Positions 1 through 64,000 of a DNA stretch of 64,000 bases are shown here, in pieces. This DNA is from Octopus vulgaris (Eukaryota). How positions within the stretch are numbered: the first letter of the stretch is position 1; the number at the start of each line of letters is the position of its first letter. Position numbers and translations under genes: made by a program. The stretch is taken from the NCBI GenBank assembly GCA_951406725.2, contig OX597817.1:102176001-102240000 (forward strand). Direction: 5' to 3'. The notes under the pieces were generated by a model. The model was not told the origin of the DNA. It saw only the letters and a list, made by a program, of their open reading frames with translations, and searched no databases.

Positions 1-2116
1 TTCTTTGCCATGTTTAATTAAAACGTCCAAAGACAGTTCATAAAATTCAAATAATTTGAGAGAAAAAGAAAGAAAGTTCCAACAAAAAGGAAGAAGAAAA
101 ATAAACAGCTCAAATAAAGGGTTCCAAAATGAAAGATAGAAGAAAGCAACAATTCAATACACAGCAAAAAATTTTTAGGCCACACGGTACTCCCGGCCTT
201 CACTTGAAACTGGAACACAGCTTCTCACAGTTGTTGAAAAGTTATTCCAAAAATATTTCACAAAGTTATTCTTCAACAGGAACAATTTAATTGAGAACAA
301 CACTATTCTCAAAGTAAGTTTGGAGGCAGAATACTCCTCCAAACAGCAATTCTCACAATTAAGTGAGAAAAACAAACTGCTCTACCACAGGCAGACCAAA
401 GCCCAGAATCCAGTGAGGACTCCTTGCTTGTACAAAAATAAATTTCACAAACAACGAACCCCACTGGACCCAAAAAGCAAAATGTCTTACCTTACAGTAG
501 AGCCTCTTTCAGTAACAACTTTTGTCTGCTGCAAACCACAAGCTTCTTACCACATAGCCACTCCTGTGCCTATTTAGTTCATAATATTTTTTTTCCCTAA
601 AATTATGCAATATATCTATTTTGTTACTGACATTCTTGAATATATTTCCTGTGAAAGCTATCTATTTCAATTACAAATACTACAAATAAGCTTTGATATT
701 TTCTTTCTTTTAACACATGTTCCTTCTTATCATCTATATTTATTATCATAGCTATTGCTTCTCTGGGTTTAACAAAATCCTTTAATCTATTTCTTTCAAA
801 CACTTCCATAATTCTTTCCCAGTAAATTTTTACTAAAGGGCATGTCCAATCTTTCGTCTATATGTCCAATATACTTGAGGATTTATAGTCTCTACACATA
901 TCATCTCTAAGCAAATATTAACTACACTGAACAAACTAGCTTTAACCCTCTGATTTCATTGACATTACAGTCAGGCTACATTCATGCCTTTCTTCTCTTC
1001 TGCCATAGCTGTATATGACTGGACTTAGGTCAACACAAAGTATAGTTTATTACACATACACACACAATGAATAATTCAGCAGTGATAGGACAGTCAAAGA
1101 TTATAAATGCAAAACATTTATTTATATTTAATGTATTTTTTCACTACCTTATTTGTTCTGGTCTGTCCTATGTCACACACACACATACACACATATATAT
1201 ATATACACACACACACATATATATATACACACATACACACAAGGAAGAAGTTATTCAGCATGACTGTACATATTATATAGTTAGTAATAACTGGAAGATT
1301 ATAAATTTATAATTCATATTATCCCATAATTATATGTTGTATAGAGTTTTCAGAAAAGCTGGTGAATCAAATAATGTTAGTTAAACATGTAGTAGTGATT
1401 GATAAATATATTTTCTGAGAAACAGAAATATGCCAAGTGGTAGTTCATATATTAATTGTTGGGATGGGGTTGGAGTCAGGTTGGGGTGTTCAAGGAAGCA
1501 GCAATGCTGGTTGATAGAACCTAATATTTTATCTGAAGTAGGTGAGGTATGTTGGAGTTTATGTTAGGTCTTTCTCCTCCTGGACAGGAACACTAGTCTA
1601 ATTCTTGTTTTGACCATGGGTATATTTGAACTCAACATTGCAAATTAATAGAAACATTTACCAGTTACACAGTGCTGTCATTGCTTAAGGCTTTAAAATG
1701 TGCTTCCATGTAGTATGTATTTGCAGTTTGGTGAACTGAGCTACTAAATACTATCTTCAGTAAGGACAGCTCAGTGCTGGTAACAAAATTTGAATAATCA
1801 ACCTTTGTAAAAATTTCCATGTCCTAGTCAAAGGAGGAAAGGCAGTGCTCATAAGATTTTTAGAGTGGCTGAAACTGTGGTGAAGAAAGGGAGAAAGAAA
1901 CCAGGATTCAAGGGTTAGTTTTAGACTGGAGAACTGGTCTGAATGCTTGCAACAAAGCAGACCCTGCCAAAGGCACCCAAGTGCTAAGTGGTGGCATTAA
2001 ACTGAAAGAAAGTTTAAGTCTAACATTCCTAAACAGGTACAGTGAACCATAAGAATATCCTTGCATAATGAAATGGATTTTACTCAAAGTGGAATCAAAC
2101 TTGGAAGCACATGACT

Positions 2117-2178
<62 letters not shown>

Positions 2179-2305
2179 CACAATCAAGGAACGGCCATAA
2201 TAGGCCATTCACCCACTAGAAATAACAGCCAAAAGCTTCAACCGCAAAATAACATCAATTCCGTAAACCAGGAGAAAATTAAAATTAAAAAACATTTACC
2301 CTGTA

Positions 2306-2412
2306 ATTTCTTATATGATGCACCGTTTCGTCTACTGTTTAATGGTAAACTAACCTGATTAAATTAAATCAAGCCAATCTACCATAGGCCCTTAGATTCA
2401 TCAGTAAGAAAT
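2306..2412 (-). ncRNA. Type I hammerhead ribozyme, copy 1 (GUA changed to AUA, breaking a helix III pair)
   Basis: Reverse complement reads ATTTCTTA-CTGATGA...TAGAC-GAAA-CGGTGCATC-ATA-TAAGAAAT. Confidence 0.65.
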
Positions 2413-2796
2413 AGCCAAGTCGGAACAGATATTTTTCACGAGGCATTCTCGTCCCTGCCTCGTCAATATCTGACCTAAAATTTTCAAATCGTCACACTCG
2501 CGCCAAATTTATCGGCAGCAAATAAATATAAGCCGCCGATTCCATTACGGAACTAACCAGAAAATTCATAATTAATCAATATAGGGTGGCAAAAAAATTT
2601 TGTAGAATTCTTTTGCCACCAGCGGCCTAGTGGGAAAAAATTTAAATAGTCATAAACCATTTTTAAGTTCAACATCACAATCAAGGAACGGCCATAATAG
2701 GCCATTCACCCACTAGAAATAACAGCCAAAAGCTTCAACCGCAAAATAACATCAATTCTGTAAACCAGGAGAAAATTAAAAAACATTTACCCTGTA

Positions 2797-2903
2797 ATTT
2801 CTTATACGATGCACCGTTTCGTCTACTGTTTAATGGTAAACTAACCTGATTAAATTAAATCAAGCCAATCTACCATAGGCCCTTAGATTCATCAGTAAGA
2901 AAT
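2797..2903 (-). ncRNA. Type I hammerhead ribozyme, copy 2
   Basis: Reverse complement matches the 3282-3388 motif. Confidence 0.75.
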
Positions 2904-3281
2904 AGCCAAGTCGGAACAGATATTTTTCACGAGGCATTCTCGTCCCTGCCTCGTCAATATCTGACCTAAAATTTTCAAATCGTCGCACTCGCGCCAAATT
3001 TATCAGCAGCAAATAAATATAAGCCGCCGATTCCATTACGGAATTAACCAGAAAATTCATAATTAATCAATATAGGGTGGCAAAAAATTTTGTAGAATTC
3101 TTTTGCCACCCTATATTGATTAATTATGAATTTTCTGGTTAATTCCGTAATGGAATCGGCGGCTTATATTTATTTGCTGCCGATAAATTTGGCGCGAGTG
3201 CGACGATTTGAAAATTTTAGGTCAGATATTGACGAGGCAGGGACAGAATGCCTCGTGAAAAATATCTGTTCCGACTTGGCT

Positions 3282-3388
3282 ATTTCTTACTGATGAATCT
3301 AAGGGCCTATGGTAGATTGGCTTGATTTAATTTAATCAGGTTAGTTTACCATTAAACAGTAGACGAAACGGTGCATCGTATAAGAAAT
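3282..3388 (+). ncRNA. Type I hammerhead ribozyme with long helix II
   Basis: Helix I ATTTCTTA (3282-3289)/TAAGAAAT (3381-3388); CTGATGA 3290-3296; GAAA 3365-3368; quasi-palindromic helix III ACGGTGCATCGT; GTA cleavage triplet ending 3380. Confidence 0.8.
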
Positions 3389-3610
3389 TACAGGGTAAAT
3401 GTTTTTTAATTTTCTCCTGGTTTACGGAATTGATGTTATTTTGCGGTTGAAGCTTTTTGGCTGTTATTTCTAGTGGGTGAATGGCCTATTATGGCCGTTC
3501 CTTGATTGTGATGTTGAACTTAAAAATGGTTTATGACTATTTAAATTTTTTCCCACTAAGCTGCTGGTGGCAAAAGAATTCTACAAAATTTTTTTGCCAC
3601 CCTATATTGA

Positions 3611-3660
<50 letters not shown>

Positions 3661-4010
3661 CACAGATGAGACCCAGAGATCCTCAGTAAAGAAGACACTT
3701 AGTAGAGCTCAAATGATTCAAACTTAGACTTCGATGTCTTTACTAGGGATCAATTCCAGTGGGGTGAAGAATGGCTATAAGAGGAATCATGTTGAGCAGA
3801 TATAGAGGCAACTGTGCAGATAAACAAATTAGATATATTAAATATAACAGTCTGAGTATGAAATACAAAATATGTTTAATTGTATACATGCAAAACAGGA
3901 GACCTTCAGACGATGAATATTTAAGTATATATATTTATATCAATAGATCTAATTTACACAAAGTACAAATCACAAAGAAAGTTAAAGGGAAGGAAGAAAG
4001 GTGTTATAAG

Positions 4011-4132
4011 TCCAACAAGTGTTTCTGGGGGCTCAGAGATCCATAATAATATTGGTAGATGTAGTTCACCACAATATGCAGCCATAATGGAAGCAATCAA
4101 CATTGGATAAGATGAGCCTCTGTCATCAGGGA
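4011..4132 (-). ncRNA. Degenerate hammerhead-like motif with ~100-nt helix II
   Basis: Minus strand TCC-CTGATGA-CAGAGGCTCA...TGAGCCCCCA-GAAA-CACTTG-TT-GGA; segment lies between TA tracts. Confidence 0.4.
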
Positions 4133-4319
4133 AGAAAAGACTTTACATTTCAGATCTTAAGGCAGAGAAGTTCTTCACTTTTTGCTTTCTCTTGATTTGC
4201 ATGTATTCATATATAATATTGTGTATTTCATGCCCAAATTGTCATATTTAATATATCTAATTTGTTTATCTGCCTGCCTCTCTCTCTCTCTATCTATCTA
4301 TATTTATATATATATATAT

Positions 4320-4743
4320 AATCATCATTGTTTAACGTCTGCTTTCCATGCTAGCATGGGTTGGATGATTTGACTGAGACTGGCGAACCAGATGGCTGCA
4401 CCAGGCTCCAATCTTGATCTGGCAGAGTTTCTACAGCTGGATGCCCTTCCTAATGCCAACCACTTTGAGAGTGTAGTGGGTGCTTTTACATGCCAGCGGC
4501 ACGAGGACCAGTCAGGTGTTACTGGCAATGGCCACGCTCAAATAGTGTTTTTTATGTGCCACCTGCACAAGAGGTAGTCCAGCGACACTGGCAACAACCT
4601 GGCTTGAATGTTTTTTCACGTGCCACCAGTACAAGCGCCAGTAAGGCAATGCTGGTAACGATCATGCTCGAATAGTGCTTTTTATATGCCACTGGCACAG
4701 AAGCCAGTTAGCTGCTCTGGCAGTTAACTGGCTTCTGTGCCAG
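4320..4743 (-). mobile_element. 3' UTR fragment of RTE-clade LINE with (TGA)n tail
   Basis: CATCATTGTTTAACGTC...GATGCCCTTCCTAATGCCAACC matches the 3' end of the RTE at 39173-40980. Confidence 0.75.
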
Positions 4744-6324
4744 GGTTATAATCAATGCAGTGTCCTCATGAAGTACATCTGCAAAATCCAGTACTCCAAA
4801 TGTGTATATAGATATCGTAATAGTGTGAAGCCTGCATAAGAGTTGAAAAATACTGAATAATAGTATTTGCAGAGTAATTACATGTCAAAACAGAAGATTG
4901 GAAAAGATATTTGGTATTAATTATTCACCATTACATGTGTTTCATTTGCTAATAGGAATTACAAAATTGTATATATAGGAGAAACATGTAAGATATCACC
5001 TATCACCTAAACTCTGCAGACAATCATGGAAGATGAGATTTGTGTAGTATGACTGTTTTGATTACCAAGTATTAATTAGAGAAAACCAGCAACCTAATAA
5101 AAATTCTTATGTAAACGTTTAAATGTCTCAAACAAGTTGTAATAGCTTTGATCATTAATTGAAACATGAGAATATGAAATAACTTTTTAAAATATCAGAG
5201 GTATCAAACAACTAACATGCAATTATAGAAGAAAATGTAGTTTGATTATTTCCCATACTTTCAACACCAGAAATAACCACAGTATGGTTAACTGTGGTGA
5301 TTAGAAAAATATACTTGGACTTAGGTAGCACAGCTGTTTGATGAGGATCCAGTAAATGGAGAAGAAAACCCTGAAGATTTCTGGACTATTAGGTTTTATC
5401 AGCAGAAGTATAGCTGGTACTGTAGTAACTAATTGGCTATAAAGAATGTTAATAAAAAGCATCAGATGGGACCAGGAAATTAGATTAATTGAAAATAACT
5501 GGTCAGTACCTTTTTTTGATTATCAATTTATAGAGATAAATGTTGGCAGATGTTTTAAAACCAGAAAAAAAAATACTAGACAATATAAATAATAAGAGGT
5601 TTGATGGCTTTCAATTCTGAATACTTTTCTTCATAATCAAAATATGTAACAGAAGTGTGTACAGTAAGTCAGTCAAAATGGTTGAAACCTTCCACTTGCA
5701 ATGGTATTATATTCAAGTACAAAAAGCATTATTTTGTTCTACAAGGCTTAGCTACAGTGAAAGGAGAACTTGAAAGGAAAGATTTTCCCCTAGGAATGTG
5801 GCATATATGAAGACTCAGTCTTCAGTGAGCAAAAAGTATAATATAAGTGATGAAATACAAAGCTAAAGATGGTATAGTGTGTTAAAAGGGTCAGTACTAA
5901 ATGTTTAATTAGCTAATCCTGTTTTACAGAGCTGATGATTATAGCTGATTCAGTGACACTTACAGGTAACAAAAGTAGATGAATAAAAACAAAATCCAGA
6001 ATAATAACTTGTGGTTTTTTAATACTTCTCTTTATTGTTCAAAAAGGAAGATCTGTAACCAGAGCCTATGGAAATCTCTTGAAGTAAAATGAAGTAAAGA
6101 TTAAGTACAAGTAAAACCTTTTCTTTTTGGTGCAATTGAAGGTTAACAATTGATAAAAAATAGGTTGCAAGTAGGAAGTGAGATGCAGTGTTTTTCAGTA
6201 AATAAGAAAGAGAGAAAGAGATCTTTCACCCCCTTCTCTATTCTGTGTGTGCATAAATAATAATAAATAAATAATAATATATAAATAATAATTATCTATC
6301 TAGGCATCTTATGTATGTCAGTGT

Positions 6325-6359
<35 letters not shown>

Positions 6360-6369
<10 letters not shown>

Positions 6370-7116
6370 TCAATGTCTTTATGTGTGTTCATGTGTTACT
6401 TATAGACTCGAAAACTACTGGACTGATCCTAATGAAATTTGGAATACAAAATCCAAGCCTAAGGAGAAGGGTAATGCCGCATGGTTCATACAATTTTGAG
6501 GGGGCATAAAGAGTGGTGGGACAGAACCCCCTGTGAAAATTCATATGCTTCGGATTTTGATGAAATTTGAACCATAGGTATTAGAAATAAATTAAAAAAT
6601 ATACCCAAAACTTCCATTTCTTTGGATGATTCTAAGACCCCCTGATGTGGGCTTAACACCAATTTTTCATGAACCAAAATTATTGAATGGATCCTTATGA
6701 TAGTTGGAAGTTAGATTCAATGCATAAGTGCGGGTATAATGCAGTACATTTGGTTTGAATTTGAGGGGGCTTAAAGGGGGCAGAATGCCCATGAAAATTC
6801 ATAAATTTCTGATGCTGATGAAATTTCAACCATAGGTAATTGACACAAATCAAGAAGTATTCCCAAAGTTTCCACTTCTCATGAGCATTCCAAGACCCCC
6901 TAATGAGGGCCTTAACTCCCAAATTTTAGTCATTTTTTATGATCCAAAACATGGTCAAAAGTACTGAATGGGTCTTTATTGGAAATTATATTCTATGCAC
7001 AAGGGTGGATGCAATATTCAAAAAATTTCAACTTCTTAGGTGGGTATTAAGACCCCTAAAAGGGGAGCTTAATCCCCACAATTTAGTCATTTTTCCTAAG
7101 CCAAGATGAATACAAG
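6360..7116. mobile_element. Non-autonomous Helentron/HINE-like repeat with degenerate internal tandem units
   Basis: Begins TATATAAAAG after (TA)n; recurring ATGAAATTT and AAGACCCCCT...CCAAATTTT motifs at ~6430-6700, 6810-6960, 7040-7110. Confidence 0.4.
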
Positions 7117-8370
7117 ATGAAGGGGCGCCCCTTCCTACTTGAAGGCTCTGAATTTATCTTCAAACAAGGAACGAAGTTTAAAATCAAGACCAACTTCTCC
7201 TGTTCCTCCAAGAACCTTATCTACGTTCTCACATGCGCTGGTTGCCAACATAATTATGTTGGACAAACGAGCCTCCCGTTACGTAAAAGAGTAGCGGTGC
7301 ATAAAGAACAAATAAATCTCCCGGAATACCGGCAAATCCCACTGAGTGACCACATAGACTCATGCGCTAAAGACAGAAATCCCAAATTCTACATATTCCC
7401 CTTCTACCAATGTGAAGACGGAATCACCACACAGGAGAGAATTAACAAGAAGAATCTCTTTATTGAAAATTCAAAACGCATCTTAATATGCAAACTCCTT
7501 GTTGATCATACTTCTTTTTTCTACCTCATTCTTCATGGATGGACTAACACAAATATATAAGGATACCATGCAGTCATCACCTCAAGCTAAAACTTATATT
7601 CTTTAAATATCATTATTATTATTGTTGTTATTATTATTATTATTATTATTTTTATTATATATGACATAACAATCTGAAATGTAATTATAAATTGGTTTAT
7701 GCAAATTTATATAATTAGAAAACAATATAAATAAAGTGTTAAAATCTGAATGCTAAATTAGCAAACAATTATATAAAAAAGATAATGCAAATGAAGCTAA
7801 AATGATAATCTTATAATTTAAGGTTTATTAACACCCTTTATTACAAAAAATTGATAAACACAAATTGAAGAGCTTAAAACCCATAGAGTTGTCTCCCCTT
7901 ATTCACAACACAGGAACTGGACTACTACTACTACTATTTCCTGTTTTGCCATGCACTTAAGAGACACCCTTAATTAAATTAAACAACACATGGATTTAAT
8001 CCCATTGGATCTCAATACTTCAAGGTAATTTTTTCGTGAACAATCATTAAACTCAAGATACACAAAGACTTTACAATGTATCGGAGTACCTATTTTTTAA
8101 TTTTTATATATATTTATTATTTTTTTGCAAAAAACAATGTAATTTTCTTTTTTTCCACCTCCTCACACTTAAAAAAATTTCTTTTCTTTACAATTCTTGA
8201 AAAGTCACATTATGACGAAAACCGGTTTGAATTAATATATATATATTTTACCAATTTTTCCATACACCCATTTTCATTAAAATTTTCTTTCAATTTAGCA
8301 TTCTGCCTTTTTACAATTTTTCCTTGCTTATCATTTCTCCATGTGCGGTCAACACAACCCCACCATTTAT

Positions 8371-8373
<3 letters not shown>
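7117..8373 (+). mobile_element. Penelope-like (Neptune-type) 3' fragment: GIY-YIG endonuclease end plus pLTR
   Basis: ORF 7117-7560 NLIYVLTCAGCQHNYVGQT...H...H; closely similar to 43163-44310 (reverse complement) and 46615-47488; ends in (TA)n. Confidence 0.9.
8192..8233 (+). ncRNA. Minimal type I hammerhead, U3-A8 core variant
   Basis: AATTC-TTGAAAA-GTCA catta TGAC-GAAA-ACCGGT-TT-GAATT. Confidence 0.7.
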
Positions 8374-8407
<34 letters not shown>

Positions 8408-9586
8408 CACTGACAATTTGAGAGTGTGATGCTGTAAGTTGGGATATAGTTTGGAATTATAAAAAACAAAGAATGGAAAATGGAGAAACAATAGAAACAT
8501 TATTAGATCTCTTTTTTTTTTTTTTTAAGAATAGAAATTTCAGTTTGAATCTTAAAATATTTTTGCAACAGTTTTCAAATAGATTTTCAAATATACTTTA
8601 CTATTGGTGGAGACAAGTTTATTACAAATCCAGTGTTTCTCAAAGTGGGGTAAACACCTTACTGATGGGTTTAGGCTACTTCAGAATGGGGTGGAAGTAA
8701 CAAGTGATTAAAACTTACAATAAAGTTTTAATCAAACTTCTTTTGAATATAATTATGTTATGTACTTGGAAAGGTGCATGTTCTTTTTAAAAATCTAAGT
8801 GGAGTGTGAGACAAAAAGGATTGTTATAATCTTTCAATTATTGCATTACCATTGGTTGTCTATTTATATTATAGCTTATGCCTGTCTATAAAAACTTTCA
8901 TGGTTATAAAAATTTCAATAACATATCCACTCTTTAGCAACATCTCTCATTTCTCTTCAGTCTGTTTATTTTCAAGAATTCAGTACATAAAATAATAACA
9001 CACCAATAATTCACCATAATATATTGTTACTTCAACATTCCATTTCAATATATCTAGCTTTTTTGATGCCAACTCAATGGTTTTCATTTTCTCCTACACA
9101 CTTACTTAATATATCACTGCTTTCAAATCTCTCATACAATTCTATTAGCAGACATTCAAGATGCTTGTAATCTATTACTATAACTTAAAAAACAAAACAA
9201 AAAAGCATAAAAAAAACAACCCTGCTCTGTATTTGGCAATCTTTCATGGTTTACTAATTCTTTTTTTGTAAATGTAGCTCAGTGAGTGACTAATATGGTT
9301 TCAGTGTGAAGGAGAGGATATATGTTTCTTTAGTTCTTTCTGTCTATGTAGGAGAGCTGACAGCCTGTATATCATACCTCCTGTCTTAAAACACATTTCA
9401 AGTCACTTTCAGTGGCCAGGTTCACCAGCCTGTGCTATGAGAAGGTACAGCTCACTGGAATAAGTAATGTGAATATTACATAGCTTTGTTACTTTATTAC
9501 TTTCAAATACTGTACAGGACCTGTTACCATGCTTCAAAAAATCCGAAATTTCCAGAAATCCAGAATTATTGTGCAATATCATGCAA

Positions 9587-10124
9587 AGATGCAGGTATAG
9601 CAGTGTGGAAAGAAGCTTGCTTCCCAACCACATAGTTCCAGATTGCGTCCCATGACATGGCACGTTTGGCAAGTGTCTTCTACTAAAGACTCGAGCCAAC
9701 CAAAGCCTTGTGAGTGGATTTGGTAGATGGAAACTGAAAGAAGCCCAACATATTCATTTCTTTCTTTTTATTCTTTTCTTTGTTTCAGTCATTTGAATGC
9801 GGCCATGCTGGAGCACGACATTTAGTCAAACAAATCAATCCCAGGACTTATTCTTTGTAAGCCTAGTACTTATTCTATTGGTCTGTTTTTGCCGAACTGC
9901 TAAGTCACGGTGACTTAATCACACCAACATTGGTTGTCAATGCTGGAAAGACAAACACTGACCTGACAGGCTTCTTTCAGTTTCTGTCTACCAAATCCAC
10001 TCACAAGGCTTTGGTCAGTCTGAGGCTATAGTAGAAGACACTTGCTTAAGGTGCCGTGTAGTGGGACTGAACCTGGAACCATATTGTTGGGAAGCAAGCT
10101 ACTTACCACACAGCCACTGCTGCG

Positions 10125-10171
<47 letters not shown>

Positions 10172-10390
10172 GTGTTTTTGTGTCTTGTGTTTGTTCCCCA
10201 CCACTGCTGGACAACTGGTGTTGGTGTGTTTATGTCCCCATGACTAAGCAGTTTGGCAAAAAAGACTGATAGAATAAGTACTAGGCTTAAAAAAACAAGT
10301 CCTGGGGTCAATTGGTTCAACTAAAACACCTTTCAAGGTGGGGCCCCAGCATGGTCACAGTCAAATAACTGAAACAAGTAAAAGATAAAA
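9587..10390. mobile_element. tRNA-head SINE (+) interrupted by a second copy in the opposite orientation
   Basis: Head+ 9587-9750, tail- 9765-9960, head- 9968-10126, (TA)n, tail+ 10165-10390; family motif GGCAAGTGTCTTCTACTA...GGATTTGGTAGA. Confidence 0.8.
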
Positions 10391-10653
10391 GGTTATCATA
10401 CACTGTATTGAGTAAACAAACCCTGTTTTTGCATATGGTGTGTTAAAAGGAGTTTTATTCGTATCTTTTAAAAGGATTAATAAAAATTAATCATACTCTT
10501 TAGGAGTAATTAATTTGAACCCTTATCTGCAAAATAAAATCAGTTATTTACTTTTCATCTATAAGCATTATACTTAATACATGGTACGATATAGTTTAAG
10601 TGGATTAATAAATATCAAACAGACTCTGCTTTATTAATATGAATCTGTTAAAT

Positions 10654-12332
10654 GAATGAATGAATGAATGTTCGTCCTTCGACTTCGAAGATGACCATTG
10701 ACATCATTTGGTGGAATTGCTGCTGTGAGACCGGAGGTTGCTGGTGAGGTCAATCCGGGCAAGAAAGCCCCTCCCACAGGTGGGGCAGAAGTGGGTAGGG
10801 GCTGTGCTATTGGTGCAGGTGGCTCTGGCTTTCCGCATCTGGCGTTTCTGTTCTGCTGACTGAATCCGTCTCTCCTCGGCTGTCTTTGCTCCTGTGGTGA
10901 TTACGCTGCGCCAGGATGAGCGGTCGGCAGCAAGTGTCTCCCAAGTCTCTGTGCCGATGGAGAAGTCTTTGAGAGAGACTTTGAGACTGTCCTTGAAGCG
11001 CTTCTTCTGCCCTCTGACTTTGCGTTTGCCCTGGCTGAGTTCACCGTAGAAGAGCTGTTTTGGGATGCGAGTGTTGGACATGTGGGAGACGTGGCCTGCC
11101 CATCTCAGCTGGGCCTTGCGCATGATCGTGATGGTGCTAGGGAGATCTGCCTGCTTCAGAACTTCCGTGTCTGGGACTTTGTCCTACCAGCGGATGTGAA
11201 GGAGGTTCCGAAGACACCTGAAGTGGAAGTGGTTTATCTGGCACTCGTGCCTTCGGTAAGCAGTCCACATCTCGCAGCCGTATAGTAGGGTGGTAAGCAC
11301 AACTGCCCGGTAGACTTTCAGCTTGGTGTTGAGGCTGATTCCTCTCCGCTCCCAGACTTTCTTTCGCAGTCTCCCAAACGCGCTGCTTGCCTTGGAGATT
11401 CTGTTGATGATTTCAGCATCTATGTTGGCATTGCAGGAGAGAGTGCTGCCCAGGTAGGTGAAGTTTTCAACCGCTCGTAGGATCCGTCCATTCACCTTTA
11501 TCTGAGGCTCATGGTATTATTTGCCGGGGGCTGGCTGAAAAAATCACTTCGGTTTTCTTGGCACTGATGGTAAGACCGAAGTTTTCACAGGCTGATGAGA
11601 ACCTGTCCATCCCGAGCTGCATCTCCTGCTCATCGATTTCATTAAGGAAGGCTTCAGATGAGTTGCCGTCTTCAAGGACTCTGGCTGTCATTCCGTCGTG
11701 GGACTGGCGGACAATTGCAATAAATTTGCTGGAGCAACCAAATTTTCCCACGACCTTCCAGAGTCCCTCCCTCCTGACTGTATCGAAAGCCCTGGTGAGG
11801 TCAACAAAGGTCATGCAGAGGTCAAGGTGCTGCTCCATGCATTTCTCCTAGAGCTGGTGGGCGGCGAATATCATGTCAGTGGTCCCTTGACCCGCACAAA
11901 AGCCACACTGGCTCTCAGGGAGAAGGCCTTGCTCCAAGTGTTCCAGAAGGCGGTCAAGCAGGACTCGGGCCAGGATCTTGCCTGCTATGGACAAGAGGGA
12001 GATTTCTCGGTGGTTGTCGCAGGACTGCCAATCTCCTTTCCGCTTATAAATGTAGACGATTGTTGCGTCCCGGAAATCTTGAAGGAGTTGTTCCCTGTCC
12101 CACATCGACTGGAACAGGCTGGTGAGCTGACTGATCATGGTGGGGCCACCTGACTTGAACACCTCTGCAGGGATGGCGTCAAAGCCTGGAGCTTTGCCGG
12201 TGGACATTTTTTTGATGGCTCTGCTCACTTCCTTGACTGCAGGGGGAACAGCCAGCTCATGGTTTGTCGGCATCTGGGGGAGTCGTGCGATGGCTTCCTC
12301 ATTGATCTGGGCTGGTCGGTTGAGCACGATGT
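10654..12332 (-). mobile_element. 5'-truncated, internally deleted RTE LINE (RT pseudogene)
   Basis: ORFs with KAPGFD, LLPESQCGF, FVDLTRAFD, FTYLGS, QLRWAGHV and C-terminal CPTC zinc finger; (TTCA)n tail; 14-bp TSD TGAATCTGTTAAAT at 10640-10653 and 12333-12346. Confidence 0.93.
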
Positions 12333-12919
12333 TGAATCTGTTAAATACAATTTAGTTCTTTACGTTTCATAGTTTATTTTATATTTTAAGTGTATATTTT
12401 AGATTGCCTCCAGAAACCTGGAAAATACAGATACTTCCAGTCCCAAGCATGCCAGATAATTGATTTGGTTCCATATTGGTCTTTAAACAAAAGCTCAAGT
12501 ATAACCATCCTTACTACAAAAATCTTGTAATTGCACAGTACTAGTAAGAGCCCCAGAATGGTGTAGATTATGTAATATGTTCCTCTCTCTCTCTTTCTCA
12601 CATACAATAAGCAAGGAACCTCTAAATGCTCACTTCTAGAAACAGAAGCCAAATTTCCTTTAAGCAGTGTTACAATAAACAGAACAGACAGATAGACACA
12701 CATACACAGATAACTGACTTCTATAGTTTCTATCTACCAAATTCTACTCAGTAGGCATTAGTTAACTAGAGGCTATAGCAGAAAGCATTTCTTCCAGGCT
12801 ATCACCAGGTTGTGAAGCAAATATCTTAAGTACAACCTCATGGATATATCTGCATCTAAATGGTAAAATTTAAATATTTTTGTTAGAATATTGGCCTTAC
12901 CACTGAATTATCTGCTTAA

Positions 12920-12970
12920 GGCTCCTGATGAGAGTTCGCAATCTGAAACAGGTAATCCATCCACTGAGCC
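12920..12970 (+). ncRNA. Degenerate hammerhead-like remnant
   Basis: GGCTC-CTGATGA-GAGTTCGCAATCT-GAAA-CAG...CTG-AGCC, next to a TA tract; cleavage triplet missing. Confidence 0.3.
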
Positions 12971-14467
12971 TATATATAATATACACATATAGATATGTTG
13001 GTGTAAACAGGAAAAATAGAGCTCAAAATATGATTACATTTATATTTTTATTAATATTTAGAAGTAACAGAGTGACTGTGCAGACTTTTAAGCTAACATT
13101 TTAGATTTATATCACAGTATAACAGTTGGAGAATTTTGTTTCACTGTGACATTTGGAGATAACTGTAAAATAGCAGGATGAACAACATTCTTGGTTTTAC
13201 CATTTCCAACTCTGGAACAACCAGCATAGAGCTGACCATGGGAAAAGCAATGCAGCATGAAGCGAAGTCCAAAATTTTGAGTGACTGTCCTTGACTCTTG
13301 TTAATTGTATTATTGTAGGTAATGGAGATACAGTGGCACTATTTAATTTAAGAACACTTGTATACTAACCTTAAAATGACATTTTTTATATATTCAAATT
13401 GTAAATTGTGAATTAAGATGGATACTAAAATAAAGGAAATTTCACAAGCTTTAATATGGTATACAACTTTACAGTGTAACATCAACATGTTAATTTAAAA
13501 AAAAGCTTTATTTTTGCCTTATTGACCAATATAGGTAAAGTAATTTGCATGCTGTTACAATATTTAAGTTACTTAATAGTTGTAATTGGTAAGAAGACAA
13601 AACAGCACCAGAAACCAGAGCAAGGATCGCTCAGCTTTGTAGGCTGTAATGGTCATATAAAGCTATTTCAAACGAAACTGAATGCTCTACAATGCTGTCC
13701 ATCTTTATAAGGAAATTAATTATTATAAAGACTGCTCTCAACCTGGGCAACCAAGAAAAAGCAACAGCAAGAATGGATAGATACATTCATAGACTGTCCT
13801 CAAAAAAACTAAAAATGACCGCTGTTGACATTTAAAAAAAAAATTGGCAAAAATATGGACTTACTATTGGAGTGTCCACCATAAAAAAACTGTCTCAAAG
13901 AATTTGGATTTCTAAGAAGAGACTCTCATAAAAAGCCATACATTTCTTTAAAAAATAGATGTGCCTGAATACAGTTTGCAAAAGAGCATTTGAATTGGAG
14001 TTCAGCAGATTGGTTGAATGTGTTGTGGTCGGATGAGTCAAAGTTCAACTTGTTCGGCAGTGATGGCAAGAAGTATGTAAGAAGGGTTTAGGCAAAGAAT
14101 ATCATCCAGAATGCATCTGACCGACAATTAAGTGGAAGTGTGATGGTGTGGGGGTGCATGTCTGGAAAAGGCATTGGTCCTATAATCCGAATCAAGAGAA
14201 ATTATGAATAGTAAGTCCTATCTAGAAATATTGGATAAGACTATGCTTCCATATGTCCAAAAGCATTTGGGCTGATCTTGGACCTTCCAGCATGACAATG
14301 ACCTGAAATACAACATGCACCTATTGAGAGATTACATTAGGTCTAAGAGAATTCAGTTGATGGAGTGGCTGGTGCAATTGCCCGACCTAAATCCCATCGA
14401 AAATCTTTGGAAAAGTTGGGTAGAGCTGTCCAATGTAGTAAGCCAAAGAATAAGGTTGATTTTTTAA

Positions 14468-14687
14468 CCCTTTTGTTACTAACCTGGCCAAAACCGGCTC
14501 TGGCTCTGTGGTAAAATGTCTTGTTTCCATAAGTTTTGAATTAGAATATTCCACCAAGCCTTAGTCACTAGTTACATTCCTAACACTAGTTTAATGATAA
14601 CTAAGTTATTTTACTAAATTCTTTTTTATATTTAGAATAATTGAAAGAAACCCAGAGCATCTCAAAATAAATGCAGTAACAAAAGGG
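14468..14687. mobile_element. piggyBac-type MITE nested in Tc1
   Basis: TTAA|CCCTTTTGTTAC...GTAACAAAAGGG|TTAA. Confidence 0.9.
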
Positions 14688-14898
14688 TTAAACATTATTA
14701 GCCAAAACTAGGAAAAAATCTCAGGAACAGTGACAATTAATGATCTGAACAATTCTATGTTTCACAGATGCAAAGCTGTATTAAGTAATTTTGGATACCC
14801 AACCAAATACTGACTGTGTGAACTTATTGTTTTTTTTTTAATCTCAGTTTTTTTATTGATTTAAACCAATAAAATTAAATTTTACAAATCGTTCTTAA

Positions 14899-15975
14899 CC
14901 CTTTCGTTACTATATTTCTGACGAAAATACACCCCTTATGTGTTTCAATTAATTTCTAACGTAATCATAAATTTAGTCTGGTTTCATTAAACAACTATAA
15001 CTTTTTTATTTATCAATATATTAACGTGAATTTTGGAAGATAATTTAATGAAATGTTCTCAACCAATTCTATACTATAATTTTTGTCACAAAGTGACTCT
15101 AATTGCAGGTAGATACAGGTAAATTCAACAAAATATAAAATTATTAAAATTTTGTTCAAACATCGCTATAGAAAATGGGTTATTAGCTAATATTCAATTG
15201 GGTATACAACAAAATTTTACTATAGAATTTGTTATTCTGGGTAACTTTCTGATACCCATAATATTTATGGCAAAATAAGCCTTAATTTCATTTAAGGTTG
15301 TGGGAAACCACAAAGTACCCTTTCTTTCGTTTTGTTTACATTTAGCGTAACGGTTCGTTTCCGCCGTAATGATTTCAAATAGGCTCATTCGAAAAAGAAA
15401 TAGTCTAAGGCTTTACTCTTCTGGGAAAGTCTGTGGCTTGGTCCAGTTTCTTCAGAAAAATCACCGAAAGAAACAGTTTTTAAATTTTCACTCTATTCAG
15501 GTGCCAATTCATTTTCTTTATCGCTGTCGGAGCTCTCGGATTCACTGTTTTCACTTTCGGAAAATGAAACATCAGATTCATTATCAAATACCACGTGCTT
15601 TTTTTTTTCAGTCATAGAGTTAGATTTATGAAGGTCTTCAGTAGAAAATCCTTCGAATTCTGACTCGCTGCTTGATATAATGAAATTTGTATCCATTTTT
15701 TGTCAGAATTACAAATTTTGAAAACACAATAGGAACAAATTTCGGAAAAAAATCTCCCAAAATTCACGGAATTAAAATTAGACTTCGATTTTTGTACAAA
15801 ACTGTAGTTGAACTGTTTATGAAGTATAATACGTATTTTCACGAATGTACTAAAGAGATTTGCTCTGATATTCTCATTTAAATATGAATAGGTAAATTCG
15901 GGCGGTTTTGGGCGGTTTGGTCACATTAACCAAAATTTTTTTCGGGTGGTTTTGGGTGGTTTGGTATCGAAAGGG
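14899..15975 (-). mobile_element. Internally deleted piggyBac nested in Tc1
   Basis: TTAA|CCCTTTCG...CGAAAGGG|TTAA; subterminal GGGCGGTTTTGG repeats; N-terminal transposase remnant (acidic SESEFEGF, ETNRYA, EIKAYF) at 15194-15696. Confidence 0.88.
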
Positions 15976-16859
15976 TTAAATTAAATGACACTATAAATTA
16001 CGATAATTAAGATTTATTTTTAATTCAAAATTAATATGTTGAAGCTGTATACCATATAAAAGCTTGTGAAATTTTCTTTATTTTGATATACAGCTTAATT
16101 CACAATCTACAACTTGAATATAAAAAAAAAATGCCATTTTAACATTAGTATATTAGTATTCTTAAAATAAATGGCACCACTGTAACTGTCACAAAGTTTT
16201 GGTCAGTTTTCTAACACAGAAAGTTGTATTTATTATTATAGCCAAGGTAGACCGTTTGAAATCCAAATGCGCTTACAATAGATCCCAGTGCTGAATGTTT
16301 AAGAACCAAATGAAGGTCAGATTTTCAATCCCGGGATCATCCTAATTACAAAAAAGGTATTATATGTCTACATAGAGCAAATGTAGACCGAGATACAAGG
16401 GTCCCAGACTGACAGAATTTTACTTTTATTTATATAGATTTCTAGTTTCCATGCTAATCACAAAATGTTATTTATCTATTTATTGTTCTGGAACTTCAGC
16501 TAATCAAAGTACACTGGAGATCAGAATAGCCACACATTTCTGGTCTTAAAAATGAAAGGTGTTTGATCAAATTGACCTGGAGTTAAGTAACAATAACAAA
16601 AAGTATCCAGACCATCACCACTATTGCTACTACTACTACTACTACTACTTGATAGCTGTGGTGATAGTATTGCATATCACTGTCACCACCAACAATGATA
16701 ACAACTATGGCAGTGAAACTGTTGTAGTGGTAGTGCTAGTGGTTGTTATTATAATGACGGTAGCAATGTTACATTGCTATAACCTTTAAACTAATATCAG
16801 TCACCAAGGGGTGGTGGTGGTGACGGTACCCAAATCTCACAAACTAAGCAGCAAAATGG

Positions 16860-18517
16860 GTTAGTGTGATTTGTAAAACTGATGCTTAGATTTTAAGATA
16901 TCATCAATATTTGCCTTGGAATTGCTGCATCCAACCAAAAGAATTCTTTTCAAATGTTCATCAGTTAACCTCATTTGATGTGATGACTTCACAGACATAA
17001 GTTGTTCCAAATACTGATGCCATACCAGAGGCAAGTTTCATCAAATTTGAAAACTCATCATCAAGTAAACAACGATATAATTCAACAAGTTTTCCATCTC
17101 TTTCAACAAGTCCTTTACTTGCAAATCAATGAGCACCAGCAGTAGTTCAATTGCCACATGAAGTTTACAATAAAACTGATTCTGAAACAGAAGAATGTCA
17201 ATCAATTCTGTTAAGATCTGAAAATCTCTCCAAAAAATGCTTATTTAAATCATGAATAATAATCTTTGGAAACTCGAGGTTGACATCTGCAATTCCAGCG
17301 CGAAGATCTTTAAAACACTGAAAATGAGAGAAGTTTCCTCTTTCCAGTTGTGCTTCAACCAATGATAGCTTTCTCCAAAATCCTTTGATGATTCTGTAGA
17401 GATCTCAGTTAAGGGTATCCTTTCCCTCAAGTTTCAAGTTCAATTCATTCATGTGGATTGTGATGTCAACCAAAAATGACAACTTTGACAGCCAGGTAGG
17501 ATCTGACAAGTTAATCAGCTCTATCCTTTCCAGTGAGAAAAATATCTATTTCTCTTCAGAGCTTATAAAAACAAAAGAGGACATTATCGCAGCTGAGCCA
17601 CCCCACTGCTGTGTGATAAGTCAAATCACAGGATTCAGAATCAATTTCTTCAAAAAAAGCCTGAAACTGGCAGTGAAGATCATGAAGTTCACCATAGAAA
17701 CGAATTATGAAAAGAATGTTTAAACACAGAAACGGTGAACGAAGTTCACCGTAGAAACGACTGGTTTCAGTACGCAAGAAATATCTGTCTTTCCCAGAGT
17801 GCTTGCTGATGTATAATGCTGTGTATAAAAGAGCAACCAGAAGTTGAAGATCTTCCAACTTAGTCCTGATCTTCCTCACTAAACCCTTCCTCACTCCAGC
17901 CATATTTTTTCCTCCATCAACTGTAACACATTAAAGCTGATTCCACTGAGGTTATAGCTTTGCAAAGTTTTCTGCACTTCCATGAAAAATGCCTTCTCCA
18001 GTTGTTGTTCTGTGCATGCTGCAAACAGATGACAACTCTTCTGTGATCTAAAAGACCAAATTAACACCATGAATGAACACGAGAAGTTGTGACGTACTCA
18101 AGAGATCAGTAGACTCATCCAGTGCCAAAGAAAACCACAAGAAGTTCCTAGCTTTCTCGCGTATCTGTAGCACTTTGTTCTCTCCAAATTCTTGTGTTCT
18201 CCACACAGCTGAACTTGCTGAAAGGCTGAAACTTCGAAGCAAATCAGCTTTCTCAGGACACAAGTCATTTGCTGCTTCCATCATACACTCTTTGATGAAG
18301 TTGCCGTCAGTAAACGGTTTTCCTCGCTCTGCCATCTTATGCACTATTTTGTAACTTGTACGAGTGACAGATTCATTTTCAGCAAACATTCTCATGAAAA
18401 GAATGTTTAAACACAGGAATGCAAGTTAAAACACGATCGCTGCAGGAATGAACTCTCATTGCAGGTACTTACACAAAAGATACAGTGCAACGGCGGGCTG
18501 AAGTTTGGTGACCCCTG
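16860..18517 (-). mobile_element. Decayed hAT (Charlie/SPIN, GTF2IRD2-like) transposon
   Basis: Terminus CAGGGGTCACCAAACT at 18517-18502; KPFTDGNFIKECM, FSLALDESTD, YHTAVGWLS, FGTTYVCE remnants; other end not located. Confidence 0.85.
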
Positions 18518-20522
18518 CTCTATATGATAAAAATAAAATAACAGCAACGAGTTCATAAAAAAAAAACTGAGCAAATGTAGAAAAAGAAAACCCACTATTT
18601 CCCAACCCCGTCTCTCTCTCTCTCTCTCTCTCTCTCGCTCTCCCTCTTTCCATCAACCAAACGCTCATGGATCTATCTGTTGCTTCCTGAAATACTCTGT
18701 TCTCTATGATAGAGAGTGGGGTACAATGAACAAATAAAGTAGGACCAGTGTGATTGTCACATTGACAAGTACTTTTAATACACTGTCAAGTGGAACGCCT
18801 GTCTATCTATGTTATAAGTGCATAGAATACACGTACAAAAAGCTGCTTGTATACACATACACACACACGGTCAGAGTAACGTAGATAAAACAAAGTATAA
18901 AGCAGCTCGCACTTAAAAAAGCTTTCCAGTTTTCTGCTACAACAAAATAGAAGGGTATCATAAATAAATAAATAAATAAAAAGAAAAAGGAAAAAGAAAA
19001 GAGATGGGGAAAAGGGGGCAACTAATTGGGAAATGCAGAAGAAACAGTAGCTCTCACCTAATTTTTAATTATTAGGTGTTTAGGGGAAATGAAACTACAC
19101 GTAGTGTGATGTATCAATGAAATAATTAGCCAGCATATACGAAGTATTTCTATTTTCAACTCTGTAAGTATAACATATTGAAAAGTGTGTAATATCATTA
19201 GATGTGGATATTGATATGCAGTACAATGCATGCGTTCGTGTACAAAGGTGCATATACATGAAAAAGTGAGAGATCAAAAAAAAAAGTTGTTTACTGCATG
19301 AATATCACATGTATATATTATACATTGCTGTTCAATGGTTTCTACATTTATAAAAATATCATAATATAACTTGCATACACAAACGTGATGTTGTAGGTGA
19401 GGGAGCTTCAACGTATCCGTTTGGCTTGCTAGAAATAGCAGCTAAATGCCTCTCATATTACAATACTAATTTACAAAGGACACACACACACAAAGTATGG
19501 GATGTTCGCGGCCTTTGATTGTAAAGTCTGCTTGATCACAATAAAAACAACCCCACTTATATTGGGAATACAGAATCCAATGGAGTAGTTTTTGTTGTTG
19601 CTATAGGAAGGAAGTTTAGTTCTACTGCGAGAAAATCTTGCAACACTGACGGTGACAATATCAGAATGTCTTGAGCAATAACGAGTATGTTCTCGAACTT
19701 CGGTTTTTAACATCTATTCTAACAATCACTGGTATTAATGTGAAGCTGATGTGCAACAAAAGATTGGTATTACTTTATGTTTTAACAGTGATTTATAACT
19801 ATATAAAAAAAAAGATACCAAGTACCAACTGAATCCAGTGTATAAACGCACTCACACTTCCCCAATATTTCAAGACTGATTTTGTATGTATGTGTGCATG
19901 TATATATATATATATATATATATCAAACGATATACTTCGAAATACAAATGTAAATGCTATCTATTAATGGCTAACGAACTTGTTTTCGTTTAGAAAAATC
20001 ACGTCAGTTCAGATCGAGTGGTCAAGGTATTTGTAGACATCTCATTTTTTGTTCCAGACATAATACCAACATTATTCAATGCTCTTCCTTTTTAAAGATA
20101 GTAGGATATGATCTGAGAGAAATTTGGTTGCTATTTCTAGCGAGTTGTTCGACCAAGTAGAGGTTCCTTCGTTATACAGTCTGCTCTTCACTTTTGTTTC
20201 AAGTAAAGATAAATTTATGTCTTGATAGTTTACCAATGTTTATTGCTGGTAACATTTCCAGAGATCATGCTTATTCCTGACAGTCCAGATTAATCGAGAT
20301 ATAAAATAAAATGCTCAAAGAGATAACGTACTCATGCACTAGATTTGAACTCAAAACACACGCGCTGGTACCCCACTCAACTAATTTTCTATTTAAAACT
20401 TATTTATCTTGGATAATGGTACTTCGTTATCAAACTTAGAATAATGAAAAGAGCTATGTCTGATTGAATGAAACAGCATTTGAATCCAGGAAAGTAAATA
20501 ATAAGTCTACTCTTCACATAAT

Positions 20523-21142
20523 AAACGCCCTGATGCAATACTAGACAGTGGCTCTCGTGACTTCTGATCTTAACTGACTGGAAGTGTTATCATGTACATT
20601 GTTTTGTCTTGGTATAAAAGATGGGCTACAGTAAATATTCTGCTCAATACCACAGATTTGCTTGTCATTTGTTTGACCATAACCAGTTGAGCATGTCCCT
20701 TAGTGGCTGATGATATGTGCATCTCTAATCACAAACAGAAGTAGTGGGGGAGCATCATAGCCATGTGTTGAGAGGAATTTTGTGGGGTTTGAATAATTCA
20801 CCTCTGAAATAATGGGTGTTTCGTTCAATATCCTTAAACAATCCTTATTCAAGGATCTTTGAATAGGATGGGCCACTCGACCTGAAGAAAATGCTAACTG
20901 GGCCTCACCGCAGTTATCTTGATATGAGATCACCATGTCGCGCAAATATTGTTGTGACGCATGTGATGGGTAGTCATGATGGGTATACTTGGCTCCGTAT
21001 ATTTTATCCCAGTGTCACTTTGACGGCATGCACCGCTCTCTCACTCAACAACAACAACAATAATAATAATAACAATAATAATAATAACAGTAATAATAAT
21101 AACAATAATAATAATAACAATAATAATAACAATAATAATAAC

Positions 21143-21182
<40 letters not shown>

Positions 21183-21620
21183 GCCTTGATGCAGTACCAG
21201 GCAGTGGCTCTCATGGCTTTTGATCATAACTGATTAGAAGTGTTATCACGCACATATTTTGTCCTGGTATTAAAAAATGGGCTACAGCAAATATTCTGCT
21301 TAATACCACAGATTTGCTTGTCACTTGATTGACCTTAATCAGTTGAGTATGTCCCTTGGTGGATGACGATTTGTACTTCTCTGATCACAAGCAGAAGTAG
21401 CTGGGAAGCATCACAGATACGACATTGAGAGGAATATTTTGGCGTTTGAATAATTCACCTACGGAAACATGAATGTTTCGTTCAACATCCCCAAACAATC
21501 CTTAGTCAGGGACCTTTTGAGCGGGATGGGCTACTCGACCTGAACAAAATTCTAACTGGGCCCCACAGATCACCAGGTTGCACACATATGGTTGTGATGC
21601 ACGTGCATAGTGTACCCTTA
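20523..21620 (+). repeat. Two diverged copies of a ~500-bp interspersed repeat separated by an (AAT/AAC)n tract (21047-21180); possibly a Dong/R4-type 3' end
   Basis: GCCCTGATGCA...CAGTGGCTCTC...GAAGTGTTATCA at 20526 and 21183; copy 1 ends CTCTCACTC(AAC/AAT)n. Confidence 0.7.
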
Positions 21621-22216
21621 TACTAACTTCGGGCATTAAAGTGTGGTTATGCTGGAGCACCACTTTGAAGGGTATTTATTTCATCGGTCTGGTACTTTAT
21701 CGGTCTCTTTGTCCGAATCGCTAGTTTACGGGAACGCAAGCAAACCAATACCGATTGTTAAATGGTGGTGGGAAACAACAAACACACACACACACACATT
21801 TGCAACGGACTTCAACACAGTTTCCATCAACCAAATTCACTCGCAATGAATGTAAATATAGAGGTAAGACAACTGTAAATCAGAATGTAAAGATAAACTT
21901 CAAATAGTAGCTAGAGGGGATATTGTGAAGCACACAGAATATGTACCTAAAGTTGGTCGAAACGAGGTCAAGAGAGTGTGCATGAGATACTCGTCGGGTG
22001 GTACTTTGGTAAGTAGACACCTCAAACTAGCACCCGGAACTAAATTACTCCAGCCTGATATTACATGTAAGTACACTTGAAAAAAAGGCGGAGGGGGACG
22101 TTGAATAGGTAAAGGAAAATGTTTAAGAATATAATCCATATACGGTAAAAATAAACACCAATGCAAACAAGAGCACTCAGAGAGCGCAAACCTCCGCCAA
22201 AGCAACACCAACGTCC

Positions 22217-23898
22217 CGATTTTTTATTACCTACAAGGGGCCAAACATAGATGGGACATTACAAAACAATACAGGACACATACTCGGGGAAATAAAATAC
22301 AGAAAGAAATCGAGTGAAGAAGAAAAATAAAAAAAACGAATGAAAATGATAAAATGAGGCGCAATGCGCACTCGACCCTCGAAATCCAGTGGTTACATTA
22401 CACGTTATTTTGAACAGTTTTGTTTTTCCTTTTTTTTTTAATTGTTCATAGTTTTTTAGGCTTTTCAGCTCTTTATGTTGAATTACGGTTGGTAGAGCAT
22501 CAAACCACACTGGCCCGCCAAATGAAATGAAATACTTTCTATATGTTTTTATAAATGTGTCGTATCTATCCTCATTCAATACTACACACTTCTGTTCTTC
22601 ATTGAAATCCTCCCTAGGCAGTTTCACCCTTATTAATCCCTTCCACTTGGAAATCCTCCTGTCCACATCTACATTCTTTTCCTAGTATACTATGAATGCC
22701 TTATTTCTAAAACGTGTTGTACATTCTCTTCTACTGATTCTCTCGCTTTTGGTTCTGTCTCTACTGTCTGCGTATGTTTGAAGATAGGCGGTTACCTACC
22801 TTTTTTGAGCGTCCTACTGGTCCCTTCGAGTGTTCTCTTGCTTTAGCCTCTTTCCTCCTTTTGGGGCTGACAAACCCGTCACTCCCCTCATTTGCCGCTT
22901 TCGTTCTGTCTTTCTTCGGTTTCATCTCTTCCGTATCCCTAGTGCACTCCATATCGCTTTTGCCGACTCCGTCTTTTATTGCTTCACTTGGTACTCCAAT
23001 CTCCACTTCTTGATCCCTCTCCACAGCCTTCTCACTCCAAGGAGGCTTGTGCTTGGGGCACTGCGTCTTCATGTGGCCTTTCACTCCACATTCGTAACAA
23101 TTTGGTCGGCGTCCCTCAACAATCGCTTTGAGGGATCTCTCTCCCAGAATCTCTATCTGATAGGGGATCCTTTCAATGTCTTCGAAAGTGGCAAAAAGCC
23201 ACATCTCGACTCCGTATTCCCTCTTCCAACTGTCTCAAATTCGGGATTCTCCTCGGTGGCATCCACAACAGCTGTCACCAACTACTCTAGCTTTATTTCT
23301 GGTGGCACCCTTCCAATACGAATGCCTGCCTCTATACGTGGGCAGCAGCGTCACCTTTTCAGTGCATAAAATAGTGGTGGAATGTGAGGCCGTCTCTTTG
23401 GTGGCAAACCTCACCTCCACCGTACCATATTTCTTTCCTCGGCTAACGAAAGTTGTCGTTTTCATCAGGGGTCCCAAACATTCCCCCACGTCATTTTCTG
23501 ATAGAATTTCAATTTTATTGGTAGCGATCGCTTGCGTGCGGTAACACCACCGTCCTATCACTCTTATCCTCGACCGTTTCTTCTGGAGGGACCAGCTTTA
23601 CTGCGTTTCCCTCCCTTTTTTACAAACTGTTCACTTCTTCTTATCTCTTCCACATTTACTATTATCAGTTTCGCGTCCAACGGCGCAGCCGCTCCCACTG
23701 CAACAGTTTTTGCATAGTTCTCCATAATGAAAAACTTACTTTTCACCCCTACAATTGGGAGAAAACAGAAACAAAAACAATCATGCGCGAGTCGCTCAAC
23801 AATGACACAATATCAACAACGGATAACCTCGAAGAGAAAAGCCTCAGCATGCAACAACAATTCAAAACCGTGGTCAAAAGTAACGAAACTCATAGTCT
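22217..23898 (-). mobile_element. ORF1-only Tx1/L1-type retroelement, copy 1 (frameshifted)
   Basis: MENYAKTVAVG...RGKKYGTVEVRF...CCHC knuckle CYECGVKGHMKTQC; 3' end CCCCTTGTAGGTAATAAAAAA; no EN/RT. Confidence 0.8.
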
Positions 23899-23913
23899 GC
23901 AACACCAACGTCT

Positions 23914-25682
23914 ATAATTTTTTATTACCTACAAGGGGCTAAAAGTAGAGGTTGTACATTACAAAGACAATACAAAACACATAATCGAGGAAATAAAAAT
24001 ACAAAAAGAAATCGAGTAAGGATGAAAAATAAAAAGAACGAATGAAAATATGAAAATGATAAAATGAGGCCCAACACCTACTCAACCTCCGAAGTCGAGT
24101 GGTTACATTTAGACATTTTTGGGATATTCCCCCCCCCCCACTTTTTTTGTATAATTTAAAAAGTTCACATCTTCATCATTTTTTTAATATATTGTTCATA
24201 TTAAAAAAAAAATTAAAATCTTTATATTCAATTACGGTTGGTAGGGCATCAAACCACACCGGCTCACCCAATGAAGTTATATAGCTTCTATATGAATTTA
24301 TGAACGTCTCGTATCTATCGACACTCAATATTACACATTTTTCTTCTTCCTTAAAATTCTTCCTGGGTAGTTTCACCCTTATCACTCCTTTCCACATCTA
24401 CATCCTTTTGCTTGTATATTACGTATGCTTTATTTTCCAACCTGTGCTTTATCTTCTCTTCCACCGATTCTTTCTCTCTTGGTTCCGTCTCTACTGTCTG
24501 CGTATGCTTGAAAATAGGCGGCTCCCTACCTGGGGAGTGGGGGGCGTCCTATTTGGTTTTACTGCTGGTTCCTACGAGTGTTCTCTTGATTTCGACTTTT
24601 TCCTCTTTTTGGGGCCGACAAACCCGTCACTCCTTTTCTTTGCCACTTCCGTTCAGTCTTCCTTCGACTTCACTTCCTCTGTATCTCTGGCGCACTCCTT
24701 ATCGCTTTTGCCATCTCTGTCTTTCATTGCATCAATTGGTACACCAATCTCCGCTTCTTCTTGGTCTTTCTCCACAAACTTCTCACTCTGAGGAAGCTTG
24801 TGCATGGGTCACTGCGTCCTCATATGGCCTCTACTCCACATTCGTAACAATTCGGCCGACGACTCTCAACAATTACTTTGAGGGTACTTTCTCCCTCAAT
24901 CTCTATCTCAATGTCTTCGAAAGTGGAAAAAAGCCACATCCCGATACCGCATCCCCACCAGTTTAACGTGTTCGTTCTTCCCACTGATCCCAATTCGGGA
25001 TTCTCCTCGGTGGCAGCCACAACAGTCGCCACCAACCACTCTGTCTTTATTTCTGGTAGCACTCTTACTATTCGAATCCGAACATTACGCTTGCCCCTAT
25101 TCGTGGGCTGCAGCGTAACCTTTTCAGTAGGTAAAATAGTGGTGGAATGTGAGGCCGTCTCTTTGGTGGCAAACCTCACCCCCACCGTACCATATTTCTT
25201 TCCTCGGCCAACGAAAGTTGCCGTTTTCATCAGGGATCCCAAACATTCCTCCACGTCGTCTTCTGATATGATTTCAATTTTATTGGTGGCGACCGCTTGC
25301 GTGCGATACACCACCGTCCTATCACTCTTATCCTCGACCGTTTCTTCTGGAGGGACCAGCTCTACTGCGTTTCCCTCCCTTTTCACAAACTGTTCACTTC
25401 TTATAACATCTTCCATTTTTAACGTTATCTGTTTCGCTTCCAATGGCGTAGCTGATCCCACTGCAGCGGCTTTTGCATAACTTTCCATAATGAAAAAGTT
25501 ACTTTTCAGCCCCACAATGGGGAGAAAACAGCAAAAAACAATCGCGCGCGTGTCGCTCAACAATAATTTTCAAAAAACAGTTTCAATAACAGACAGTCTC
25601 GAAGAGAAAGCCTTCAACATGTAAAAACAATTCAAAACCGTGGTCAAAAATGACGAAACTCACACAAATAAGTTGTTAGTCT
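23914..25682 (-). mobile_element. ORF1-only Tx1/L1-type retroelement, copy 2
   Basis: ORF 24820-25563 (MESYAKAAAV...RRPNCYECG); same 5' UTR and 3' tail as copy 1. Confidence 0.82.
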
Positions 25683-25697
25683 GCGACACCAACGTCC

Positions 25698-27460
25698 TTG
25701 CAGCCGCTGGTTTCGGCCCGGCCTTCCGTGGGTGGATCCACTGCTTTATACAGCGACAGCGAATCGATAGTTCAGGTGAATGGTTTCTTTTCGGAGCCGT
25801 TCTGCATTGAACGATCGATGCCCTCTCTCCCCGCTTTTGTACGTTTTGGCCCTCGAACCATTGCTGAGAAAGTTGGAGGCTATGAGGGGCACTCCGCAAG
25901 ATCTAGGGTGCGGAAAGTCAGCTTCGGCATACGCGGATGACATCACCGTCATCGTATCCCGGGTCGAGCACCTACAGTGGGTAGGTGAAGCCATAAGGGA
26001 TTACAAAGCGGTGGCAGGAGCAAAAATTAACCGGGATAAATCGGTCAGCTTGCTACTCGGAACCTGGAGGGGCAAGTCGATGCCGTCCGACAGCATTGGA
26101 ATCTGGTTAGGTCCGGATTTCCAGATAAAGAAGAAGTGGTGCGAGGTGGCGGGCGGGGTTGCTCTCCTAACTCAAACCTGGTCTGAGCGGAAGCTGTCCC
26201 TGAAAGGGAGGTCGGAGGTCGCAGAGGTGTTTATAGTATTTGTTATTACCTACCGCCTGATCGTCGTCCCTTGTCCCGATTCGTGGCTGAACAAGTTGGA
26301 ACGCATGCTCTTCCACTTTTTGTGGAGGGGCAGGGGACCTCTTGTAAGGCGCTCTATCTGCTGCCAAAAACCACTGAAGGGTGGGATAAGGATGCCATGG
26401 CCAAAAATGCGTTGAGGCTTAGGCACCTCTGGCTTTACCTGGACGGTGAACAGGTGTGGTCTCCGTTCGTCAAGCTGTTATTTTCACGGTTCACATCCTT
26501 TACTGAACTGGACTCATGGATTAAGCGTAGACCGATGTTGGGCGCGTGGCATGCAGAATGTCATTAGGCCCTCGTGCTTCTCTCACAGTCGGGCAATGTA
26601 GTGGCGGGGGTGCTACCTCGTCCTTCTATAGAGGGTTAGTAGAGTTCAAGTGTGACGACGTCCTGGGAGAAACCCTGGGTTCGATAAAGCTCAACTCACC
26701 AGCCTATACCGAAGAACATTTGGGCCAGGGCCTCTGAATAATTACCAGAAGTCCCTGGCATGGCAATGTTACAGAGGCACTTTACCTGTTCGAGATACGC
26801 TTTTTAGACACGGGTCTGCGCCTTCGCCTGCTTGTCCAAGATGCGGGCAGGACAGTGAAACTTCTGCATGCGATTGTGCAATGCTCGAAGGTTTCGGAAC
26901 TCTGGGCTTATTATGTCGAACACTTGCTGTCACATTCGAGAAAAGTACAACTGTCGCGCGAATCTATAATTAAGATTGTTCTGCCGTCCTCCCTAAATTG
27001 GGAAGAGCAGGTTTCTTTTCTCTCGGTAGTTGCTGCTGCGAAGGAGGTAGTATGGAAGACGAGAGTGAAAGGGATTGTGATAGGCATTTTTATCTTCAGT
27101 CTTGGGTTAGTTAACTTTTTCGTTTTCCACATGAAAAGAAAAATATGGCTGGAGAAGAAATGCCTGTCGCAAAGTGGCTTTCGTAAAATATGGAAGTCTG
27201 TGGCAAGTATGTTGAGAGTGAAAGAACCTGTTTAAGCGAGAGCATAAAAAGGAAAAACGAAGTCTTCAGTGTGAGAATGTGGTTTGTGGGGTCAACCACG
27301 TCCTCCGCTTCACTTTATTAATCATACATTCGTATTTTAATTTGAATTTTTAAAATTGATCATTTATACTGTTAATCTCATTCGATCCCCGACCTCTTAT
27401 TTGTTTGTCTGTCCTTGTATCGTCCCCTGTTTCTTTAACCTATATGGTAAATAAAGAAAA
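25698..27460 (+). mobile_element. 5'-truncated Tx1/L1-clade ORF2 (RT and C-terminal Cys domain) pseudogene
   Basis: CPLSPLLYVLALEPLLR, SAYADDITV, GAKINRDKS, LSLKGR, CPRCG...HAIVQC; 3' tail GGTAAATAAAGAAAA. Confidence 0.9.
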
Positions 27461-28715
27461 TGAAGTCGAGTAGTTACATTTAGACCTTATTTTGGACAGT
27501 TTTCTTTTTTTTTTTTTTAAAAAAAGAAAGAGTTCACATTTTGATAATTTTTTTTATATTGTTCATATATATTTTTTGTCTAAAATCTCTCAAATCTTCA
27601 TACTCCACCACGAGCGGCAGGGTATCATACAACACCGGTCCGTCAATCAGTCACCAATTCACGATATGAATTCATGAACACGTCGTATCTTTCGTCATTC
27701 AATAGAAAAACACCTTTCATTCTCCTTGAATTTCTCTCTGGGCAGCTTTATCTTTACTAGTCTCTTCCACTTGGCTATTCTCCTTTCTACCTCTACACTC
27801 TTTACGCAGTAGACTAAGAATGCCTTATGTTTAAATTATTTCTCTCTTGGTTCTGTCTCTACTGAATGCTTGAGTTTAGGCGGCTCCCTACCGTTTTGGG
27901 GGGCGTCCTCTCTGTTTCTGCTGCTGGTCCATGCGAGTGTTCTTTTGATTTCGACGTTTACCTACTTTTGGGGCAGACAAATCCGTCACTCCTATCCTTT
28001 GCCGCTTTCGTTCAGTCTTCCTTCGACTTCACTTCCTCTGTATCTCTGGAGCACTCCTTATCGCTTTTGCCATCTCCGTATTTCAGTGCTTCAATTTTTT
28101 TCTCCAATTTCCACTTCTTGGTCTTTTTCCACAGTCTTCTTACTCTGAGCAGGCTTGTGCTTGGGGCACTGCGTCCTCATATGGCCTCTCACTCCACATT
28201 CGTAACAATTCGGTCGACGACCCTCAACAATTTGGGGGAACTTTCTCCCGTGATCTCTATCTGGTAGGGGATCCTCTGAATGTCTTCGTAAGTGGCAAAA
28301 AGTCACATCTCGACACTGCATCCCCACCAGTTTAACATGCTCGTTCTCCCCACTGGTCCCAATACGGGATTCTCCTCTGGGGAGACCAGCTTTATTGTGT
28401 CTCCCTCTCTTTGCACAAACTGTTCGCTTCTTATTATCACTTCCATATTAATTTTTATCTGCTTTGCATCCAACAGAGTAGCAGCTCTCACTGCAGCGGT
28501 TTTTGCGTAGCTTTCCATAATAAAAGCTAATAAAAGCTCCCCACAATGGGAAGAAAAACAGAAAAAGAAAAACCAGTTACGCACGAGTCACTTCAACAAT
28601 AATTTTAAACAGTAATATAAAACAATTTTAACAACGGACAGTCTCAAAGAGAAAGTCCTCAACAATCCAACCGTGGTCAAAATTGACGAGACTCAAACAA
28701 ACAAGTTGTTACTCC
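27461..28715 (-). mobile_element. ORF1-only Tx1/L1-type retroelement, copy 3 (internal deletion, 3' tail missing)
   Basis: MESYAKTAAV...CYECGVRGHMRTQC; LVSPEE fused directly to NPVLG. Confidence 0.8.
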
Positions 28716-29689
28716 GAGACACCAATGTCCTCTAGCCAGAGATGATTTTTAAAATGAGAATATCTGAAATAAAAATCGACTGCTCTCGCAAACGAGATTA
28801 CTAAAAATGAACCCGAAAGCTCTCAAAGATTAAGTAAAAAAAAAACGGAAAAATAATCCAGAATCCTTGTCCGGTACCGGATCGATCTCAAAATCTAATC
28901 AGTTCGTGACAGTCAGGAGGCCAAACATCACTGAAAGTTTCATCCGAACCCATTCAGTAGTTTTTGAGCTATCTTGTTCACGAACAAACAAACAAACAAA
29001 CGCGACTGGAAACAATCCCACCGCTTTGGCGAAGGCGGAGGTAATGAAAACGAAAGGTGTGCGTGTGTGAAAGTTCTATCAATGGAGGAGCTCTGAAGAG
29101 AATCTAGCTATAACGAGAAGCAAAAGAATAGATCTGTATACAGAAATCACAAGGGTGTGTAGAAACATGCGAATTCAGAAGACTGACGTCTAACATCAAG
29201 AGAAGGGCAATGTCATATTTAATGTTTAGTGGGAAGTAAGCGCACAAATCATATTTTTATTGGTTGGTTGAGAGGAATGGGCCCCATGATATTTGCTGGT
29301 CCTCTCAGTTGGCATGATTGATTGTTGCAATCGATGTGCAGCCTGAATGTCTGCAGAAAAACGTAGGGAGAGAAAGAACCACAGTTTTCCGGTTCAAATA
29401 CTTGCAACAAAATTACTCTGTGCTAAGGCACCTAAGTAGCCCCTAGATTGTCGCCGATGTGTAGTAAAAGCTACAGAGAGGTGTAAGAACAGATATGTGC
29501 AAAAGCCACATTAATTTACAATAGTGGGCAAATTCAGAAATCATAAGAACGTATTGTAGATGAATGCGATTCACATCAATGTACAGCTGCGCCGACACTG
29601 AACAGTTGTCCAGGGGTCCATACAAGTCTTGGGACTCAATCCTAATGAATATATGCAGTTGCTGGGAATCAATAAATAAATACTGGCGC

Positions 29690-29925
29690 CTTGCTGTACT
29701 CAAGAAGACCTGTCCACCACAGGAGAATTGATACCGATGCTGGTGCTACATAAAAAAACACTGGTGCTACTTTGTGGAGTGATTGGTGTTTGGAAGGCCA
29801 TCCAGCCGCAGAAACCATGTCAGAACAGTCAATGGAGCCTGATGCGAACCCCGGCCTTACCATCCGGTCAAACCGTCTAACCTATGTTGGCATGGAAAAT
29901 GGACGTTAAATGATGATGATGATAT
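29690..29925 (+). mobile_element. RTE LINE 3' UTR fragment with (TGA)n tail
   Basis: GGAAGGCCATCCAGCCG...GGACGTTAAATGATGATGATG. Confidence 0.7.
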
Positions 29926-30831
29926 AGGACCAAGTTCATTGTCTATAATGCTGCTAAGACGGTTCTGATATGCAGAAGGTAAATGCAGAAGTTATATAAA
30001 TGTGTAGCAGGCAATTTCAGAAACACTAAAATATAATAAACAAATGCAGACGAGATTTCAGTTTATAACAAACATCATCTGATCTACACAACAATGGATT
30101 TTTAGCTTTTAAAACAATAGTTAGCAAACGAGGTTGCTATATTTTCTTGAAGTAGCAGCCAAATCTTCCTCGAATCGCATTCTACTATGAAGATATATCG
30201 AACAAAATTCAGCATGTGTTACATCAAAAGACGGGATGGTCACGACTTCAATACTTTTGATTTGATGAACAACAATGAAACATGAACCTTATTTGATATT
30301 GGTGACATGAACTGTGAAATTGGTTTATATCACTCCACAATATTGGTTGTATAGATATATATGTTTATACATGAGCTTGTAATGTGGTTTATAGTTGTGT
30401 TACCTTGAACGGATGTTGTCAATAATAACAGTTTAATGAAATAGTGTTATATAGCTGCATAGATACTGAGACATCTAACAATACCAGACTTCATGTTTTG
30501 ATAACGGCGTTTTTAATACAATGGGAAGTTGAAAATGCTATTTTAGTAGGACACCATAGTTCGTTGAGCCCTGCTTGGAAGCTGCTAGAGTCTGTAAAAT
30601 AAATACCAGTAATATACTGATCCAATCCAATCCAACTATTCTCTAGCTTTTAATAAAAAGAGCCTTTTGTGCATCGAAAGAGAAATCGTTAGTTGTTTGC
30701 AACACATGAACCAAAGAAATTTAGTTGATGATAGTAAATGACACGCGTGCATAACCGCACATAACACCAACTTGAATGAAAGACATGGATATGGAATGGG
30801 AAAGAACAGGGCAAACTAAAGTGTGTGTGCG

Positions 30832-30902
<71 letters not shown>

Positions 30903-31974
30903 TTTAGACAGATACATATATATTGGTATGTAAGTATAAACGGTCATTTCAAGATTGTATTGATGTTGTGAGGAAGGAGATACAGGAGAAACAAAGGTAA
31001 AATAAATAAAAAGTAAATTTAGTGGAGCAAAAAAAAAAAAAGTGCGACGACAACCTTTAGTCGAAGATATGAAAGAAAAGGAGAAAAAAATAAAACACGT
31101 GTAAATAATTATGAAACAACATTTACACACGTATCATATTTACACAAAGAACTTCTTCGGGTAGTGTATTTAAAAATAGACCCGGTCCGCTCTACTTATA
31201 CGCTAACTGTATATTAATGAAAAAGATTTTATAGACATACATCATCTAACTCTGTAGTCATTCAAATGTAGGTACGCTGTCTTTAATATTCATATACTTC
31301 AACAACAGCCGGGTGCTGGACTAGACAAACATGATGTATGTATGCTGACAAGAACTTCAAGAAGTTAAGTGTGGCCCGGTGTATGAAAATAGGTAGTGGT
31401 TTGAATTGACACAATTTTCGAGAACTTGTGATGATAATACTCATTTTATCAACTCTGAAGAGATTTTTTTTTTAAAGTTGAAAGTAGTCCAGATAGGTTA
31501 CAAATTATTATTTTTAACCAGACCAGTAAAAATAAACGGGAAGTTGTGTCGCTCATGCCTCTCGAGTTACAATCACAATTCAGTATGGAAAACGGGAGAA
31601 CGCCATATAAGAGATAATGGCATCTCGTTATTTATCTTTAAATTTGGTCTATCACAAAGCTAAATTTACAAATAAAGATCGGAGAATATGCCTTGGTGTA
31701 TGTTGTTAAGTTCAAATCTCGCCGAGGTTAACTGTCAGTCTTCTGGGATCGACAAAATAAAGTTCAAGACAAATACTGGAGTCGATTTATATTCCTATAA
31801 TGCATTACAGTAGATGCGAATGAGATAGTTGAAGACTGAGAGTAGAAATTGGCTGCCGACTTAATAAATATATATATATTGTTTTATGTGTTCCATTCCT
31901 GTATATTGATTGGTAAACCTATCTCTCTTAGCTATTGTTATATTTGGGTGGTGTATTGTCAATGTAAATAATAA

Positions 31975-32130
31975 TGCTATTAACAGAGACGCAAAACCTG
32001 AAATTTGGGGGTGGGGACAGTCGATTATATAGTCTCTGGATGGATGAAAAGGGAAGTTGACCTCGGTTGGATTTGAACACAGAAAAAGGCAGAAATACTG
32101 TAAGGTATTTTACACGGCTCTCAAACGATT
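31975..32130 (-). mobile_element. Degenerate tRNA-head SINE of a second family (related pieces at ~31705-31790, 61365-61455, 63680-63850)
   Basis: GTTGACCTCGGTTGGATTTGAAC...GAAATACTGTAAGGTATTT...AACGATTCTACC. Confidence 0.55.
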
Positions 32131-33316
32131 CTACCAACCTATCATTCTCATAGTAACCAGTCCACAAAATACTGAAAGGAGGTTGACAACCGATTGTATG
32201 GTCTCCAGTTTAATAGTGGTATACCTTTCGTTATCTGAGGAAAAGTAGGACCCGACGCCATTTGATCCTGAACTATTCATTTCCATTTTCATCAAGTCGT
32301 TGCCGGTGTGTACACTGACTCTTTTGGACGGGCATGTATAGCAACATATATATATATATATATATAAGCACATCTGTTTCGTTGAGCGAAGGAACAAAAG
32401 CGCGAAAAGTGTTAGAATGCAAACTGACGGCCAGGTGAAGAATATGTTTTACTAACTCAACAATGAATCACGTAAGAGTACGGCTAAGAGGGAAGCCTAA
32501 GGACAAAGGGGAATTCTACATACACACACACGTGTGTGTATGAGTGAAGAAAGAAAAGAAAGCAGTTGTGGGGAAATAATAAAAGATAGGCGAAAGAGTA
32601 AAGGAAACTGATCGGTTAGGTATCCGGTATCGAGTGGAAGATGTGTCATGTCTCGATGTCTCACGTAAGAGACTGAGGAAAGACAGGCATTCCTATGATA
32701 GACAAGCGACTTTAATATTTTCACCGTCGTCTTGTTAGTGCTTAAAGAATAGAACTAATTGTTCAGGTAATATATATTTATATATACACACAGACATATA
32801 TCATGCACGTATTTTACACACACACACACATATTTATATACGTGTAGAAATGTGCGTATACATATCTTTGAAATTATGTAGCTCTACATGCCTCTTCTTC
32901 ATTACTACTAAAAAATAAATAGAGCATTAGGAATACCCATTTTATTTGCTATATATTAGCAGCGAATCTAAAAATTTAATAATTTGTCTATAAAACAGCC
33001 AAAAATCTCGAATTATCATTTGAAGATCCATATATGACTGAATGAGTGAGATAGTACGAGAAAACCTTGAGAGTTAAGAATTCTAATTAATAATATTTGA
33101 AAATTTAAAATACCCTTCAAAGATCGACAGAAATGAATATTTCGACATGGTTACACACAGTGAACCAGTATTTTGACTAAGTTTCCAAAACGTATATTTC
33201 GAATTTAAATAGAATGTAGAAAGAAAGGTTTAAATGTTATATGTATGAAGAAAAATAATTCTCCCCCACCTCAGAATATAAGCTTTGTGCGCGCGTGTAT
33301 GAATATATGTGCGATA

Positions 33317-33349
<33 letters not shown>

Positions 33350-34274
33350 AATAAACAAATAATGGGTAGAAGATATAGATGTTTTATAGTGAAGAAATCG
33401 AAAATATCTATATGCAGTAATATATAGTATAGTTCCATGAAATTCAAAGAGGAATGAAAGGATGGAAAAGATAATAGTTATGCGTCAAGGAAGGGGTTAA
33501 AAATCAACAAAATGAGATTTCCAGAAGTCGATACACACACACACACACACACATTACGGTCGACGAATATATAGATTCAGAGGGCAAGAACTAAAATGAG
33601 ACGAGAGATGTAAAGAATGTTTTAAGGCAGCATCAACCATCATTGCAGTAAAATATTCTTTTCAAAGATGCTGAGAATCTAGTTCTCAGCAATAAGTTGT
33701 TGTGAGGACTTGAAGATAACCAGACATGCACGTGTTTGTGCGAGTTTGAATGTGAAAAATGACGCAAGCATTAATTACTACGTCTAGTATGAATATTGCG
33801 AAGGATACATGTTAATTGAAAAAATAATTTCCTCAAACTAAATAACAGGTGACAAGCTAATTAAATGTTTTTGTTTATTTGTGCTATATGAAAAATAAAT
33901 AAAAATAATGACAAACAACTAATGCTGATTATTGTTCATCTCTTCTACATCGCATGCGATTACATTGTCTCCTAATGAGTTAGATGCTGATAGACAGAGA
34001 TGACAGGAAAATCCAACAATGCGTGTATTGGTAAATAATCGTAGTAATTGACAGCGCGGATAAACATACATCTTGAGAATATTTTGAGTGGCGAGTGTAT
34101 TAGAGATATCTAACTGTAACCACATCGATCCAACACTCAATACATATTGTAAGACAACAAACAATACAGTATGACTAGATAGGAACATTATATATGCTGA
34201 TCTATCTCGACTATATGATCGTTTGTTCTATAATTGATAACTATTACGATGTATCTCATGCTGGAGCAACAATT

Positions 34275-34307
<33 letters not shown>

Positions 34308-34811
34308 GAATGTGTTTTCGTGAGCGTATAGAAAGTAGGTGTAGACATGCAGTTGATAGAAGAAAAAAAATCTAAGAATAAATTAACTGCATACGTATGT
34401 GCGCGTAGTACGTACACACGTTTCTAATGTACATGTTTACATCCACAGGCACACACACTTACACGTGTGTGATGGAGAGGCACGTAAACAATTACTCGAA
34501 TCCATGCGTGTAATTCGTACAAGTGTTTCAGACACACATACATTGTATGTATCTAAAGAGAGAGAGAATTGTGTGTGCGCGCTTATGTTTATTATGTATA
34601 CATATATCTAACAAACGAAAGAAAACAAACATGCAGTGAAGCTATCTAGAGTAGAGCGAAAAAGTCAGTAAGGTAAACAAGCAACCAGAATGGATTGGTG
34701 AGCTGGAATAAATGACAGTTGGTTGAGGATAGAAAGAAAAACAGAAGAAATTGTGTTGTATGTGTCAGACAAAAAAATTACACACATAATCAACATAATG
34801 TAATATATAAC

Positions 34812-34859
<48 letters not shown>

Positions 34860-36169
34860 GTGTATTTTTGTGCACGCGCACTTATACGTTTGTATGTGGT
34901 AAGCTTCAATATAAGCCAAACAACAAGAAAATGACCGTACTACCAAAATAGGGTGGGGTGAGAACAGCAGAAAGAAAAGAGGTAGGTTCATTGTTTTCCC
35001 CCTGATTCTTCCTTCCTTCCTTCTTTTATTTTCCTTCCCCTGAATACAGAGGGAGCATCGAACATGAGAGGATAGGACATTATAGAATCTGGAGCCAACG
35101 CTGTAAAATTAGCATAGACAAGCCCTTACATATCGGTATTATATATATATATATTCTTTTTTTTATATCTATTGTAGTAGTAGTTTAGTCCCAGACAATC
35201 GAAGAGGGATACATAATCATAGCCATTCCAGCCATGACTATCCCATCCGCTTTTTAGGCATAGTATATCTATAACTACATCAGCCAATATATTTTTATTA
35301 CTATTTAGAGACAGTGGGGTTTCATCCGAGAGATTAGTCTGCTATTTCTAGCAGACCGTGTGGTACACGAACACACATACATATGTAAGTATGTATGTGT
35401 GTATTTGAGGGGTAGGGGAAGGGTAGTAGCACCCACCGACAGGAAACCCTTGAATATGCACAAGAGGTAAGGATATGTAGCGACGAGAAAGAAGGAGTGA
35501 GAGATAAATCAAAATAAAGTGAGTGCACACTTACCGAGCGAAAAAAAACCAAACCGCTGAAGAGATTAGAAAACGTTTCAGGGTGACTATTTCCTTTCGA
35601 CTTAGCTTAAAACACTCGAGAGGTAATGGAGTGCTACGCCTCTTGTGGCGACCTCTGTTGAATACTACAAAGCAAGGAGCAGGGGAAAGGGGGAAATAAC
35701 TCAATCTTCCTGGGTCTCATCCATTTAGTTTTTTGTGGGAAATTTGTTATTGTAGTCGTACATTTGTTGCTACAAATGCACACATGCATATATATATATA
35801 TATATATATATTTATACGTACACACATACATAAATACATATATGTATATTGGTAAATTTGTGTATATATGTGTGTGTATTTTATGTGTGCATACGCGTGT
35901 GTATGTGTGTGTGAGTGTGAATACTTGCGCGTGTGTGAGTGTGTTAATGCATGCGCGTGTATATGTATGTGTATGCGACTGTGTTCTGTATGTGTCTATG
36001 CGTCTACATGATAAGACAACAGCAGAACTGTTTTCGTATTTATATTCGCTTTTGAATTTTCAGTATTGCCTAATCATATCAAACATTAACACACGTACGA
36101 ACACATTTACACATACTCGCACTTATGAGTGTGTGATTAAATATAAAACACACACGCAGGTGTGAGTGT

Positions 36170-36545
<376 letters not shown>

Positions 36546-36555
36546 AAAATATGTA

Positions 36556-37160
36556 TCATCATCATCATCATCATTTAGCGTCCGCTTTCCATGCTAGTAT
36601 GGGTTGGACGGTTCAACTGGGGTCTGTGAAGCCAGAAGGCTGCATCAGGCCCAGTCTGATCTGGCAGTGTTTCTACGGCTGGATGCCCTTCCTAACGCCA
36701 ACCACTCCATGAGTGTAGTGGGTGCTTTTTACGTACCACCCGCACAGGTGCCAGACAGAGCTGGCAAACGGCCACGGACGGATGGTGCTTTTTACGTGCC
36801 ACCTGCACGGGGGCCAGGCGAGGCTGGCAACGGCCACGATCGGATGGAGCTTTTTACGTGCCAACGGCACGGGGGCCAGGCGAGGCTGGCAACGGCCACG
36901 ATCGGATCGTGCTTTTTACGTGCCACCGGCACGGGGGCCAGGCGAGGTTGGCAACGGCCACGAACGGATGGTGCTACGTGCCACCGGCACGGGGGCCAGG
37001 TGAGGCTAGCAACGGCCACGAACGGATGGTGCTTTTTACGTGCCACCGGCACGGAGGCCAGTCGGGGCGGCGCTGGCAACGGCCACCATCGGATGGTTCG
37101 CTTACTTGTCACCGGCACTGGTATCACAGCTGCAATTTCCATTGATGTTGGTCGACTTCG
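36556..37160 (-). mobile_element. RTE LINE 3' UTR containing a ~62-bp GC-rich minisatellite (~6.5 units, 36721-37120)
   Basis: (CAT)n end; units GGTGCTTTTTACGTGCCACCGGCACGGGGGCCAGGCGAGGCTGGCAACGGCCACG at 36721, 36784, 36846, 36908, 36970, 37028, 37095. Confidence 0.85.
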
Positions 37161-37202
37161 ATTTTGGTTCTGCTTTCTGATATCTGATTTGATTTGGTTA
37201 TA

Positions 37203-38925
37203 TGATTGATTGATTGATTGATTCTAGTTTCAGCTCACGAGCTGTGGCCATGCTGGGGCACCGCCATTTGGTGTTACTACATGGTTTTACTTCACGAATG
37301 CTTTTTAGCAACTGCCATTTGGTGCATGAGAGAGTTCGATGCAGCTGCCCTCATCTGCACCTCCTGCCGTGAAGTTGGTTCATCTGGGATACCTGACAAG
37401 AAGAGATCCAGTTTCATTTTAAAGACATCTGCATCCACCCCATGCAGGTCTCTTAGGTTCTTCGGGAGGATATTGAAGAGCTGTGGGCCTCGGAAGCCCA
37501 GGCTATCACAGTATATTGTCCTACATCTTGATGGCAAATTTGGAGTCCTAGGCACCACGCAGTGGCGCCCAGTTCTGGCATTTGTGTAACTCTCGATGCC
37601 AAAGTTTGGGACAAGTCCTTCAGGATCTTCCAGATGTATATTATGGCATATCTTTCTCGCCTACACTCCAAGGAATAGAGTTTTAATCTCTTGAGTCTTT
37701 CCCAGTAGCTTATATTCTGCACAGAGGCTATCTTCTTCGTGTAGCTACGTTGGATCGCCTCAAGTTCTGTGATCAACTTGACACTTGATGGTGACCATAG
37801 CTGAGAGCAATAGTCAAAGTGGCTTAGGACGAGTGTCCTCCAGAGGACCATCATGGTTTCTTGTTCTCTTGTTCTAAAGGTTCTGAGAATCCATCCGGCC
37901 AGTCGTCTACATTTCATTGCCAATTTAGCAACATGTACACGAAAGGTTGCGTCATCACTCATGTAAATACCCAGGTCACGCACTGATTGTGCCTCTGGGA
38001 TTGCAATTCCTCCGGGTCCTATGTATTCATTGGGTATTGCATTTAGTTTTGCATGCTGATAGCATAAAGCTTGAAACTTTCAGCATTGAACTGCATGCTA
38101 TTCTTTTCAGCCCACTTGTATATTTTGTCCAGCTCACATTGCAGGCGTTTAGTGTCCTCAGGGTTCTGTATTGCCTGTGAAACTTTTGTATCATCTGCAT
38201 AACTTGTGATCGTGGCTCTCTGCGTGGCTGAGGGCATGTCTGAGAGGGCCATTATGAACAGTAGTGGTCTCAAAACAGTGCCCTGCGGAACACCGCTCAC
38301 TATTTGCGTGTTAATGGAAGTGGCCCCATTGGCTACTACCACCTGACTCCTATCTTTCAGAAAGTCATGAAGCCATTCTCCCAGTTTTCCAACTATGCTA
38401 AAATCACGCAGTTTGTGACATATCATTCCATGATCGACTTTATCAAAGGCCTTTGCAAAGTCGAGATATATCACTTCCACATTTGAGTGGTTGAGCAGTC
38501 GTTTCAGCACCCAGTCATAGTGTTGTAGGTGCTGAGTTAAGCAGCTTCTTCCTGGTCGGAAACCATGTTGGGTGTCAGGCAGCAAGTCATTTTCTTCAAG
38601 GAAGGTGATCAGTTTCCTTCTGACTATTCGTTCCATGACATTGCTGATGTGTGAGGTCAGAGAGATAGGTCTATAGTTCTTGGCCTCCGCTCTGCTACCT
38701 CCTTTATAAATAGGGCATATTTTACCTTCCTTCAGTTTTCTTGGAAGTTTGCCAGCTGCAAGGAAGCTTTGAAAGAGGAACTGCAGTGGTCTTGCTAGGA
38801 CTCTCTTACATACTTTTAGGAGGATTGCCGGGAATCCATCGGGGCCAGTAGCTGAGTCTGTTTTCATTTCATCTATAGCCTTTATTACATCGTCTTCCTT
38901 TATATCGATGTAATCTATCGTCGCC
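37203..38925 (-). mobile_element. 5'-truncated CR1-clade LINE (RT pseudogene)
   Basis: [65 protein letters not shown]; (ATCA)n tail at 37203-37222. Confidence 0.93.
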
Positions 38926-38970
38926 GATATATATGATATATATATGTAGAATACATATAATATATATAAT

Positions 38971-39046
<76 letters not shown>

Positions 39047-39101
39047 TATATATATACATACATATATATATACATATATATATGTATATAATATATATAG
39101 A

Positions 39102-39159
<58 letters not shown>

Positions 39160-39172
39160 GTATATCATATAT

Positions 39173-40980
39173 ATCATCATCATCGTTTAACGTTCGTTTT
39201 CCATGCTAGCATGGGTTGGACGGTTCGGCCAGGGTCTGGGAAGCCAGGAGGCTGCACCAGGCTCCAGTCTGATCTAGCAGTGTTTCTACAGCAGGATGCC
39301 CTTCCTAACGCCAACCACTCCGTGAGTGTAGTGGGTGCTTTTTACGTGCCACTGGCACAGGGGCCAGAGGAGGCTGGCAAACTGCCACGATCGGTTGGTA
39401 CTTTTACGTGTCACCGACACGGACGCCAGTCAGGCGGCGCTGGCACCTGTCACGTTCGGATGGTGCTTTTTACGTGTCACCCGCACGGGTATCTTTACAA
39501 TTTCCATTTGATTTTCATTTTGATGTTGGTGTTGACGTACTTGACTCAATAGGTCTCCACAGCGTGTCACTCTACGATCCAAGGTTAGTACAGCAGGCCG
39601 TCCTGCGAGCCTTGAACTCACTTCATTTGTCGGGTCTTCATAGTCACAGCATATCTCAGAGGTCTCGGTCTTCGTCATTTCCTCTGTGAGGCCCTACGTG
39701 CCACCAGCACGGGTATCACAACTACAATATCCATACGAATTTTATTTTGATGTTGATGGACTTGACACAATAGGTCTCCTCAAGCACAGCAGGCCGTCCT
39801 GCAAGCCATGAACTCACTTCATTGTCAGGTCTTCGAAGTCACAACATATCTCCAGAGGTCTGTCTTTCGTCATAGCCTCTGTGAGGCTGAAGGTACGAAG
39901 GTCATGCTTGACCACCTCGTCCTATGTCTTACTGGGTCTACCTCTACCCCGGATTCCTTCAACAGTTTGGGAGTGGCACTTCTTAAAAAACATCTCTCCT
40001 CATCCATCCGTAGTACATGTCCATACCAACGCAAACGTCTCTCCTGCACGCTGCATCCGAATGCTTCTTATGCCCAACATTTCTCTCAGGGCGCTAACAC
40101 TGTCGTGCATGGACACTGACATTACACATCCAGCAGATCATGCTAGCTTCATTTCTTTCGAGCCTACGCATGTCCTCCGCAGTCGCGGCCCATGTTTCAC
40201 TGCCGTGAAGCATGGCAGTTCGCACACATGCGTCGTACAATCTACCTTTCACTCTGAGCGAGAGACCCTTTGTCGCCAGTAGGGGAAGAAGCTTCCTAAA
40301 CCTTGCCCAGGCTATTCTTATTCTAATGGTAACACTCTCTGAGCATCCATCCCCACTACTAACTTGCTCACCTAGGTAGCAGAAACTATCAACTACTTCT
40401 AGTTTCTTCCCCAGGAGTGTAATGGAATCTTTTGTTTGAGTATCAATAGTGTCTATTGCCCCTGTGCATCTGCCGCACACGAAAGCTATCTTCTCGGTTA
40501 ATTTTTCTTTGATGTTGCTGCACCTCTTATGTGTCCATAGCTTACACTGGGTACATCTTATGGAGTTTCTACCTACACCTTTTCTAAAGATCGAGCAGGG
40601 CCACCTACCTAAAGGGGTGTGTGGTGAGTTTGCCTTCCTAGTTACTAGAACTTTGGTCTTTGCTACATTGACACTAAGGCCTTTTGATTCTAAACCTAGC
40701 TTCCACATACGAAATTTCTTCTCTAGTTCCGGTAGTGATTCTACTACGAGGGCTAGGTCATCAGCATAGAGGAGCTCCCAGGGCAACCCGTCTTGAATTC
40801 CTCTGTTATTACCTGGAGGACTATGATGAATAGAAGGGGACTGAGGGCTGAGCCTTGGTGGACGCCAGCTTCTACCCGGAATTCTTCACTATACTCATTG
40901 TCAATACTTACCTTACTAACAGCCTCTCTGTAAAGGGCCTGTACAGCCCTTATTAACCAGTCGTCAATCTCCAGTTTCCG
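39173..40980 (-). mobile_element. 5'-truncated RTE-clade LINE with a PHD-like Cys insert
   Basis: GVHQGSALSPLLF, ELLYADDLAL, CTQCKLWTHKRC...CGRC, FCYLG, HGSETW; 3' UTR ending (TGA)n. Confidence 0.92.
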
Positions 40981-41024
40981 CTACCTTTGTAGCAGATGAC
41001 TATAATATATATATATAATATATA

Positions 41025-41105
<81 letters not shown>

Positions 41106-41134
41106 ATATATACTATATATATATCTTATATATA

Positions 41135-41180
<46 letters not shown>

Positions 41181-41187
41181 CATATAT

Positions 41188-42561
41188 ATGCATAACTCTT
41201 TCTCCTTTCCTCCCGGCTCCTCCAAAATACTTTTTACAATCGACATCCAGAACCTCTATACCGTCATCCCTCACCACGAAGGACTGCGGGCACTTCAACA
41301 CTTTCTCGACCTCCGCCCCAACCCCGAACCCGACACCTCCACACTCATTCGTCTGGCCGTCGCGAGCGAGTTCTACCAACAGTTCTCGGGAGTGGCCATG
41401 GGAACGCGAATGGGCCCCAACTATGCGAACCTGTTCGTTGGCTATGGTGAGGCCCAAATATTCTCTTGTTTCACTGGTCCCACTCCCGAACTATACGGTC
41501 GTTACATTGACGACATTATCGGTGCCACCTCACTCTCCCGTGAACATCTAGATTCCTTCCTCTCTTTCGTTCAATCCTTCCATCCTACCCTCCACTTCAC
41601 CTCCACTATCTCCAACACTTCTGTCTCCTTCCTCGACATTTCGGTCAGCATTCATCACTCCACTCTTACCACCTCCATTTACTACAAACACACAGACTCA
41701 CACTCATACCTCAACTTCTCTTCCTCCCACCCCAAACACACCAAGCTTTCCATCCCCTATTCCCAATTCCTCCGTCTACGTAGGCTCTGTAGTGACGACC
41801 ATGACTTTGAGACTCAGTCTCAACTCATGGCTCGCCACTTCATCCTACGTGGATACCCCCTCACCACTATCCACACCACCCTTGCCAGAGCACGTTCCGT
41901 AGACCGTGCATCTGCTCTCTCCCCCCGAACCCGCCCTGCAGTCTCCCGCCTCCCTTTTCCCCTCACTTACCACCCCACCACCCTACCTCTCCAACGCACC
42001 ATTCTTCGAGCTTTCCGGCATCTCCAGTCCGACCCGTCCAAATCACACCTCTTCCCTAACCGACCCCTCCCCTCCTTCAAACGAGCCCATAACCTACGAG
42101 ACCTCTTGGTCCACAGCTTCTTCCCTGACCCTGCCTCTCAACCTGGCTCATTCCCCTGCTCCCGCTCACGTTGCCGCACTTGCCCTTACCTCTCCAACAC
42201 CACCCTCCTCACTGGCACCCATCATCGACCCTATCGCATCATCAACTCCTTCACCTGCACCTCCAGCAATATCATCTATTGCATCTCCTGCTCTCTCTGC
42301 CATTCCCTGTACATCGGACAAACGGGACGCCGCTTGGCTGACCGGTTCGCGGAACACCTCCGTGACATCCGCCTTGCCAATGACACACCGGTCTCACGCC
42401 AATACCGCTCCACCTGTCACACCTTGCAACGCCTGTCTGTGTTCGGATTGTCCTTGCACAGAGGTCATCCGGATTCCCGCTTGTGCCGTGAACAGGGATT
42501 AATCTTCTCTCTTCGCTCTTTTACGCCATTTGGTCTCAACTCTCCCCCACTTTTCATCTAA
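41188..42561 (+). CDS. PLE reverse transcriptase + GIY-YIG endonuclease (N-terminally truncated, probably non-functional)
   Basis: DIQNLYT, GVAMG, YGRYIDD, FLDI, YYKHTD, linker CSRSRCRTC, IIYCISCSLC-SLYIGQT-R-RFAEH. Confidence 0.85.
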   Translation: MHNSFSFPPGSSKILFTIDIQNLYTVIPHHEGLRALQHFLDLRPNPEPDTSTLIRLAVASEFYQQFSGVAMGTRMGPNYANLFVGYGEAQIFSCFTGPTPELYGRYIDDIIGATSLSREHLDSFLSFVQSFHPTLHFTSTISNTSVSFLDISVSIHHSTLTTSIYYKHTDSHSYLNFSSSHPKHTKLSIPYSQFLRLRRLCSDDHDFETQSQLMARHFILRGYPLTTIHTTLARARSVDRASALSPRTRPAVSRLPFPLTYHPTTLPLQRTILRAFRHLQSDPSKSHLFPNRPLPSFKRAHNLRDLLVHSFFPDPASQPGSFPCSRSRCRTCPYLSNTTLLTGTHHRPYRIINSFTCTSSNIIYCISCSLCHSLYIGQTGRRLADRFAEHLRDIRLANDTPVSRQYRSTCHTLQRLSVFGLSLHRGHPDSRLCREQGLIFSLRSFTPFGLNSPPLFI

Positions 42562-42983
42562 CCTCCCCCCCGACTCCTACTTCTCTTCAGTCCTTCATCT
42601 TTTCACCCCTACTCTCTTTCCCTCCTCTTCCCTCTTCCCCTTCTCTCTTTCTCTCTGCTCCCTCACTCCCCTTCTCTTCTCCTCCCCATCTCCTTCCCCT
42701 CCTCCTCCTCTCCCCTCCTTTCCCATCCCCCTCTTCCTATACCCTCCTCTTCCTATACCCTCCTCTTCTCTCCTTCCTTCTCCTCTCCCTCCCCTCCTCC
42801 CCTCTCCCCATGATATCCTCTCTCCCCTCCCCTTATCTCCTCGACGTTACACTATACTACACTACACCATACGACATTCTGATCTCTGACTTCTGGCTGA
42901 AATCAGAACGTCATGTTGAATCGTTAGCTCCTGCACACATTTTTTCTCTCTCCTTGTTTCTCTCCTTGTTTCTTTTCTGTGTA

Positions 42984-43021
42984 TCTTTCTGTCGAAGAGC
43001 GTAGGCTCAAAACGTAAAAGA
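42984..43021 (+). ncRNA. Degenerate minimal hammerhead in pLTR
   Basis: TCTTT-CTGTCGA-A-GAGC gtag GCTC-AAAA-CG-TA-AAAGA; two core substitutions (A6, G12). Confidence 0.55.
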
Positions 43022-43116
43022 CTTGATTTATTTCTATTCCTGAGCGCCATACTAATACAATTGTTTGTTTGTACTCCACCTGCCTTCGTCTTTTGTTTAT
43101 TTTCGTAAACCTTCCC

Positions 43117-43166
<50 letters not shown>

Positions 43167-43254
43167 AGGAAAAATTTTTTTAAAAATGCAGAATGCTCAA
43201 ATGAAAGAAAATTTTAATAAAATGAGAAAATGATAAAATATATAAATATATATT

Positions 43255-43295
43255 TATTCAACCGGTTTTCGTCATTGTATGACTTGTCAAGAATA
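43255..43295 (-). ncRNA. U3-A8 hammerhead variant in pLTR (lacks H17)
   Basis: Reverse complement TATTC-TTGACAA-GTCA tacaa TGAC-GAAA-ACCGGT-T-GAATA. Confidence 0.6.
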
Positions 43296-44290
43296 TTTAT
43301 GTTTTAAGAAGTTTTTTTAAAAATTAGAAAGGGGAAAAAAAGAAAATTGCATTGTTTTTTGTAAAAGAATAATGATAAAAATGTACAAAAATTAAAAAAT
43401 AAATTCTCCGATACATTGTGAGTTCGTTGTGTATCTTGAGTTTTATGGTTGTTTACGAAAAAATTACCTTGAGGTGTTAAGATCCAAAGGGATTAAGAGC
43501 ATGTGTTGTGTTGTGTTGTTAAATTCAGCATGTTTGCAGGACAGGAAGTAGTAGTAATTGTGGTCCTGGTTCTTCAGTTCCTGTGTTGTGAGTAAGGGGA
43601 GACAACTCTTTTGAGTTCTTCAATAAAACCCAAATTATAAAACTATCATTTTAGCTTCATTTGCATTATCTTTTTTATATAATTGCTTGTTAACTTAACT
43701 TTCAGATTTTAACACTTTATTGATATTATTTTCTAATAATATAAATCTGCATAGACAATTGCATTTCAAATTGTCATATCATTTATAATAAAAATGATAG
43801 TAATAACAACAATAGTAAAAATGATATTTAAAGAATATAAGTTTTAGCTTGAAGTGATGAATGCATGGTATCTTTATATATTTGTGTTAGTCCATCCATG
43901 AAGAGTGAGGTATAGAAAGGAAGTTTGATCAACGAGGAGTTTGCATATTAAGTTGTTTGGAATTTTTCAATAAAGAGATTCTCCTTGTTAATTCTCTCCT
44001 GTGTGGTGATCCCGTCTTTACATTGGTAGAAGGGGAATATATAGAATTTGGGGTTTAAGTCTTTAGCACATGAGTCTAAGTGGTCACTCAGTGGAATTTG
44101 TCGGTATTCCGGGAGATTTATTTGTTCTTTATGCACCGTTACTCGTTTACGTAACGGGAGACTCGTTTGTCCAACATAATTATGTTGGCAACCAGCGCAT
44201 GTGAGAACGTAGATAAGGTTCTCGGAGGAACAGGAGAAGTTAGTCTTGATTTTAAACTTCGTACCTTGTTTGAAGGTAAATTCAGAGCCT

Positions 44291-45727
44291 TCAAGTAGAA
44301 AGGGGCAGGTACCACAGTTTGAGCGTGCACATTTTTTTTACTGTTGGGGGTGGATGTGGTGTGTGAAGTTTGGCATTTGTCAAGAGTTTTTTTAAAGATT
44401 TGTGTTGCCTTTTGCATTTGAGGATTTTGTGTGTATTTATAATGTTTTTCATTTTTGGGTCTGTTGACAGTAGACTGAGGTTTTGTATGATTGTGGTGTA
44501 TGCTTCGATATTTTTGGGGTTGTGGGTGGAAATGTATGGAAGTATTTTGAGGTTGTGTGTGGTGTTAGGTTGGGTGGTTTTCAGTGTAGTGTTGTCTAGT
44601 TCTTTGGCGCGTTTTATTCCATACTCTATAAGGGTGGAGGGATATTGACGTTGTAATAGTGTTTTTTTGAGGTCTTGAATGCGTATTTCTCGTGTTTTTG
44701 GATCCGAGACAATGGTGCATACCCTTTTAGCTAAATTGAAAGGGATATTTGTCTTGGTGTGTTTTGGGTGGCATGAACTAAAGAGGAGGTATTGTTGTGA
44801 GTCTGTAGGTTTGTGGTAGATGTCTGTTATGATTTGGTTCTTAGGTGTTTTTATAATTAGGAGATCAAGGAATGGGAGATGATGTTTGCTTAATTCCATA
44901 GTGAATTGGATGTTGGGATGTATGTTGTTTAGTATGGTTTTGAATTCCAGGAGTTTTTCATAAGGTTCTTTCCATATGATGAAACAATCATCTAAATACC
45001 TTTTCCAGTTTTCCATTAGGTAGGTGTGGAAAACATGTCCAAATTTCTGGCTTGATATTTCATAGAGTGACAGTTCGAAGTAACCCATTATGAGGTTCGC
45101 AAGGACTGGTGCAGCCTTGGTACCCATCGCAATGCCACATTTTTGACGGTAGTGTGTGTCGTCGAAGAGAAAAAAATTGTTTGTCAGAATGAACTTAAGA
45201 GATTCTGTAATAAAAGACTTGTTAATGCGGTCAGGGAATGTCTCTGGGTGTTTTTCTAGCCAGAAGTCAATTGCCTCTATACCATACTCATGTGGAATGT
45301 TGGTGTAGAGGTTGATGACATCAAAGGATACCAGGAGTGCCTCCTCGTTAACTGTTTTCGGGAGGTGTTTGAGCATGTCCAGATCATCCCTAATGAAACT
45401 TTTGATGTGGGTAAGGAAAGGTTTCAAAAGGATGTCTAGGAAGTTACTCAGGCGGTGTGTTTCACAGGAGGTACCAGCCACGATGGGCCTTAGTTTTAGG
45501 TCCTCCGGTGCTTTGATGTTGATGTGGATGTCAGTGGAGAGTTTGCAGGCTTCGGTGATGTATTTGTTTTTATGGATTTTAGGAAGGCCATAAAAAAAGG
45601 CTGGGCTTGCATTTGAAAATGGTGATATAATCCCTTTCCTTTTCTGTGAGTCCCTGACCGTGTTGGCGTATGAGTGTGGTGAGGTTTCTGATTGTTTTTT
45701 GCTGTTTGTAGTTGTTAATAACCCCAT
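44291..45727 (-). pseudogene. PLE reverse transcriptase core (longest open segment)
   Basis: LRPIVAG, SFDVINLYTNIP, WKRYLDDCF, LPFLD, YHKPTD; frameshifts at both ends. Confidence 0.9.
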
Positions 45728-47306
45728 AGAAAATGTTATTGTTAAGCATGGAGAACACTAGGTGTTTATAAAATTCCGTGTCCATAAGGACCACAGCACT
45801 CCCTTTGTTCGCTTCTTTGATGGTGAGGTTTTTATCCAGTTGTATGTCACGTAGGTTTTCCCATTCTTCCTTACTGAAATTGGATTTTACCTTGGTTTTG
45901 CTTGGGGTAAAGGGGAGACTCTGGATGTGTTTACAGAAATCGTCCAGTGTTTTATTTCTCCCTTTTGGTGGTAGGAAGTTGCTTTTATTTCTGATCAATG
46001 AATCGTCCCCATTGTTGATATCTGTCAAAGCTTCTGTTAGGCGAAGTTTTCTGCAGAATTCAGAAACGTCATCCTTGACCTCCGGGGGTTGGGTGTTCTT
46101 GGGGTGGGTGTGAATTTCAAACCTCTTGCTAGGATGTTGATTTGGGTTGGTGTCAGTGTTTTGCTGGAGAGGTTTATAATTTTTGTTTTCTTATTTTGGG
46201 TCTGTGTTAGCGGTGGTGTTTGTATTTTTCCCCTCTGTCTAAAAAATGGTTGTTGAGGTAAGGGGTGTATTTTTGTTAAAGTTCTGGTTGTATGTGTAGG
46301 AGTGTTTTTGGGTGGGGAGGTTGGAGGGGGTAGGTAGTTGTCGTATTTGTGTTGGTATGGGATGCGATGGTGTAAGGATTTGTGAGAAATGCGATGGGTT
46401 TGTGGGTGTGTGTCTGGTAGATTGTATGGGGGGATGTAGGGGGGTATGTAGTTGTGGTGATTGGGTTCGTGTGGGATGTGAGGGTTTGGAGATCTGTAGG
46501 AGATGTGGTAGGCATGTGGTTGTTGGATGGGTGGACTATAGGGGGTTCGTTGGGTGGGTCTTATATGTATCGGTGTGGGTAGGATGCCTTGTTTGTTATT
46601 AGTGTGAGGGAGGGAGGAGAATCTCTTTATTGAAAAATTCCAAACACAACTTAATATGCAAACTCCTCGTTGATCAAACTTCCTTTCTATACCTCACTCT
46701 TCATGGATGGACTAACACAAATATATAAAGATACCATGCATTCATCACTTCAAGCTAAAACTTATATTCTTTAAATATCATTTTTACTATTGTTGTTATT
46801 ACTATCATTTTTATTATAAATGATATGACAATTTGAAATGCAATTGTCTATGCAGATTTATATTATTAGAAAATAATATCAATAAAGTGTTAAAATCTGA
46901 AAGTTAAGTTAACAAGCAATTATATAAAAAAGATAATGCAAATGAAGCTAAAATGATAGTTTTATAATTTGGGTTTTATTGAAGAACTCAAAAGAGTTGT
47001 CTCCCCTTACTCACAACACAGGAACTGAAGAACCAGGACCACAATTACTACTACTTCCTGTCCTGCAAACATGCTGAATTTAACAACACAACACAACACA
47101 TGCTCTTAATCCCTTTGGATCTTAACACCTCAAGGTAATTTTTTCGTAAACAACCATAAAACTCAAGATACACAACGAACTCACAATGTATCGGAGAATT
47201 TATTTTTTAATTTTTGTACATTTTTATCATTATTCTTTTACAAAAAACAATGCAATTTTCTTTTTTTCCCCTTTCTAATTTTTAAAAAAACTTCTTAAAA
47301 CATAAA

Positions 47307-47347
47307 TATTCTTGACAAGTCATACAATGACGAAAACCGGTTGAATA
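47307..47347 (+). ncRNA. U3-A8 hammerhead variant in inverted pLTR (lacks H17)
   Basis: Identical to the 43255-43295 motif. Confidence 0.6.
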
Positions 47348-47486
47348 AATATATATTTATATATTTTATCATTTTCTCATTTTATTAAAATTTTATTCCA
47401 TTTGAGCATTCTGCATTTTTAAAAAAAAATTTTTCCTTACTTATCATTTCTCCACGTGCGGTCAACACAACCCCACCATTTATTGA

Positions 47487-47518
<32 letters not shown>

Positions 47519-47521
<3 letters not shown>

Positions 47522-48760
47522 GGTGTCCCAAAAAATGTATGCACACTTTAAACAATTGTAAAGTAGTTGTTTATTAAAAGACACTTCATTTTCAAAATTT
47601 AATAGAATCTACAGACATTATTTTATTGTTTTGTCAATGCCTGTTTTCAAACTGATGTCCGGTCTGGTCCGGGCACTGCTGACAACGCAAAGAATTGAAT
47701 CACAAATATCACAAAAGAATTTGTTTGGTATTTGTGTGCACTCTCGTCCAATGGCTGCTCTCAAATCAGCGACTTGTAGGTTTCATAGCGTAGAATTTGT
47801 CTTTAAGGTATCCCCATAAAAAGTCTAGTGGTGTGAGGTCTGGTGAATTCAACCATGCCTCTTCATCCAATCCACCTGTTTAGCAAGATCTCATCAAGGA
47901 AGGATCTAACATAGCAATGGTAGTGTGGGGGTGCCCCATCTTGCTGAAAATAAAACTCCTCATCTTCAAAGTCTTCTCTAATGCTTGGCATAACAGACTG
48001 TTGCAACAAGTTCAAGTAAACGGGACCAGTCACAGTAGCATAACAAAAGAATGGTCCAATTAATCCTCTTGATGATAAACCACACCACACAAATATCAAA
48101 TTAACATGGTGTTTCACCATAACATGCAGATTCTCAGGACCCCAGTAGGTGAAATTGTGGCAGTTAATTGAACCATTTAATTTGAATGTGGCTTCATCAC
48201 TCCACACAATCTTTGTTGGAAAGTGTGCAGCTTCTACACATCGTTCCAAGTACCACTCGCAATGCTGCACTCTTTCGTCTGGATCATCATCATTAATAGC
48301 ATGGACTAATCTTGGAATGTAACTTTTCCATTTACAATGCTTCAAAATGCATTGGACAGATGATTTTGGAATACCTACCTCATGACTCGCTTTGCCGCAC
48401 AGATTTTCTTGGACTTTGGTGATTCATTTCCAGTACTCCTTGCTTTGTTGGGGTTGTTGATGTTTGGGGTCTTCTGGAATGCTTATCGTGGACATTCTGA
48501 ACAGTTCCATCAGCTTCAAACTTATCTCTAATTCAAGTGATAGGGAGTTGCATTGGTGGATCTGTTTGAAACTCCCTCCCCAACTGTTTTTGCACTTCAA
48601 CTGCATTTTCACACTTCCAGTATCATTTTAGAATGAATTTTCTTTGTTCAAAGCTTAATCTGACTGCCATCATTAAATCCTATAGGTTTCATCTGGAAAG
48701 AAAAAATATCAATTGAGTTATCAGCTGCTAAAGTGTGTATACATTTTTTGGGACACCCTG
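47519..48760 (-). mobile_element. Tc1/mariner transposon, DD41D (rosa)-like, decayed transposase
   Basis: ~30-bp TIRs CAGGGTGTCCCAAAAAATGTAT; [33 protein letters not shown]. Confidence 0.92.
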
Positions 48761-48777
48761 TGTATGTATAACATATA

Positions 48778-48937
48778 GGCGTAGCAGTGGCCGTGTGGTA
48801 AATAGCTTGCTTACGATCCACATGGTTGCAGGTTCAGTCCACCTTGGGCAAGTGTCTTCTACTATAGCCTCAGGCCGACCAAAGCCTTGTGAGTGGATTT
48901 GGTAGACGGAAACTGAAAGAAACCTGTCGTATATATG

Positions 48938-48982
<45 letters not shown>

Positions 48983-49162
48983 ATGTATGTATGTATGTAT
49001 GTATGTATGTATGTATGTATGTATGTATGTATGTATGTATGTATGTGTGTGTGTATGTGTTTGTGTGTCTGTGTTTGTTCTCCCAACACTGCATGACAAC
49101 CGATGCTGGTGTGTTTACGTTCCCGTAACTTAGCGGTTCGGCAAAAGAGACCGATAGAATAA
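48778..49162 (+). mobile_element. tRNA-head SINE with internal (TA)/(TATG)n
   Basis: GGCGTAGCAGTGGCCGTGTGG...GGTTCAGTCC...GGATTTGGTAGACGG. Confidence 0.85.
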
Positions 49163-49392
49163 ATATATCTACTTCAATGTCTTTAAGCTTTATTCTAATT
49201 CATCGATTGCTCTATATCTCTTCACTATTTGTTTTCTGCTAGTTTCGTTCTTTCCCTTCTTCCCTGTCTATAAACTACCTTTGACGTTATATCTACTAAC
49301 GGCTTCTTTAAGAAAAAACTGAGTGTTCACTTCATCATATTCGTTGTCATCACATTCTGTTAAAATGTCTTATTGATGTATTTAGTTTCTTT

Positions 49393-49481
49393 CTTCCCCT
49401 GATGTGAAGATTGCCTTGATTTACACCATTTTATTCCTTCTGGAAAAATACAAACGTTGTCATCGAAACATATGTCCGAAG
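49393..49481 (+). ncRNA. Degenerate hammerhead-like motif with long helix II
   Basis: CTTCCC-CTGATGT-GAAGA...TCATC-GAAA-CATATG-TC-CGAAG; perfectly palindromic helix III, GTC triplet; upstream of (TA)n. Confidence 0.45.
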
Positions 49482-49530
49482 TAAGAGAACTTGAATAACA
49501 CCTGCATTTAACTCAATTTATTTATTTATC

Positions 49531-49603
<73 letters not shown>

Positions 49604-51064
49604 TATATACATACATATATACATATATATACATATACATATATATACATATATATATATAGATAGATAGATATATACATATATATATATATACAGACAC
49701 ACACATATATATACATAACATATATATATAATATATATACATAATATATATACATAATATATATATATAATATATATATATGATATATACATATATATAT
49801 ATGTGTGTGTGTGTGCGTGTGTGTGTGTGTGTGTTTGTGTGTGTATAAAACTTACATGGAAAAGCATGCGTGGCGTTCGATCATATAATAATATAAATAA
49901 TATATAGATATATGCATATATATATACATACATGTACATACCTACATATATATGTATATATACACATGCATTTATGGGTACAGGACATAAAAAAAAACTT
50001 TGAACACAATGAGAAACGAAAGCATAAAAACAAAAACATAGAAACAAACTTAGAAACGAGACATACACTATATAGAATATTCCCCTTCTTCAGTTGTCCC
50101 TGTTTCATCTACCCCACGTTATGAAGGCAGGGACAATACGCGATTTCGTTGAAACAGTCCTTCCCGCAAAGCAAACAAAATAATATTTGGGATATTTTGC
50201 AGAGGGTTAAATTGGTAACATGAACAGGACGATGAGAACAAAACAATAATAAAAAAAAAAACAGTAAGAGCAAAACAGTAAAAATGAAAGACGAAAGATA
50301 ATCTGTCTTTTTGCCCACAATCTTCGAAAAGAAAGGACGTGCTTATACTGTCTCCTTCATAAGCTCGTCGTCCTCGCGTTCAGAATATTTTTTCTTTCGT
50401 CTCGGCTTTTCTTTCCTCAGTCGAGTTCCAGATTATCTTTGCAATTTCGGCTGGTTATATTTGAGATTGCTTCAATCTGGCCAGCCCCAAGGAAAAACTA
50501 AGCTAACGGAGAATGTTACACAAATACAAATAACAAGACATAACAACAGGTATCTTTCGCACGGACGACGGCCGAACCAAGAAAGAAAGATGAGGCTTGG
50601 CATCTGTATGAGCATGTGTGCATTTAATAATTTTTATGTATAAGTGGTAAATCATTATTTCATAGGTGAATTAGCCTAGAACATAAGTGTGATATTGTTT
50701 ATTGCATTTCAAAAATTACTTTGAATTGCTCAACTGCAGACTTTAACTTTTGCATTCATACAAAAATATATAGATGTAATTAAATAGTTCAGAGTAGGCA
50801 AGTCAATGGCAAAATCTTTAAAAGTGTGAGTTTGTAATATTTTTTGGAATGTGATGCATAATATATATATATATATATAATTTAGTTGTTCATTTTGAAC
50901 CGATAAAAAGGTTTTTTTCAAATATTTCATGTATAAGCGTGTATATATGTATATAGTGGTATAAATATCAACACAACTTTTTTCCCCTTCCTCCCTTATT
51001 TTCTTTTTCTTTCTTTTTTTGTCCCTCTCCCCTTTTCCAAACACACAGACACGCGCACATGCAC

Positions 51065-51124
<60 letters not shown>

Positions 51125-51685
51125 CCACAAAATGATCATACAAAGTGATAAGAATTCTTAAAAACCCAAAAAGACATTTGACCATCCCGACAATGTTAAA
51201 AGGAAATATAATTTATGGCTTACCTCCCCACCACCACACACTCAATAACACTGTGAAGTGGTCAAAACTGAAATTCTTAGAACCCTCTTGGAGTCAATAT
51301 CCTGTCCAGCAGACCCAAAAACTTCTTTCCATCTTCTTCCCTCTCCCTTCCCCTCTTTCTCTTTAGCAATCACCTCAGATACAAACACACACACACACAC
51401 ACGCACACGCACACACACACACATATACAGATACACACATGTTCTCCCTCTCAGTTTCTCCTCATCCACCTCACCCTCCTGTACTGTCTTACATTCCTCC
51501 CCATCACAAGAGGAACTATAAAATGATTAAAATCCCCAGCAAAGGAACTTATTTTCATTTGAAAACCCCACTAGAATGGGAGAAAGCGCTAATGAACTAA
51601 GTGATATGATATATATGTAAAAAATGTAATACATAAATAAATATCTGTAAATACAAACCATCCGATCTTCTGATTACCTCATTTC

Positions 51686-51726
<41 letters not shown>

Positions 51727-53061
51727 TAAAAGAGATACCCGGCGTTGGCCGTGTTACATGCAATTGAAGAATTAGACTTTTCTGTTATATTTTCTGTAAT
51801 GAACTGGAATATCTATGTTTCGAATTTCATCAAAATTGCAGATGAGGGTTATTTCCCGCTTTACACACCCTAAAAAATTGTAATCGTGCCACATGTATCC
51901 CATACTACTGATTTTTATGCGCGTATTCCAAAAGTCCAGTCTTATTGAACCTGTTAAAAAGATTTTGCTCCTGAAAAATGAAGGTAATGGAGCTCTAAAA
52001 TGTGAGAGTTAAGGACCCTGTTGGGGGTGGGCATCATAATGTCAACCAGAAAAGTTGAATTGTTGAGAATCTTTTTAACTTGGGCCTTATATCTATTGTT
52101 TGAATTTCTTTGAAATAGGAAATATATGTTCCCTGGGTTTGTAAAAGAGAGCAAAGCTACAGGAAACCAAAAGACAAATGATCACAATAAGCAGTCAGCT
52201 ACCCTACCCTAGTCGTTACCACTCCCAATATAGGATTCCTCACCATCCAGGTGACAGGCACAGCCGTAAGATGCATTACGAATCTATAGCAATTGGAAGG
52301 GCGTGACCCAACTCAAACATCAACAACTGTGTGACGTGAGGGCTAAGAAGAAATGAAAGTGTCACCTCTAGAGTTTGCAAATGACCACTATACTGATACG
52401 TAACTATAAATGTCTTTGAATAACCAGTAACTCATCCGGGAAGGCCTTGAAATCAATGTTACCATCTGGGGACTATGTGTGACCCAGTGATAATAAAAAG
52501 ACTGAAAGGAGGTCTGCAATCAAATAACTCTACTCAACACTTTGCAACTGAATCAGTGGAGTCAAAGATGCCTCTCATTTACTTGACAATTTATGCACCA
52601 CATTGCAGAAATCACAATGTAAGTGTATGTCAAAGCAAACTGTTACACTGTTGTACCATTGAATTACAAATAATGCACATTTATTATACTCGGGTAACCC
52701 TACAGCTTTCTAGAACCCAACTGTATTCGTTTTTGCTTAGATAAAATGACAAACTTGTGGGTGTTAAGTCCCCATAGGTGTATATATGTATGCATGTATA
52801 TATATGTGTACATATTACATGTGCATCTATATATATATTTCTAAGAAGATGAAATTTTATAAAAATTACTTCATTTGTGTCAAATATCTATGGTAAAAAT
52901 TTCATCAACAGCAAAAGTATATAAATTGTCATGTGGGTTATGGCCCTTATCCATAGAATATAATTTCCAAATTTCATAAGGAGCCATTCAGTACTTTTGA
53001 TGTAGTTTTGAATCATAAAAGAAATGACTAAAATTTGGGAGTGAAGGCCCCCATTAGAGTG

Positions 53062-53137
<76 letters not shown>

Positions 53138-53403
53138 GGAGAGAGAGAGAGATAGATAGATAGTTATAGATATAGATATATACACACACATACAAAAATA
53201 AATTGATAGATACAACTGAGTGGGCAAACAAAAATATGAGACACAGCCTAGTGCTTTTTTTATGTTGATAAGCCTGGTACTTATTCTATTAGTTTGTTCT
53301 TGTGAAACCAGTAAGTTATGGGGATGTAAATAAATGAACAGCGGTTGTGAAGCAGCGATGAGGGCGAAGCACAGAGACAAAGACACACACATACATTTAC
53401 ATA

Positions 53404-53968
53404 TCATCATCATCATCGTTTAACGTCCGTTTTCCATGCTAGCATGGGTTGGACGGTTCGACCGGGACCCGGGAAGCCAGGTGGCTGCACCAGGCTCCAG
53501 TCTGATCTGGCAGTGTTTCTACAGCTGGATGCCCTTCCTAACGCCAACCACTCCGTGAGTGTAGTGGGTGCTTTTTACGTGCCACCGGCACAAGGGCCAG
53601 AGGAGGCTGGCAAACGGCCACGATCGGTTGGTGCTTTTACGTGTCACCGACACGGACGACAGTCAGGCGGCGCTGGCATCTGCCACGTTCGGACTGTGCT
53701 TTTAACGTGTCACCGGCACGGGTATCCTAAATACAATTTCCATTTGATTTTCATTTTGATGTTGGTGTTGACGTACGTAACTCAATAGGTCTCCTCAAGA
53801 ACAGTGTGTCACTCTAAGATCTAAGGTTAGCACAGTAGGCCGTCCTGCGAGCCATGAACTCACTTCATTTGTCAGGTTTTTGAAGTCACAGCATATCTCC
53901 AGAGGTCTCGGTCCTTCGTCATGTACTCTGTGAGGCTCAACGTACGAAGGTCATTGACCACCTCGTCA
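53404..53968 (-). mobile_element. RTE LINE 3' fragment
   Basis: Highly similar to 39173-39920. Confidence 0.85.
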
Positions 53969-54004
53969 TATACGATTGATTTATTTCAGCTCCTGTCAAC
54001 AAAA

Positions 54005-54055
<51 letters not shown>

Positions 54056-54669
54056 ATACACACACACACACACACACACAAAGATAAATTGAAGATACAA
54101 TTGAGTGGGCAAACAAATATATGAGATACTGCCTAGTGCTTTTTTATATTTTGATATGCCTGGTACTTATTCTATCAGTTTCTTCTTGTGAACCAGTAAG
54201 TTATGGGGATGTAAATAAACAAACACCAGTTGTAAAGCAGCGATGAGGGCGAAGCACAAAGACACACACATAGACTTACATATATACATACATATATATA
54301 CAATTGATTTCTTTCAGTTTCTGTATACAAAATCCGCTGACAAGGCTTTGGTTGGTCTGAGGCTATAACAGAAGACACATGCCAAGTTACCACACAGTGG
54401 GACTGAACTGAGGACCATGTGTTTTGGAACGAAGTTTGTTACCCCACAGCCACACCTGCACCTATGCATGTGTGTGTATGTGTGTGTGTGGATGTTTGTG
54501 TGTGTGTGAGTATGGGTGTATATATATATATGTATGCATATATATATGTGTGTGTACATATTACAAGTGCATCTATATATATTCATCTACACATACATGT
54601 ATACATATATATCTATACATATACATGTATACATATACAGCTATACATATACATGTATACATATATATG

Positions 54670-54719
<50 letters not shown>

Positions 54720-54836
54720 TACATATATATACATATATACATATATACATATATATACATACATATATATATACATATCCATATATATACATCCATATAT
54801 ATACATCTATATGTATACATATTTTAAATTTAAATT

Positions 54837-54882
<46 letters not shown>

Positions 54883-55034
54883 AATTTAAATTTAAAATAT
54901 TGAAAACCAGTGGTGTAGCATATAAGACCATAGCGGATCGTGTAGCAAAATGAATTTCACTGTTAATGGCTACATATATATACGATTAATTTGTTTCAGT
55001 TCCTGTCTACGAAATCCATATATATATACATATA

Positions 55035-55084
<50 letters not shown>

Positions 55085-55090
<6 letters not shown>

Positions 55091-55378
55091 CGAGAAAGAA
55101 GCAACAAGAATGGATAGGTTTTTAGTACAATCGTTTCATACAAAGACAGGCTTTATTAAAAGTTGCAAAAATTACAGCATATAAACGTGTCCTGTACTCA
55201 TCAGCTAAAATACATGTGAGTTCTCTAGACATGTCTAGAGAACTCACATGTATTTTAGCTGATGAGTACAGGACACGTTTATATGCTGTAATTTTTGCAA
55301 CTTTTAATAAAGCCTGTCTTTGTATGAAACGATTGTACTAAAAACCTATCCATTCTTGTTGCTTCTTTCTCGCTTATA
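55085..55378. repeat. Perfect 294-bp palindrome (147-bp arms, no spacer) containing two hammerheads
   Basis: Centre CTAGACA|TGTCTAG at 55231/55232. Confidence 0.92.
55253..55343 (+). ncRNA. Type I hammerhead with long helix II (mirror copy at 55120-55210, minus strand)
   Basis: TTTTAG-CTGATGA-GTACA...TGTAT-GAAA-CGATTG-TA-CTAAAA. Confidence 0.8.
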
Positions 55379-55492
55379 ATCACCCCACATTATTGTATTG
55401 TTAAAACAGTATAGTTTTTTTTGGTGCATCTAAGTTAGGTACCATATTCAAGTAAATTCATTTAAATTAACTTGAATCTTTATTGCTTTTTG

Positions 55493-55531
<39 letters not shown>

Positions 55532-55769
55532 ATGTATACACACACACACACACACGCAAAGATAAATTGATAGATCCAACTGAGTGTGTAAACGAAAATA
55601 TGAGACACTGCCTAGTGCTTTTTTTCTTATTTTGATAAGCCTGGTACTTATTCTATCAGTTTCTTCTTGTGAAACCAGTAAGTTATGGGGATGTAAATAA
55701 ACAAACACCAGTTGTGAAGCAGTGATGAGGGAGAAACACAAAGACACACACATAGACTTACATATATAG

Positions 55770-56358
55770 TAAGGTCATTCGACGGTCATTCGGAATGCTC
55801 ACAGCAGCCATATTCCTACCGCTCTACGTCACGCTGGTGAGACCCATATTGGAGTACGGGATTCAAGCCTCATCTCCTCAAAGACATACAGCATCTCGAA
55901 AGAGTCCAGAAACTGGCTACCCGCATGGTTCTTGGTCTCAAGAATTTGTCTTATGAAGAAAGGCTGAAGACGCTCGACCTTTATTCTCTAGAAAAACGAC
56001 GACGCCGTGGAGATCTCATTCTTGCTCACATCATAAGCGGAAAGTGTAACCTCTCGAAAGAGCTGTTCTTCACTCCTGCTCCAGAGCGTCGGCTCCGGGG
56101 TCATTCCGAAAAGCTCTATCTGTGACGATTTCATCTCAATCGAAGGAGAGGGGCTTTCTCCGTCCGGGTTGCGGATCCGTGGAATAAGCTGCCAGACGAG
56201 ATGGTGAAGATGCCGACGACCGCTCGGTTCAAAGTCTCCCTTGACCTCAAGTGGCTTGAACTCTTTATATGAACACCACCCTGTACATAACTCCATGTCC
56301 CCCTACATGGCCTTACTTTTTGCTTTTTGAGCCAAAAAATTATCTAACTAACTAACTA
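55770..56358 (+). mobile_element. CR1-clade LINE 3' fragment
   Basis: LVRPILEYG, LERVQKLATRMV, SYEERL, LEKRRRRGDLI; (CTAA)n tail. Confidence 0.88.
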
Positions 56359-56774
56359 ATATATACATACGTATATATATACAATTGATTTCTTTCAGTT
56401 TCTGTCTACAAAATCCACTGACAAGGCTTTAGTTGGTCTGAGGCTATAGCAGAAGACACATGCCAAGTTACCACACAGTGGGACTGAACTGAGGACCATG
56501 TGTTTTGGAACGAATTTGTTACTACACAGTCACACCTGCACCTATGTATGTGTGTGGGGGGAGGTGGATGTGTGTATGGGTGTATATATGTATGCATGCA
56601 TATATGTGTATATATATATATGTGTACATATTACATGTACTTCTATATATATATATACATCTACATCTACACATGCATGTATACATATACATCTATAAAT
56701 ATACATGTATACATATACAGCTATACATGTACATGTATACATAAACATGTATACATATACATCTATATATATAT

Positions 56775-56851
<77 letters not shown>

Positions 56852-56896
56852 CATATATATACATCTATATATATACTTCTATATGTATACTTCTAT

Positions 56897-58420
56897 CTGG
56901 TTGGCTGCAGGAGTTGCCGGAAAGGGGTCGAGATTCGACACCCTACCGCCTTCGGGGCTCCACTCCGGATTTTCTGTCTGGGTTTACTCCCATAGCCTTT
57001 CCCTCTCCCAAGAGCATCCGCAAGGTAGCGGAGCGAGGGTTTGGAGTCAGAGTTTTCCTTCTCCTAGACTGGCTGTCAACCAAGGCTAACGAGCCCAGTC
57101 TGCCCACCTGGTTATACCGCCAAGCACCCGGTCGCGCCACACAGCAGGCTCAGTGAGAACAGGGGGTACCGCGTGAAGGTGCTGCTGTGGACACAGTAGT
57201 GCAGGAGAGGCCATTAGCAAGAACTTTCCACAAGGCGCAGCCAAGTAGAAGTTCTGGCGCCGACGCTCTTCGGAATTTTCTTCTCCCTTGTCCTGTCCTA
57301 TGCCTTCAGAACGTCCGACGACGGAGTGTTCCTCCACACCAGGGCTGATGGTGGATTGTTCAATCTTGCGCGCCTCAGAGCTAAGACCAAAGTCCGTCAG
57401 GTGCTGATCAGAGAGACCCTCTTTGCTGACGATGCCGCCCTAACATCACACAACCAACCGGGTCTCCAGAGGCTGGTCAGCTCCCTGGCGGATGCCTGCC
57501 AAGAGTTCGGCCTTACCATCAGCCTGAAAAAGACAGAGATCATGGGCCAGGACGTCGGAGGGGTCCCCAGCATCAGTGTCGGCGACCACAGCTTGCAGGT
57601 GGTGAACGAGTTCACTTACCTGGGATCGACGGTCTCCAGCAGCCTGTCCCTCGAGCCGGAGCTGAACAGACGGATTGGGAAGGCTGCTGCTGCCATGGCT
57701 AAGCTCTCCAGGAGAGTGTGGGAAAACAACATGCTCACAATAACCACCAAGATCGCAGTGTACCGAGCCTGTGTGCTGAGCACCCTACTCTACGGCAGCG
57801 AGAGCTGGACAACATACACCCGGCAGGAATGCCGCCTCAGCGGCTTCCACATGCGGTGTCTTCGACGGATCCTTGGCATCTCCCGGAAGGACCGAGTACC
57901 AAACGGAGTCATCCTGGAACAGACTAATATGCCAAGCATGTATTCCCTCCTCGTGCGGAGACGACTGCGCTGGCTCGGACACGTCTGCCGCATGCAGGAC
58001 GGTCGCATGCCTAAAGACATCCTGTACAGCGAACTCACCACGGGATCCCGACCCAAGGGACGTCCACAGCTACGATACAGGGACGTGTGCAAGCGCGACC
58101 TGAGGACTGCCAACATCTGTGTGGACACGTGGGAGGAAACAGCTGCTGACCGCTCTGCCTGGCGTCGGACGGTGAGGAAAGGCGTTTCCATGGCTGAGGA
58201 GAGGAGAGCACAGCTGTGGTTGGACAGGCGGGACAGGAGGAGGACAACTGCAGCAACACCCCACACGTACCCATCGATGTTCGTGTGCAGCAAATGTACC
58301 AAGGACTGCCACTCTAGAATTGGACTGTTCAGTCACAGCAGACGCTGCACATCATCAAAGTAGGCCCCACCCTTGGCGCAACCCATTGTCTATCAAGACA
58401 GACGGGGAAAGAGGGGAAGA
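56897..58420 (+). mobile_element. Internally deleted RTE LINE: GC-rich 5' UTR fused to the 3' part of the RT ORF
   Basis: ORF from ~57251 (VLAPTLFGIFF) to 58363 with LFADD, FTYLGS, LRWLGHV, CSKC zinc finger; 56897-57250 non-coding. Confidence 0.9.
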
Positions 58421-58958
58421 TATATATATATATACATGTAAATTTAAATATAAAATAATAAGGGTGAAAAATTGAATATTAATTTGATTGAAAACCAATG
58501 GTGTAGCATATAAGACCAAAGCGGATCTTCTTCTTGCAAAATGGATGTCCACTGTTAATGGTTCATCCCTGTTATATAATAGTTTGACTTAAATACTTTC
58601 ATTATTAAAGTGGAAGTATCTGACATTGCAATAGAGAGATGGTTTTGTTTCACTTTTAACACGTAATACTGAAACAGAAGTTAACAATTTTTTTGCCCAT
58701 GACACCTAAATAAGGCATGTGTAAAATTTGAACGAAATTGGTTGTGTAGGTCTCAAGTTTTAGGGACTCTCACAGACAGGCAGACAGACAGAGAGACACA
58801 CATTCTCAGTTTTATATATATAGATATACATATATATAATATGTATTGTTGCACAGGTACTTATTTATTTATTTATTTTCATTAATATTGAACTGCCTGA
58901 CAAATACGTTGTGAGTGACTTTCTTAGACGGAAACTGTTTGAATCCTATCCTGTGTGT

Positions 58959-59023
<65 letters not shown>

Positions 59024-59080
59024 TATATGTGTGCGTCTTTTTGTTTGTCTCTCAGTGCTTAACAACCGATGTTATTTTGT

Positions 59081-60470
59081 GTGCGGCCGGGTGCCTTGCC
59101 GGAAGTAGAGGATCTGTGCTGTTTTGCGAACAATTGAAGGGTTTTGTCGAAAATGCAGAACCAAGAGCCGTCACATGAGTGGGAGGACTACTAATGTGGA
59201 TCTTTTTTGCTTTTCACTCGGGACACACGTGGTGGCCGCGTGAACTCTGGAAATTTGTCACTAGGTTCTGGCCAGAGGCTAGGAACGCACTGGATCATTG
59301 GAAAGGATCGTTATTACGAGAGGACCCGCCAGTGGGGTGAAATACGCTTTTACCCCCATCCCACAAGCTATTTAGGCCTTCGTGTATTTTTTCTTCTCCT
59401 TTCCTGGACGATATGCCTCCAAAAATAAAGATCGGTAACGATGCCATCAGACCCTTTTGTGGCAAGAGAGATGTTATCGCCCGGATTCAGAGGAACAAGG
59501 TGGCCACGATGCAAGGCACTGAAGATATGACAGGTTTCATGGCTTTGTATTTGGAAGGAAATTCGTTGGTGTTGTACTTCGAACTGAAAGAAGCAGATCA
59601 ATTTGACGCAGAGATCTAACGGCGCCTAAAGGAAGCACTCACGGAAGGGTCGTATGCTGCGTTTGTCAAACTAGGAAAGGCGAGGTAAACGGGCTAGCAG
59701 GTGGATGTGCATGCGGCAAAAATTTGGAGGTTGGTCACATCTCTGGATTTACAGCAGGAGGCTTGGAAGAGGCTGCGGCTAGCGTTTGTAAGTAGTTTGT
59801 GATATTCGTGTCACGCTACGACAAAATGTATATGAGCGAATCCATCGCTGAAGCCAGTGTGTAGACGCAAAATGTGACACTAGCAGCTGCGTAAGCCTTC
59901 AGCGTCAGGCGGTGATCGACGAGTGACGAGGAGAGAAGAATTTCCGTAGCACGGCCGCGAGCATTTAAAGGCTAGTGCCTTATGTGTCGGAGTCCCCACA
60001 TGGCGAAGGACTGCAGGGACTCCAAGCCCAAACCAATTTTCTATCGGTGTAAGCGAACAGGACCATATCTCCAGAAACTACAGTTAAGGAAACGATTAGA
60101 GAGGACACTGCACCACTACCTACTTTTGCAAGCAAGTAGAGGCGCTCATACAGACACTGCTTATAGTGGAGGTTCTAGTTGCGGGAAGACGTTATAAGCC
60201 CTCGTAGACACGGGTTGCACAATAACCTTAGTGACCCCGAAAGTGTCTAAAAAGTAGAACGGGAAGAGTCGTGTAAGAGCATTTGATGACAGAGAGATTA
60301 GATATAGAGGTAGCAGTGAAGTGGAAATAGTGATGCAGGGAACAAAAAGAAGGGTACGAGCAATAGGGATTGGCCTGTGGTGGATGGAGTTGATGTGATG
60401 ACGGGTATGGATGTGATCAGCCACCTAGCAGCTGTCATAGTTAGTGAAGACAGGGCTATGTTTGAGAACC
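59081..60470 (+). mobile_element. Decayed Gypsy LTR-retrotransposon 5' part (gag, zinc knuckle, aspartic protease)
   Basis: MPPKIKIG...IRPFCG gag-like start, C..C..PHMAKDC, ALVDTGCTITLV at ~60198-60233. Confidence 0.7.
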
Positions 60471-60492
60471 TTCTCAAACAAAACACTACACT

Positions 60493-60925
60493 AAAACACA
60501 TGCATCCTAATCCTCCAAAGAAGTTCTTACATGGAATAATACTGAATTTTAAAAGCTTAAAGACACTATAATGTGTTGGTATACTTACTTATAAAATTTT
60601 TGTATATATTTATTATTTTTAAAAAAAAAACATTACACAAAAACACATGCATCCTAATCCTCCAAAGAAGTTCTTACATGGAATAATACTGAATTTTAAA
60701 AGCTTAAAGACACTATAATGTGTTGGTATACTTATTTATAACATTTTTGTATATATTTATTATTTAAAAAAAAAAACATTATAAATTTTTTCCCCTTCCT
60801 CATCTTGAAAATTTGCCTTGCAATGAAAGCCAGTTTGATTTCCTTTTTAAATCTTTCTTACCCCTATTTATATTAAAATTTGATTTCAGTTTAGCATTCT
60901 GCCTTATTATTATTTTTTTCCTTTC

Positions 60926-60930
<5 letters not shown>
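60493..60930 (+). mobile_element. PLE pLTR-like remnant with a 147-bp tandem duplication and a degenerate U3-A8 hammerhead (60802-60839)
   Basis: Duplicate starts at 60493 and 60640; ATC-TTGAAAA-TTTGC ctt GCAAT-GAAA-GCCAGT-TT-GAT; TTAGCATTCTGCC as at 8295; ends in (TA)n. Confidence 0.6.
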
Positions 60931-60972
<42 letters not shown>

Positions 60973-63329
60973 CATAATTAAGAGAAATAACCTCTATTAA
61001 GCAATTCAATAGTGAAAGACATTATCTATATTGTATACAAAAAAATAAATATACTATAATAAATATCATTTAAAAAAATCAATAAATTAAATAAAAATTA
61101 AATTGACTACGCGAGTTTAGTGACTATATCTTGAAATCGATAATAATAAAATCGATACTATTAAAATTAATTCGATTTAAAAATATAGTCACTCTTCGGG
61201 TCTAAAATAATATAATAAAATAAATGCATGTATCTTAACATATAATAATTAATAAATAAATATAGAAATATACATATCGTAACAATAAATAATCGAATAA
61301 AATTTAACAATATTAATCAAAAATAAGATAAGTTATGATTTTATTTTTCATTAATATTGTTAAATAAGATAGCAGAATCGTTAGCACGCCGGGAAAAATG
61401 CTTAGCAGTATTTCGTCTGTCATTACTTTCTGAGTTTAAATTCCGCTGAGGTGCAATTTGAACGACCTATTTTATTTAATAAAATAATTACTCCCAGTTT
61501 TGCATTATTTTCTGTGAAACACTCACATATTCTTTTATGAACTGGAATGAATTCAAGCGAGGTTTTTTCTAAATTTTTTTAACCATAAGTCTGCGCTTAT
61601 ATAATATGAACATGTATTGCTATATTTGTATATTATATATTGCTTATATATGCATACATTGTTATGGTCGATACAGCTATAGAAAATTCATCAAACTTAG
61701 GCATTCATCTGGTGTACAAGTAATTTCATGCAGTTACATGTATGCGTCTGTCTACAATAATATACGTAAAAAGAGCCGCGCTGAAAACCGACTAGAAAGT
61801 ATCCAATAAATATTTATAGCAATAGTTTTTCAATCCTGATATCTTTACCGACACACCCGTTTCAAAATTTGTGAATAGAAATCAAACGATATCACCAATT
61901 TTTCAACCTAAGTTTGGCATATGATGTGCGACCAACTGATTCACTTAGAAACATGCTTTTGTGAGTCCTGAAACGCAACAACAACCAACTTTCTATACAA
62001 AGAATCTCGTGATCTGAATCTCACACATCTGAATTGGACATACTTATGTACATAGTTACTTCACGTTTGATAGAACTCTAAATAATAATACATTTCTCAT
62101 ATCAAATCAAACAAAATCTTCCAAAAATAACTTTCTATTAACCTACACCCTACAGGCACATTTTCCTCTTATCCTCTTCTATCACACTTTCAACATATCT
62201 ACTCTCGTATTCCACGCCCAATAATCACTTCAGATAGCTCCACTTGCCGAAGGCTGCATAAAGACAAAAAGAGCCTAAGTGTAGCACAGTCTAACGAAGG
62301 CTTGCAAGCCGAAACTTTAAGGCCACTGTCATTCTTCCGGTAAAAGTTTAATAAACATGTACTGTACTATAAATTATTGGGTAATCCTTCCGTTTAACAC
62401 TAAATTGTTTTTATAAATAAATCGACATGTTTTATAATGTTTGCTTAAACATTTTGAGAAAACAACATTTCTTCATAAAAGCAACGCAACTGAACAAAAC
62501 GTAAATACAAAATGTTTTTGAGTTTTCTGAGCGTGGGTGGACGTACAGAGAGAGCATGCGCGCGTGTGCATATCGACGTGTGTGCGCATAAGTTTATGGG
62601 TGTGTGTTCATATCTATAGCCATATATTTTTGAGCATGGGTGTCCATGCGCATGTGTTTATGGGAGTGCATTCATCTGTATATCTGTGTATGTACGCGCG
62701 CATGGAAGGGCGAGTGAATGTGTGTAAGGGGACGGCTTCATGTGTATATCTGTGTATGTATGAATGGATGTGAGATAGTGTGTATGTGCTTAAGTTACTC
62801 TTTATTATTTAATTTTCTTTATTTATTTCGACGTGCCTTTTCATTTGCAGATGCTTCCCATTTGGTGACTGAGTTACATAATTTTCATTTAGTTTCATGT
62901 AAAACGAGACTATTGCTCGGCAAGGTCTCGTCCTATATAAAGTGGCGAGAAAAACGAATTAACGCCACAAAGTACGTTACACAGAGAGTAACACTCTTTG
63001 ATATTGTAGACAAACTTTAAGCTCTAATTAGTGGAGGATTAAAATAACCGGCAGAGAATATAAAAAATTAAAAGATATTCCTCAAAAGCTTTCAAACCCT
63101 AGCCTGCTTTGCTTTTTTTTTTCAAGTTTATAATTTTGTTTTAATTTGCTCTTTTGCACTGGTTAAATTTGTGCTATCTCAAGCTATAGCTGGTTCTTAA
63201 ATGCAGAATAATAAGTTCCTTGTTGAACTTGAAAAATACAGAGTTAGAAGGTTGATTTGCACTTTACATTGTGCCTAATGGAAGGACTCGACTGATTCAA
63301 CAAGAATAAATCAATTAGTTAATAATAAG

Positions 63330-63610
63330 CGCGCGCAAGTGTGGCTGTGTGGTAAGAAACTTGCTTCCCAACCACGTGGTTCCGGGTTCAGTCACACTGG
63401 CGGCACCTTGGGCAGGTGTCTTCTACTATAGCCTTTAGTCGACCAAAGCGTCATGAGTGGATTTGGTAGATGAAAACCGAAAGAAGCCCGTCGGATTTAT
63501 GTATGTGTGTGTGTGATGCACGACCGGTATTGATGTGTTTATGTCCTCGTAAGCGGCACTCAGCATGACCGCAGTCAAATGACTGAAACAAGTAAAGGAT
63601 TTAAGATAGA
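63330..63610 (+). mobile_element. tRNA-head SINE
   Basis: GTGGCTGTGTGGTAAG...GGGTTCAGTC...AAATGACTGAAACAAGTAAA. Confidence 0.85.
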
Positions 63611-64000
63611 AGAATGGACATCTGGAAAAAGTAAATTCTGGCTGTGATGTATCATGTATATCTTAGTGTTCTCAGTCCTTAGATGGTGGCCATGCTTTGG
63701 TTTAATTGATTATATTGAGCCCAGTAATTATTTTATCAACCTCTAAAAGATGGAAAGCAAAGGGTAACTGGGAAGAACCTGAACTCAGAACTTGAAGGGA
63801 CATAAACAACACCACAAAATATTTTCCAAAGTTTTGCTGATTTCATCATCCAACTAACATAAACTAATTATCCAATTAAGGAATAATCGTTTTGGAACCA
63901 CTTCAAATCACGACAGGTACATCATCGATTTTCTGGATCCTTTGTTTCTAAAGACTTTCCAGATTACTATTTTTTGAAGAGGAGATGGTCACTTCTAAAC

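Follow-up and report, generated by a model that had tools for sequence, protein, structure and literature searches.

What does a hammerhead core that reads UUGAnAA in place of CUGAnGA represent when it recurs within one retroelement family, and is it the property of that family or of a whole lineage of Penelope-like elements (PLEs)? The question arises from a 64,000-nt stretch of Octopus vulgaris DNA, referred to here as the window, in which cores of the type UUGA(A/C)AA were predicted at four places; all four were recovered, with nucleotide 3 at 8197(+), 47312(+), 43290(-) and 60805(+), and at each of the four the type I hammerhead core, Y3 U4 G5 A6 N7 R8 A9 with G12 A13 A14, retains its Watson-Crick pair between positions 3 and 8 as U3-A8. 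The motif at 8192-8233(+), referred to as the long form, belongs to the minimal hammerheads of type I, having U3 at 8197 and A8 at 8202, a helix I of 5 bp (8192-8196 with 8229-8233), a helix II of 4 bp closed by G10.1-C11.1, the GAAA strand from G12 to A15.1 at 8217-8220, U16.1 at 8227 and, as H17, an unpaired U17 at 8228. Its helix III is formed by an 8-nt palindrome at 8220-8227 running from A15.1 to U16.1, with an inner palindrome at 8221-8226. The motifs at 47307-47347(+) (U3 at 47312, A8 at 47317) and 43255-43295(-) (U3 at 43290, N7 = C) represent a short form with one U fewer between GAAA and helix I. At 8192 and at 47307/43255 alike, the core lies between helices I and II, the motif ends in helix I and G10.1-C11.1 is present, so that the predicted integrity of the two helices stands; it does not extend to the cleavage site of 47307/43255, which is one U short in the standard register, a difference that was missed when the two forms were treated alike. 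The fourth motif, at 60802-60839(+), has the long-form spacing and a helix II of different sequence in which pairing is kept. Its proposed status as a more distant relative is confirmed by its flanks, which align with the family in blocks of 72% and 80% on either side, but the motif itself is decayed: its palindrome is broken, helix I has 3 bp, 10.1-11.1 is U.U, and a strict structural descriptor does not match it. The position in the pLTR, the sense orientation relative to the ORF and the short palindromic helix III are those of PLE min-hammerheads. An unpaired base between A9 and 10.1, usual though not universal in PLE min-hammerheads, is absent from the window motifs, as it is from a related element (L001) and, in Fig. 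S3 of PMC4209133, from the entries for shrimp and Saccoglossus(2). Judged by its sequence, the feature is a real PLE hammerhead with a compensatory core pair, for which self-cleavage is predicted.

The main copy of the host element lies at 43163-46615(-) and is frameshifted, with a reverse transcriptase (RT) carried by the ORF pieces 45579-46190 and 44291-45757 (RVT_1, E 4.5e-8), a CX4CxxC linker and, at the C terminus, a GIY-YIG endonuclease. Its homologues are RT-GIY-YIG proteins (44-68%), the named ones being mostly from octopus, oysters and mussels, which fits a mollusc host. The order of RT and C-terminal GIY-YIG endonuclease is that of an EN+ PLE, and the linker falls within the pattern CX2-5CxxC between RT and endonuclease that characterizes Neptune elements. 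The hammerhead is found on the sense strand about 0.65 kb past the RT-endonuclease ORF, with the 3' UTR in between, and the copy ends in (TA)n without a tail. Its 5' end is abutted by an inverted, 5'-truncated copy (46615-47488(+)) that is 99.3% identical to it over 827 columns; since the arms differ in 6/827 columns, 43290 and 47312 represent the arms of one inverted insertion, and the independent U3-A8 copies in the window are three, namely 8192, the 43290/47312 pair and 60805. An optional tail of about 47 nt (47442-47488(+)) terminates the inverted arm and also the 8192 copy, and is absent from the 43290 arm; the inverted 5'-truncated copy and the optional tail together form the pLTR architecture of EN+ PLEs. 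The 8192 copy is itself 5'-truncated (7127-8373(+)) and comprises a GIY-YIG remnant (E 2.4e-4, just below Pfam's cut-off), the 3' UTR/pLTR with its hammerhead, the tail and a (TA)n end. With 81.6% identity to the 43-46 kb copy over 1223 columns, it belongs to another subfamily. The motif at 60805 lies in a diverged sibling pLTR remnant (60476-60928(+)) within which a segment of about 147 nt is duplicated in tandem (60476-60781, 95.6%) just upstream of the decayed hammerhead, and here, as in all copies, the end is marked by (TA)n.

Neptune and Nematis EN+ PLEs carry a Zn-finger-like linker and an optional tail of 30-40 bp (Craig et al. 2021, PMC8557442), and an optional PLE tail is also described in PMC11167929. 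The RT, linker, C-terminal GIY-YIG domain, inverted copy, optional tail and (TA)n targets of the window element match the features given for PLEs, including microsatellite targets, in the covered part of PMC8557442, the window tail of about 47 nt being longer than the 30-40 bp stated there. The element would accordingly be classed as Neptune- or Nematis-like, the RT tree being made up of unclassified elements. The assignment of the motif to a PLE pLTR, made in the original prediction, is borne out by this RT-GIY-YIG context. A non-LTR retrozyme, which consists of short non-coding monomers in tandem with a canonical hammerhead, was considered and rejected, as the motif is joined to RT-endonuclease coding sequence and does not lie in a hammerhead-bearing tandem. 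At 43117-43165, two different PLEs join tail to tail within one (TA)n run, which suggests a common target preference.

In the window, the strict structural descriptor returned three U3-A8 matches and none for C3-G8, U3-G8 or C3-A8, and 200 block-wise dinucleotide shuffles gave no match of any kind; chance therefore does not account for the cores. The bare pattern TTGANAA...GAAA, which had been proposed as a search for further cases, proved unspecific, with 9 matches against 5.44 expected and 14/100 shuffles reaching 9, although a search confined to CUGAnGA would indeed overlook the U3-A8 motifs of the window family. An Rfam search of the window at E <= 5 gave 156 matches, the 150 listed ones including no hammerhead, and the same search of seven relatives, including those with C3-G8, gave none at E <= 1; because the C3-G8 relatives were also unmatched, Rfam appears blind to this minimal type and the null result is uninformative. 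Among the weaker candidates, the loose-descriptor matches at 14968, 15016, 30498 and 31455 fail the strict descriptor, and ten viral pattern matches, with a helix I of 0-3 bp, were put down to chance or to structures other than hammerheads. The hairpins at 2466, 2957 and 3229 also match the loose descriptor but pair as long stem-loops and are not type I motifs. Comparison of 8192 with 47307 further showed no difference at any of the 33 core and stem positions defined by the model, as against an identity of 84.6% in the flanks (binomial p ~0.004, with the 33 positions counted by eye and gaps ignored). The changes between the two motifs are confined to N7, loop 2, the one U and an A-U/U-A exchange of both bases in helix I's outer pair. 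At the level of sequence, this shows the stems and core to be under constraint.

The U3-A8 core, put forward as an overlooked variant, had already been published, in 2011 for natural hammerheads (PMC3088659) and in 2014 for those of PLEs (PMC4209133). Natural U3-A8 covariation was reported by Perreault et al. 2011 (PMC3088659), with in vitro activity known from earlier work, and the swap, which retains the 3-8 Watson-Crick pair, is recorded there as active in vitro in other hammerheads. These variants share the 3-8 covariation with the window motifs, and an inserted base in the GAAA strand has a precedent among them. In Schistosoma mansoni, U3-A8 hammerheads were described in Cercyon PLEs, for which a dedicated descriptor gave about 1,300 matches (Cervera & De la Pena 2014, PMC4209133); Fig. 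S3 of that paper includes two U3-A8 families, one of which (Sm4) has the same 7-nt core as 8192 together with U17. The Cercyon min-hammerheads and the window motifs have in common the type I motif in a pLTR, U3-A8, the short helix I and the palindromic helix III, whereas the window PLE, Neptune- or Nematis-like with its Zn-finger linker, is of another clade and has a host that is mollusc-like, and its motif lacks the A9/10.1 unpaired base, has a helix III palindrome of 8 nt rather than 4 nt and is one U short in one subfamily (compare PMC4209133). The Drosophila, Aedes, shrimp and rotifer PLE hammerheads likewise occupy the pLTR and contain the dimer-favouring palindromic insert in helix III but, unlike the window motifs, have C3-G8 cores in Fig. 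S3 (PMC4209133). The anole Poseidon PAc hammerhead (PMC11167929) is also a PLE pLTR motif near an optional tail, and its activity depends on the 3-8 pair; it differs in its C3-G8 core, in an ORF that starts inside the motif and in having been assayed in vitro. A literature search on octopus retrotransposon hammerheads returned no title on the window family among those listed, subscription papers lying mostly outside its scope. To the Schistosoma Cercyon elements for which U3-A8 PLE hammerheads were published, the window adds a family with a Zn-finger linker from a host that is mollusc-like.

How such a motif might act was approached through folding. The 8192 monomer does not fold as a hammerhead (MFE -3.6 kcal/mol), and the hammerhead dimer evaluates at -16.9 kcal/mol. 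The MFE of the dimer, -19.5 kcal/mol, corresponds to a slipped register that buries U17 and lies 2.6 kcal/mol below the active fold. U17 is moreover the weakest of the bases allowed at the cleavage site. It is likely that the feature represents a U3-A8 type I minimal hammerhead of a PLE 3' pLTR which cuts slowly after U17, only as a dimer joined through the palindromic helix III, and probably with the help of a protein. The dimer would be supplied by the two pLTRs of a tandem array present on one transcript, the paired motifs, joined through the palindrome, would then cut slowly after U17, and the protein of the element would probably assist the cleavage. Metazoan PLE min-hammerheads have been reported to show no cleavage as monomers and weak cleavage as dimers (PMC4209133, PMC6765202), and for the anole PLE hammerhead both the PLE protein and the 3-8 pair were required for activity, the hammerhead being dispensable for insertion in vitro (PMC11167929). 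The window hammerhead is probably not needed for transposition. The copies in the window are themselves likely to be inert, because 8192 stands alone and any transcript reading through 43-47 kb would trap 43290 and 47312 in a duplex some 820 bp long.

Public contigs were used to ask whether U3-A8 is the norm of the window family. The element was found in 20 runs of 10 studies, none of them recorded as an RNA run, so that these data have no bearing on expression. In one run (X12), 91 of 172 contigs were at least 99% like the query stretch, a figure given without the share that spans the core. Four of the eight listed X12 pieces (18 of 230 pieces being listed) cover nt 3 as well as nt 8 and differ in just one letter, which excludes C3-G8; the remaining four may have either core pair. 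The loose-end consensus of a sibling subfamily reads U3, U7 and A8 (3 contigs, agreement 0.82), the cleavage site lying outside the compared stretch, and one counter-example is a loose-end consensus with C3 and A8 (2 contigs, agreement 0.73). The lack of rows with a difference at U3 or A8 is weak evidence, because every listed row had at least 31 letters of contig to the aligned end. Runs with few contigs (X14 with 2, X15 with 3 and X2 with 0) were left out. A family consensus of CUGAnGA would have spoken against the original prediction; the contigs probably point to U3-A8 instead, with the one C3/A8 consensus against, and U3-A8 is probably the norm of the window PLE family.

Both the long and the short form are present in public contigs. 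Loose ends with the extra U of the long form were contributed by four contigs of X12, three of X16 and one of X10. At the last base of the short-form stretch, 1731 of 2091.5 depth continues through in X16; in X12 the clipped share does not exceed roughly a fifth, and a further half or so stops a few bases away and is assigned to neither form. Depth is no measure of copy number here, and the reference used favours the short form. On these contigs, the short form is not private to the window copy. It was likely derived by the loss of one U, because 8192, 60805 and contigs with 47307-type flanks all have the long spacing. In the folding models, the short-form dimer with the full 8-bp palindrome, which has no N17, evaluates at -20.1 kcal/mol. 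At 43290/47312, U17 becomes available as H17 only through an extra A or a non-palindromic loop; the dimer with U17 freed evaluates at -17.5 kcal/mol when the GAAA strand takes an additional A and helix III has 6 bp, and at -9.9 kcal/mol with two bulges. A register with G17, a variant covered in PMC3884650, was rejected for the short form, as it needs an 8-nt core without the 3-8 pair. The short form is most likely both derived from the long form and impaired. The two forms, one base apart, provide a simple test of whether PLE transposition needs hammerhead cleavage, and if the short form is dead, its subfamily would be a natural in vivo demonstration of PLE amplification without a working ribozyme.

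These observations bear on a second reading, which sees in the motif a relic that has lost catalysis: the element no longer needs its hammerhead and carries it along inside a copied pLTR, and U3-A8, U17 and the loss of one U are all stages of its decay. The depth at which the short form is represented in X16 fits poorly with strict selection on cleavage, and its subfamily may have spread without the standard cleavage site. In the anole, PLE hammerhead mutants insert normally in vitro and no RNA-seq ends were reported at the cut site (PMC11167929), and Naiads are described as thriving without canonical hammerheads (PMC8557442). Against decay speak the 33 of 33 core and stem positions kept while the flanks diverged, the two-sided change in helix I, the joint switch of both core positions to a pairing state, and the persistence in three runs of the long form with its U17. 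A dead relic is accordingly regarded as rather unlikely, and slow dimeric cleavage by the long form is preferred.

A third reading holds that both forms are active, the short form folding in the register assumed in the original prediction, in which the GAAA strand loops out an additional A, helix III is a palindrome of 6 bp and U17 is present. It is in keeping with the frequency of the short form in contigs and with two relatives (L003 and L005) that have the same central CCGG in the 6-bp register. A natural hammerhead variant in which U13a is inserted into the GAAA strand is described as likely tolerated (PMC3088659), so that the short form may have an active register. In the dimer, however, the 8-bp register without N17 is favoured over the 6-bp extra-A register by 2.6 kcal/mol, and the long spacing in 8192, 60805 and the contigs with 47307-type flanks makes the short form look like a deletion. 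Activity of both forms is thus considered quite improbable. The proposal that a young subfamily has spread with U3-A8, U17 and the extra A of the GAAA strand while still cleaving as a dimer seems unlikely; no description of that extra A together with U3-A8 and U17 was found in the literature passages covered, including those of PMC3088659.

It remains to be asked how far U3-A8 extends beyond the window family, for which 13 related loci from metagenome and MAG contigs were compared. Seven of these carry a motif past the endonuclease, in every case with GAAA followed by a 4-nt palindrome, and in the other six none was present, mostly since the contig ends too early. The core is C3-G8 in six of the seven (L001, L003, L005, L008, L009 and L012), three of which (L003, L005 and L012) have a weak helix II, were not matched by the helix II descriptor and had to be read by eye. 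U3-A8 occurs in the seventh, L013, which comes from another host and whose motif sits in AT-rich sequence. The RT tree places L013 together with L012 (98/99) and away from the window element; the sister group of the latter (86/90, not starred) includes L001, L003 and L005. The C3-G8 PLE motifs at L003:1412 and L005:1511 have a helix II of 1-2 bp and would be missed by descriptor searches. L008-L013, short contigs with animal-type PLEs in bacterial MAG records, most likely represent host contamination. No further relatives were obtained from an initial genome-contig scan or a viral protein scan. A second, distant PLE with the same type of linker is present in the window itself (ORF 41107-42561), followed by a C3-G8 minimal hammerhead at 42984-43025(+), with its core at 42989, that has decayed through changes at A6 and G12.

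The claim that an entire PLE lineage uses U3-A8 thus holds in part: three diverged copies make the variant the likely norm of the family, but it is not clade-wide, as six of seven relatives and the second PLE of the window have C3-G8. Comparison of these cores identifies U3-A8 as a mark of the window family and not a trait of the clade. Its strong form, in which U3-A8 would be the ancestral, clade-wide core of a large and overlooked PLE lineage, can appeal to three independent copies, to an unrelated U3-A8 motif at 51559 and to L013 from another host, but is very improbable and already largely refuted at the level of the clade, given C3-G8 in six of seven readable relatives, the grouping of L013 (98/99) with the C3-G8 element L012, and a variant and descriptor that were published in 2014 (PMC4209133). 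Taken together with the Schistosoma case, the change from C3-G8 to U3-A8 looks like a recurrent switch at the level of families, albeit on few rows. As the 3-8 pair seems to switch family by family, searches for PLE hammerheads should allow both pairs, as has been known since 2014.

Several other features of the window were recorded. A hammerhead-like motif with U3-A8, unrelated to the family, occurs at 51552-51599(+), with U3 at 51559, a helix I of 5 bp, a 4-nt palindrome, A17 and C.A at 10.1-11.1; it is set in about 260 nt of sequence flanked by (CA)n and (TA)n, and its A17 could pair with U3 and trap it. At 2281-3618, nested near-perfect inverted and direct repeats were found with no ORF of at least 120 aa, containing three copies of a stem-loop whose internal loop is GAAA and which has a string resembling U3-G8. 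A repeat family with internal tandem units of 62-66 nt is represented at 36651-37067, 39173-39501 and 53406-53734, and a perfect 147-bp palindrome without a spacer is located at 55085-55378.

What the first reader, a model, noticed from the sequence alone, without database searches (positions are those of the whole stretch)
22202..28730. Site-specific stack of Tx1-type retroelements at one 15-bp target inside another transposon
Seen: GCAACACCAACGTCC and variants recur exactly at every unit boundary (22202-22216, 23899-23913, 25683-25697, 28716-28730). Removing everything between the first and last appears to rejoin a non-autonomous DNA element. The units are clearly diverged from each other, arguing for independent serial insertions rather than recent tandem duplication. 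Known: Tx1-clade elements are often sequence-specific, and Xenopus Tx1L targets the Tx1D transposon. Inference: a possibly undescribed transposon-targeting family.
Basis: partly seen in the sequence, partly recalled or inferred. Interest (0 to 1): 0.8.

Follow-up and report, generated by a model that had tools for sequence, protein, structure and literature searches.

The report
Half-LINEs stacked inside octopus Helentron-like repeat
In an octopus-type genome, three short decayed jumping genes that carry only a predicted RNA-binding gene sit head to tail at one 15-base spot inside a very common small DNA repeat, a spot their relatives also occupy elsewhere; they likely borrowed a full-length LINE's enzymes and likely rebuilt the landing site with each insertion, a new combination of known habits.

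Summary
Empty hosts with a single motif are abundant (100-219 contigs per listed row). Other copies of the element's 3' tail abut the same host site in all 4 runs laid.

The stack is three minus-strand ORF1-only units (up to 1.8 kb, one zinc knuckle, no reverse transcriptase). The third interval also holds a 5'-truncated L1/Tx1-group LINE in the opposite orientation, which replaced that unit's tail. Its 3' UTR is homologous to the units' tails, so the units likely arose from this lineage by loss of ORF2. The host is a ~375-bp Helentron-like non-autonomous repeat.

Units 1 and 3 have closer relatives elsewhere than next door, which favours separate insertions; unit 2 is a mosaic. Tx1 versus L1 placement is inconclusive, and off-target copies could not be counted.

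Each ingredient is known: transposon-targeting Tx1, tandem SINEU-3, HAL1/HeT-A. I did not find the combination in eight literature searches. This scan noted what looks like the same system on other DNA of this genome (four unchecked AI notes). Verdict: new variant of a known kind.

The parts
22165..22216 (-). 3' end of the Helentron-like non-autonomous host: terminus ...CTTGTTT, hairpin 22173-22187, 9-bp subterminal repeat 22190-22198, target motif 22202-22216
   Evidence: Sequence; loose ends before 22165/22166 in 137-281 contigs per row, A-rich and heterogeneous, agreement 0.44-0.49; hairpin in the MFE fold but not beyond shuffles, z -0.38; subterminal repeat position
22202..22216 (-). Motif copy 1, host-type target at the 3' junction of unit 1
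22217..23898 (-). Unit 1: ORF1-only retroelement. ORF1 from 23725, frameshifted, one CCHC knuckle; T-rich 3' UTR ending AATAAAAAA, no long poly(A)
   Evidence: zf-CCHC E 1.4e-4; tblastn to intact O. bimaculoides ORF1 P0110; alignment A1
23899..23913 (-). Motif copy 2, between unit 1 5' end and unit 2 3' end
23914..25682 (-). Unit 2: ORF1-only retroelement, ORF1 from 25488. Mosaic: middle closer to unit 3, ends closer to unit 1
   Evidence: 58% identity to P0110, O. bimaculoides CCHC protein; mosaic test 1 of 1000 permutations
25683..25697 (-). Motif copy 3. Its last 4 bases on + (GTCC, 25694-25697) double as in-frame RT codons of the LINE fragment (microhomology)
25698..27461 (+). 5'-truncated L1/Tx1-group LINE in opposite orientation: end of RT, CPRC zinc-finger region, stop at 27235, 3' UTR homologous to the units' 3' UTR
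   Evidence: RVT_1 E 4.8e-9; Argonauta hians hit 57%; human L1 ORF2p best PDB hit; UTR alignment 0 of 2000 shuffles
27462..28715 (-). Unit 3: ORF1-only retroelement with a ~340-bp internal deletion and ~180 bp of tail missing; ORF1 from 28518; 5-nt overlap GAAGT (27462-27466) with the LINE fragment's end as seen in other contigs
   Evidence: table 8
28716..28730 (-). Motif copy 4, at the 5' junction of unit 3
28731..29047 (-). 5' part of the host: body, (AAAC)n 28983-29001, short inverted repeat, subterminal repeat 29034-29042 a few bases from a T-rich terminus; 8 bp short next to the motif relative to most empty hosts
   Evidence: summed contig depth 5.7e4-5.9e5 in bin 28782-29025, dropping to 1.8e2-1.4e3 in the next bin

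Best explanation
Three ORF1-only retroelements sit head to tail, separated by copies of a 15-bp motif, inside a high-copy Helentron-like repeat, and they were likely inserted one after another by target-primed reverse transcription using the endonuclease and reverse transcriptase of a related L1/Tx1-group LINE. Shown: the motif exists once in empty hosts; other family copies end at the same host base; the units share their 3' UTR with an ORF2-bearing LINE; units 1 and 3 have closer relatives elsewhere than next door. Inferred: the partner's endonuclease nicks just beside the motif; the shared tail recruits its RT; each insertion leaves a motif at both ends (a duplication of about 12-15 bp, with the last 3 bases possibly supplied by the element's own 5' end), so the site is rebuilt and reused. 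The inverted LINE fragment is likely an atypical insertion with microhomology at both ends that deleted unit 3's tail up to the nick position.
For: Empty hosts: loose ends behind 22216 in 121, 219 and 130 contigs (X2, X3, X7; agreement 0.77-0.84); joint 22216->28733 in all 4 runs. Filled hosts elsewhere: loose ends before 23899 give the host 3' end in 3, 4, 6 and 4 contigs (agreement 0.73-0.85). One per run may be this locus's own unit 1 junction, but the consensus differs from the window. At 22217, 7, 6, 9 and 6 contigs carry T where the window has C. Other 5' ends are followed by the motif in 4 contigs of X3. Shared 3' UTR: scores 102 and 75, 0 of 2000 shuffles each. Closer relatives elsewhere: about 91% vs 81% (unit 1, 22656-23075), 89% vs 71-74% and 85% vs 77-79% (unit 3). 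Unit 1 vs unit 3 ORF1 has 26 synonymous codon changes against 16.8 expected (27 and 31 of 3000 simulations). Precedent: tandem SINEU-3 copies sandwiching a TSD inside Mariner-N4_AMi are read as sequential insertions (PMC4494074, passages).
Against: The selection signal is absent for unit 1-2 (24 vs 24 expected) and unit 2-3 (14 vs 14-15 expected) once the substitution spectrum is matched. For unit 2 the one listed other-locus contig at 25282-25698 (68 differences in about 420 letters) is no closer than unit 1 (86.5%). Unit 2 is a mosaic, which recombination between copies also explains. Loose ends before 23918 (4, 5 and 3 contigs; agreement 0.58-0.61) are mixed and may include off-target copies; only 24 of 255 rows were shown, so specificity has no denominator. 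No endonuclease and no intact partner lies in the window. The only ORF2 piece is inverted and not at a canonical junction, so its role as partner is not shown.
Confidence: 0.75

Rival explanations
1. One or two founder insertions occurred at the site, and the stack grew by DNA recombination (unequal exchange or gene conversion with copies here or at other loci), not by repeated retrotransposition.
For: Unit 2 is a mosaic: 51 of 79 informative sites in columns 725-1297 group it with unit 3, against 41 of 133 outside (1 of 1000 permutations). Unit 1-2 and unit 2-3 divergence looks neutral. All three units are full-length at the 5' end.
Against: Units 1 and 3 are 8-15 points closer to copies elsewhere than to neighbours. 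Unit 1-3 shows a synonymous excess. Template switching during reverse transcription also makes mosaics (established knowledge, recalled).
Confidence: 0.13
2. Hitchhiking: the element landed in the host rarely, and the rolling-circle host then copied itself with the cargo, so the same junction at many loci reflects one old event and not targeting.
For: The host is very abundant and Helentron-like; Helentrons carry internal cargo (PMC4067079, abstract passage). Filled sites are few per run (3-6 contigs).
Against: It does not explain unit 2 ending precisely at the motif beside unit 1's 5' end, where no other host sequence is present. Host flanks at filled sites differ between contigs and from the window.
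Confidence: 0.07
3. The motif is only the element's own 5' end; the elements insert with loose preference, and the host match is a local coincidence.
For: Position 3 of the motif is G at the 5' ends of units 2 and 3 and in 4 other contigs, but A in the host consensus. Mixed loose ends before 23918.
Against: Hundreds of empty hosts carry the motif, and 3' tails abut motif plus host in 4 of 4 runs.
Confidence: 0.05

Closest known systems
Tx1-Mar LINEs and SINEU-3 in Mariner-N4_AMi of crocodilians (Kojima 2015, PMC4494074; passages and section 15 read, supplements not read)
   Same: Non-autonomous passengers with a presumed Tx1 partner insert at one site in an abundant DNA transposon; tandem copies sandwich a TSD and are read as sequential insertions; orientation relative to the host is fixed per site.
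   Different: Passengers here are 1.7-1.8-kb ORF1-coding elements, not U-snRNA-derived SINEs; the host is Helentron-like, not Mariner; the genome is a cephalopod's.
Xenopus Tx1L in Tx1D, and Tx1-9_AMi in Harbinger (as described in PMC4494074; the original Tx1L paper was not read)
   Same: LINE-type element targeted to a fixed position in a DNA transposon.
   Different: Those are autonomous elements in cut-and-paste hosts. Here the stacked copies lack ORF2, and Tx1-clade placement was inconclusive.
HAL1, HeT-A and Ag-Sponge: ORF1-present non-autonomous LINEs (PMC5786205 and PMC5753468, passages)
   Same: Only ORF1 is encoded; 5' and 3' parts of a LINE are kept; mobility depends on a partner. 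HeT-A also forms head-to-tail arrays (recalled).
   Different: The listed examples derive from L1, Jockey and CR1; no Tx1-derived example is named in the passage read. HAL1 is not described there as site-specific, and HeT-A adds to chromosome ends, not to an internal site in a transposon (recalled).
HINE / DINE-1-like non-autonomous Helentrons (Thomas et al. 2014, PMC4067079, passages) - for the host
   Same: Subterminal inverted repeats, short inverted repeat at the 5' end, 3' hairpin, internal microsatellite, T-rich insertion sites, no coding capacity, high copy number.
   Different: Subterminal repeat is 9 bp in this copy (11-15 in the paper) and 24-33 bp from the 3' end (38-60 in mite HINEs); no autonomous Helentron partner was examined.
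Tandem TE dimers by insertion-site preference (McGurk and Barbash, bioRxiv 10.1101/158386; abstract and outline only)
   Same: Repeated insertion at a preferred site yields head-to-tail tandems.
   Different: General Drosophila phenomenon; no ORF1-only passengers in a transposon host are described in the abstract.

Membership tests
L1/Tx1 group of non-LTR retrotransposons (ORF2 fragment) | RT most similar to L1-type ORF2p, with N-terminal AP endonuclease and C-terminal zinc finger in full-length relatives | tested here: met
   RVT_1 hit; best PDB hit human L1 ORF2p E 1.4e-10 against R2 E 0.03; full-length relatives carry PF03372+PF00078+PF13966
Tx1 clade | RT groups with Tx1L, Keno, Kibi rather than with L1 | tested here: inconclusive
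   Relative P0005 scores 295 bits to one TX1-labelled protein (P0556) and 253 to human L1; the window fragment scores 44.5 and 43-44.5. No authentic Tx1L sequence was available and no tree was built.
Tx1 clade | Target sequence preference | tested here: met
   For the ORF1-only units: same host base in 4 of 4 runs. Fraction on target not measurable; not tested for the ORF2-bearing element.
Tx1 clade | ORF1 with CCHC knuckle and RRM-like RNA-binding region (feature recalled) | tested here: met
   zf-CCHC in units 1 and 3 and in P0110; Atlas neighbours include ZCCHC3 RNA-binding and RRM clusters, scores 0.88-0.92, TM 0.40-0.52, a lead only
Tx1 clade | Sequence-specific AP endonuclease that nicks the target | not testable with these tools
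   No endonuclease sequence in the window; no genome held
ORF1-present non-autonomous LINEs (HAL1, HeT-A, Ag-Sponge type) | Encodes ORF1 only, no ORF2 | tested here: met
   Units 1 and 2 run from 5' motif through ORF1 to a 3' tail in 1.7-1.8 kb; ORF2 queries hit only the 25694-27223 fragment within the stack, apart from one weak opposite-strand extension
ORF1-present non-autonomous LINEs (HAL1, HeT-A, Ag-Sponge type) | 3' part shared with an autonomous LINE | tested here: met
   3' UTR alignment to the ORF2 fragment, 0 of 2000 shuffles for both units
ORF1-present non-autonomous LINEs (HAL1, HeT-A, Ag-Sponge type) | Multiplied as a family, with ORF1 under selection | tested here: inconclusive
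   Multiple copies in contigs; synonymous excess in 1 of 3 pairs under a matched null
HINE / DINE-1-like Helentron (host) | Subterminal inverted repeats of 11-15 bp | tested here: inconclusive
   9-bp perfect repeat at 22190 and 29034 in this one copy
HINE / DINE-1-like Helentron (host) | Short hairpin near the 3' end, microsatellite, no coding | tested here: met
   Hairpin 22173-22187 in MFE fold, not significant against shuffles; (AAAC)n at 28983-29001
HINE / DINE-1-like Helentron (host) | Insertion into T-rich sites with T-ending termini | tested here: met
   Flanks at 22165/22166 are A-rich on + and heterogeneous in 137-281 contigs per row; absence of TSD not tested
HINE / DINE-1-like Helentron (host) | Autonomous Rep/helicase partner with the same ends | not testable with these tools
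   No genome held

The most novel reading that the evidence does not exclude
A Tx1-derived family of ORF1-only elements whose own 5' terminus completes a copy of the landing site, so every insertion builds a working target in element rather than host context. This gives self-extending, HeT-A-like chains at an internal site beside the 3' end signal of a rolling-circle transposon, with an endonuclease that needs only the 12-15 bases on one side of its nick.
Probability: 0.4. Interest if true: 0.65.

Novelty: new variant of a known kind. Interest (0 to 1): 0.45.

Why it matters
It would add a rolling-circle element to the known transposon targets of Tx1-type LINEs and add Tx1 to the lineages that spawn ORF1-only passengers. 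The same short motif is used in host context and in element context, so it gives a natural test of how much sequence a site-specific AP endonuclease needs. For annotation it warns that octopus 'Helitron' and 'L1-Tx1' counts include nested chains. It does not change a principle: all ingredients have precedents, and these copies are decayed.

Tried and rejected
No whole genome is held, so the genome-wide flank table could not be made; contigs of 6 of 24 listed runs were laid instead. No RNA holder was listed, which says nothing about expression. Collection scans found nothing: host+motif in viral contigs and metagenome contigs; P0110 in metagenome contigs, 155 pattern hits, none confirmed. Rfam: 0 matches in the window. 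Raw dN/dS of 0.54, 0.36 and 0.66 was rejected as evidence on its own; a spectrum- and CpG-matched null kept only the unit 1-3 pair. A single-breakpoint mosaic test was weak (80 of 2000); the two-breakpoint test held. Twin priming was rejected for the third interval, because the inverted piece lies on the 3' side in either orientation (sequence). A simple internal inversion was rejected because unit 3 has the ORF1-only UTR. Attempts to obtain named Tx1 references gave one labelled protein among the 120 listed and none among cluster members. RNA-editing lead from earlier notes: private A>G vs T>C on the sense strand is 20/6, 13/3 and 15/10, with G>A as frequent (22, 16, 24); clustering was not tested; inconclusive. 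The four other <=3-mismatch motif hits in the window are outside any host copy. Tail folds of units 1 and 2 were not better than shuffles.
Full report
Observation. The motif lies at 22202, 23899, 25683 and 28716 with 0, 1, 1 and 3 mismatches. The window holds 10 matches at up to 3 mismatches against 0.95 expected, and 0 of 100 shuffles reach 10. Two extra matches are homologous positions inside the units; four lie outside any host copy. Self-comparison shows 22202-23912 and 23899-25696 as direct copies (76% with gaps), and 27462-28731 as a third, deleted copy. Identity over aligned columns is 83%, 76% and 80%. The interval 25698-27461 does not match the units' coding part.

Anatomy. Units 1, 2 and 3 lie on the minus strand. 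Each starts right after a motif and carries a decayed ORF1 with one CCHC knuckle. The best relative among 270 hits is an intact 453-aa Octopus bimaculoides protein at 58% identity; other named hits are O. sinensis and O. vulgaris. The genome is therefore octopus-type. Units 1 and 2 end in a T-rich UTR with AATAAAAAA a few bases before the next motif and contain no ORF2. Interval 25698-27461 is a plus-strand, 5'-truncated LINE: RVT_1, best named hit Argonauta hians at 57%, best solved relative human L1 ORF2p. Its 3' UTR aligns with the UTRs of units 1 and 2 (scores 102 and 75, 0 of 2000 shuffles each; over the last 70 bases only, 13 and 4 of 2000). So the units likely descend from this LINE lineage by loss of ORF2.

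The inverted LINE piece. Its 5' end overlaps motif 3 by GTCC, which reads in frame as RT codons. Its 3' end meets unit 3's UTR; contigs from another locus align through 27466 in all 4 runs, giving a 5-base overlap (table 8). About 180 bp of unit 3's tail are missing. I infer an atypical insertion with target deletion at a break placed at the motif edge. It is not a regular member of the stack, and this boundary has no motif.

Host. The flanks form a repeat of about 375 bp with a 9-bp subterminal inverted repeat (22190, 29034), a 3' hairpin (not significant against shuffles), an (AAAC)n tract and T-rich ends. These match most features given for HINE/DINE-1-like Helentrons (PMC4067079, passages); the subterminal repeat is shorter than described. 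Summed contig depth is 1e4-6e5 over host bins and mostly 1e1-2e3 over unit bins (not a copy number). The motif lies 3 bases from the 3' subterminal repeat.

Test 1, empty hosts. No genome is held, so contigs of 6 of 24 listed runs, with four organism labels, were laid. The joint 22216->28733 occurs in 21, 20, 26 and 16 contigs. Loose ends behind 22216 read TCTCAACGATTAGCC in 121, 219 and 130 contigs of X2, X3 and X7; no such row for X1 was among the 24 of 4748 shown. Empty hosts with one motif are common. The window's host lacks 8 of these bases beside motif 4.

Test 2, other copies. On 23740-24130, 240, 277, 206 and 144 contigs were laid. Loose ends before 23899 give the host's 3' end in 3, 4, 6 and 4 contigs. 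One per run may be unit 1's own junction, but the consensus differs from the window. At 22217, 7, 6, 9 and 6 contigs carry a base that the window lacks. Four X3 contigs show a 5' end followed by the motif. Against: loose ends before 23918 (4, 5 and 3 contigs, agreement 0.58-0.61) are mixed. They may hold degenerate motifs, off-target copies, or a far more abundant repeat that shares bases 23920-23950. Only 24 of 255 rows were shown, so no on-target fraction can be given.

Duplication or element-borne motif. Position 3 is A in the host consensus and in motifs 1 and 2, but G in motifs 3 and 4 and in the four other 5' ends. Two other-locus records begin matching at 23902, the 12-bp core (table 8). 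This fits a duplication of about 12 bp plus three element-borne bases that resemble the target, with motif 2 explained by CpG decay (inference). A plain 15-bp duplication of G-bearing host alleles is not excluded. Either way unit 2 ends at a motif whose other side is element, not host.

Serial insertion or duplication. Contigs from other loci are closer than neighbours for unit 1 (about 91% vs 81%) and unit 3 (89% vs 71-74%; 85% vs 77-79%). For unit 2 the listed contig is no closer than unit 1. Raw dN/dS is 0.36-0.66, but a spectrum-matched null supports selection only for the unit 1-3 pair (26 vs 16.8; 27 and 31 of 3000) and not for the other two. Unit 2 is a mosaic (1 of 1000 permutations). 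Serial insertion from at least two source lineages is favoured; recombination contributed, at RNA or DNA level.

Mechanism. Shown: single motif in empty hosts, shared junction at several loci, ORF1-only anatomy, shared tail. Inferred from established LINE biology: a partner endonuclease nicks beside the motif, the RT copies the RNA from its tail, and the join leaves a motif at both ends, ready for reuse. Direction of growth could not be determined. Confidence 0.75.

Comparison. Tx1-clade elements that target DNA transposons are known: Tx1L in Tx1D, Tx1-Mar in Mariner-N4_AMi, Tx1-9_AMi in Harbinger; tandem SINEU-3 copies sandwich a TSD at such a site (PMC4494074; passages and section 15). ORF1-only LINE derivatives are known from L1, Jockey and CR1 (PMC5786205, PMC5753468; passages). 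Tandems by site preference are general (bioRxiv 10.1101/158386, abstract). The O. vulgaris annotation lists L1-Tx1 and Helitron families; the terms 'target' and 'nested' do not occur in its main text (PMC13282606, passages). Eight searches listed no paper whose title or abstract start describes ORF1-only Tx1 elements or a Helitron-type target. Repbase, Dfam, subscription journals and all supplements were not seen and may hold the family. Tx1 versus L1 placement is inconclusive: 295 vs 253 bits for a full-length relative, equal for the window fragment.

Earlier notes of this scan describe what looks like the same system elsewhere in this genome. They are unchecked AI notes and no evidence. My ORF1-only and Helentron reading was stated before I saw them. 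They gave me the paper PMC5786205, the RNA-editing lead (inconclusive) and the 'rebuilt site' wording.

Verdict. Real feature, first reading supported with a corrected anatomy; new variant of a known kind; interest 0.45.

Noticed in passing
window:23920-23950: The last ~30 bases of the unit tail draw summed contig depth of 1.3e4-1.4e5, about 50-100 times the rest of the tail, with recurring variant letters. A very abundant repeat, possibly a SINE, shares this tail end; it has no copy elsewhere in this window.
   Followed up: partly
window:28731-28732: The host lacks 8 bases next to motif 4 compared with most empty hosts; other short-deletion variants of the host exist (tables 5 and 5c). Could be a host variant or loss at the 5' junction.
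   Followed up: partly
window:25854-27317: The ORF2 coding fragment draws depth of 1e3-1e5, but the bin with its 3' UTR only 39-335: many related LINE families, few copies with this tail.
   Followed up: no
window:27390-27466: The LINE fragment's tail end folds into a stem-loop, z -2.76, 3 of 200 shuffles; the unit tails do not stand out.
   Followed up: no
window:38181-38903 and 11647-12339 (minus): Two other, distant RT remnants, 23-26% identical to the ORF2 relatives.
   Followed up: no
window:18048-18425 (minus): An open frame that resembles a hAT/SPIN-type transposase piece (label recalled; no Pfam hit).
   Followed up: no
window:20500-21605: Two diverged copies of a ~500-bp repeat separated by an (AAT)n/(AAC)n tract at 21045-21182, just left of the host.
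   Followed up: no
window:39521-39535 and 53757-53771: Two near-identical ~60-bp stretches of another repeat, each with a 3-mismatch match to the motif.
   Followed up: no

Follow-up and report, generated by a model that had tools for sequence, protein, structure and literature searches.

Organization of the array

The window, a microsatellite-rich stretch of 64,000 nucleotides of Octopus vulgaris DNA, contains a 6.5-kb insert composed of three ORF1-bearing units (U1, U2, and U3) and a 5'-truncated Tx1-like RT piece (Table 1). Self-BLAST and alignment identified U1 (1682 bp) and U2 (1769 bp) as two colinear ORF1-only units that are 76% alike over 1839 columns. Each begins with a leader of about 200 nt upstream of ORF1, and the 3' region following ORF1, about 230-300 nt long, finishes with AATAAAAAA. 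The tails of U1 and U2 are 86% alike over 159 nt and share an identical final base. The ~1.7-kb units with a leader, a CCHC-knuckle ORF1, a 3' region, and this end, as proposed in the initial annotation, were thereby confirmed, and so was the lack of RT within them: tblastn with P0004, an intact RT relative, matched only 25694-27232 in the window. The absence of EN was judged from the leader, ORF1, and tail, which together occupy the whole of U1 and of U2. The units had also been described as having complete 5' and 3' ends, which is correct for the ends and not for the ORF1s, both of which carry frameshifts and stops.

The same comparisons revealed U3, a third, damaged unit, about 74% alike to U1 and U2. 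The initial annotation included neither U3 nor the host repeat and the four copies of the target that are described below. Likeness among the units varies from 69% to 90% by segment, and which two units are closest differs from one part of the element to the next. This suggests that source elements recombined or that conversion took place within the array, and it is unlike the pattern of one recent tandem duplication. The array is real, old, and dead.

Table 1. Features of the array and its host repeat (positions within the window).
Feature	Position	Strand	Content and evidence
Host repeat, short arm (its 3' end)	22165..22216	-	Subterminal inverted repeat and terminal palindrome, finishing in target copy 1; loose ends of 161 and 217 X10 contigs at 22165/22166; joints 22216 to 28733-28739; arm match
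Target copy 1 (15 bp, 15/15), at U1 poly(A) end	22202..22216	+	Motif also at the empty site
U1, ORF1-only	22217..23898	-	ORF1 from ATG 23725 to near 22450, interrupted by indels and stops
Target copy 2 (14/15 letters of copy 1), U1 head / U2 tail junction	23899..23913	+	Junction confirmed by X1 contig 23568-24054 with zero differences
U2, ORF1-only	23914..25682	-	ORF1 ATG 25488, 222 open codons, then broken
Target copy 3 (14/15), U2 head / RT piece junction	25683..25697	+	Final 4 letters double as RT coding sequence; X10 record 14 spans 25592-26094 at about 92%
5'-truncated Tx1-like ORF2 piece	25698..27459	+ (opposite to units)	RT C-terminal part, zinc-binding region, 3' UTR, A-tail; RVT_1 E 4.8e-9
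U3, third ORF1 unit	27460..28715	-	Internal deletion of about 340 nt; 3' end truncated where it meets the RT tail, unit tail absent; zf-CCHC E 2.6e-4
Target copy 4 (12/15), at U3 head	28716..28730	+	Motif comparison
Host repeat, long arm (its 5' end)	28731..29045	-	Short AAAC microsatellite and second subterminal repeat

Fixed target and empty site

The four copies of one 15-bp motif lie exactly on the unit boundaries, and target duplications flank U1 and U2 on both sides. Contigs from two public runs, X1 and X10, were placed on 21900-29400; the statements below draw on the 15 joints listed of 573 and the 22 loose ends listed of 2461. Joints from 22216 to 28733, 28736, and 28739 were found in 21, 6, and 11 contigs of X1 and in 20, 6, and 9 contigs of X10, and 11 of the 15 joints listed were of this empty-site type. 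These contigs skip the intervening 6.5 kb, all of which is therefore an insert, and the empty site holds a single copy of the motif. At 22217, one base beyond the target, 7 X1 contigs (summed depth 106.5) and 13 X10 contigs (761.1) were still aligned and read T, indicating that other loci appear to be filled at the identical site, although contigs across 22217 could include other A-tailed inserts. The summed depth within the U1 tail at 22293 was close to that at the target junction, at 75.7 (X1) and 837.2 (X10).

One X10 contig spans the U2 head, the target, and the RT piece with about the same identity (about 92%) as an outer-flank contig, and the array therefore probably predates the split between the organism of the window and that of X10. 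We considered a recurrent head-target-RT junction and rejected it, as the five X10 contigs over 25702 are ordinary RT copies and the junction is bridged by this one record only. The raw-read runs X22 and X23 covered 10/30 and 5/30 bins, mostly by low-complexity partial matches that give no copy number.

The host repeat

The arms flanking the insert join into a repeat of ~380 bp. Its bins reach a summed depth of 25,000-520,000 compared with 21-311 in the outer flanks; summed contig depth is not copy number, yet the two ranges lie orders of magnitude apart. The sequence features of the repeat are subterminal inverted repeats, a terminal palindrome, a microsatellite, and T-rich flanks. The arm match is 12/13, lying about 25 nt inside one end and within a few nt of the opposite end, and the palindrome and flanks were read from the sequence. 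The available text of PMC4067079 describes subterminal inverted repeats, a terminal palindrome, and a microsatellite in HINE/DINE-1 elements, which are non-autonomous Helentrons; the host repeat resembles them in these features (the palindrome being 3'), in its T-rich flanks, in having no coding capacity, and in its very high abundance. Its ends thus look Helentron/HINE-like. A literature search with the host-repeat motifs returned no related paper among the matches listed.

The ORF1 protein

The zinc knuckle of ORF1 was recognized by Pfam zf-CCHC in U1 (E 1.4e-4) and U3 (Table 1), and that of U2 is split by one frameshift and one stop. ORF1 extends about 115 codons past the knuckle and its low-complexity linker, forming a C-terminal domain of about 115 residues that is held in a single frame in the relative P0124. 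All three copies contain frameshifts and stops and are dead. The best relative, P0001, is 56% identical to the first 222 codons of U2, and a profile-free search retrieved 458 proteins at E<=0.001, among which those named come from Octopus bimaculoides, O. sinensis, O. vulgaris, and Argonauta. Judged by these relatives, the ORF1 family appears broad and old in octopods.

An AlphaFold model built from 53 sequences had a mean pLDDT of 78.5. Tandem-RRM proteins were the top Foldseek matches of the model, with weak E-values and low TM-scores, and the Atlas neighbours of ORF1 were CCHC, ZCCHC3-RBD, and DUF4283 clusters. ORF1 is accordingly predicted to be an RNA-binding protein of the LINE type I ORF1 kind, with tandem RRMs, a CCHC knuckle, and a C-terminal domain. 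Type I ORF1 has been linked to Tx1-clade elements in non-mammalian animals, according to the available part of PMC5203782. No Transposase_22 match was found in the window pieces or in P0001, and the units are not HAL1 proper. No EN or RT Pfam match occurred among the rows listed for 29 long ORF1 relatives, which is expected for any two-ORF LINE. Searches of metagenome loci with the ORF1 and RT proteins, and searches of viral loci and prokaryote genomes, found nothing.

Several protein records of the family deserve mention. The P0074 cluster comprises seven near-identical ORF1-family proteins of O. vulgaris, whose contigs have six different lengths. One sequence of the cluster appears under three consecutive accessions (CAI9739099-101, O. 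vulgaris), representing either a tandem ORF1-only array or isoforms. In the gene models P0072, P0088, and P0136, pieces of ORF1 are spliced to WD40, LDL-receptor, and astacin genes, and these models are probably annotation artefacts; P0072 and P0088 carry the name of O. bimaculoides.

In each of the three copies, the C-terminal domain lies in the -1 frame. A programmed -1 frameshift was rejected: P0077, a close relative, stays in frame through the site, the domain occupies a single frame in P0124 and P0043, the lesions differ (a 13-nt loss in U1 relative to U3, and changes in a C/A run in U2 and U3), and folding revealed no common structure. U2 (about 24660) and U3 (about 28020) have in common an in-frame TGA in the linker and an equal frame offset, which may reflect a defective common source or gene conversion.

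Selection on ORF1

The initial annotation had suggested comparing dN/dS of ORF1 among copies. For the three pairs of units, dN/dS was 0.56 (0.36-0.91), 0.32 (0.18-0.60), and 0.52 (0.29-1.03) in the N-terminal part, and 0.47 (0.25-0.91), 0.53 (0.31-0.95), and 0.75 (0.42-1.39) in the C-terminal domain; 2 of these 6 intervals include 1, and the three pairs are not independent. Permutation tests revealed a third-position excess in the N-terminal part (p 0.04, 0.003, and 0.12) and in the C-terminal domain (p 0.001, 0.0035, and 0.012), and the wrong frames of both gave p >= 0.3. The linker exhibited no selection signal. As a control, the 3' region read in the +1 frame yielded p 0.0095 for U1/U3 over 30 codons, a false positive, with intervals below 1 for two pairs. 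The comparison, with values of 0.32-0.75, thus points to a modest signal of purifying selection remaining in the broken copies, which could also stem from full-length master elements.

These results bear on the possibility that local tandem duplication amplified a single dead LINE copy with an internal deletion, there being no mobile ORF1-only family at all. The head-to-tail order would agree with such an origin, as would the one premature TGA common to U2 and U3, which are closest to each other in the linker. However, the codon-position bias between copies argues against it, as do a repeat unit consisting of exactly one element plus the 15-mer, the other filled sites apparent in both X1 and X10, and the spread of the P0074 cluster over different contigs, and we regard this origin as very improbable.

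The RT piece and its tail

The RT piece is 61% identical to P0004, an intact C-terminal half of ORF2. For P0007, the cluster mate of the RT, the top Atlas entry was the TX1 149-kDa family (score 0.98), and P0007 is nearer to L1 ORF2p (E 1e-41) than to R2 (1e-22). By these Atlas and pairwise matches, the piece appears Tx1-like. Its exact end at the target hints that the nuclease of this RT family may cut the same 15-bp site. At target copy 3, an overlap of 4-5 nt belongs to the target and to the RT codons alike (microhomology), and the A-tail of the piece abuts the cut 3' region of U3. Twin priming of one full-length RNA, giving the RT piece together with U3 or with U2, was rejected on geometric grounds: the A-tail is on the inside, and U2 and the RT piece have a target copy between them.

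The unit tails had been said to resemble loosely the tail of this neighbouring RT fragment, and the resemblance proved to exceed that of shuffled sequences. Aligned with the RT tail, the last 80 nt scored 46.5 (U1) and 51.0 (U2), whereas shuffled sequences averaged 29.3 and 28.3 (p 0.004 and 0.001); with the last 12 nt fixed, p was 0.053 for U1 and 0.009 for U2. Among the 172 80-mers of the window that end in AATAAA, only the two unit tails themselves scored above this likeness, which is the best non-self match. Folding revealed no hairpin common to the tails.

The shared tail and target raise the possibility of an obligate two-part system, in which octopod Tx1 would have split into co-dependent ORF1-only and ORF2-only elements with a common tail and a common target in a Helentron-type repeat, each supplying what the other lacks, and the ORF1-only lineage would have diversified across octopods. 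The meeting of the RT piece and the ORF1 units at one target, with a tail in common, and the breadth and age of the ORF1 family would fit this arrangement. However, the RT piece is 5'-truncated and its head is unseen; searches of metagenome and viral loci with the ORF1 or RT protein were empty, and no full-length ORF2-only element was found. We consider such a division of labour improbable.

The main rival, premature polyadenylation of a full-length element, is somewhat less remote, if still unlikely. Here, the units would be by-products of full-length Tx1 whose transcripts end at, or are primed at, a poly(A) signal after ORF1; they would have no lineage of their own, and selection would have acted in the full-length masters. 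Such by-products account equally well for the identical ends, the target specificity, and the purifying selection, and the summed contig depth of the RT piece in X1 (6,342-20,035) far exceeds that of the ORF1 bins (58-563), as 5' truncation of one family predicts. On the other hand, the likeness of the unit tail to the 3' end of the RT element itself is easier to reconcile with a tail that was kept than with an internal signal, and the tail depth approximately equals the junction depth. As to whether copies continue from ORF1 into ORF2, the result by which the initial annotation was to be judged, no joint links a unit to RT among the 15 listed of 573, and the contig evidence leans towards units that are ORF1-only.

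The window holds several other repeats. Five more RT fragments (11851-12351, 38046-39164, 40097-40885, 41107-42558, and 57218-58360), including one frame with a PHD-finger match, gave no tblastn match to the Tx1-like RT. At 43170-47432, inverted arms of 787 nt, 99% complementary, surround an RT frame (44294-45757; RVT_1 E 4.5e-8), and a 343-nt inverted match connects 43964-44306 with a GIY-YIG frame at 7087-7560; the arrangement resembles a young Penelope-like element bearing inverted terminal repeats. At 2177-3618, a tandem duplication of 491 bp has several 98-100% inverted arms and reflects a recent fold-back rearrangement or an assembly artefact. A perfect 147-bp palindrome without a spacer occupies 55085-55378, and a dispersed repeat with 62-66-bp tandem units occurs at 36651-37118, 39173-39500, 53406-53734, and 4491-4583.

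A model for formation of the array

We consider it likely that the array represents a target-specific, Tx1-derived, HAL1-like ORF1-only family that was moved in trans and inserted repeatedly at one site. Mobilization in trans by Tx1-type LINE enzymes is what we infer from the target-bounded ends, the selection signal in ORF1, and a tail in common with the Tx1-like RT piece, whose junction lies at this target as well. The earlier proposal of an invertebrate half-Tx1 family mobilized in trans is partly supported: it fits these three observations, from which the movement itself is deduced. Absent from that proposal was the most telling aspect of the array, namely that insertion recurred at one site of a host repeat.

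In this model, the family would have arisen from a Tx1 LINE through loss of ORF2, with the head, ORF1, and tail kept. The unit's own ORF1p would pack its RNA, so that selection retained ORF1. The ORF2p of a putative partner would recognize the common tail, nick the plus strand where the 15-mer ends on the right, and prime on the poly(A). Every insertion would duplicate the 15-mer and renew the target, leading to head-to-tail stacking. The RT piece would have been the last to arrive, priming within the T-rich 3' region of U3 in the opposite direction, and would have joined at target copy 3 through the microhomology, deleting the U3 tail. HeT-A forms head-to-tail arrays; HeT-A and Ag-Sponge belong to other clades, however, and the units are non-telomeric and separated by target duplications.

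Relation to known elements

The available part of PMC5786205 places non-autonomous LINEs with ORF1 in the Jockey (HeT-A), L1 (HAL1), and CR1 (Ag-Sponge) clades, with none from Tx1; HeT-A and Ag-Sponge resemble the units in being ORF1-only. HAL1 (half-L1) of mammals, as covered in the accessible portions of PMC5753468 and PMC5786205, is likewise a non-autonomous LINE derivative that encodes ORF1p only and keeps head and tail. However, the ORF1 of HAL1 is of the L1 Transposase_22 type, whereas that of the units is type I (predicted RRMs and CCHC), and HAL1 is mammalian and L1-derived, whereas the units come from a mollusc, have a putative Tx1-like partner, and keep to a strict target.

Tx1 families target non-autonomous DNA transposons, and their SINEU passengers are often arranged in tandem (PMC4494074, from the text available). 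Xenopus Tx1 in Tx1D, and crocodilian Tx1-Mar and SINEU in Mariner-N4_AMi, resemble the array in that Tx1-clade machinery enters a non-autonomous DNA transposon, and the SINEU passengers resemble the units in being non-autonomous and stacked at the same target. The units, in contrast to the passengers of that source, encode ORF1, and the host here looks like a Helentron-type HINE rather than piggyBac, Mariner, or Harbinger. In O. vulgaris, 80 L1-Tx1 families have been counted, with no mention of ORF1 in the supplement as far as accessible (PMC13282606), and the accessible part of PMC9115989 makes no mention of Tx1. Among the papers listed, our literature search found neither an ORF1-only family derived from Tx1 nor a Helentron that serves as a Tx1 target; Repbase and Dfam lay outside its scope, and prior annotation there is possible.

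Implications

The ORF1-only lifestyle of LINEs is already known in mammals and insects, and known mechanisms are unchanged by the finding. If our preferred reading of a trans-mobilized family holds, the Tx1 clade and the molluscs would join the short list of LINE lineages giving rise to ORF1-only passengers, and such a passenger would inherit a strict target choice without encoding a nuclease. The findings also suggest that many octopus gene models annotated as 'CCHC-type domain' are transposon ORF1s. Because its fixed target makes the family easy to census, the question of why a LINE parasite keeps its own ORF1p would become directly askable.
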